From Spirogloea muscicola (taxonomy: Eukaryota), in the NCBI GenBank assembly GCA_009602725.1, contig WELB01000029.1:363737-420341 (forward strand): a DNA stretch of 56,605 nt. The letters are read 5' to 3'. The position numbers and the translations under genes were made by a program. Positions 1-56,605 of this stretch are shown here, one piece after another. The notes under the pieces are model-generated. The model worked only from the letters and a program-made list of their open reading frames with translations. It was not told where the DNA came from and searched no databases. Numbering within the stretch: the stretch's first letter is position 1; every line of letters starts with the position of its first letter.

Positions 1-11782: not shown

Positions 11783-14700
11783 TCAGCCATTCTCGGCCAG
11801 GTCGTATGAGTTGGACTTGTGCTTGGGGACGAACGAAAAGTTGGCCGGCGTTGGCCCCAGAAGCATCTCGCTTAGCTTAATCTGCGCAACATACCGGACG
11901 ACGTTGCCTGCGAGCGTCAGCGTGCCAGACAACAACCAAACCAGCACAGCAAATGTGAGCGCTAGGCAGCAATCCTAATGTGGTGAAGTCACACCCTCAG
12001 CTTCCAGCCTGGCTAATGACAATTTTGGACCATATCATGGCAGGACCAACTCCGTTGACATCACCTTGACAGGACAGTAGGTGACTTAAGAGCTCTTTCA
12101 GTGCCTCCGTATGCAGAAGGCGGTGCTGTGGCTTACCCAGTCATTGGCCTGATCAGAGGCCATGAGCGTCTCGAGGTCGTTTCTGCCGAAGTAGCTTGGC
12201 GGCCGCCAGTTCATCTTCTGCGGAAGTATGTCCAGCAGCCCGACTGGGATGTATCTGTGCAGGAAGCCCAGCCACTCCAGAAGGTAATGCCGCGTGGTCT
12301 CCACACCTGCCAAAAGGCTTTAAGGTTTAGCCAAGCCACACAGATGAGATTTGCAGGTAAGAGTCAGCAGCCATGGATGTTTCCACAAGCTTGTCTTCCA
12401 TAGTCAACACAGTATTCAAAGTGCGAGGCTCCTGCAAGTCTGGAGCGATGAGGCGTAATCCAGAGGCAAATTAGACTTTCAACCAGAGCGGAGTGACCAC
12501 AGCACATGAGTGCCTCAGATTGTGAAAGGACGAGCAGCAGCCATTCCGACCATGCGTCCTGGACTCGGCACGCCCCGTGCTCTGACAAATAGTACAGTGG
12601 CGAACCTTTGGTGTCAGAACCCCAGTGCTCGAGCCCAAAACGAGCATAGTCCTGCAGGATCGCGAATCGCTCTCCCGAGCTGATGTCCCAGTGGCGCTGC
12701 TCCTTGATTTCAGTCAAGAGCCACGGCTGTGCAAGCGAGACAAAAAGTGGTGTCAGCTGGCAGCAAAAGACACAAACTTGAAATATCGACAGCTGCAATG
12801 TGGTAATCATGAAGTCACTCTATGCAAATACAGCTAGATATGGAACTCACTCATACTCTTACTTTGCAGGAACTGTAAAAAAGTGATCAACTGCTATAAG
12901 ATACACACAAATCTTATTGTAAGTGCAAGTTTTTCATTGAAGGATTGGAAAGACCTTGATGAGCACTCCGCGTGCCAGCATGCAGGTGTCCACTCCAGGG
13001 CCCCCAGCGGCCATGCGCTCATTCCAATCGGTGAAAGAGAAGACGTCACCATTTCCAATCACCTAAGACAAGGGGTGGCTTTACTTTAGCTTCTGGCAGC
13101 AGCCATTGAAAAGTCACCAACACCCATTGTAGAATTTCTCTAACGAGTGCTTATTTCCCAAAATGCCGCTCCACTCCACTCCAGAAAAGGTGTCACAAAT
13201 ATTCAGCTGATGGCAGCTCACCAAAATTTCAGCATACAAGAAGGTGGCCTTGAAGTGATTACCTGCAAGGATGACGGTGCACACTCCCGGCACTTCCGGA
13301 TGTAGTCCCAGTCCGCCGTCCGGCTGTACCGTTGCTGTCGTGTCCGGCCGTGGACGACGACCGCCGAGGCCCCCCAGTCAGGGAAGTTCGGGATGAGGTT
13401 GTGAGCGCAGTTCTTGCCCTCATAGTACGCCATGCGCACCTGTAGTGGTATACATGACAGGAGGTGTTAGAGCGATTGACGGGAAAATTGGTCAACATCC
13501 CCAATGCTCTATTACAGACCTTGACATCTAGTAGGTAGCTAGTGTGTTTCGGATGTAGCCTCTCAGAAGCCAAAAGCTACATGCTTCACCTTGCAGTGGT
13601 TCGTGAACAAGGCCTGTAGTATTACAATATTTGCGCTTCTGGAACTCAATTGAGCAGCGAAGTGCTGCTGACTATTGTGAAAGAATAAGCAAGGCTGATT
13701 CCTAAATTGGAACCTATCAAGTGATTGACCTTGACAGTGAGGCTGCTGTCGATGGCGGCAGACGTGGCACGCAGGCACTGCTCCAACCTCATCGGCTTTG
13801 TCAATAGGCAGGACCCAGCACCCTACCAACCACAAGGGAGAGTTGGGTCAATAAGGGCCAACAAGTAAACCTTCTGTCACAACCCAGACCCTGAGAACTA
13901 ATCATCTCGACCGCTGACCTACTTGCGACCATGCAAGTGGGTTGCCCATGCGGCAGTTGCTTCAAGAGCCAGTCATGGGTCTTCAGTGAAATCATAAATG
14001 CAAGTTTCAAGCCCTCCCTCTTGAGCTAAGTATTTGCAGCCAAACGAAGCCGCAAGGTGCGGATCGCACACAAGCAGGGTTGAAGATAGTTTGCATCAGG
14101 TTACTTTGCAGCGTCCAGCCCGATCTTCATCAGCAGAGTATGGCAATAATAGCAGAAGACCCTGAGCCCTGAGTCCTACCCCTAAGCTCTGCGGCCTTTG
14201 AGCTGGGTGGCTGAGCTGACATGGTTTCAGTGAGAGCCCAAGAGCATGAGTCCTTTGAAATGGCCAACATTTTGGAGACATAGGCTCCTTGAATGCGCGT
14301 TAATTTACGGGTTCGCATTGTAATGGGTGCATTGCACAGTACGTAGCATCTGAGGGCCTCACCTTGTTCACCACGAGATCAATGGGGCAGCCCATGTTGA
14401 TGTCAAGGAAGTCAATCTGAGCCGCCGCCGCGAACTCACGAGCTGCAGCGTCAATAGGCGGTCTGATGCAACAACAGGGCCGACGAGGCAAGAAGACACC
14501 ATGAGGACCTCCCTCCTCAGCCAAGAGCAGCAGAAGGAAGAGGCGCACTCAGCGTCTGAGGTCTGAGCCTAGACGCTGCACAAACTTGATCCCAAGTCCG
14601 TCAAGGGACGCCCACCTGGCACTCGCGCTCGACGATCTCGGCGGTGCGTGCAAGTGTGTCGGGGTGCGCGCCACAGATCTGCACGCCAAAGACGTCCTCA

Positions 14701-17675
14701 CTTGCATGCCGCCGCAGTAGCGCCCACTCCGACGCCTGGCCCTGTATCCAAATCCCAGCATGAGGTCTGGCAAATGCCGCAATGGCGAACCTTATATTAC
14801 AAGCGGGGCAAGGTCAATACAGGCATTTGTTACTGCAGAACAGACATAGACAATTAATACTAACCCCAGGTAAATTTCAGGTCCCAAGTTGATGGCAATC
14901 AGGAGGACAAAGTGGGCACAGAGGCACTCGCCTGGAGCAGATTGGTGCACATGGCCATCTCGCCGCACGTGATGTCGGCGCCCAGCGTCTTGGCGACGCG
15001 GCGGAAGGGCAGGTTCCCGACCGTCGTCAGCGGCGCAAGATACAGCTTGCCGCGGAAGTCGACCACCTGCCGCTCCCGCGGAGGGGCCCGAGCTGGCTCT
15101 GGAGCCCCAGTATTGACGTCCCCATGTGGAAATGCTACTGTGGCCTCGCTGACGGACCCATTCACACCACTGCCAGTGGAAGCGCCATCTTGCTCCTCAA
15201 GGGCGTGGGAGCCGCCATCCTCCACCATCCGTGGCCGCTTGACGCCATCGGCCTCCAGCGCGTCCTCATTCCCACTGTGGAGAGCCATGCCTTCCTCCAA
15301 TGAAGCCGGCTCGCATTCACCGACAATCTCCTGGACCTTCCGCTTGAGGCCCTCGCTGGCATCTTGAAGGCCGTCATCGCCCTCCTTGCCAGATGTATCG
15401 TCCAGCACCGCGTCCTCGCCAGGCAGTCCTTTCGGCGGGCGCACCTTGCCCTTGCTCTGGAAGCACAGGCCATTGAGTATGAGCAGCACTGTCAGGCACT
15501 TGTGGGTCCTGTTATGTTTCTGAACCCGCTAATTAATGGAAAACCATCAAGAGCTAGTCAGTCCTCACCTCTCAACCCATCTGCCGAGCCTTCAGCACTC
15601 CTCTCACACTCCCTAGCCACTTGCTAGCCGTAAGCAAGGCACACTACTCCTTCCAAAGCACAGATTGTACACCTATTTGATTGACTTTACTATCTAATTC
15701 ATCAACCCTCGGGTCAAAGAAGTTTGGCTTACTCAGGTAGTCTAATCTATTTCCTACATCTACTAACAATCTGCACATCAGCATAGCTAACAGACTGGCA
15801 GGTAGAAAAGTTGTATGCGGTTGCAAGTTAGGCACCATGGGCTTAAGGTTCATACTTGCTGTCCTTACCAGGAGGCCATGTGCGCGAAGGTATGCATCGG
15901 CGCGTGGGAACGCGACGCGGTTCTTCCACAGGAGTTTCTGCAGCTCCTTGCTCAGGCCGTTCGCCTCTCCCTCGGGGCCTTTCTTCTGCGCGGCCCCTTG
16001 CTCAGGGGCGACGCCCGCTGCTTCCACGCCGTTTGTGGGAGCGGCGTGCCGCCCTGCGAAGCGGCAGGCCAGCCCGAAAGGGCACGGGTAGAGCTTGCCG
16101 GCAAAGGGGCAGTCGCCGTCCAGGTCGGCAGGTTTCTGCAGTCAACCACAAATATGATGCTCAGAGAGTCAGTCCCGATGAGAGTTAACGGACTCTATTG
16201 TGACATTGATACCATGTGTTGGAAATAGTGCTGGGTGCTTATAAACAAATGTTACTGAAAAGCCCATGCCAACACCCATTCCCCGTTCACTCTCTGTCTC
16301 GCTCGTGAAGGTGTCAGGGAGGTATCCAGTCCTGCAGAGGCATGCTGACCACTTGCTGGCCGCGGACTCGCTGAGGAGCAGATGTGCAAGACTTGAGCTG
16401 CGACTGTCCCGCTCTCAGACAACCACCCGCCATCATCCAGGTTCACCAATTACTCTAAGACGGGACCCAACGCTTGCGACTACATGCAAAAGGAAGTGAA
16501 GGCGAGAGCATTTTGGGCTAGGAAGGAAGGGCAGAACTGAGGTGGCAGCCCAGGGCTTTGACTTCATGGAGGTCTGAAGCCTCAAGTCTTGACGACCCAG
16601 CAATCGACGAGTAATAGATTGGGACTTCCAAGAATCCTGAGTGTACGTTAAAAGTGGGTTCAGAACAGAAGCAAGAGGGCAGTACCGGCTACCTGGGCAA
16701 GGAAGCCCGCCAGGTCATGGTTGAAGCGGCAGGCGGCACCATAGGGGCAGGCATCGGTGCGGCCGGCCCGAGCCACTGCTGCACAGACGTGCTCTGCTGA
16801 CACCTTTGCCTGCATGACGAGGCGGGACGGGGCGGGGCGATCAAATTGGTGCTCAATTGTTGCAGAAGCATAGGGCAGGGCAAATGGAAGGGGCCGCACC
16901 TGGTCAATCAAGATCTCCTACACGGTCAATGGAACTGTAAGCCAACAACAATTTGATCTCATTCTGAGAAATAGCAGCTATAGCGCCTAGTGACACAAAA
17001 GCAAGGCTGCAGAAGACGAAGATGGGCTGCTGATCATCAGAAACTATCAACGGCTTTTATTCCCGTTTCCATAGGTTCATGAACGGGTGGGTATATTTCC
17101 AGGAGCTATTGGGGATGGTCCAGTTATTAGTATCAAGAAGTGTTCTAGAAATGATATGCAACTCTCATGTGTGCTAGTCTGGTGTCGAGATATACATAAG
17201 CAGTGTTAGAGGTTTAGACATGCATTGGTCTGAGATCCGGTGAAATACCTGCTGCCTTTCCCGCTTCTGCTGCCGCCGGGACTTCTTGCCCGCCGGCATG
17301 CCCGCCGCCGTCGGTGGCGCCGGCACCGCAGGCGCCGCCACTTGAACCCTACTCTCCAGATTCCCAGTCTCAGCACTCAAGGCTGAAGTTCCTTCCGTCT
17401 GCTCTGGGGGCTTTCCGCCCTCCTTGGCCGACGAGCCCCGTGGCCGCAGGTACTCCCGCTTCACCGGCGCCCGGTTTTTGGCAACCAGCTCCAATGGTGT
17501 GAGGAGGGTGGTGTCTGCCAGGCCGCTGCGGGCAGGTGGAGCTTCTGTGCTTCCTGCGGTTGGGATGGAGCAGCTGGCTGGCCGTCAGCTGCCCAAGGGA
17601 CTCGGGCGGGGGATAATGCAGGCGAGGCATGAAGGAAGGCCGGCTCATGAAGAGAGGGAGGCAGCGGTGACTGAG

Positions 17676-17712
<37 letters not shown>

Positions 17713-18325
17713 GGGGGGGTGACTCTTCTGCCACATTCGTCGCAGGCCTGCTCATCTGGTAGTGAGGCCATGCAGGGCAGGCTGCTGCTNNNNNNNNNNN
17801 NNNNNNNNNNNNNNNNNNNNNNNNNNNNNNNNNNNNNNNNNNNNNNNNNNNNNNNNNNNNNNNNNNNNNNNNNNNNNNNNNNNNNNNNNNNNNNNNNNNN
17901 NNNNNNNNNNNNNNNNNNNNNNNNNNNNNNNNNNNNNNNNNNNNNNNNNNNNNNNNNNNNNNNNNNNNNNNNNNNNNNNNNNNNNNNNNNNNNNNNNNNN
18001 NNNNNNNNNNNNNNNNNNNNNNNNNNNNNNNNNNNNNNNNNNNNNNNNNNNNNNNNNNNNNNNNNNNNNNTGAGAGGGAGGGAGGGAGGGAGGGAGGGAG
18101 GGAGGGAGGGAGGGAGGGAGGCAGGGGGAGAAGGAAGGTGAGAGAAGCAAAACAGGCGAGACGGGAAGGAGCGGGAGCGTGTGGAGGAGGGTGCGACGAG
18201 GGGAGTCCTGACTGACCCGTCTGCGCCGCCACGCTGCCGGCCAATGCAGCGGCCGCCACGCCGAGCTCCTCCTCCTCCGGCATCGCCCCCACCGCCGCCG
18301 CCGCCGCCGCCGTCGCCGCCGCCAT
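11783..18325 (-). CDS. DUS3: tRNA-dihydrouridine(47) synthase DUS3-like, with two CCCH zinc fingers; about 13 exons
   Basis: Motifs: [19 protein letters not shown] fingers [11 protein letters not shown] and [51 protein letters not shown] (catalytic Cys); [34 protein letters not shown]-terminus [16 protein letters not shown]. The first exon (~18218-18325) is inferred across the N gap. Confidence 0.95.
17674..18125. repeat. Poly-G and (GGGA)n tracts flanking an assembly gap (N 17790-18070) in DUS3 intron 1
   Basis: Directly visible. Confidence 0.95.
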
Positions 18326-18363
18326 CGCCGCCGATGGCGCCGCCGCCGGGGTTGCTTGACGGG

Positions 18364-18372
18364 TTAGGGTTT
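18364..18372 (-). promoter_or_regulatory. Telo-box (AAACCCTAA) about 40 nt upstream of the DUS3 start
   Basis: ttagggttt on the + strand. Further CCCTAA-like motifs occur at 18561-18590. Telo-boxes are known near start sites of plant translation and RNA-modification genes. Confidence 0.5.
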
Positions 18373-20197
18373 CGCACTTTGGGCTCTGCCTCTGCGGGAT
18401 TCTGCGGGGTTCGGGGTTCTAGCAGAGGTAGTCGGGACGGTGTCGGAACGGAACGGGACGCTCCAGTTTAGCGGCCGCCGTCTTGCGCTCCGCCGCCGCC
18501 GCCGCCGCCGCCGCCGCTTGCGCTGGCACGGCGGAGCGCGGCGGCGCTTGCGCGGGCCTCAACCCTAAATCTCAAACCTAAGCCCTAAATCCTGCCCGGA
18601 TCTCACCCGCGGCGGCGCAGCCGACGCGCCGCGTACCTTGGCGTGCGGAGCTGCCGCCGGCGGCGGCAGTTGGGCGGAGCTCGGCGCCTTGTGATGCGCT
18701 GGCAGGAGCAGCGGGCGAATACTCAGCTCGAGGAGGACGAGCAGCTCCGAGCGTTTGTGCAGCTTTCTCACTTATGATGTGTGAAGGGTTTAGGCTCTAC
18801 TGGTCAGGCTGTACTTAAATGGGGGACATGCCACCACCATAGTCAGCCCCCGACTCGACTCAGCGCCGGGCTTGCTTTGGTGATGAGGATGAGTGCCTGT
18901 GTCTTAGGCTCCTGCGGCGCACAAAGGGCGTCTGCATGTTCTTAGTCTTCGTTGTACATCGTCTCACCACGGACGACACCCACCCTCTTTGCAGGCCCAG
19001 GCTAATGGCTTCCGTGGTGGTGGTTTGGCGCCTCAGTATAGCTTGTCAGATATGCATGTGCTCACTCGGGTTTATTAGTGTCCCCCTTAGCCAGCTCATT
19101 ACCCAGTTAACAGGTCATTTGTAAGGCTAGAATTGGCCTCCCTTTCAATTTCATGCGCAGTGCGCGCCTTCTCTCTTTGCAGACAGCCCCAGAACTCCCA
19201 GGCGTGTGGGCGCGGGATGTGCGAGAGCGTGTCCTGGGGCCGAGGCGCGCCTTTGTCGGGGGCTGCCCTTTGGCGGCTTCTCACATAACGCAGGAACAAA
19301 TTTTGCTCTTATTACATCCACTTATCTGTTGGAAAGTCAAGCAATATTCACCTGCGCACTTGTCTAAAATGGTGTCCCTCCACGTTTTCCATGCAATATT
19401 GCGCACCCTCTTGGCTCCAGAGCTCACCACGTATGTGATGTCCTTATTCGGCCGCCTGGGAATGACATACGAGCTAACTCTGAAGCGGTGCAAGTTTTGA
19501 TAGTGGGTGGCCTCTGTCACTGTTGGCTGGAAGTAGTAGTTGGAGGTCGCCGGGTCGATAGTTGCAGTAAGTGCTGGCATGCATCAATAGCCGCTATAAG
19601 TGGTGTGTGCTTGGCACCTCCGCATGCAGGTTGTGGGTTCTCCTCTTGTGCTTGCAGAGTAGCTTCATTTCAGCTCCAGGCCATGCATTTAGTGTGTGCA
19701 TGTTGCTACTATCCTTCACAATGTATCTGAATGCACCACCTTTGTCATCCTTGCATTTTGTCTCGATACCGCAAGATAAGGGCCTCACAAATTGCTTTCC
19801 TTAACGTTAAGGTATCACTTAAAGTGGTCAGCATGTGTATATCATCGTGCTTTGAGTTTCTGGCTTGGGAGCCAAGCACACGGGGTGCTTGGCCATCCAA
19901 GGCAGCAATGGAAGACATGCCAGCGACTGTGAGACACTATTGTAAACGACGCGTCGTTCTCAAGCGGCCTTGCAAGAGGCTCGGCCTGTGGCTGCAAGCT
20001 TGACCATGGACATAACTGATCCCCTAATTAGGCCGCGCGAACAGCCCAACACAAAAACGCGAAAACGCGTCAATCAGGCTATGGAAGAGAGCGGTGAGCA
20101 TGGGTTGGACCGCCGCTGGTCGGACCCCACGAAGTGGCAGTCCAGGCAAGTGGGAGGAGTACATCCGAATGAACCCAAATGAAGTTTAACGAAATCA

Positions 20198-20310
20198 AGC
20201 GCGGCCAGATCAACAGTTGGCTGGGAGAGGCCAGCCCAAAGGAATGGACAAGGTCTGAGGAGCCGGAGCCGGAGCCGGAGCCGGAAACGAAAGCGGCTGC
20301 TGATGTTGAA
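20198..20310 (-). repeat. Solo CRE-like 3' UTR fragment
   Basis: agcgcggccagat..ggctgggagaggccagcccaaaggaatggacaaggtctga.ggagccggag matches copies at 39871-39945 and 45769-45840. Confidence 0.7.
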
Positions 20311-21511
20311 GTTGATGTTGGAGATCCACGAGACCGCCACGTCGGCCCGTCTCCTCGCACCATCCCCGCAGAGTCAGCTCGACTCCGCACGCGTTGACCC
20401 GCTACTCGCTCCCGCCAACGGGTCTAGGAATCCCGGACTTGGACCCAATGCTGACCACTGTGCCCGTTCTTCTGCCGTATCTCCAGCGTGGCAGCTCGGC
20501 GAAGTAATTTCGCCGCCGCCGCCGGGGGGCCCGCGCATCCACACGTGTGATGGATTGGGGGCTGATGCCCCCGAAGCCGCCGGCGGCTTCGCCGTCGTGA
20601 GCCGTGCGATGCGCAGCGGGAATGATAGCGGCCGTCGGATGAGGACGCGGAGTCTTGCGGGCCCGGCGAGCTTGTGGGCTAGCGCTCGTGCCTGGCCGCC
20701 TGCCGACCAGGACCGGTTCAGAGTGACCGGCTCCGGTCCGCTGTGGGCCCTTCCGAGCGGGGCCCTGCACGGGGACCGGCCCGGTCGCGACCGGGGAGGC
20801 GGCCCTTGCCGCGCCGGGCGCCGGCCGCCACGCGCCACGTGGCATGTCGCGACAGTAGCGGCCGCAGATTGCCGGGATCCCCGCCGGCAAGGACGCGCCC
20901 CGGGGATATCTAAGCGAAGAGAGATTAGGGGCAAGGGTGAAAGCTGTTAGGGCTAATTGATGCGCGATTCGTCGCAGGCGGGTTCCTCAAATCTCACCCC
21001 CAAACCGGCCAGCTGGTGGTTGTGAGGGGCCAGCCCAGAGATATTCCAGATTGAGCAAGATTTAAGGGGCCAGAGGAAAAACGCTAACGCCAGCCGGGAT
21101 TAGGCGCTAAAGAGCTCTTAAAGGAGCTCTCTCAGGGCCTAACGGGGCAGCCAAACCGTCCCCGCCCAGCGCCGCCCGGCCAGCCTGGTGGGGCCCCTGC
21201 ACCGCCCCCGCCCCGCGGCCCCGCCGCCGGGCCAGCCCTCCGCAACCCCAGCCTGGGCCCCCCACGGCGCGGGTCAAGCTTCGCAGCAGGTGATGAGCGA
21301 GCAGTCTGCCACTGTGCTTGTCATCGTACTCGCCACTCAGGCCCTCCATTCCATGGCGGCCGCCTGCAGCAGCAGCTCCTCCCCGCAGCTCGCCGCCGCG
21401 CCGCCACCCAGGCCGCGGCGAGGCGCCGTCATGGCGCCCGGCCTCCGCTGAAGCCCGGCCGCGTTCGGCGTCCAGGCTCGAGCTCGAGCTCGACGCCCGC
21501 CACCCCCCGGG

Positions 21512-24500
21512 ATGGCGCCCGCGGCGGCGGCCATGACGGGCCCGAAGGCGCTGCTCTGGGCCGCCGTGCTGCTGAGCTGCTGTGCCGCCGGCGCACTCGC
21601 CGCCTGCGGCGCACCAGGTGGGCGCCCACATCCTGCCGGGCTGTTCGTCCTGAGGTCCCCTTCTGCACTGTGAAGCATGGCCCTGGCCAGGTCCCACTGA
21701 CAGTGCCCTGCCGCCGTGGCCGCAGCGGGCAGCCTCGTGGGGCAGGAGAACTGCCTTCCCGGCGCCGGCGCGAGCTGGCGGCACAGCGTCGACCTCAACA
21801 TCGTCGGCTTCTCTGACGACATCAGCTACGAGCCCGGCAGCGCTGTCAGCTTCAAGGTGGCTCCTGGGCCCCCCCTCCCTCGTGGAAACTCTCTGTCTGC
21901 CTCGTCCTTCCCTTTCCCTTCCCTTCTCGAGCTTCTGTGCAAAACCCATGTTAGCCCCACTGCGAGCTGGTCAGCTCACAGTATCTCCTCTTGCAGCCTC
22001 CTTGCCATTGACGACGCTGTTTGCAATGCAAGCCCGAAGGTCGTCAACTTCGGGCAGCATGCGTGCCCTTTGCTGCTTGTGCTCACTGGCTGTCACCACT
22101 GTTGGGGCTGTGCCTGCTGCCTTCCGGCACTTGTGCAGATCAAGGTGGCCACTGGCAAGACTTTTGCGTCTCTCAGCGTGCTGCGGCTCGGTTGGTACAA
22201 CGGCGACGGAGCGCGCGTGGTGACTACGGCACCTGTGACGGCCACCGGCACCGCCACGCAGCCGGCGTGCGCTTACAACTCAACCACGGGCCTGGAGGAC
22301 TGCGGCAACTGGGCCACGACTGCAACGTGGACAATTCCAGCCAACGCTGTCTCTGGTTCGTCATCTTTACATACTCTCCCCTCCCTCCAAAGGCTTCCCT
22401 CTTAGCTCTGGGCTTGTTGCACAGGCCTCCACAGTCCCGCATCCGAGCTTCATTTCTAACACCATCATGTGCTGGTAGTTTTGTTCGTGACACTGGAGCA
22501 CGAGGCAACAAACTATACTTAGTGGAAAGTGGCTACAGTTCTTACTCTTGGTCTCTACGCTTGCCGTTGTGGTCCTCACCAACTCGTTAAATCGCCACTT
22601 CCTCACTCCTCAGGTGTTTACTCACGTCCTCGTCATCTTTGCAGGTCTGTATTTGGCACAGCTGCAAACAACAGGCAACCTGTACAACTATGTTCCCTTC
22701 ATCGTTCGACAGCGTGCATCAGACACTGCTCCATCGGCCATCCTCTTCCAGACTTCTGACACAACCTGGCAGGTCCAGCTTCCTTAGCCGTCACCTATGC
22801 AAGATTTTTCCACGTTTCCCCTTCTCAACTCATGGTAGTGGCTGCTACCACAGAGAGGCCATTGCCATTAGCGGGGCTCCGGCAGAGGGTGCATGGGTGA
22901 TGAGCAGAAAGGTTGTATTCTCGTCCACGCCTTCATGTTTGCATAGCTGTCCTATTTGAGGAAGTATGGTCACCACCTGCATCCCTGGTCTGTAAGTAGC
23001 ACCTGAAGACTGTCAAGACCGTGGTGCAACTTGGCTGCGTCTGTTGAGCTGCCTCCTGTGCGTTTGCAGGCGTACAACTTTTACGGGGACATGGGCAACA
23101 GCTTGTATCGTGGCAAGGGCCCTGGCAATGGGGCCTCGTCCGGCAGAGCATACAAGGTTTGGCCATGACAATAAAACTTTGCCTTCATGGTCTCAAGTCC
23201 TTTTTGCATAGACAAGCCCAGGGCCTGTGAGCAAGCAGAGTCTGCTCGGTGACACTCACATCGAAATTTAACCCTGAATTGTCTTGCCATACTTATGTGC
23301 AGGTCAGCTATAACCGGCCGTTCATCACACAGACCGGGGACTCAGTGAGCAACTCTGTCACAGGGCCGCAGGACTTCCTCTTCAATGCTGAGTACCCCAT
23401 GATCCGGTGGCTTGAGCGCAATGGGTACGACGTTTCCTACTTCTCTGGCGTCGACAGTGATCGCTATGGCTCGCAGATCCAGGTATTTCCATTCTTGCTG
23501 GATAAGCATGTAGGCAGCTATGAGCGAGCTGCTTCAAGGTCAAGGGGCCAGCATTGCACAAAATTCAAGTACTTGTAGATATGCTACATGATGCACAAGT
23601 CATGTAGCACTACACCGATGGTGGCACTTTGACTTCACTCTAGATTGCATTTTTACTGGAATACATCCTTTCATGTGACTTTCGGTGCACGTTGATGCAG
23701 CTTCACAAGGTATTCATATCGGTCGGCCATGATGAGTATTGGTCTGGCGGCCAGCGGCGAGCTGTTGAGGCAGCCAGGAACACGGGCGTTCACCTGGCAT
23801 TTTTCTCGTGAGAGTTCCTCCGCTGCAGGCCATCAACTGGCATGCATAAGAAAAGTGACTACAAAATCTGACTTTCACCACGTCAACGTGCCTTCAACAG
23901 GGGCAATACTGTCTTCTGGAAGACGAGGTGGGAGGCTGACCTGAACAACAAGGCCTACCGCACGCTCGTCTGCTACAAGGAGACGCATGAAAACGCAAAG
24001 ATTGATCCCCTTCCAACCGTCTGGACAGGTTGCCTCTGCTCCTGACGTAGCAGATAGCTCTGGTTTTCTCATGCTTGCATGCAACACGTCCAAGTGCAAG
24101 CATGTCTGAGCAAGCCCCTACTCCGCCACTGCTCATTTGCATTGCTGTGTAGCACTCTGCTTATGTCATTACTGTATAGTGCATGTTGCTGCTGTGTCAA
24201 AGTGCACGCCTCTGCAAAACGTACATGGTTCCTGTACCAGCCAGGCGACTTGAAACAGCCAGGTTTGCCGTAGAGCGATTATGGACTACAGCGAGGACTG
24301 ACAGCCTCTTTCTCTATCAGGGACCTGGAGAGACAATCGTCCTTTTGTGCCCTCTGGTCCTGATGGAGGTAACCAGCCAGAAAATACTCTCACAGGACTC
24401 ATTTTCCTTGTGACTGGTGGTACCGTGGATTTGCAGGTGAGAGGGCTGTATAGGCTAGTGTACAATAGAATGCTTATTGATAGAGAAGCCTGCTCTATCG

Positions 24501-27500
24501 TGCTTAGGCTCACACCGTGTCCACAATATGCATGCTGACTGTGCACATGATTTTGTCTCACACAGTGTATCGTACATTAGACATGCAAGCACTCTGTGCT
24601 TCACAGCATGTCTAGGAGGAGAATTACAATAAAGGATTTCTTGTGTGATTTATTGGAGACTGTTGTGCTTGTGGTGCAGGTACCTGTCAGCGCCAGCCGA
24701 TTGCGGTTGTGGAGGAACACCGCGGTGGCCTCGGAGACGAGCACAACCACCCTGGTCCCAGGCACAGTTGGTTACGAGTGGGACGTCGACACTGACAACG
24801 GCCTTCGTCCTGCTGGTCTGCACGAGAAGGGCCTTTGACCTCTATTAACTTTCACATTTAGTACATTTGAGTGCTGAATTTACAGAGATCCATTGTCAAC
24901 CTTCACCCGTTTTGCTGCAAGTTCAGCAGGGTGCCATGACTTGTCCAACACTGGTAGCTAACGAAATTGTCAATATCTGGCAGGGCTCATTCTGCTGTCC
25001 AAGACAGATGCGCAAGGAGTATCTGTGCTGGTGGACCAGGGTTCGAACTACGTTGACGGGCCTGCCACGCACACGATAAGCCTTTACAAGTGGGGCTCTC
25101 TACCAGCTATGCTTATGTGCTTATGCATGTAAACTGTCCACAAAGTGGATCACATTAACATGTTTTTGCAGAGTGCTCTGCAAAGCCCCTGCTGACAATC
25201 AGAGGTGGCCTGGCTTTGGAGGCAGACACGCCAGTGGAGCCCTGGTGTTTGCATCTGGCACTGTCCAATGGGCATGGGGCTTGGATGGAACCCACGACCG
25301 TCCCGAGAACTCGCCAACTGCTGTTGACCTCCAACCAATGCAGCAGGCCACAGTCAACCTCTTTGCTGATATGGCGGTCTTCCCTGCCACCATCCAGGTT
25401 TCCCAGCCTTGTCATGTGACAGCATGTTTTTGTTGCCCACTCTGTGAGCCTTACCCATAAAATTAGATGCTAAAATGTAAAGATCCAGAAGTAGATTCAC
25501 AACATCAGCACACACGACTTTTCCTAGTATTACATTTAACTGGACAGTGACAACCTTGACACCTCATCTGCGTGCGGCGCAGAGCAACCTGGTGTCCAGC
25601 ACCGCTTCGACGGACACACTGGCGCCAACAGCCAGCGTTGACTCTTACCCGCATTCGGGGTCCTCCTTGGCACAAGGAGCCTCTGTTACAATCAGTGGGA
25701 GCGCGACTGATCCGGGCTCGGAGGCGAGCGCCACCCAGATTGGCTCCGTCGAGGTCTCCACTGATGGTGGCGCTACCTGGCACCCCAGCACCACTCTAGT
25801 GCGCAGCTCAACAAGGTGCACAATTGCCGCCAGGCGTGATGATCCTTTAGTCAGCCCTCCTTGACTCTTCTGAGCGTTGCGCTTGAGATGCCATGCACAA
25901 TGTGGGGTCCGGAGAGCAATACAACCCTTGCCGGCTGCTTTAGCTGATTGCTGTGGCCAAGTGTAACCCACCTAATAAGTCATTGTTTGTGGCGTGCACC
26001 TGCAGTGCTACCTGGACATACAGCTTCACAGTCTCCAGCAGCAACTCCTCCCTCAGCCTCAGCCTTACGGCACGCGCCACGGATGACAGCCTCAATACAG
26101 GGGACGCTTCTGCGAGCATATTGGTCGTGTACCAGATGTCAGGGCAGCCAGCTGTAGGTGGTCCTGGCTCGCCAAGCCACTGCCCTTGCAGGATCTTTGG
26201 GGACAGCTTCCCAGCACCCGACCTTGTTGACGTGTCTGATGGGGTGAGCCACCGCGACAAGTAATTTGGGCATCTCACAACCTATAGTTGTACGACCTAC
26301 AATTAGACAACCTGCACGTAGATTCTGTCTAATTCAGTGAGGTCTTTCTGAGAACATAGGTGGGGCGAAGCTGACAACCAACGATGTTGTAGAGGAACTG
26401 ATGTGGACTAGACATTGTCGCTTGCTGCCCTCTAACAAGGGCAAATGTGTTAACAGCATCCTATCACCGTCGGCAACAAGGTGTACTTCCAATCAGATGG
26501 CTATGTCACTGGCATGCGTCACTATGCCAGTGTCAGCAGCTACTCCTACACGGCCCGCATCTACCAGGAGAATTGCACTCTCCTTGGGCAGGTCAGTCAT
26601 TCTGCCCGAGTTGAAGGGGCTAACCACGTGCATGTATGTAAGACCGGCTGATTTGTATGTTAAGGACGTGGAGACTCCCTATATGAGCTTGGGTGTTGAC
26701 CTGAAAGTGACATAGCACAGATGTTTGTTGATCTCTGCTGGAATGACCTTCACCTCTAGTTGTCTTGATGACGCTTGGCTGCCACTTGCAGGCTGCTTTC
26801 CCCGTCGTTTCCACCGCAGGCTGGCAGAATGTTTACTTTCCTTCCCCTGTACAAGTCACTGCAGCTACTACATATGTGGCAGCAGGTCGATAATCAATGC
26901 TCCAGACAGTCCTGTGCATGTAGCAAAGAACAACTATTACATTGTTTGGAACAATCTTGGCTCTACTTTTCAATACTCATCATGTGTGTGCTCTGAGCTT
27001 GTGCTCGCACTCGGTGATTGCAGTGTACTCACCGGATGGTAGATACAGTGACACAAATGGCTTCTTCGGAAGCATCACCAGTTACTCCGACTCGCAAGTG
27101 GCATTTGGTCAAGGAAATACCGCCGCCAGCCCCAACAATGTCTATATCTATGACAACGCATGCCCCAATGGTCCAGGCAGCTCGACTTATCAATCAGCCA
27201 ACTACTACATTGATGTCATCTTTGATTACGTCCCCGGCAGTTCAGATCCTCCAGCTGTAAGATCTTATGATGCACAGTATCTCCCATCTTTGCTGCTTAC
27301 ACCAATCAAGCTGGCAGCTCAATTTGCAGCTGCATGCAGGCTTACATGCTATCACATGTGCAAGTCTTACTCATGCAATGAGGTGACAACCTGCAGGTGC
27401 TTAGTATTAGTCCGGCAGATCAGGCCACAAGCGTGCGTACAAGCATAAGTTCAGTCATTGCTGCGTTCACCGAAAGCCTGGACCCTGCGACTGTGTCATC

Positions 27501-30500
27501 AAGCACCGTGACACTGATGGATGGTGCCAGCCCAGTTCCTGTAAGTGTCTCTCCTGTCTCACGATTTTCCCATGCTGTAATTAGAGGGCTCGCTGTGCTG
27601 TCATTCAGGTGAGCTAGCCTTGTGTGCATATTATGGCTACCACTCACAATTCGAGTAAAGCCTTCCAGTTACTCATTATGGCTTAATTGGCCCTGGCAGG
27701 GAATTGTCAGCTACGATTCCTCGCAGCTCGCAGTTGTCTACACACTGTCCAACAGCCTCGACGGGTCAACCAACTATGTGCTGACGATCAAGGGCGGGAC
27801 AGGTGGGGTGAAGAACACTTTGGGGACACCGCTTTCTTCAGATTTTACCTCAAGCTTCACCACCGGTGCTGCACCCATCACGCTGCCAGATCCCAACAGC
27901 GATAACGGCCCAGGTATGCTTTGTGTTATGGGGATATTGCTCCAAGCTAGAGTGTGGAGTCAGACTCGTGTCCGCTGCAGATCAGAAGTATGTGGAACCT
28001 TGGGTCATCAAGAGCAAGTCAACTTGCTATTGACCAGTGAAGGGCACCGGGACCTGGGGCCGTCGTTACAAAGGGTCCTCTAATTCAATCAACTAGCTTG
28101 CAGGGGGCCCAATCTTGGTAATTGTCAGTACCACCAATAAGTTCTGCCGGTACTTTGGCGAGATCTTGCGCGCCGAGGGCTTCAACTTGTTCACAATCAA
28201 GGACATTTCGGCCGTGACCAGCGCGGACCTCACGGCTGCTGATGTGGCCATTCTTGGAGACATACAGGCCGTGACGGCTGCACAGGCAAGCAAGCACAAG
28301 CAAAGTGTCTGTGATATAGTCGCGCCAACAGGGCGTGGCAACTTGCAAGAAACATGCTCGTGCAGATGTCGTATAATGGGGACCCAAGTAGCATTCGATC
28401 AGACTGGCCTGCAGATTCCTCGGCTCTGCAACACAATGTCTCACATGCATCTGCGTTGGGCACCTTGGGCAGGTCTCGTCGTTGTCCAACTGGGTGGCTG
28501 GTGGCGGGCGACTGATAGTCAGCAGGCCAAGCACGCTCTTTGCCTCCCTCCTCGGGCTCACCAGTGTCTCGGGCATCATCAGTGAAGGCTATTTCCTTGT
28601 CGACACTACTGTGGCACCTGGCAAAGGTACACATATGTCAGCACTTAGGCATCTCAGGAAAGGTATGCAAGGATTGTTTAGACATCCACAATTTCTGCTG
28701 CTAGAAAGACATGTACATCAATATCAACGTCCATATTTGTCCCGTACTTGCAGGCCTGACATCTGAGTCGATGCAGTACCACGGGACCAGCGACCAGTGG
28801 CAGGTCGATGCTGCAGCTTCTCCAGCTACCAGGAGGGTGGCCAGCCTCTCGGCGACGGCAACAGCGAGCACCGGGCTGGTGGCCGTCAGCTTGCGGACAG
28901 TGGGCGTTGCAGGCGGCCAGGTGGCTGCATTCACGTTTGACATTGCACGTTCCGTGGTGTACACAAGGCAGGGCAACCCAGCGTGGGCAGGCCAGGAGCG
29001 CGACATGATCAGCCCCAAGCGTTCAGATGACCTGTTCGCCCCCCAGCCCTGGCATCTGCAATGCTATCAACCACTGGAAATTATGGACCATTCAAGTGCA
29101 ATAGTAGACCCTTGAATATTACGTGTGGATCCACCTTCAGAGCTAGTCTTGAAAGTGGTGCCAAGATGCAAGACATGCCCTCCCCAAGGGCTGCATTAAT
29201 GACAGGAGTTCGTGTAATCATGACACAATCTGACAAGAGAGGTCTACGTTGCTGTATAGCAGATCAGGCACTGTTACTGCTCTCTGAGTCGTGTACATGC
29301 CCATGCAGATTCTACGGCGTGGTCGGCCAAGAGTGGGTGAACCGCGACAAGGTGCATATCCCTCAGGCAGATGAGCTGATGCGGCTACTGTCCAACGTCA
29401 TCCGTGCCCTGACCTTTGACATCAAGCCCCTCCCCAAGCTCTGGTACTTCCCCAACTACTACAAGGTGGTCGTCATCCTGACGGGCGACGAGCACGGGGA
29501 CGGCAATGTCGCTAGTCGCTTTGACAACCTGATGGTGACGCTCTATTTCATCTGGCCAACTCAGAAGTAGACCCACTCCATCAGGCGAATCTTAGATCCC
29601 ACATCACAGATCCTTACCATATATAGACACAGTTGTATTTATCCTAGTGCTAATACTTAAGTAGACCCCACATTGCGTCCTGCTATCTTCCCTGGCAATA
29701 TCTTGACATATCGACAGCAAGCTCCTTGTAGTAGCCTGACCTCATTCAACTCAAGCTCGTGCTGTTGTGGGCATTGCCACCTTGCTAGGCTGCCGATCCA
29801 CCGAGCTGCAACCTTACAAGGTGGGAGTGCATCAGGGGTTCCTCGTACTTCTACCTGGGTGGCTCCTTCAGCAACACGCAGGCCCAGGTCCACTGACTCC
29901 TGCCCATGTCTTGTGCCAATGCATAATGGTTGTTGCTTTATCAAGTCAGACGCTAGCTTACCTACGTCAGTCTCAATTGCTTAACTTCTTGTGGGCCTGG
30001 ACTTGCAGCACTATCAATCTCTTGGTTTTGAAATGGGAGTGCATGTGAACACCGGCTGCGCCGACTGGACACCAGCAACTTTGGACCAATTCTACGTTGA
30101 CCAGCTAGGCTCATTTGGTGAAAAGTACACGTCAGTGCCACCGCAAACGACGCACCGCACGCACTGCATTGCGTGGAGCGACTGGGCGACGCAGCCTAAG
30201 GTGGAGCTCAGCCACGGTGGGCCGTACTGAACCACCTTCACCTGGACACAGGCCTCTTTCACATTGTTTTCTGGCACGCAGAATGCTTAGAAACAGCAAC
30301 AATCATCACTGTGTACCTTATCTGCAGGCATTCGGCTGGACACGAACTACTACTATTACCCTCCTTTCAACACGCAGGGCCAGCCTGGCTGGATCTCCGG
30401 CACGTATGTCGGCCACATGTCTGGCTCTGCCCTTCCCATGAGGTGCGTCCACTTAAGCTGACAGCATTGACACCGAGCAGTAGCAAGTGGAGGAGCCACC

Positions 30501-33500
30501 TTACCCACGTCGTTTGACTGTATGTGCTGCTGACACGTTCTTTGAGGAGTTTGACAGTTACTCCTGGCAGTTACTTAACGCCCATGTTTCATCACACAGA
30601 TTTGCAGACCTTGACGGGCAAATAATTGACGTTTTCCAAGTGATGACTGAGATGACGGATGAGTCAGGCCAGACATACCCGAGCTTTGTGAACACGCTCC
30701 TGGACGCAGCTCTCGGCGCGCCACAGTACTACGCCGCTCTGACAGTCAACGCTCACTCCGACTCGGAGCCCAATCCTGTGACCCAGGCGATCGTTGCGGT
30801 GACCATCTTGCTGCCTAGAAGAACCCTGTGACATAGTCGCAGGGCACATATTGCATGCTTGAGATGGATGGGCTTATGCAATATGCAGGTCACAAGAAAA
30901 CCACAATCTGATGGTTGACAGTTGGTCGCTTTGTGCAGTCAAGCAAGTCGAGGAACACGCCAGTCGTCAGTGCTACTCAGATGCTCCAGTGGATCGATAA
31001 GCGGAACAAGGTGTCATTCAGCAACATTGTCATGTCGCCGGCTAGGGACTCACTGACGTTCACCGTCGCCACCTCGGGCAGCTTCCCCTGGGGCGTTACA
31101 TCAACCCTGCCTACCATCATCAACTCGGGTATGTGCTCTTCACAAGTCAATCAAGGGGCTCTGATGCCATGACCCTGGGTTTCACCACATCCAGCTGGAG
31201 TTGGCGGTACAGTAGCATGAGCATCATTCAGCCTCTGAAGATAAACAACAAAATGAGCGTCACCCAGCAGTATGCAGTTGATTTCAGCTGCAAGCTACAT
31301 TGCAGCTACATGGACTTGGTTATATCTCACAAACTTGATCCATGTCAGGAGTGCTGCTGGGCATCACTGGACCAGGCGGCGCTGTCTCGTACAAGACCGA
31401 CACAATAAAGGGTGAGTGTGGCAGCCAGCCTCGGTAGCCTGCCCCTGTGTGACATGTCGCACTGCAGCAAATATGTTGGGCTAAAGAATTTCTTGAATGT
31501 GCGAGTGTTTTTCTCGGGCTTCATCCATGTGCAGGCATCCAGCACGCGGTCTTCGCAGTCATTCCGGGCGATTACACTGCCACATACAGCAATGCGCCGC
31601 TGCCGCAGTCGCCTCCGCCGCCCCCACCTGTGGCTCCAGCCCCTGCGCCCGCTTCCTCACCTTCTGCACCAACGATCTACGACAGCACTGCTGCAGACTT
31701 CGCAGCAGCTACTACACTGTCGGCTGCCTGCTACATATCCCAGGAATCTGATGGCGAGGTCATTCTGGCCCCCACACTTGGTGAGCTTATCAGTTGCCTT
31801 GGTCAGTCTGCAATTGTCACTCAGGCATCTGGTTGTGACGTTAAGCAAGGTAGGCCTCAAAGGGCTGTGCACCAAGCGAGTGCTGCAGAGATGGTCATCA
31901 ACCTGACATCCTCCAAAACCGAGTGTGGCAGCGACGGAGTTTCCGTCGCCACTGGGGCCCGACTTTCAGGCAGATGTTTGGGACGGCACGGGATCACTGA
32001 CGTACGCACCAACGGGCAAGTTGACGCTGAGCCGAGCATACGTACGGGCAGCGGCATACACGGCCGCCCCCACAGGCGATCAGGTCGTCGCGCTCGAGTT
32101 CTCCGCCAACTTCTCGGCCGACGCTACTGCCTCCCAGAACCAGCACGTGGGCTTTGGCACAGACCTTAACGGCTGCCCCTGGGCCCTTATAAGCACGACC
32201 AGGGGCTCATCAGGCCAGCTATATGCGCGAACATGCGGCCCGTCGAACTCCGACGAGGTCATCGGTCTCGGCGATAGCTCCCTCGGCTCCTTCCACACGT
32301 TCCGTATCGAGGTGGGCGGCGCTTGGCTCCTCACTCCCACTCAATGTATCCTCTGTTGACCTGTTCGCTAGGCAAAGAAGCAGCACCGAAGCAGACAATG
32401 ACCCGTGTTTCCTACATTTGGTTGGCAGTGGCGGGCAACCGGGTTCACGTACCTGCTCGACGGTGTTATGGTGGCCATGTCAACCGTAACGATTGGTAGT
32501 CAGATGAGGCCGATTGGCAGCGCATACTCAAGCAACCCAACGACGCTGACACTGGACTGGCTGCACCTCAGCCCCTACAGCTCCGCAGCGTGCCAGTTCT
32601 CATCGCAGCCGCTGGCAGCTCCCGGGGCTGCGGCGGTTATGTGGCAGTCTCTGACACTGGACGAAGATGTGCCGGCGAGTACTTCTATTGGGGGAGTGGC
32701 ATGGAGCTATGGTAGTGTCCTGCCACCAGACACGTCCTGGACGACTGTGGCGCTGCCGACCCAGGCGAGTGCCACATGGGTGCTGAGCCCTGGGAGTGCG
32801 TCGATGTACATGATATACTCATTTGCGCTGGCATCAACCGATGGGCAGCACACCCCGGCAGTGCGGCAGGCTGCCGTCACTTATGGGACAGGTCAGCCGC
32901 AGTTGTTTGAGCATCAATATCTGAGTTTCCTGATTTGCATCAACTACTCTGTAGACTGCAGCGGCTCAGGCCTTGTGCTGACTGTGCAACTCTTTCTGCA
33001 GCGTCCTCACTGTCGCCGCCGCAGCCGGTGTCTCCTCCGCCACCTCCCACGCCACCTTCACCAAAGACGTCATCTCCAGTACTGCCGCCGCCTTCATCAC
33101 CGCCCCCAGTTGCACCAACGCAGCCCCCAATGACAAACTCTAACCTCACAGACACGAACACCACAGACTTTGCCGCCGGCTCGGCGACCGGCTGCTACAT
33201 TGCTCAGCGCAGGGACGGTGAAGTGATTGTGGCGCCAACACTTGGTTAGCATTCTCTTCCCTGCAAAGCTTCTTAAGGTCTTTGCAAGCTGGGCTTTAAT
33301 TATCCTGGTGCAAATCTTTGGGCACACTACGAATCTTACATCTGCGCTTTGCCTTCTGCCTGTTATCCAGCGACTGAATTCTCGGCACCAGTGGGCTCTG
33401 ACTTCGAGGCAAACACCTGGGACAGCCAGGGTGCATTGACGTATGACACGACGGCGGGCACTTTGACGTTGAGCCGAGCGTATGTGCGGGCGGCAGCATT

Positions 33501-34961
33501 CACCATGGCCCCCACTGGCAGCCAGGTCATTGCACTCGAGTTCTCGGCAAAGTATGCAGCTGACGCGGCTGCATCGCAGAACCAGCATGTTGGATTTGGC
33601 ACCGACCTCAATGCCTGCCCGTGGGCTATTATTAGCACAACCCGAGGCTCATCAGGTCAGCTGTATGCACGGACATGCGATGGAACAAACAGCGAGGAGG
33701 TCATTGGCCTCAGTGACAACTCCCTTGGTGCCTTCCACACGTTCCGGATTGAGGTGAGTGGCTCTTGTTGGCCCCACGTGCTTCTTCCAGTGTGGCCTCC
33801 AATTTCTGTGTGTGTGCTCTTGTGGCGCATTATGTGTCATTAGTGAAGGTGGACCGCACGAGGCAGAAAGAGCATGACGTGTAACCTCTGTCATTGGCTT
33901 GCAGTGGCGAGCGACTGGATTCACATATCTGCTCGACAACGTTGTGGTGGCAACGTCAAGCGTGACAATCAGCGCCCAGATGAGGCCAATCGGCAGCGCG
34001 CTCTCAAGCAACCAGCCAATCCAGCTGACGCTGGACTGGCTGCACCTGCTACCATACGGCCCCACCTCGCCCTCTTGCACGTTCACATCACGAGCGCTCG
34101 CTGCGCCAGGCAGCACACCGGCTCTGTGGACCTCGCTCAGTCTGGAGGAGGACGTGCCGGCAGGCACGTCTGTCACATCGGTGAGCTGGAGCTATGGGGA
34201 CGTCCTGCCGCCAGATGCGTCCTGGACGACGACGGCTCTGCCAGCCAACGGTGGCCCCGTTTACACACTTGCTGCCAGCCGCCCGACCAAGTACATGGCC
34301 TACTCGTTCGTTCTCTTTCCGTCAGCTGATGGGCAGCGCACGGCAGCCATTGGCGCAGTCGCTGTCTCATACCAGCCAGGTAAGCTTCACCATCACCATT
34401 TGTGCAAAATGCTTTACTCTGAAATGGTTGTCTGCACTGTGAGCCGGCTGCCACAGCCCTTACCCCCTTGGCCATTTGGCCTTCGTTTGTATCAAACACT
34501 TCAAATTTTCCAGTGGGAGATCCACTTTCTTCATTCTATTGTCTTTCTTTTTCTCCGGATATAAATCCCATTATCTGTTTGCCGCAGCGCCGCCGCCGCC
34601 GCCATCACCGCCGCCGCCGCCGCCGCCGCGGCCCTGGCTGCGCAGGCTTCCCGCGAGGCCCTTCCTGGCGGCTCACGGTCTCCTCACGGTCTCGTCGTCT
34701 GCCAGTCCACTGCCTGCGACATGGTCGTCCGTTAGCTAATGTGCCGCCGATGGCTGCGGCCGCTGCGTGGTGTCGCAGGGCGTCGGCGGAGGCCATGTCC
34801 CGGCGCTGCGGCGACCGCTTCCCTNGCGCCCGCCGCCGCCGCCGCCGCGCCCGCCGCCGTCGCCACGGCCTCCACCACCACCTCGCCCACCACCATCACC
34901 TCACCCACCGGCACCGCCTCGGCCACCCCCGCCAACTCGACCTCCACCTCCCCCACGCTAA
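21512..34961 (+). CDS. Large secreted multidomain protein: signal peptide; N,N-dimethylformamidase-beta-like (DUF6605-type) domain; Ig-like; DUF4082; Big_5-like Ig; GATase-like plus deacetylase-like region; two tandem lectin/ConA-like modules; SPn/Pro-rich linkers and tail. About 36 exons
   Basis: Spliced translation: MAPAAAAMTGPKALLWAAVLLSCCAAGALAA (signal); [206 protein letters not shown] tail. Family names come from motif recognition, not a search. Confidence 0.85.
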
Positions 34962-37033
34962 CTTGCCATTATCCAGCGACCTCCACTAATGTGCTCCTCA
35001 AGTCACGCTCTGACCAGGCACTGCAGACGAGGGCTGCTAGTAAGCCATCAGGAGATGAAGGATTCACTGAATAGACTACACACACTTCAGCTTTTCATAC
35101 TCTTCAGTCTTCTGCTTTTATTCACATGCAACGCATGGCAGAGTTAAGAGCTTCGTGAGCTGCAGAGCAACCCCGGTATCCTGACTACCCATTTGTCACT
35201 TGTGAGCACTAAGCAGCTCTGAATCTTCACACATTTAATCCTGTAGTACTACCGCCCATTAGCTCTTTATGCATATGAATCAGAATCAAGATGGAACAGA
35301 ATAACTCCAGCATGTGCTGCAGCCAGAGCAGGGCCGATCAGAGGTGCAGCTCGTCCAAAGGAGGTGAGGGCTGTAATAAGCCAATTCACATGAAAATGGA
35401 CATGGTTGAAAAGCTGGAAAGCGCAAAGAGCACTGAGCTTACTGTGCAGCAACTAAACCTTCTGCAGCTACCTGCTTTGGGAGAGAGCGTCTTGTCCCCA
35501 TCCCCAAGTAGAGGTAAAGAAAGAAAAGCGCAGCCCAATTGACTGGTGGCTGTGAAAGGCCAGCCCAAAGGAATGGACAAGGTCTGAAGGAGCCGGATGG
35601 TGCAGAAAGCAAGGTACTAATGACTAAGACGGCAGCAAGGGGACTCTCAGTAACCTCTAGTCAGTGGATGCAAATCGGAATAACTAGCAGGCGGATTGAC
35701 GTTGCCCTGACGGAAGCTGGAGGCCACGGCCAAAGAGTGGCCCGCGCGCAAGTGGACCGCGAAGACAAGGGACCGCTGCAAGGAGATGGCCAAGCGCATC
35801 CAGAAGACTTGGGCAAGGGACCCGGCGACATTGAAGCTCGCACTGCTGCCCGTGGCGCGGGCCACTGCACTCCGCGCAAGGGGGTGAATAAGGTCAAGCC
35901 ATTCTGTCTCAAAAGCTCCGTGTACGTCGACGGCGAGTGGGACGAACTCCTCCCCCTTTGGGTGATACGGACCAGCTCTATCAAAGGAGGCGAGTAAAAA
36001 CTTCTCAGCAGCCGCAGCTTGGACAAAGTAGCAGCTAGAAAGAAAGAAACCGCGTGGTGCCCACGAAATGAACCGAGGAAGACGCCTCCAGGAGAAGGCG
36101 ATGGCTGAGAGTGGCCAGCCCAGACAATGGGGATAGTCCATTCTTTTCTGGGCTGGCTTTGCTAGCCCCTCTTTTTCTATGGGCGAGCCCTTCCCCCAGG
36201 GATTGGGGGGGGGGGGAAGGAGGGCCGGCAGAGCCCCTGGGGGCCTTTCCGGCAGCTAGTTTGTCGGATTTGAGGCTCCTCACTCGTAAATACTGAGTGG
36301 TCCATCCTCCCCCATTCTGACATAGCATTTTCAGGCCCCTTCGTAGCTGCTTAGCGCTTTTTCGGCCCTTCCGTCAATTGGCCCCTTCGAACCTTTGTCA
36401 ATTCTTTTCGGGCTGGCTTTTCACAGCCCTTGCCCCCATTGGGAGTGCCAATTCTTTCCTGCTGAGTGGTCCATCCTCCCCCGTTCTGACATAGCATCTT
36501 CAGGCCCCTTCGTAGCGAGCACTTTCTTCGTGGCTGCTTAGCACTTTTTAGGCCCCTCCGTCATTTGGCCCCAACGAAACTTTGTCAATTTCTTTTTCGG
36601 GCTGGCTCACAGCCCTTGCCCCCATTGGGAGTGCCACCTCTTCTTTCCTGCGTCTTCTAGGCAACCCGACGAGACCCAGAAAAAGAAAGCGTGGCCCAAG
36701 AAAGAAGAAGAAGGGCTCGCCCATTGAGGATAGGAGCTGGGAAATGCCAGCCCAAAAGAGAATAAAGAAATGACGAGAAGGGGCCAAGGAAACTAAGAAT
36801 CAATAAAAAAGCACGTCCGGAAGCAGCAGCCATGGCACGGCCTGCCCGCAAGTGTACTGCGTGAGCTGGGGACCGGAGGAAGATTGGGAGCAAGCGCGGC
36901 CAGATTAACTGGTGGCTGGGAGAGGCCAGCAAGAGATTGTGGGTAGCAAAGTAAAACAGCACTTCCGAATTGACAGCAGTGGCTGTGAGAGGCCAGCCCA
37001 AAAGGAATGGACAACTGGACAAAGGACACAAAG

Positions 37034-38091
37034 AAGAAGTGGCTCTCCCAATGGGGGCAAGGGCTGTGAGAAGCCAGCCCGAAAAGAATTGACAAGGTTC
37101 GAAGGGGCCAAACTACGAGCTAAGCAGCGACTGCGGGGCCTGAAGAGGCTATGGCAGAACGGGGGAGGATGGACCACTTAGTAGTTACGAGTGAGGAGCC
37201 TCACATCCGACAGACTAGCTGCCGGTAAACTATCCCCCTGACGAAAGCCGGAGGCCGCAGCGAGAGCACGGCCAGCACGCAGATGCAAGGCGTGGGCCAT
37301 GGACCGCTGGAGGGAGACGGACAAGCGCATACGATACACCTGAGCCCAAGAGCCAGCGGCGTTGAAGTCAGCCGGCTCACCGCGCCTGCGGGACACAGCG
37401 CGCCGTGCAAGCCTGGCCAACAGGTCGAGCCAGTGGGATCCGAGAGCCCCATGCACGTCCACAGCCAGGGGGACGAACTCGTCGGCAGCCGGGTGGTCGG
37501 CGTGTTTGGCCGCCTTGCTGCGAGCGGCCTTTGCCGCAGCGTGGCCAGCCCGCGAGGCAGAAAGCCCCGGGTTGGAGCGGTCGACCACATCAGTGGTGAC
37601 CACATCGGCAATGATGCGCCCGCCACCGCCCGTCGTGGACGCCACCAAGTCGACGCGGCGCGTGTGGAGTCCGTCGGCCCTCTGGAGGATGGGCATGACA
37701 GAAGTATTCTCCATCGCAACTGTGTATCCGGCCTCCTGAAGGATGCCGAACATACCGTCGCGGAGGAGGTCGTGAGCGGCTGTGCGCTCGCCGCCAGTGG
37801 CGCAGCGAAGGATATGTGCCGCTAGCTCCGCGGGGTCCGTCGACCGCTCCCCACACTCACACTGCAGCACGCCAAGCAGACGGCGGGGGAAGACCCAACA
37901 GGCGATGGGTGGCCGTACGGAAGAGTTCGTCCGGCATCCTGAGGGCGTCGTACAGGGGGAGCGCGGACAGCCAGGCTGCCGCGCCAGGGGAGGCGGCCGA
38001 CAGCAGCCGAGCATGGCCTCGCACGTCTGTGGGAGGGAGGAGCTGCAGCGTGGCCGTGAAGGAGGCCTTGTCAACTGCCGCCATGTACCGC
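37034..38091 (-). mobile_element. Longest CRE-like copy (5'-truncated): end of RT-thumb/linker, CCHC knuckle, restriction-like endonuclease; 10-bp TSD
   Basis: AAAWLSALP..FRTATHRLLGLP [frameshift near 37885] CECG..HILRC..AHDLLRD..RRVDLV..IIADVVTT..SKAAKH..FVPLAVDVHGALG..RLSVSLQRSMA matches the typical CRE-clade C-terminus. TSD GGACACAAAG at 37024-37033 and 38092-38101. Confidence 0.88.
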
Positions 38092-38152
38092 GGACACAAA
38101 GGGTTTGAATAGCCGGATACGGGATAACGAAAGGAGCTAATGCCTATATTCT

Positions 38153-38720
38153 CTGGCGCGCTGTGTCCCGCAGGCGCGGTGAGCCGGCTGACTTCGCCGC
38201 CGCTGGCTCGTGGGCTCAGGTACACCGTATGCGATTGTCCGTCCCCCTTCAGCGGTCCATGGCCCACGCCTTGCATCTACTCCGGCTTCCGTCAGGGCGA
38301 CGTCTTTCCGCCTGCTAGCTACTCAGACTTGCATCTACTGACGAGAGGTTACTGAGAGTTTGCTTACTGCTGTCTCAGTCCTTAGCACTCCGACTCCTTC
38401 AGACCTTGTCCATTCTTTTGGGCTGGCCTCTCCCAGCCACCAGTTAATCTGGCCGCGCTTGCTCTTGCATCTGCGTGCTGGCCGTGCTCTCGCTGCGGCC
38501 TCCGGCTTTCGTTAGGGGGATAGTTTTCCGGCAGCTCGTCTGTCGGATTTGAGGCTCCTCACTCGTAATTACTGAGTAGGTCCATCCTCCCCCGTTCTGC
38601 CATAGCCTCTTCAGGCCCCTTAGTAGCTGCTTAGCTCGTAATTTGGCCCCTTCGAACCTTGTCAATTCTTTTCGGGCTGGCTTCTCACAGCCCTTGGCCC
38701 CATTGGGAGAGCCACTTCTT
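38153..38720 (+). mobile_element. CRE-like copy (TSD CTATATTCT) interrupted by a second-subfamily copy at 38279-38463 (TSD CTTGCATCT)
   Basis: CTATATTCT at 38144-38152 and 38721-38729; CTTGCATCT at 38270-38278 and 38464-38472. Removing the insert restores cacgccttgcatctgcgtgctgg, as in the other copies. Confidence 0.85.
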
Positions 38721-38801
38721 CTATATTCTTTCGCCCATAGAGAAAGAGGGGCTAGCAAAGCCAGCCCAGGAAAGAATGGACACACGGAACACCTGGGCAA
38801 G

Positions 38802-39535
38802 AAGAAGTGGCTCTCCCAATGGGGGCAAGGGCTGTGAGAAGCCAGCCCGAAAAGAATTGACAAGGTTCGAAGGGGCCAAATTACGAGCTAAGCAGCTACT
38901 AAGGGGCCTGAAGAGGCTATGGCAGAACGGGGGAGGATGGACCTACTCAGTAATTACGAGTGAGGAGCCTCAAATCCGACAGACGAGCTGCCGGAAATCT
39001 ATCCCCCTGACGAAATCCGGAGGCCGCAGCGAGAGCACGGCCAGCACGCAGATGCAAGGCGTGGGCCATGGACCGCTGAAGGGGGTCGGACAATCGCATA
39101 CGGTGTACCTGAGCCCACGAGCCAGCGGCGGTGAAGTCAGCCGGCTCACCGCGCCTGCGGGACACAGCGCGCCGTGCAAGCCGACAGGTCGAGCCAGTGG
39201 GATCCGAGAGCCCCGTGCACGTCCACAGCCAGGGGGGCGAACTCATCGGCAGCCGGGTGGTCGGCGTGTTTGGCCGCCTTGCTGCGAGCGGCCTTCGCCG
39301 CAGCGTGGCCAGCCCGCGAGGCAGAAAGCCCCGGGTTGGAGCGGTCGACCACATCAGTGGTGACCACATGGGCAATGATGCGGCCGCCGCCGCCGTCGTG
39401 GACGCCACCAGGTCGACGCGGCGCGTGTGGAGTCCGTCGGCCCTCTGGAGGATGGGCATGACAGACGTATTCTCCATCGCAACTGTGTATCCGGCCTCCA
39501 GGAAGATGCCGAACATTGCGTCGCGGAGGAGGTCG
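38802..39535 (-). mobile_element. 5'-truncated CRE-like copy with 8-bp TSD TGGGCAAG
   Basis: Highly similar to 37034-37773. TSD at 38794-38801 and 39536-39543. Confidence 0.85.
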
Positions 39536-40075
39536 TGGGCAAGCCACCGGCGACGTTGACGCCGGGCAGCTCACCTCGCTGTCCCTGCCCACGGAGCGAA
39601 CAAGGTCCACGTGGTGATGGCCGTCCTGGAAGGCGCGCGGAATTAGGAGCAGCAGGCAGCTGAAGGAGAAAGAAGAAAGAGAAAGGGCTCGCCCGTTGAG
39701 GATAGGGGCTGGAAAAGCCAGCCCAAAATGAAGTGAACAAGGAAGGAAAAAGCGCGGCCAGATTGACTGGTAGCTGTGAGAGGCCAGCCCAGGAAAAGGA
39801 ATCGACAGTCTGAAGGAAGGGACAGGAAAGGCCTGGAGGGGCGAAGGCTCGGAAAGGCTTGGGAAAGATTAGCGCGGCCAGAAGATTGACTGGTGGCTGG
39901 GAGAGGCCAGCCCACACGAATGGACAAGGTCTGAAGGAGCCGGAGTGCTAAGGACTGAGACAGCAGCAAAGGGGAAAGGCTCGGAAAGGCACCTCCGGCG
40001 GGACGTCTCCCTGTCAGCCAGCTGCACTCCCCTGTCAGCCAGCAGCAGCTCGCGTCCACCCCCGCGGCTGCCCAC

Positions 40076-42595
<2,520 letters not shown>

Positions 42596-43665
42596 TGCAC
42601 CTGCACTCCGAGCTGTAGTCGTCCAGCTTGGCAGTGCGACTTTAATTTTTCAGACAGGGTTTGCTCAGAGCGACTTGACTGAGTCGATTGATAGACAGAC
42701 TCGATATGCCTCTTTTCTCAAGTTATTGCTCGGCTTTAAGGTTGAGCAGGGACATGTATTCACTGCAAAATGTGGCCAACATGATTGGGTGAGGCTCCCC
42801 ATTGATAGTACCTGTGCCACAAGGCAGCAGGCTGTAGCAAGGTGCACAACATGTTCTGATAAAATTCCCCAGAGCTCATTTGTAACTGACGAGGTTCACA
42901 GCAGTCCTTATTGTGATAAGGAGATGCAGATGACGAGGTTGACTTGCTACACTATCACCACAGTCGCAGGCTGTCTTGTACTCCGAAGTGCCTCTGAAAA
43001 CACCATACCATGAACAGAGCCTCATTCTCTCTGGCCCCTAAGTATGCTTTTGTCACTACCATCTGGTAGAGGCAGCCTGCGATCTATACTTACTGCTGAC
43101 TTGCATACGCATTGTTGTAGAACTCGCTATTTGTTGCTATCACTATCTCCTTAAAGCCAACCTGCTCTCTTAACAGGCCTGATGTTTTAGATGCACTACA
43201 AGCAGCAAGCACAGTGCCTCCTAGGCTCGCGCAGTGATGCGTATATGGCGACGAGCAACAGGCAGCTTCTGGAGTCCTCTGTGCAACATGAGCTGGCGAC
43301 ATGGACTTGGACACGTGAGTGCATTACCGCCTCTCTAAGGCATGTCGAGCGACAAGAGCAGAAGTGCAGGCTCCATCTATAAGGGAGTCAGCACCAAGTT
43401 CCTCACGTGGTCCACGCCAAGGCAGGCATCCTACCTCCAGGCGTTCGCCTGCTGGTGCTCTGCAGAGCGCGCAGCTCTGAGCTCTGTTGCGCTATCAGGC
43501 GCCTGAAAACAAGCACATGGTTCCTGTGCAACATGGGTCCTGTACATCGTGGAGTATAAATCTTGCTCTAAAGCGGCCGCAACCTACAAGCTGCAGCCTT
43601 ATGTACAGCTCCTCCATAAATGACGGCAGAGGCAGCAGCAGGGCGACGGCGCCGGCGCCGGCGTG

Positions 43666-44572
43666 CTAGTGTCGCTGCGACTGCGGGGCTTGCGTGGGCA
43701 GGCCGCTCTCACGCCATGCGGCAAAGCCGCCACCAACGTCCGTCACGCCGACATACTCCTGTCCATGCATTAACGACGCCATTAGCTCTATAGTCTTAGT
43801 ACACTGCATCAACGACGCCATTAGCTCTCTCTAACCTTATTACATTAGCTGGCATGCCAGCGGCCCAAGTCCTAGGCGTACGTCGAGTGTGGGGGGGAGG
43901 GAGGGGACTCTCTGTGCACTCACCGCGCTTTGAAGCTCCGCAGCCGCTTTCATCGACCGTTTCCCGCTCTGGCAGCCCTGCGGTGGACGCCACGACGCAG
44001 CACACAGCCAGGCGGCAGAAGTCAGGCCGTGTAGGCGACGCCAGCTGCAAGCATGGCGGCATCAGCGGCAGCAGCAGCGGCGATGCTCACCACAAGGATC
44101 TCATCGGCTTTGTCAAAGTGCGCAGCGACCTCCGCTAGGAAGTCCTGCTTCCTCGTCATGCCTGTGGTGACGAAGACGGCAGATGAGCAATGGCGCTGCC
44201 AAGCGGGGCAACTAGCCACCCATGCCGACCGGACAGCCGGCTTGCGAGGTGCGGCCGAAGCGCCAGTGGCGGGGGTTTGCTCTACCGGTGGGCGTGCGGT
44301 GCATGTATGGCACGTTGACGGCGCCGGGGACGTGGCCGCCGCCGAACTCCTCCTCCGTCCTGTCGCCAGCCCATGGCCAGAGCAAGTCAGCAATTTGCGT
44401 GGTAATGACTGCGACAGTGAGCGGCATTGACATCGGGGGGAGGGAGGGAGGGAGGTGGAAGAGGCAGGTGGGCCCTGACCTAACGTCGAGGTAGAGGTGG
44501 CCGGCCTCCATGAGCTCGTTCGCGACTTGCACCGGCACGCTGCGGATAGTCACTGCCTCGCCTGTCGCCGCC
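43666..44572 (-). CDS. Single-domain rhodanese/sulfurtransferase (STR15/16/18-like); 5' exon lies in or beyond the N gap
   Basis: Exons: SVPVQVANELMEAGHLYLDVR / TEEEFGGGHVPGAVNVPYM / GMTRKQDFLAEV..DEILV / GCQSGKRSMKAA (active-site Cys loop) / VTDVGGGFAAWRESGLP..*. Confidence 0.9.
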
Positions 44573-44875
44573 TGCAGGCGCACACTGCACCACCATCCGC
44601 CACAGTTCCGCACAGTCTTGTCACAGGTGAACCAGGGTAAGCCCAATAAGTCGTGGGCGCTTTGACAAGAAGAGGGAGGGCTGAAGAGGAAGTTGGGGAG
44701 GAGAGAGACGCACATGATGGGGTGGGGGGGGGTGGAGCACATGATACAGGCAGATGTGCATAACTATAATAGGACGGAGGAAGGAGCAGAGGGAGGGGAG
44801 ATGGAGAATGGAGAAGAAGGCGTGGAGGAGGAGAGAGGCGGAGGAGAGGCGGAGGTTGTGAGGAAGGCAGGGGGG

Positions 44876-45495
44876 NNNNNNNNNNNNNNNNNNNNNNNNN
44901 NNNNNNNNNNNNNNNNNNNNNNNNNNNNNNNNNNNNNNNNNNNNNNNNNNNNNNNNNNNNNNNNNNNNNNNNNNNNNNNNNNNNNNNNNNNNNNNNNNNN
45001 NNNNNNNNNNNNNNNNNNNNNNNNNNNNNNNNNNNNNNNNNNNNNNNNNNNNNNNNNNNNNNNNNNNNNNNNNNNNNNNNNNNNNNNNNNNNNNNNNNNN
45101 NNNNNNNNNNNNNNNNNNNNNNNNNNNNNNNNNNNNNNNNNNNNNNNNNNNNNNNNNNNNNNNNNNNNNNNNNNNNNNNNNNNNNNNNNNNNNNNNNNNN
45201 NNNNNNNNNNNNNNNNNNNNNNNNNNNNNNNNNNNNNNNNNNNNNNNNNNNNNNNNNNNNNNNNNNNNNNNNNNNNNNNNNNNNNNNNNNNNNNNNNNNN
45301 NNNNNNNNNNNNNNNNNNNNNNNNNNNNNNNNNNNNNNNNNNNNNNNNNNNNNNNNNNNNNNNNNNNNNNNNNNNNNNNNNNNNNNNNNNNNNNNNNNNN
45401 NNNNNNNNNNNNNNNNNNNNNNNNNNNNNNNNNNNNNNNNNNNNNNNNNNNNNNNNNNNNNNNNNNNNNNNNNNNNNNNNNNNNNNNNNNNNNNG
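44876..45495. other. Assembly gap (N run) in the rhodanese 5' region
   Basis: Directly visible. Confidence 0.97.
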
Positions 45496-45764
45496 GCGGC
45501 GGCGGCGGCGACGGCGAGTGCGGCGGCGGCGGCGGCGGCGGCGACGGAGGCGGAGGCGAAGTGTGGCGCTGGTCTGTGGAGGGGGGGCGGTGGAGCTGGG
45601 TGGGGGTGGGGAGCGTGGCGCTTCAAGCGAGGGCCTCGGTAACGAAATGTACTGCCGGAAGGGAGGGGTGGGGGCCCCCCCGGGGCCCCCTCCTCGTCGG
45701 CAACATCCGGTGGGCGCTATCCGCCAGCCGGCCCCGGGGGGCCCCGAATAGATCAGAAGAATGA

Positions 45765-48200
45765 AGCAAGCGCGGCCAGATTGACTGGTGGCTGGGAGAG
45801 GCCATCCCAAACGAATGGACAAGGTCTGAAGGAGCCGGAGTGCTGAGGACTGAGACAGCAGCAAGCGGACGCTCAGTAAGAGAGAGAGAGAGTAACCTCT
45901 AGTCAGTAGATGCAAGTCTGAACAGCTAGAATGCGGAAAGACGTCCCCCAAGAATGGGGTCGAGGTCAGGAAACCGAATTGCTGAGTGGGAGTTCCCTGC
46001 TTTCCACGTCGCTCCATGGCGTTTCCACACGTACGTCGATAGAAAGAGAGCAAGTGCTCGCCCAAAAAGGGTGGGGGCTGGGAAAGAAGAAGAAAGTGGC
46101 TCTTCCAATGGGGGCAAGGGCTGTGAGAAGTGGCTCTCCCAATGGGGGCAAGGGCTGTGAGAGAAGTGTGAGAAGCTAGCCCAAAAAGATCTGACAAGGT
46201 TCGAAGGGGCCAACCTACGAAGGGGCCAGAGGCGCTAGCTCTAAAACGGCAGCTAGTCTGTCGGATTTGAGGCTCCTCACTCGTAACTGCTGAGTGGTCC
46301 ATCCTCCCCCCGTTCTGACATAGCATCTTCAGGCCCCTTCGTAGCTGCTAAGCGCTTTAGGCCCCTCCGTGATTTGGCCCCTTCAAACCTTTGTCGATTT
46401 TCTTCGGGCTGGCTTCTACAGCCCTTGCCCCCATTGGGAGAGCCACTTCTTCCACACTAGGGAAGGATGAATCACTCAGGCTGGGAAAGGCCAGCCTAAA
46501 AAGAAGAAAGAGCTCGCCCATTGAGCATAGGGGCTCGAAAAGCCAGCCCAAAAAAGGATGAACAAAGTACGAGAAGGGGGCCAGGGCAAGCGCTAAGGAA
46601 AACAAGCACAAAAAGAAACAAAGCAGCTACGAAGCACTCAGTAACCCCTGCTAAGCAGCCTCAGGTCAGAGTAAAAGAAAGCTGAGAGAAGCTGGGCTCC
46701 TGGGAGCGGGTCCCCTGGCCAGAGCCAGAGGCAGCAGCGAGGGCTCTGCCGGCACGCAGGTGCAGCGCGCGGGCCATAGACCTCTGCAGCGACACTCAGT
46801 TAGTAAGGAAGGTCGCTCGGTATTCAACAGTCAGCAGCCCTGGAGGATAAAGACGATACGCTCGTCTCCTTGTACATTTCTTTGGGCTGGCCTCTCACCT
46901 TGTTTTCCGGCAGCTAGTCTGTCGGGTTTGAGGCTCCTCACTCGTCGTTATTGAGTGGTTCATCCTAATCCACTTCTGAGCTGGCGCTTATGGCCCCTTC
47001 GTAGTTTGGCCCCTTGGACCCTTGTCCATTCTTTACGAGCTTCTTTTCCTGTCTTCTGCAATTGTCTTCTTCAAGGCCCTCTCTGGCTGCGAGTTACTCG
47101 GACTTGCTGCTGCTCACTCGCGGGTACTGAGCTTCCATCTGCCGATGTGTAGTGTCTAGCTTATCGGTAGAGTGTGTTGTCTAGCTGTGTGGTTTTTCTT
47201 CTCGGCCCCTTTTGGCTGCTTTGGACCTTCCTTGTCCACTCTTTTTAGCTGCTCAACCAGCTCGCCCGTCACGCCATCGTCCACCGCTTCCATGGGAGCC
47301 GGTGGAATTTCCTGCAGCCGGGTCGCTAGCGCAGGTGTACCGTATGCGCTTGGTCGTCTCGTTGCAGCGGTCTATGGCCCGTGCGCTGCACCTGCGTGCC
47401 GGCAGAGCCCTCGCTGCTGCCTCTGGCTCTGGCCAGGGGACCCGCTTCCAGGAACCCAGTTTCTCTGACCGGAGGCTGCTTAGCAGGGGTTACTGAGTGC
47501 TTCGTAGCTGCTTACTTTCATTCTGTGCTTGTTTTTCTTAGTGCTTCCCCAGGCCCCTTCTCGTCCTTTGTTCATTCTTTTTTGGGCTGGCTTTTTCCAG
47601 CCCCTATCCTCGATGGGCGAGCCCTTCTCTATAACTGAGCGAGCCTCATTAGTCGAACTTAGTTGATTCGTGGTTTTCTGGGCTGAGCTGGCCCATCACA
47701 GCCATCGCACTGAAAAGCCTCTCTCTCTTTTTCCCTTAGCGGTCACTTACTTTCACGACTCCTTCCTTGACTTCCCTATTCCTTTCATTCTCTTCGAACT
47801 GGCCTCTGACAGCCATCGCCTACCTTTGGAAGAGCTGTTAGCTTTGAGCGTTCGCAGAAGTACGGAGAGTAGGTTTTTGCGACTTCCGGCCTTTCCAAAG
47901 CCTTGTTCATTTCTCTTAGTGCCTTCTTCTTCTTTAGAGCCATCGCCGGACTTTGGAAGAGCTGTGTGTACTGGGCTGGCCTCTCACAGCCATCGCCTTG
48001 CTTTGGAAGAGCTGATTCTTATATCCAGATGGAATGTATAAGGTCCGAATGTTGTATTAGATCTTGTTCTCTCTTCCTGCCTAGAAGCAGCAGCTCTCCT
48101 TCTCTTCAATACGTTCATTCGTTTGTGGGCTGACTTTATCACAGCCCTCGCCTTTGAGGAGCTGCCCCATTTTCTGGAAGAAGCTTCATCTGGAAGAGCT
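45765..48200. mobile_element. Second cluster of CRE-like 3' fragments, both orientations, with a degenerate tandem UTR tail
   Basis: ORF ends SDLHLLTRGY (~45890, -), LSDLRLLTRN (~46260, +), LLSRGY (~46640, - and 47496, +) and LLTRRY (46954, +). Repeated gggctggcctctcacagccatcgcc..tttggaagagctg units at 47680-48200. Confidence 0.82.
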
Positions 48201-49929
48201 GCTTCGTCTACAGCCTGCTATTGACATTGCGAATTGCCACGCCCGGATCACTCCATATCCAAAACGGATAAATGTGGGACAAAGTATTTAACCTGATTAA
48301 AGAATTTACCCCCCTTCCCCCGCATTATCTTTCAGTAGAATGAAGGCCCCAACCAAGCCAGTCCTTAATTCGTGGCCGATTGCGTGGCGCTGACCGCTGA
48401 CCACCTCCCATACTTCACCGCACGAGCGTTGCGACGTGGCGCATTCCTTGTGCCCTTAATTTTCTTGAGAGAAAGTGTGCGCCCATTGAGAAGAGGGGCT
48501 GGCAGAGGCCATCCCGAAAAGAGTGGACGAAATCCAAAGAGCCAAGAAGATGCCTACAAGAAAAATGACAGCTAGACACAACACGATGCAACGGGGAACT
48601 CACTTGAGAGCCAGGGGTACCAGGAATTGAATTGAGAGCGTCCCCTTAACGTCACCGGCTAGCTTGACGTGGGCCTGCAGACGGCATGGTAATTAGACCG
48701 TCAGGCGAGCTTGTAGACCGGGCATGGGGAGCACCTCTACTGGTAGGATCTTTGTTTTGAGAGACTACTTCCTCCGGAAGGGCCCAGAAAAACGCTAACA
48801 TATACAGCGACTCAAGAGACCAGGTGCTCATAAATCCTGTTGATCAGCCGTACGTCAAACTTTTCTTTTCCTTTTTCTGGGCTGGCTAATTACAGCCAAC
48901 GTCCTCTACTGGATGAGACTGTGAGGGTCCTCCACCAAATGCCCCACCCTTTCCTTTCCCTAACGATGACCTGTGCAATCTGGTCTAGCTCTTCTATAAA
49001 TCCGCGTACATTCGCCTCATCTCCAAGGAAGTTACAACCCCAAATTTCCTGGACTTCAAGAAATCTGAATCTCAATGCATTCCTCCAAGTGAGGCGTCTG
49101 AACCGGCCACCCACAGCCGCAGCCACTGCAAGACAAGAATCTTACAATTTTGTCAGCAAAGTCATATGTGTGTCGCTCACGTGTAGTACTTTATGCCAAG
49201 ATTGGACTCATTGTGTCTTTGACAAATAGCTCTAGCGTTCTCTTTCCTGCCGTGAGTCCCAGTTATCAGTTCTTATCAGCAGCCATATGAATTACTTACT
49301 CCAGTGACCGGGATTCATTGTAGGCGCCCTCCTGATGTCCTGACCGCAACCCTTACAGGCGCTCTCCTCGTATCTGTCCACTTCTATAGCACCGCGTTGG
49401 TGCCCACGTCTGTCAACTTCTGAATGGATCCTGGCTACTGCTGCCCTTGCTGACTACCCCTTGCTGTTTGACATGAATCACCAGTCTGGGCTTGTCATCT
49501 GATGCAGAAACCTGCAAGCTCGGACTTTCACTCACTGTAGGCTTTCTAATGGCAACTCCTTGAAGGATCAACTCTTTGCTCAGACGGGAAGATTCCTCCT
49601 GCAACTTAATCATCTCAGTTGTGTATTCATCGCTTCAACCCCAACATTACTTGATGCTAATGGACATGCACCCTTGAATCTCGCGCGTGGGTCTGGTTAG
49701 GCAGACTGGTTGTGCAGACAGGTTCCAGATTGTACTCCGAAGAAAAGAATTAGTCAACTCCACAGATAGGAAGGCCAGCTTTATCAAAGCGGGCCAATCT
49801 CAAGAATGTATATGTAAGCGGCCACTGTCCTGGAGAGCAGGCCGCACGAAGAGTCCAGCTTTGCTGGACAAGCATGTAAAGTTGCTGCACTTTGGCACTG
49901 CACCTACCAAAGAAGCTCAGCTAGTGGTG

Positions 49930-52900
49930 CTATTCTCCAACTTCCACGGGGTTCCCAGCAACTTTGAAGTGCTGGTAGTACCTGTTACAAGAGAGCAGAG
50001 GCAAAAGACTTGAGTCTTTGAAGGCCACTGAAGGTGCAGACGCTGTAACCGTCTAGGTCACTTGCACTGTTGACTTGTCTGATGGCCCACAGTGAGGCAT
50101 CTGAGGACAGCTGACGGTAAAGTATGTCAAGGTGAGGGTGAAAGAGTGCAGATTCATGAAAGAGAGGCGGCCAGTGCTCACTCCATGGCTTCTACCAAGC
50201 GGTCACCAATCTCTTCTGCACTTGCAATCGTGGCACCTGGGCCTGACTGCATGTCAGCTGTTCTGACCCCATCCGCCAGAAGCGACCTCATGGCCTGCTG
50301 CAGTAAGTCTGCCAACACCGGCTGGTAGCAACAAGAAGGTGTCACCACGCGTGTTCATAGAGTGACAAAACATTGGCGGTGAATTCCACTAATGCGAGCT
50401 GAGGTAAGATGACCAGGTTGGTCATGTGCTTAAGCATTTGCCAGGCATGCAAATTGGCAGGTATAGGGTTTAAAATTAGGGGATGTTAGAATTTAGGTTT
50501 TAAGTTTAGGGTTTAGGGTTCAGGGGTTTAGGGAGGAAGGTAGAATGGAACGGACCTGCTGGAGTTGATACCGGAGCATCATTGAAACTGACCGCAAGAG
50601 TCCAAAGGGATTGGCTGCCCTTCCGCCAAGCTCACCAGCTAACCTTCACTTACAAGACGAAGACAAGGAGCATTTGCCTTGTAAGCTCTCAGAAGAGCAG
50701 GTGTTCTCCAGTACTGAGAAGGTTAAAGTACGTCCTAGACCTCGACTACAGACTCACCATCAACTATGCATGTCCTCAATAAGTCAAGATACTCTGCCAG
50801 CAGGAATTACCCAAAGAGGCCAGGCTTGTCCCCTGCGCTTAATTCAGCGGATGGAGCAAAGCGGACACCACCCGTGATGCCCCTGGCTGTCTCAACCAGG
50901 ACATCACCCAGCAGATTCGCCAGCACAACTACGTCGTACTTTGTAGGCCGCTGGACACACGCCATGTAAGCTAGTGAGGGTGTTTCAGAACAATCTCAAA
51001 GGGGGGACTTTACAAAGAGTGCTGTCAAGCAGCACAAATAGGCCACGCTCCATTCACTTGATACTAGGAAAGCCAAGTGGCAGAAAAGAGCTATAGCTCT
51101 GGCTAGCAAAGTGACCCGTGTCCTTGAGCTATTACACCTCACAGGATAGCATTCACAACTATCAATGTTGTGCTATTTAACATGGATGTGCAGATTTTGC
51201 TAACAGAGAAGTGGGAACATAGACATATGAAGAGGCACAGAGGTGTGGACTTGATCGCAGACCTGGACAAGACGGCTGGCAAAGAGGTCAGCGAGCTCGT
51301 GATGCACCTCCACATCCGGATACTCTGTTTCGCCAACTCTGGTCACAACCTGACATAGCAGTTGACCCGCTGTTTGCTTGAGCAAACGTCCCCGAAGGCT
51401 GCACTCTCAGCTTGCAGACTTGTACTTTCATAGCTAGGTATCTAGCCAATAATCAGTGCTTACATATCTATGCAATCTGCCTAAGAAATTACAGTATATA
51501 AGATTGTCAAAGATAAGCACCAGGGTGAGCAGGCCCTGCTTCCACGAAAAGGGATCAAGAGCGAAGTACCTCACGCCAGAGTCGACTGACTTCAAGGTAG
51601 TTGGCGAGGTCGACGGATGTCAGGCGGCGGCTGCGAGCTCTCGCAATGTCGAATGCAGCCCGGGCAATGCGCTCGACTTGCTGGCCAGAGTATGCAGCGG
51701 TGCTGAAGGCCCGCTCGTCTCCGCCTGGCAGCGGCTCCCTGCCCTGACACAAGAGAAGCGAGCACACTCGCTTCACGCCGGGCGGCTCCTTGACAGAGCT
51801 TCAACCTCCGTGCAATAGCACAATGACGTCTCACAAGACGTGCATTGGAGACATGGGTGCCTCTCCCCCAGTCACCTGTTCACCGGTGTAGATTCCGCCA
51901 CTGATCTCGCGGACAAAGATGAGGTCGGTGCCGCGGATGACCTCGGTCTTCAGCAGGTAGTCATTCTCCAGCTGGGGGAAGGCCAGGGCGGGCGAGAGCT
52001 GCCAGAAGAGGTCCATCTCTGCCCGCAGCTTCAGCAGCGTCTGGGAGCGGAGCGGTGATCCCAGCGGGCCCTGCGCTCAGATAACAACTATGTGTGCGCT
52101 GAGTCCAAGTCTCGCCAACGTCCTCATCCAGTGGCTTGGGCTTGCTGTGCTTCTGCTAAGGCCTTGGTTAGTCTAGGATGCCCGCAGGAATGCGGAAACA
52201 TACCCAAACAGCCTGCACACCACCGCTTTGTGCTCATGCCTTGTACAGTCCCCAGTCTGACTGGAACCGATGTATACTCTGTTTCTGAAGCTGCTTCTGC
52301 AAAGTAAAGCCACGAGTAACAGCTACAAGGTCTTTGGCCAGGCAGATGGATACGCCAAGTGGGTCAGACTTGGTCGCAGCGTCGGTCGGTACAGTAAGCT
52401 GTGCCTGTGACTCCATCTCAGCCCCTGATGTGATAGCCTGAGTTAATGAAGCAAAATCGGAGCTCATTGACGAGGTGAGAGAACCCACCTCGTTGCCCTC
52501 GACCGTGACCTTGCTCCCGATGCCGCCGAGCAGGACGGCGTCGCAGGCCTTGCACTGCTCCACCGTCTCGGGCGGCAGCGACTGCCCGGTCGCCTCAATG
52601 GCCGCGTTGCCGATCAGGGCGTCGGCGATGTCGAAGTCGACGCCGGAGCACTCCTCCAGCGCTTTGAGGGCCTTCTTCGCAATGGACATGACCTCGGGGC
52701 CCTGCGTGCACATAACAGAGAATTAGACTAACCATCGTACTAATGTAACAATAAGTGTGCTCCACATAAGTCAATGTGGAGCATTGGACGAGGCCGACGG
52801 CTGACGGCTCACGGCCCACGGCTGACGGCTCACGACCGGCGGCCGACGACTGGCGGCCGACGGCTGACGGGCTGAGGACTGGAGGCGGATGGCTGCTTCG

Positions 52901-53204
52901 GAACTCTTGTGAAGCGCGAGCAGGAGCACCAAAGCCGGCACCCGCCGTTGAGCCGGCGGCGGCGGCGGCGGCGGCGGCTCGAGGGCGTCAGCCGAGCGCA
53001 CCTGGCCGTCACCCGGCAGCGTGCGGATGACGAAGCGCGCCTTGGTGATGGTCTTGCGGGCCTCGCCCGCCGCCACCGCGGCGGCGCGGCAGGCGCCGCC
53101 ANAGGGAGCCGCGAGCTCCACGACACTTACCGGCCTCCGCCAAGTCCCGCTGCAGCACCCCGCTGCCATAGGGGCGCCGCGGCGGCGGCGGCAGCGGCGG
53201 CCAT
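49930..53204 (-). CDS. 3-isopropylmalate dehydrogenase-like protein, divergent, with a probable plastid transit peptide
   Basis: LPGDGQGPEV; ALIGNAAIEATGQSLPPETVEQCKACDAVLLGGIG; LLKLR; GTDLIFVREISGGIYTG; VERIARAAFDIARAR; SVDLAN..SRLWRE; NLLGDVL; ANPFG..SMMLRYQL; LADGVRTAD. It ends either at TGA 50178 or, after one more intron, at TAG 49930. Confidence 0.85.
50464..50533 (+). repeat. Degenerate interstitial telomere-like (TTTAGGG) tract in an intron
   Basis: ..tttaggttttaagtttagggtttagggttcaggggtttaggg. Confidence 0.65.
52793..52870. repeat. Degenerate 7-bp tandem repeat (ACGGCTG/ACGGCTC) in an intron
   Basis: gccgacggctgacggctcacggcccacggctgacggctcacg.. Confidence 0.75.
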
Positions 53205-54061
53205 GGCGGCCGGGCGAGGACGGAGGGGGGGGGGGGTTTGGGTCCGGCCGTGAAAGTATCAACGGTGGTGCGGATTGCCTCGGCGGCGGCCTGGCCAGCG
53301 CCACTTGGCCTCCTCACGGCGAGAACTCGGGCGGGGGGCACCGGAGATTCGGGATAAAAGCTTTGGGTTGCTGGATTTAGGTTTTCTGTTTCTGGCATGA
53401 GGATTTGCCTTCTGTCATCCTCTTTCGGGGCTGGCCCCTCTGCTATGACCGCATTGCCGATCCGTGCCATCCTTAGACCACCCCGGCTCTCACTTCTGTA
53501 TGGTGGCTACACACAGGCAATGCTCGGTCAGGCAGCGCGGCCGTCCCACATGCCTTCTACTTTGTATCTGCCTCGCTCAAGGGACTTGGCACTGCTCAAG
53601 TTCTGGTTTTCAGTCTTCATGCAGGAGCATAGAATCGACTGCTGCCCATGCATTGCTTGTGGGCTTAGGTTTTGATGGACCTGTTCGGGGCTTGTGACTT
53701 TCAAAGCCAACGTCACACCTACCCTTGAAACCTTGTATCAGCGGAGGTAGCTCTCTTTCTGCAGTCAACCAGATTGGCTTGGGGTCCTTCACCTTTCGCT
53801 TCTGACCAGTCACACCACTTGTCAATGCAGCAGGCCTTGTTGGACAGTGTTTCTTAGGCTCCAATGCACTTAGACGCAAGCCTAAGTCTGAGAGGAAGAG
53901 CAAGTTGTGCCCTATGCACAGATGGTGAGTGCAAGGTGATTGACATCTTTGGAACAATTTTCCCTGAAGTAAACCACTTCAAGTAGGAGCATAGCCTGAA
54001 TGGGGAGCCAAATCCCATGGGTTGTCTTCACTGTTTGTTGCAGACAGGAGTGTTGCAAAGC

Positions 54062-56558
54062 TCACTTGTTGACAAACTCAATGCCTTTATCAATGCTGGC
54101 CTTCAGCTCACCCTTGAGCTTCTCCAGACCTTGCCTGATTGAGCAATGCCACATCGCAAACAACCAAAATGAGATGGCAGGCTGCTGCTCGAGCAGGATG
54201 GCTGAACCTGATCACTGCAATTAGTGCAAATCTGAGATGCACACTTTGCTCAATAGTGCTGGATGCGCGAGAGTTGGGGACAATGTGCTACATGCAATGT
54301 GTGGCAGTGTGCTCTGCTTTAGATCTAGAGTCCTTTGATGCAAGACCACCCTACCTTTCGAAGGTGTTCAAAGGCCCGAGTGGAAGGATCTCCTCTGCAC
54401 CATTTCTGCCAAGTACTACTCTAGAAGCGAAGAATGGCAGCTCGGTGACCTGCAGAGCAGGTCCCAGCCAGCCTCTATTAGAAAGTGATAGCAAGTGGAC
54501 TTGTTTCGCAGTTCAAGCTTGCACGCCAGCACGAGCAGCTCTTTACAAGGACAGTATTGAAGGTTCAGCTTACAGTCGCAGTACCTGGGACTCTACAAAT
54601 GCACATTCAATAATTCCACCTTCCCCACGGAGAGCTCTGAGGCAGGATTCTGCAAATTTAGCGGCTGCGTATGCCTGCACATGACTCTCAGCAGAGACGA
54701 ACATGTAAGTGCAACGCTGGAGGATCATGTGCAACATTGACGACGTACAGGCATGAGCAAAGTTCTCAGCATGTACAATTGCTCAAACTCTCAAGCCTGT
54801 CTTATCCAGGCTACAAGTAAGCACCCCACCATTCAAGCTTACCATGGAGAGAGTTGCTGAGCCAGCCCCTGCCTTGGCCTGAAATGATGCCAGAGTGGCT
54901 TTACCCAACCAGCACATATCAGGACCAGCGAACCAGGATGATCAAGCCACTATTGCAGAGCATGCTAGAAGGCCTGCAACTGATAGGCAACTTACAATTC
55001 AGCGTGCATACACTGCTGCTTGCTATAATCTGAAGCTGATCAACTCAGACAGTGTCAGATGCATGTACCTTCACAACTTCTGTCCCACCATCTTGCACCC
55101 GTGCTGTCAGGGCCTCTGCCTCCTCTTGCGTTAATGAGAGAGGCGGCTTTGCCTGCAGGGGCAAACACACCTATTAGCCCCCATAATCTGTTTATGTAGG
55201 CTTCCAAGTGCAGGCATGTGGACATGGTAGATAGTCATGCTCTCCGCTTCTTGTAGTGTCAATGGCAACAGAGACACCGGCTCCCAAAGATATCCTTGTC
55301 TCCGCTAGACAGCCTCGGGGCTGCAAAGAATTGAAGGATGGCTTCAAGGATGACACTGGTGCATCAGAACTAGTAACATTCTGTCTCAATTACACCACGA
55401 AGCAACCATACCTGGGAAAGCAGAGGCAAAATCGTGACTCCAGCATGCCCCCCAACTACAGGAATATTGACATCCTTAGGATCTAAGCCCACAATCTCGG
55501 CCTGCAAGCACTCAAATCACAGAGCATCACTTTTCAGCATTGTTGGCTTGAATGAGTAGACCAAAGAGCCCTCATAGACCATGGAGCAGGATCAATGTCC
55601 TACCTCTTAGACACGAGGAAAATTGTCTAGTGAAGGTCATTGCTCATGCATGACAGCAGTAACTACGTACCGCAAATGTGTTAGCACGAACAACGTCCAA
55701 GGTTGTCACACCAAGCAATTTCCTCGGGTCATAGACTCCAGCCTTCTTCAACACTTCAGCCGCAATTGGTACTGTGGAGTTCACTGGGTTGCTGATGATG
55801 TTAATGAAGGCATTGGGGCAGTACTTGGCTACACCTTCAATGAGCGTCTTCACAATGCCTGCATTGATGTTGAAGAGATCGTCTCTGGTCATGCCCGGCT
55901 TCCTTGGCACTCCAGCTGGTATGATGACCACATCCACACCGCTGAGAGCACCTTCAAGCTGAGAAGGCCCCAAGAATCCTCGGACCTAGTAGAGCAGCAG
56001 TGGCCAAGCGAGCGTGAGCTTGTGTTGCGCTGAAAGCAAGCAATGCTTGCAAGACGAGTCGAGATGCTAGTGAGCTGTCCCATCACAGTCCATCACGATC
56101 ATGCACCAGATCTGCATATCTTTAATGTACCACTGTCGAGGAGTTGATATGGCTGATGTCCGCAGTCACGCCTGGCGTGTTGGCAACATCGTACAGGTTC
56201 AGTGTGGCCACATTGGGGCAGAGCTTCATGAGGAGAGACAGGGATTGGCCAATGCCGCCGGCAGCTCCAAGGATGGCCACTTTGAACCCGCTGGCCGCGC
56301 CCTTGGCGCGCGTGCCCTCGAGGCGAAGGCATCCGGCATCCTGCGCCGTGGGATAAATAGCACACGATGGCCTGATCAAGAGGAGGCAGCGAACAATGGC
56401 CTGATCAAGAGGAAGCAGCCAACGAAGGCCTGATCAAGTCGTGCAGAAGTCGCGGCAGCCGGCGGTATGGCGCCCGGCCAGAGGCTGCGGACCTGGCCGA
56501 GCTCCGCGGGCGGCCGCAGGTGCGCGGCGATGCGGCCGATGCGCGCGCGGGGGTCCAT
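54062..56558 (-). CDS. PMDH: Peroxisomal/glyoxysomal NAD-malate dehydrogenase with PTS2; 9 exons
   Basis: [14 protein letters not shown] (PTS2 RIx5HL); [97 protein letters not shown]. Confidence 0.96.
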
Positions 56559-56605
56559 GCTTCGCCGGCGGCGGCCTTGCCTCTGGCAGCTCCCGGCCGC
56601 TCGCC

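What the first reader, a model, noticed from the sequence alone, without database searches (positions are those of the whole stretch)
21512..34961. Bacterial-type DMFase-beta/DUF4082 surface protein in a plant-lineage genome, fully intronised: candidate horizontal transfer
Seen: the spliced protein runs collinearly through motifs (QTSDTTWQAYN, KVSYNRPF, NAEYPMIRWLERNGYDV, VGHDEYWS, GYEWD, GTVQWAWGLD, TRQGNPAWAGQERD, HRTHCIAWSDW). It has about 35 spliceosomal introns and a eukaryotic-style signal peptide, and it sits among plant genes, which argues against contamination. Knowledge: I recognise these motifs from large secreted DUF4082/N,N-dimethylformamidase-beta-like proteins of soil Actinobacteria and Proteobacteria, and I do not recognise the family from land plants. 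Inference: an old bacteria-to-alga transfer of a protein of unknown function, probably carbohydrate-binding or carbohydrate-modifying.
Basis: partly seen in the sequence, partly recalled or inferred. Interest (0 to 1): 0.88.

Follow-up and report, generated by a model that had tools for sequence, protein, structure and literature searches.

The report
Bacterial double-amidase gene in an alga
A green alga from the group closest to land plants carries a gene with 35 introns whose 2,300-residue protein matches giant bacterial surface proteins domain for domain; it was likely taken from a bacterium and likely works outside the cell, clipping acyl groups off amino-sugar polymers.

Summary
Confirmed and refined. 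The + strand holds 36 exons and 35 introns (34 GT-AG, 1 GC-AG) that splice into one 2,320-aa frame. It is 100% identical over 394 aa to a EukProt Spirogloea muscicola protein, and two sister copies are about 90% identical. One alignment covers residues 17-1559 at 47% identity to a metagenomic homologue of the same domain order. A published Pfam table shows DUF4082 in Spirogloea only, of 16 green genomes. Horizontal transfer from bacteria is likely; the donor is unresolved. The protein is more than a surface lectin: it has two predicted amide-hydrolysing modules. One keeps all six essential residues of the dimethylformamidase iron site. The other is predicted to fold like the Agd3/PelA polysaccharide de-N-acetylases, with a variant metal motif. 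Three introns sit at the same positions in both C-terminal repeats, so that duplication followed intron gain. Transcripts and activity are untested; the C-terminus is uncertain. Verdict: new, lineage-limited member of a known kind.

The parts
21512..34739 (+). Whole gene model, 36 exons / 35 introns, 2,320 aa. Exons: 21512-21617, 21726-21856, 22139-22355, 22645-22772, 23070-23156, 23303-23482, 23701-23807, 23901-24028, 24321-24436, 24680-24815, 24984-25089, 25226-25397, 25583-25815, 26006-26243, 26457-26591, 26792-26885, 27024-27256, 27397-27540, 27700-27913, 28104-28285, 28473-28626, 28754-29033, 29309-29534, 29789-29887, 30009-30216, 30328-30442, 30600-30798, 30939-31128, 31349-31411, 31535-31780, 31932-32311, 32429-32891, 33002-33244, 33371-33753, 33905-34379, 34588-34739
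21512..21601 (+). Predicted signal peptide (aa 1-30); alternative start ATG at 21533
   Evidence: hydropathy; public models start at the second ATG
21737..25603 (+). Module A (aa 40-545): DMFA2_C / dimethylformamidase-fold predicted iron amidohydrolase. Y196 (23073), Y207 (23106), H293 (23728), E295 (23734), N321 (23905), E433 (24776) align to DmfA2 Y399, Y440, H519, E521, N547, E657
25604..26138 (+). Ig-like domain (Big_7-like, aa 546-660)
   Evidence: E 2.4e-4, under the cut-off on one exon
26172..27235 (+). DUF4082 domain (aa 672-842)
   Evidence: three exons at profile positions 14-57, 61-88, 91-143
27248..27882 (+). Big_5 Ig-like domain (aa 847-958)
27904..31593 (+). Module B (aa 966-1560): predicted glutamine-amidotransferase-like alpha/beta domain + NodB-like barrel + beta-sandwich, as in Agd3/PelA/NDST1. 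Conserved D1234 (29487), H1236 (29493), H1294 (30042), R1332 (30156), H1334 (30162), H1442 (30754)
   Evidence: fold predicted on homologue P0046, 49% identical
28286..28472 (+). The one GC-AG intron
   Evidence: junction gap-free in 399 of 406 homologues
31594..31668 (+). Ser-Pro-rich linker 1 (extensin-like SPn motif; label from my own knowledge)
31669..32890 (+). C-terminal repeat 1 (aa 1586-1903), likely non-catalytic ConA/GH16-like beta-sandwich module
33002..33138 (+). Ser-Pro-rich linker 2
33139..34378 (+). C-terminal repeat 2 (aa 1950-2270), 65% identical to repeat 1, with three introns at the same positions
34588..34961 (+). Last exon, Pro-rich tail. End uncertain: stop at 34737-34739 if read straight, or at 34959-34961 if 34631-34825 is mis-assembled
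   Evidence: single N at 34825

Best explanation
This is an intron-rich algal gene whose protein matches a family of giant bacterial proteins domain for domain; it was likely acquired horizontally from a bacterium, is predicted to be secreted, and likely removes N-acyl groups from amino-sugar polymers at the cell surface. History: a bacterial gene of order A-Big7-DUF4082-Big5-B-C likely entered the Spirogloea lineage whole (inferred). It gained introns, and then the C module was duplicated (order inferred from three shared intron positions). It was then kept in three copies (shown). Mechanism, inferred from conserved residues and predicted folds: module A would bind Fe(III) by Tyr196, Tyr207 and Glu295 and hydrolyse an amide with Glu433 as base and Asn321 stabilising the oxyanion, as proposed for dimethylformamidase. 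Module B would use a divalent metal in a NodB-like barrel to de-N-acetylate a glycan, with Asp1234 as base, Arg1332 activating it and His1442 as acid; the candidate metal ligands are His1236, His1294 and His1334. DUF4082, the Ig domains and the two C repeats would act as spacers and sugar binders, and the Ser-Pro linkers would tie it into wall or mucilage. The most likely substrates are N-acetylated polymers in or around the mucilage, of microbial or algal origin. Odds: transfer from a free-living bacterium about 0.9; both modules active about 0.7; glycan de-N-acylation as the job about 0.55.
For: Gene. Transfer: one HSP of 47% over aa 17-1559 with P0438; 30 of 585 proteins with domain hits begin with the same six-domain order and 8 have the exact seven-domain order. 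Named carriers of the six-domain order include Rubrobacteraceae, Solirubrobacterales and Dyadobacter. In three searches (top 120 of 877, of 1,960, of 1,139) the only eukaryote-labelled hits were Spirogloea: 1, 2 and 0 rows. No other fetched homologue shares more than 12 of 148 (A) or 17 of 178 (B) alga-rare residues, against 69-140 for the sister copies. DUF4082 counts 3 in Spirogloea and 0 in 15 other green genomes (PMC11096116 supplement). Constraint: barrel 251/256 and 250/256 identical between copies, against 21/28 and 38/48 in the linkers. Module A: the six residues align with DmfA2 and are kept in 224-228 of 228 homologues. The model of homologue P0248 matches DMFase and N-acetyl-(R)-beta-phenylalanine acylase at Z 30.7-32.2, rmsd 2.7-3.0 A, 405-419 aligned. 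Module B: model of homologue P0046 (pLDDT 91.7); Foldseek best hits Agd3 6NWZ (E 7e-13), PelA 9CGY, with NDST1 at ranks 4-5; listed residues kept in 401-405 of 406 homologues. Atlas look-alikes of a homologue's module B include a Polysacc_deac_1 cluster at 0.94. 20 of 79 bacterial loci have nucleotide-sugar or polysaccharide-export genes in the flanks.
Against: No activity is known for this subfamily. The two characterised relatives of module A act on small amides, not glycans (PMC7686228; PDB titles). Module B lacks the HxxxH metal motif of CE4/CE18, and the algal copies have Glu at the second acidic position, where 351 of 406 homologues have Asp. Its metal ligands are a guess: I had no access to model coordinates. 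Whole-module similarity to Agd3 is loose (TM 0.40; Z 17.6, rmsd 9.8 A). Both folds were predicted on homologues, not on the algal protein. 59 of 79 bacterial loci showed none of the six sugar-gene types tested, and no random-window control was run. The algal branch is long (0.6-0.76) and moves between trees; AU tests reject neither a cyanobacterial sister nor a basal position. Most hits have no taxon label and only the top 120-150 were seen, so divergent eukaryotic relatives may be hidden. The passage I saw on charophyte mucilage describes anionic fucose/galactose/glucuronic polymers, not amino sugars (PMC10762512).
Confidence: 0.55

Rival explanations
1. Same horizontal origin, but the real substrates are small N-acyl compounds (N-acetyl or N-formyl amino acids, amides, acyl signals). 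The protein would scavenge nitrogen or quench bacterial signals at the cell surface.
For: The only characterised relatives of module A are dimethylformamidase and N-acetyl-(R)-beta-phenylalanine acylase. The NodB-like barrel also occurs in enzymes of other kinds (e.g. ArnD).
Against: Module B's best whole-module matches are polymer de-N-acetylases. The protein carries several likely sugar-binding domains. Sugar-polymer genes recur beside bacterial homologues in several phyla. DMFase needs a small subunit for activity and restricts substrate size through its interface (PMC7686228); no such partner was seen.
Confidence: 0.2
2. Same horizontal origin, but the algal protein is a non-catalytic wall or mucilage scaffold, adhesin or metal-binding protein; the conserved sites bind but do not turn over.
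For: Large, repeat-rich, Ser/Thr/Pro-rich protein. Module B has no canonical HxxxH and an Asp-to-Glu change. One passage links DUF4082 to predicted amyloidogenic QN-rich regions (PMC5922492).
Against: All six essential residues of module A are kept after a stem of about 0.75 changes per site. The barrel is the most conserved part among the three copies.
Confidence: 0.15
3. The gene came with the plastid from cyanobacteria, or is an ancient eukaryotic gene, and was lost in nearly all other lineages.
For: Cyanobacteria have homologues. AU tests do not reject alga + cyanobacteria (p 0.58 module B; 0.70 module A) nor a basal position (p 0.89). One quick concatenated tree put the alga in a group with cyanobacteria and proteobacteria.
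Against: It needs losses in all 15 other genomes of the table. In the careful concatenated tree the cyanobacterial clade excludes the alga at 100/99. In the 6 cyanobacterial loci, B starts its protein, no C repeat was detected, and A is a separate ORF in the two loci that hold it; two loci are cut by contig ends. Identity to bacteria is still 50-58% per module.
Confidence: 0.07
4. Contamination or assembly artefact.
For: The window has several N joins and a suspect stretch at 34631-34825.
Against: 35 spliceosomal-type introns in one frame. No N between 18071 and 34824. Three diverged copies on three scaffolds. Intron positions shared between the internal repeats. Eukaryote-type neighbours.
Confidence: 0.02

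Closest known systems
N,N-dimethylformamidase large subunit (Paracoccus, PDB 6LVB) and N-acetyl-(R)-beta-phenylalanine acylase (PDB 8HUY/8I5A); Pfam PF20254
   Same: Same fold (Z 30.7-32.2 for a homologue's model). All six residues shown or proposed to be essential in PMC7686228 are aligned.
   Different: About 20% identity. No pentraxin insertion (domain II), no small subunit seen. Predicted secreted and fused to six further domains. Substrate unknown.
Agd3 (CE18 + CBM87, Aspergillus fumigatus), PelA deacetylase, NDST1 N-deacetylase
   Same: Predicted three-part module: alpha/beta domain, NodB-like barrel, beta domain. Motif order Asp base, His, Arg, catalytic His matches the order described in PMC7229062.
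   Different: 12-13% identity. No HxxxH; motif 1 is D-E-H (D-D-H in most bacteria) and motif 3 is R-x-H. About 60 residues between the first two motifs, against over 120 in Agd3.
Uncharacterised bacterial giant DUF4082 / DMFA2_C surface proteins
   Same: Same domain order, 41-47% identity over about 1,550 aa in one alignment for all 8 proteins of identical order.
   Different: Algal gene has 35 introns, Ser-Pro linkers and its own duplication of the C module (65% between repeats, at most 40% to bacterial repeats).
Bacteria-to-Zygnematophyceae transfers (GRAS, PYL, cell-wall degrading enzymes)
   Same: Same kind of event in the same algal class (passages of PMC12448838 and PMC11096116).
   Different: [quoted passage not shown] This one is seen in Spirogloea only, of 16 genomes, and brought a seven-domain protein.

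Membership tests
PF20254 DMFA2_C | Score over Pfam's cut-off (27 bits), collinear with the profile | tested here: met
   exons 3, 4, 6, 7 each pass alone (47.4, 27.8, 37.4, 48.8 bits); positions 2-370 in order
Dimethylformamidase (enzyme) | 2-Tyr-1-carboxylate iron ligands plus His, Asn and catalytic Glu | tested here: met
   Y196, Y207, E295, H293, N321, E433 (sequence alignment, not metal binding)
Dimethylformamidase (enzyme) | Pentraxin domain II inserted in the large subunit | tested here: not met
   Profile matches DmfA2 residues 5-29 and then 337 onward; module A is about 500 aa against 762
Dimethylformamidase (enzyme) | Small subunit partner; hydrolysis of DMF | not testable with these tools
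   No genome held; no assay
CE18 (Agd3) | Three-domain architecture with NodB-like barrel | tested here: met
   on homologue P0046; loose overall fit (rmsd 9.8 A over 463)
CE18 (Agd3) | CM2 HxxxH metal motif | tested here: not met
   one conserved His (H1294); four residues on is Gly
CE18 (Agd3) | CM1 Asp-Asp, CM3 Arg, CM4 His | tested here: inconclusive
   D1234, R1332, H1442 conserved; second acid is Glu in the alga; equivalence inferred from motif order only
CE4 / NodB (PF01522) | Pfam hit and motifs MT1-5 with HxxxH | tested here: not met
   No PF01522 hit on P0002, P0121, P0095, P0101, P0001; no HxxxH. Barrel-level likeness remains (Z 17.4 to 3QBU)
GH16 (C-terminal repeats) | Catalytic ExDxxE motif | tested here: not met
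   motif absent; Pfam PF00722 hit covers only 36-38 of 175 positions
DUF4082 (PF13313) | Score over cut-off, full profile covered | tested here: met
   exon 16 alone 30.1 bits (cut-off 28.4); exons 15-17 cover positions 14-143
Horizontally acquired gene | Integrated in host genome (introns, host neighbours, host paralogues) | tested here: met
Horizontally acquired gene | Patchy eukaryotic distribution | tested here: met
   limited to top hits and annotated proteomes
Horizontally acquired gene | Supported nesting beside a named bacterial donor clade | tested here: inconclusive
   AU tests 75, 96
Horizontally acquired gene | Spliced transcripts | not testable with these tools

The most novel reading that the evidence does not exclude
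[quoted passage not shown] This would be a eukaryotic enzyme with the 2-Tyr-1-carboxylate iron site, fused to a deacetylase of a new carbohydrate-esterase family, and it would point to N-acyl glycans as the natural substrate behind the dimethylformamidase fold.
Probability: 0.2. Interest if true: 0.78.

Novelty: new member of a known kind. Interest (0 to 1): 0.5.

Why it matters
Bacterial genes in Zygnematophyceae are an established theme, so the event type does not surprise. Three things set this case apart. A seven-domain, 2,300-residue architecture arrived whole and was kept in three constrained copies. Its history can be ordered from the sequence (transfer, intron gain, internal duplication, three copies). 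Both predicted active sites look intact. The family is large in bacteria and appears uncharacterised: DUF4082 occurs in 2 papers of the library, once each. The natural role of the dimethylformamidase fold is described as open in PMC7686228. An alga that kept this site gives a testable handle on that question and on how subaerial algae manage their surface microbes. Public annotation splits the gene into fragments, so it is easy to miss. Because it is not seen in other Zygnematophyceae or land plants, it says little about the origin of land plants.

Tried and rejected
Whole-genome search: no genome held, so synteny of the three copies and dN/dS were not computed. RNA: no RNA holder was listed; this is no evidence either way. 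PDB sequence search with P0095 gave only Ig-like hits, and the module B profile gave nothing significant. NCBIfam gave no family over cut-off for the algal fragments. Atlas: the algal fragment was not searched; homologues gave bacterial clusters for both modules and no named family for the C repeat. Metagenome scan with six algal peptide patterns: 28 pattern matches, 1 distant relative at 25%. Viral contigs: 111 pattern matches, none a relative, so no sign of a viral vector there. Donor: eight trees gave different neighbours (P0041; P0465 with cyanobacteria and proteobacteria; P0429; P0163; unresolved). In the careful concatenated tree the commonest bootstrap attachments were 379 and 358 trees, and neither careful bootstrap had settled. 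In the three finished AU tests the constrained tree scored higher than the free quick tree, so the quick searches were incomplete; the careful AU run did not finish. Trees used chosen subsets (104, 50, 36, 53, 34, 55 rows), one-matrix models, and hits picked for closeness to the query or to P0046. GH16 glycosidase reading of the C repeats rejected (no catalytic motif). Intron sequence likeness between repeats: 1 of 3 pairs above shuffles (0/200; the others 46/200 and 182/200). A Pfam scan of 78 of 118 chosen flanking ORFs added a few glycosyltransferases (L007, L017, L019, L051) and one formyltransferase, but no conserved operon. Literature: 'DUF4082 + horizontal gene transfer + algae' 0 papers; 'DUF4082' 2; 'DUF6605/PF20254/DMFA2/PF13313' 4, none on algae by title; none of the 25 rows listed for 'dimethylformamidase/algae/horizontal gene transfer' held the first term. 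Cheng et al. 2019 and Ma et al. 2022 are not held; their supplements may already list these genes as transfers.
Full report
1. The observation. I read 20500-36500 and built the gene by hand from GT-AG boundaries. The result is 36 exons and 35 introns that give one frame of 2,320 aa with no internal stop. Introns are 93-297 nt (median 159); 34 begin GT and one GC; 34 end CAG and one TAG. Exons are 60% GC and introns 49%. Single exons hit Pfam DMFA2_C, DUF4082 and Big_5 at successive profile positions. At 19 of the 21 junctions inside the two large modules, most homologues span the junction without an indel. The one hydrophobic stretch is aa 14-32. The start may be the second ATG. The end is uncertain because of a single N at 34825: a straight read stops at 34739, while a Pro-rich tail in the same frame ends at 34961.

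2. Host. A EukProt protein labelled Spirogloea muscicola (P0243) is identical to the model over 394 aa. Two more copies on other scaffolds are 89-92% identical (P0002/P0124 and P0121/P0123). Three copies fit the genome triplication I recall for this alga; no call confirmed that. The public models are fragments but largely use my junctions. There is no N from 18071 to 34824. Neighbours are intron-split DUS3-like, 2-hydroxyacid dehydrogenase, isopropylmalate dehydrogenase and malate dehydrogenase genes. Contamination is very unlikely. Between copies the barrel of module B is 251/256 and 250/256 identical, the repeats 90-93%, and the linkers 75-79%, as expected under constraint on the enzyme-like part.

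3. Anatomy and relatives. The order is signal peptide, module A (aa 40-545), Big_7-like, DUF4082, Big_5, module B (966-1560), Ser-Pro linker, repeat C1, linker, repeat C2, Pro-rich tail. Every domain has bacterial or metagenomic homologues. 30 of 585 proteins with domain hits begin with A-Big7-DUF4082-Big5-B-C, and 8 have exactly the algal order. These 8 align in one stretch of about 1,550 aa at 41-47%; they carry no taxon label. Named genomes with the six-domain order include Rubrobacteraceae, Solirubrobacterales, an Actinomycetes bin and Dyadobacter.

4. Distribution in eukaryotes. Three searches listed the top 120 of 877, of 1,960 and of 1,139 hits; the last scored only 7,986 candidates of 2,079-5,000 aa. 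Eukaryote-labelled rows were 1, 2 and 0, all Spirogloea. The representative search (top 150 of 2,908, no names) showed nothing else above 53% identity, but it hides relatives inside 50% clusters. As most hits have no taxon, I counted residues rare outside the alga: sister copies share 69-140, and any other homologue at most 12 of 148 (A) or 17 of 178 (B). A published Pfam table gives DUF4082 = 3 and Big_5 = 2 in Spirogloea and 0 in the other 15 genomes: 2 chlorophytes, 4 other streptophyte algae, 6 Zygnematophyceae and 3 land plants (PMC11096116, supplement file 5, which was cut when stored). That rests on annotated proteomes. I saw no sign that the paper singles this gene out (passages).

5. 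Phylogeny. The algal copies form a 100% clade on a stem of 0.6-0.76 changes per site. Their place among bacteria changes between trees. Rooted on DmfA2, module A falls inside the DUF4082-associated subfamily (SH-aLRT 99; sister P0163, 92). But AU tests reject neither a basal position (p 0.89) nor a cyanobacterial sister (p 0.70 and 0.58), and the quick searches were incomplete. In the careful concatenated tree the cyanobacterial clade excludes the alga at 100/99, with an unsettled bootstrap. The six cyanobacterial loci have another domain order and no detected C repeat. What does hold: the algal module A is far closer to this bacterial subfamily (49-64% over aligned columns) than to other bacterial members of the family (26-35%). 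So the origin is bacterial by architecture, similarity and distribution; the donor is unknown; plastid origin is unlikely but not rejected by a test.

6. Order of events. C1 and C2 are 65% identical to each other and at most 40% to bacterial repeats. They have introns at three equivalent positions with equal phase (introns 30/33, 31/34, 32/35). So the duplication very likely happened in the alga after at least those introns were gained, and before the three copies split.

7. Module A. A profile of 35 homologues finds N-acetyl-(R)-beta-phenylalanine acylase (E 4e-10) and, weakly, dimethylformamidase in the PDB. An AlphaFold2 model of homologue P0248 (55% identical; pLDDT 88) matches both at Z 30.7-32.2, rmsd 2.7-3.0 A, over 405-419 residues. 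PMC7686228 (whole text read) names Y399, Y440 and E521 as Fe(III) ligands and shows that Y440A, E521A, H519A, N547A and E657A are inactive. In the Paracoccus aminophilus DmfA2 sequence these six positions align with Y196, Y207, E295, H293, N321 and E433 of the model, which are kept in 224-228 of 228 homologues. The residue match is shown; iron binding and catalysis are inferred. It is not a dimethylformamidase by membership: the pentraxin domain is missing and no small subunit is known.

8. Module B. No Pfam or PDB sequence hit. The model of homologue P0046 (49% identical; pLDDT 91.7) has an alpha/beta domain, a barrel and a beta-sandwich. Foldseek ranks Agd3 first, PelA second and NDST1 fourth and fifth. 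VIA-align gives Z 17.6 to Agd3 over 463 residues at rmsd 9.8 A, Z 17.4 to the deacetylase barrel 3QBU, and Z 17-20 to amidotransferase-like domains of glycosidases. Conserved polar residues are D1234, H1236, E1290, H1294, R1332, H1334, D1410, E1411, N1440, H1442 and D1444 (398-405 of 406). Their order matches the Asp, His, Arg, His motifs described for Agd3 and PelA (passages), but HxxxH is absent and the alga has Glu at 1235. It works like CE4/CE18 by fold and motif order, and is a member of neither by motif.

9. Other domains and bacterial context. The C repeats give a partial GH16 Pfam hit but lack the catalytic motif; I read them as likely sugar-binding sandwiches. 20 of 79 bacterial loci, in at least five phyla, have within 8 kb a DegT aminotransferase, Gfo/Idh/MocA oxidoreductase, sugar transferase, epimerase, polysaccharide-export or hexapeptide gene; 59 have none, and no control was run. 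This is modest support for an amino-sugar polymer substrate.

10. Mechanism and rivals. Best reading (0.55): a secreted, wall- or mucilage-tethered two-headed de-N-acylase of bacterial origin. Rivals: small-amide hydrolase (0.2), non-catalytic scaffold (0.15), plastid or ancient origin with losses (0.07), artefact (0.02). Shown: gene structure, copies, domain order, residue conservation, absence from the 15 annotated genomes. Inferred: transfer, secretion, metal binding, activity, substrate.

11. Novelty. Transfers from bacteria into Zygnematophyceae are known (passages of PMC12448838 and PMC11096116). I found no paper on this gene or on the family's function in the searches listed under Tried and rejected, but the two main transfer surveys are not held and may list it. 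Other papers seen as passages only: PMC10762512, PMC9915684, PMC4257694, PMC5922492. Verdict: real, new member of a known kind, interest 0.5.

Noticed in passing
window 34631-34825: A stretch between two GCC-repeat runs, ending at a single N, interrupts the Pro-rich tail. It may be a mis-join; on the minus strand it reads like the start of another gene. Similar single Ns sit at 2088, 11199, 40627 and 53102.
   Followed up: partly
window 11700-18300, minus strand: Intron-rich DUS3-like tRNA dihydrouridine synthase (Dus and zf-CCCH_DUS3L hits), head to head with the gene; a 281-N gap lies inside it.
   Followed up: partly
window 36900-39600: Two or more similar degraded repeat copies with coding-like stretches (37860-38276 and 38950-39570, minus). 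They resemble non-LTR retrotransposon remnants (recalled); no Pfam hit.
   Followed up: partly
window 40240-40627: About 380-nt (CT)n microsatellite just before a 2-hydroxyacid dehydrogenase gene.
   Followed up: no
window 50170-53210 and 55000-56560, minus strand: Isopropylmalate dehydrogenase with an N-terminal extension, and a malate dehydrogenase whose N-terminus has a PTS2-like motif (label recalled).
   Followed up: partly
window 408-760 and 43900-44600: 3' end of a fructosamine-kinase-family gene; a rhodanese-like gene on the minus strand (weak hit).
   Followed up: no
EukProt entries P0002, P0121, P0123, P0124, P0243: The public annotation breaks each copy into fragments (N-terminal 302-426 aa, C-terminal 1,187-1,201 aa); both C-terminal models stop at the end of exon 35.
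   Followed up: yes
L016, L028, L030, L032, L044, L056, L063: In Pseudomonadota the gene often sits beside a sugar transferase, a Gfo/Idh/MocA oxidoreductase and a DegT aminotransferase, a set typical of amino-sugar nucleotide pathways.
   Followed up: partly
G004 (L081, L086-L090): One Acidobacteriota genome has six DMFA2_C proteins, in frames of 1,020-3,781 aa; the five checked keep all six residues.
   Followed up: no
L069:11575-12546: A formyltransferase next to one bacterial homologue, a hint that N-formyl sugars could be a substrate for module A (one locus only).
   Followed up: no

What the first reader, a model, noticed from the sequence alone, without database searches (positions are those of the whole stretch)
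31590..34961. Extensin-like SPn/Pro-rich linkers grafted onto the bacterial-type domains
Seen: Pro-rich blocks (APLPQSPPPPPP ~31595; SPPQPVSPPPPPTPPSPK..PPPSSPPP ~33010-33130; [13 protein letters not shown] ~34590; a PPSPRPPPPPRPPPSP tail to 34961) separate and follow the globular modules. Knowledge: SPn motifs are Hyp-O-glycosylation signals of green-plant HRGPs. Inference: the acquired gene was domesticated as a chimeric HRGP for the cell wall or mucilage, with stalks displaying enzyme or lectin heads.
Basis: partly seen in the sequence, partly recalled or inferred. Interest (0 to 1): 0.7.

Follow-up and report, generated by a model that had tools for sequence, protein, structure and literature searches.

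The report
Bacterial gene given plant-style proline stalks
A green alga carries an intron-rich gene whose domains match a giant bacterial protein and were likely acquired from bacteria; two proline-rich spacers that nearly all bacterial relatives lack now separate its predicted sugar-handling modules and are likely sugar-coated stalks, which would show how an alga adapts a borrowed gene for its wall or slime.

Summary
The four Pro-rich blocks exist. They lie in a 36-exon gene model (21512-34739, 2320 aa, predicted signal peptide) collinear with single bacterial-type proteins (P0064: residues 17-1901, 42%).

Linkers 1 and 2 are coding. They sit in exons that also carry domain strands, use mixed Pro codons, and recur in two 93%-identical EukProt proteins from Spirogloea muscicola. 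Relatives lack them: 0 of 262 other proteins and 0 of 83 GTDB genes have two SPPP; most carry an FN3-like domain or a short hinge there.

'Grafted' is too strong. A few relatives have Thr-Pro or poly-Pro spacers at the same junctions, and 45 of 100 carry poly-Pro at another junction. The two lectin-like modules likely arose by duplication inside the alga.

The C-terminal tail is doubtful. It lies behind an in-frame stop and a lone N, and block 3 is nearly pure (CCG)n like microsatellites elsewhere in the window.

The predicted heads are a CE4-like deacetylase barrel and GH16-fold modules without the catalytic acids. The protein meets the sequence definition of a long chimeric extensin; hydroxylation, glycosylation and location are untested. 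An earlier scan note covered the bacterial family, not the linkers.

The parts
21512..34739 (+). 36-exon gene model, 2320 aa; 34 GT-AG introns and one GC-AG intron (after 28285), 93-297 nt long; last exon uncertain
   Evidence: open spliced frame, all acceptors AG; collinear with single bacterial-type proteins; 93-96% identical EukProt proteins follow the same exon joins over residues 1088-2270 and in the N-terminal part
21512..21617 (+). Exon 1: predicted signal peptide (the only strongly hydrophobic stretch, residues 14-32)
   Evidence: hydropathy 2.17, next best 1.47; same N-terminus in P0265 and P0266; no SignalP run
22139..25397 (+). Exons 3-12: DMFA2_C (dimethylformamidase beta-subunit-like) domain
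   Evidence: PF20254 hits on exons 3, 4, 6, 7, 8, 12 (best E 8.9e-13)
25583..27913 (+). Exons 13-19: Big_7, DUF4082 and Big_5 domains
28104..31590 (+). Exons 20-30: conserved middle region with an alpha/beta part, a predicted CE4/NodB-like deacetylase barrel (invariant D1234, H1294, R1332, H1334; near-invariant H1236, D1410, H1442) and a beta-sandwich
   Evidence: 249 sequences; on the model of the sister protein P0001 (3rxz Z 17.6, rmsd 3.2, 224 aligned); lead (PF01522 on 13% of members, score 0.90)
31591..31674 (+). Pro-rich linker 1 (28 aa, 46% Pro, one SP6), inside exon 30
   Evidence: kept in P0001 and P0006; pLDDT under 50
31675..32884 (+). Module A: GH16/ConA-fold jelly roll within a beta-sandwich, no acidic residues on the strand that is catalytic in GH16; three introns at or beside it
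   Evidence: 3i4i Z 18.7, rmsd 2.3, 165 aligned
33002..33144 (+). Pro-rich linker 2 (about 50 aa, 42% Pro, SP5 and SP3), first half of exon 33
33145..34375 (+). Module B: duplicate of module A (66% identical), introns at the same three positions
34588..34634 (+). Pro block 3 (P5-S-P7), start of the last exon; almost pure (CCG)n; absent from the two EukProt sister models, which end at the preceding donor site
34635..34825 (+). Non-Pro stretch with in-frame stop (34737-34739) and a lone N (34825): likely mis-assembly at the CCG repeat, or a 90-nt intron at 34689-34778
   Evidence: donor/acceptor options; lone Ns at 2088 and 53102 also follow CGG runs; no codon periodicity
34827..34961 (+). Pro/Arg-rich tail (44 codons, 32 Pro, then TAA), probably the true C-terminus
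   Evidence: positions 1-2 low entropy, position 3 high; CCG 12, CCA 12, CCT 6, CCC 2

Best explanation
This is a likely secreted algal protein whose domains were likely acquired as one gene from a bacterium, and whose two Ser/Pro-rich spacers likely arose or expanded in the alga and likely act as hydroxyproline-glycosylated stalks holding two predicted glycan-binding modules away from a predicted polysaccharide-deacetylase core. Inferred order of events: (1) transfer of a gene of the DMFA2_C-Big-DUF4082-Big-deacetylase-module type; (2) gain of introns; (3) growth of Pro-rich DNA at the hinge before the module and after it, probably helped by CCG-repeat slippage rather than imported from an extensin gene; (4) tandem duplication of the module with its introns, which made linker 2; (5) retention in at least three gene copies. 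Likely job: binding and de-N-acetylating an extracellular amino-sugar polymer in the wall, mucilage or surrounding biofilm. Shown here: the spacers, their frame, their absence from most relatives, the module clade and the shared intron positions. Predicted: folds and secretion. Inferred only: glycosylation, substrate and location.
For: Open 36-exon frame. One protein, P0064, aligns to residues 17-1901 at 42%, and 30 of 296 non-algal proteins cover at least 1900 of the 2320 residues.

Junction 1: 0 of 148 non-algal junctions have 8 or more Pro in 20. Junction 2: 1 of 60. No protein of 262 has two SP3+ motifs, nor does any of 83 genes in 80 named GTDB loci.

The six algal modules form one clade (support 1.0); they are 65-66% alike across A and B and at most 43% alike to any of 194 other modules. 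Their introns are at matching positions.

Linkers are 62-86% identical among three algal copies against 86-97% for domains, while the Pro fraction stays at 0.42-0.59. The AlphaFold2 model of P0001 has disordered linkers and confident domains, with CE4-like and GH16-like folds. Of 65 hand-picked bacterial neighbour ORFs, 13 match surface-glycan families.

Klebsormidium has embryophyte-type Hyp-Araf4 (PMC5371791, passages), so the glycosylation machinery plausibly exists in streptophyte algae.
Against: No transcript or glycopeptide was seen. EukProt annotates the sister loci as separate pieces, so a single 2.3k-residue product is my model. The spacers are short and hold only 3 firm SP3+ motifs.

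Some relatives have Pro-rich spacers at the same junctions: P0002 and P0003 (Thr-Pro, 58-113 aa), P0115 (TP6), P0043 (PEAPPPAT) and L051 (a run of about 11 Pro). Poly-Pro of 4 or more residues precedes the middle region in 45 of 100 relatives, where the alga has none, so polyproline is native to this family.

The donor lineage is unresolved: the trees of the module and of the middle region give different sister groups, on long branches. The CE4 His-x3-His motif is not present. The neighbour count has no control set.
Confidence: 0.55

Rival explanations
1. The spacers were inherited: the bacterial donor already had Pro/Thr-rich linkers at these junctions, and they drifted towards Ser/Pro in the alga. 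They are generic linkers, and any glycosylation is incidental.
For: P0002 has the same middle-linker-module-linker-module layout with Thr-Pro linkers at both junctions. P0003, P0115, P0043 and L051 have Pro-rich spacers too. Poly-Pro is common at another junction (45 of 100).
Against: Only 2 of 148 junction-1 and 2 of 60 junction-2 spacers are 60% or more P+T+S. P0002 and P0003 are not sisters of the algal modules in the tree, and P0002's middle region is only 35% identical, against about 54% for the best relatives. The algal module duplication is separate from bacterial ones, so linker 2 cannot simply be an inherited module-module linker.
Confidence: 0.25
2. The Pro blocks are neutral (CCG)n microsatellite expansions tolerated between domains, with no selected role.
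For: 19 of 23 six-frame SP3+ readings in the window lie outside this gene, many as pure CCG. Block 3 is 11 of 13 CCG. Linkers diverge faster than domains and carry indels.
Against: Linkers 1 and 2 use all four Pro codons (CCG 4 of 13 and 7 of 21), and Pro content is kept or higher in all three copies despite substitutions.
Confidence: 0.13
3. The blocks are not in the protein (intron or assembly artefact), or the gene is bacterial contamination.
For: This holds as a real doubt for block 3 and the tail: in-frame stop, lone N, and both sister models end before them.
Against: Linkers 1 and 2 share exons with domain strands that align to relatives, and both sister models include them. The gene has 35 spliceosomal-type introns, and flanking open frames match exon-sized pieces of ordinary eukaryotic-type genes.
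Confidence: 0.07

Closest known systems
[quoted passage not shown] 2016, PMC4769139)
   Same: Two or more SPPP, signal-like N-terminus, non-HRGP domains, over 2000 aa
   Different: That survey found them in Ostreococcus, Chlamydomonas and Volvox and not in Klebsormidium or land plants; it sampled no zygnematophyte. Here the Pro-rich parts are short spacers (about 3% of the chain up to exon 35) and the other domains are bacterial-type.
Volvox pherophorins and modular Pro-rich/metalloproteinase ECM proteins (PMC9818292, passages and a reference title)
   Same: Globular domains separated by Pro-rich rods in a secreted algal protein
   Different: Those rods are shown to be hydroxylated and glycosylated; here that is untested. 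Different lineage and unrelated heads.
Bacterial DUF4082/Big_5/DMFA2_C giant proteins with the same middle region (e.g. P0064, P0126, loci L001-L080)
   Same: Domain order and 40-55% identity; conserved acid and His residues of the barrel
   Different: No introns; FN3-like or Big_5 domains or 4-8 aa hinges instead of SPn spacers; poly-Pro at a different junction; module repeats arose independently
CE4/NodB polysaccharide deacetylases (3rxz, 3qbu) and the related CE18 Agd3 (PMC7229062, passages)
   Same: Predicted barrel fold (Z 17.6 and 16.8); D-[DE]-H after the first strand; invariant Arg and late His; an alpha/beta part before and a beta domain after the barrel recall the three-domain Agd3 layout
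   Different: No His-x3-His; an invariant R-x-H-C instead; 11-12% identity; the Agd3 layout was not tested by structure
GH16 beta-glucanases / ConA-like lectins (3i4i, 1gbg)
   Same: Predicted jelly-roll fold (Z 18.7); weak PF00722 match (E 3e-7)
   Different: The strand in the catalytic position reads WALIS/WAIIS, without the E-x-D-x-E acids (motif recalled), so likely binding only

Membership tests
Chimeric / long chimeric extensin (Liu 2016) | Two or more SPPP repeats | tested here: met
   3 in exons 1-35, 4 with exon 36; P0006 has 3; P0001 has only 1
Chimeric / long chimeric extensin (Liu 2016) | Signal peptide | tested here: met
   single hydrophobic N-terminal stretch, kept in P0265 and P0266; hydropathy only, no dedicated predictor
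Chimeric / long chimeric extensin (Liu 2016) | HRGP domain rich in P/A/V/S/G/T plus non-HRGP domains | tested here: inconclusive
   linkers are 42-46% Pro but only 28 and about 50 aa long; whether that counts as a domain is a matter of threshold
Chimeric / long chimeric extensin (Liu 2016) | More than 2000 aa | tested here: inconclusive
   model gives 2270 aa to exon 35 and is collinear with single bacterial-type proteins, but EukProt lists the sister loci in pieces and no transcript was seen
Chimeric / long chimeric extensin (Liu 2016) | Pro hydroxylation and Hyp-arabinosylation / Ser-galactosylation | not testable with these tools
   needs glycoproteomics
Classical extensin | SPn repeats throughout, usually with YXY cross-link motifs | tested here: not met
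   Pro 7%, PSKY 24-25%; the five YxY all lie in globular parts, none in a linker
CE4/NodB deacetylase | Distorted (beta/alpha)7 barrel | tested here: met
   predicted model of P0001 against 3rxz Z 17.6, rmsd 3.2, 224 aligned; 3qbu Z 16.8
CE4/NodB deacetylase | Asp-Asp motif 1 and His-x3-His motif 2 (metal triad) | tested here: not met
   motif 1 is D-E in the alga (D-D in 203 of 249); H1294 is invariant but position +4 is mostly G or N, with no His among its four commonest residues
CE18 (Agd3) with CBM87 | Three-domain layout and motifs CM1-CM4 | not tested
   the fold of the complete region could not be obtained; the P0001 model lacks most of the N-terminal alpha/beta part
GH16 hydrolase | Beta jelly-roll fold | tested here: met
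   3i4i Z 18.7, rmsd 2.3, 165 aligned
GH16 hydrolase | Catalytic E-x-D-x(x)-E strand (recalled motif) | tested here: not met
   the strand just before the segment aligned to 1gbg 116-186 has no Glu or Asp in modules A or B; position inferred from adjacency, not from a residue-level structural alignment

The most novel reading that the evidence does not exclude
A whole bacterial exopolysaccharide-modifying surface protein was captured by a zygnematophyte alga and converted into a long chimeric extensin, a class not reported outside chlorophytes in the survey read. Its Hyp-glycosylation signals arose de novo from CCG microsatellites, and the same Pro-coding DNA served as the crossover site that duplicated the lectin-like module. 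The protein would edit amino-sugar polymers in the alga's mucilage or in its bacterial biofilm.
Probability: 0.25. Interest if true: 0.72.

Novelty: new variant of a known kind. Interest (0 to 1): 0.47.

Why it matters
[quoted passage not shown] This locus allows a before/after comparison on one gene: hundreds of intron-less relatives without SPn spacers against three algal copies with them. It offers a testable case of how a foreign secreted protein is fitted to the plant O-glycosylation code, and a eukaryotic member of a large uncharacterised bacterial deacetylase-like family.

Tried and rejected
No RNA holder was listed for 28000-35300, so splicing was not tested on reads. No whole genome is held for this window. 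A 19-nt pattern from the end of exon 35 gave 36 metagenome matches; none had a blastn hit to the window (E 1e-5) or a tblastn hit to the model (E 1e-3).

Matching introns of the two repeat units share no DNA similarity beyond 7-12 nt matches. The 195-nt insert has no strong second copy in the window (best other match E 0.002). Exons 20-37 gave no Pfam hit one by one. A PDB sequence search with the middle-region alignment found nothing at E 1. Agd3 is not among the 50 rows, which is inconclusive because the model lacks part of the region. A second fold, of the complete middle region, was not obtained.

No other eukaryote-labelled protein appeared among the hits listed (5 of 5; 120 of 408; 36 of 36; 150 of 2908) carries no labels, so the range among algae is not settled.

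Paper searches found no description of this gene or of SPn spacers on a transferred gene: listings of 20 each; 0 papers; 0; 2 bacterial papers, listing only; 8 listed, none with the term dimethylformamidase. Johnson et al. 2017 was not held. Rejected: classical extensin, active GH16, contamination.
Full report
Gene model. The finding lies in the 3' third of one long + strand gene. Reading three frames and splice signals gave 36 exons from 21512 to 34739 and an open 2320-aa frame, with introns of 93-297 nt, all ending in AG, 34 starting GT and one GC; coding GC is 0.60 and intron GC 0.49. Pfam on 37 single exon pieces found DMFA2_C, Big_7, DUF4082 and Big_5 in exons 3-19 and nothing after. Residues 14-32 are the only strongly hydrophobic stretch.

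Closest proteins. A search with exon 34 returned 5 proteins, the best an EukProt protein at 94%. Its cluster holds two entries labelled Spirogloea muscicola, P0001 and P0006, each 93% identical to the model over residues 1088-2270. N-terminal pieces P0265 and P0266 from the same two scaffolds carry the signal-like start. Their start-to-start spacing from the C-terminal pieces (7274 and 7257 nt) is close to the 7259 nt in the window, so the public annotation has probably split one gene. All other listed hits that carry a name are bacterial or come from metagenomes; most carry none and are treated as bacterial by assumption. P0064 aligns collinearly to model residues 17-1901 at 42%, and 30 of 296 non-algal proteins cover 1900 residues or more. 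Transfer from bacteria is inferred from this pattern; the donor is unresolved.

Are the blocks real? Linker 1 (31591-31674) lies inside exon 30, between the last strands of the middle region and the first strand of module A. Linker 2 opens exon 33. Both use all four Pro codons, show low entropy at codon positions 1-2 and high at position 3, and are present in P0001 and P0006. Shuffling the 2270 residues of exons 1-35 never gave three SP3+ motifs in 2000 trials. The AlphaFold2 model of P0001 (76-sequence alignment, mean pLDDT 84, pTM 0.52) has pLDDT under 50 at 479-501 and 824-863, the two linkers, and at one loop, 283-295.

The 3' end is different. Block 3 follows a good acceptor at 34588 but is 11 of 13 CCG. 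It runs into about 190 nt without periodicity, a TAA at 34737-34739 and a lone N at 34825; the 44-codon tail then resumes in the same frame, with coding-like wobble and its own TAA. Either the assembly mis-extended through the CCG repeat (lone Ns at 2088 and 53102 also follow CGG runs) or a 90-nt intron at 34689-34778 removes the stop. Both sister models end at the exon-35 donor, which can mean a real stop or a truncated model. As a control, 19 of the 23 six-frame SP3+ readings in the window lie outside the gene, many at pure-CCG repeats.

Profiles of the middle region and of the module were used to cut out junctions. In the first set, 57 of 82 middle-to-module junctions were 91-125 aa (an FN3-like domain, PF16656 in the precomputed lists), 12 were 35 aa or shorter, 1 was a 58-aa Thr-Pro linker and 12 were longer than 125 aa. 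In the full set of 262 non-algal proteins, 0 of 148 first junctions and 1 of 60 module-module junctions reached 8 Pro in 20; 14 proteins had one SP3+ and none had two. The set holds near-duplicates and is the top of the hit lists, not a random sample. Among 83 genes in the best 80 of 590 GTDB stretches (Actinomycetota, Chloroflexota, Acidobacteriota, cyanobacteria, proteobacteria and others), none had two SPPP and one had a poly-Pro run at junction 1. So SPn spacers are algal in this sample.

Against 'grafting': P0002 and P0003 have Thr-Pro linkers at the same places, several short hinges contain Pro (P0043, P0115), and 45 of 100 relatives have four or more Pro before the middle region, where the alga has none. 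Expansion of a Pro-containing hinge needs no host donor gene.

History of the repeat. In a FastTree tree of 200 near-complete modules (partial ones left out) the six algal modules form one clade with support 1.0; A and B are 66% alike and at most 43% alike to any other module. The three introns at or beside each module sit at the same residues and phases, so the duplication followed intron gain. Linker 2 and block 3 both start right after the equivalent phase-1 intron, and linker 2 ends with a PPPVAP word shared with linker 1. This fits unequal crossing-over between Pro-coding stretches, but low complexity makes that an inference only. Among the three copies the linkers are 62-86% identical, with indels, against 86-97% for domains, and the Pro fraction holds at 0.42-0.59.

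What the spacers carry. The model's barrel matches polysaccharide deacetylases (3rxz Z 17.6, rmsd 3.2, 224 aligned; 3qbu Z 16.8), and the modules match GH16 and lectin jelly rolls (3i4i Z 18.7, rmsd 2.3, 165 aligned) (Foldseek, gives the jelly rolls too). D1234, H1294, R1332 and H1334 are invariant in 249 sequences, but His-x3-His is missing, so it works like a CE4-type enzyme without being filed as one. The strand in the GH16 catalytic position has no acids (motif recalled). Of 130 neighbour ORFs I sent 65, chosen by hand; 13 match surface-glycan families and 15 are further members of the same family; there is no control. The barrel part agrees with my fold search; the Agd3 layout was not tested.

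Literature seen. PMC4769139 (passages): extensin candidates need two SPPP; long chimeric extensins exceed 2000 aa and were found only in three chlorophytes among 16 genomes. PMC10762512 (passages): extensins are reported in charophyte walls, with little known of location or function. PMC5371791 (passages): Hyp-Araf4 in Klebsormidium. PMC9818292 (passages): pherophorin rods. PMC11096116 (passages): transfer of wall enzymes into streptophytes. PMC7229062 (passages): Agd3 motifs. Searches showed no description of this gene. I saw neither the Spirogloea genome paper nor any supplementary list of transferred genes or exclusive domains; the gene may be listed there.

Verdict. It is a new variant that joins two known themes; interest 0.47.

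Noticed in passing
window 28285-28473: The only non-GT donor of the gene: a GC-AG intron (CAG|GCAAGC) is needed to keep the frame and the match to relatives.
   Followed up: partly
window 27880-28110 (model residues about 950-975): 45 of 100 non-algal relatives have a run of 4 or more Pro just before the GGPIL motif; the algal protein has none there.
   Followed up: yes
L051:4808-9277 (Geobacter sp. MAG): A run of about 11 Pro directly after the middle region, the position of algal linker 1; two family members lie in tandem at this locus.
   Followed up: partly
L008, L028, L043, L048, L053, L065, L072, L073: Bacterial family members lie directly downstream of sugar-transferase (PF02397) or DegT aminotransferase genes, as at the end of surface-polysaccharide clusters.
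   Followed up: partly
window 2088, 11199, 34825, 40627, 53102: Single Ns next to CCG/CGG, poly-C or (TC)n repeats, suggesting short-read gap-closing joints; nearby sequence may be mis-joined.
   Followed up: partly
window 1615-1647, 9317-9355, 18283-18324, 40093-40122, 45494-45559: Interrupted (CCG)n microsatellites that read as SPn in one frame outside this gene; possible raw material for extensin-like motifs.
   Followed up: partly
window 15644-16141 (-), 41963-42424 (+), 44022-44763 (-), 52234-52722 (-), 55644-55985 (-): Exon-sized pieces of a DUS3L-like, a 2-hydroxyacid dehydrogenase, an isopropylmalate-type dehydrogenase and a malate dehydrogenase gene (Pfam), and a rhodanese-like piece (recognised from memory).
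   Followed up: no
window about 20200, 35500-37000, 39000-39900, 45700-46400: A dispersed, apparently non-coding repeat family with recurring ggctgggagaggcca words flanks the gene on both sides (seen).
   Followed up: no
EukProt P0001, P0006, P0265, P0266, P0301: The public models split this gene into pieces (N-terminal 302-426 aa, C-terminal 1187-1201 aa from an internal Met). N-terminal pieces come from three scaffolds, in line with a genome triplication that I recall for this species but did not check.
   Followed up: partly
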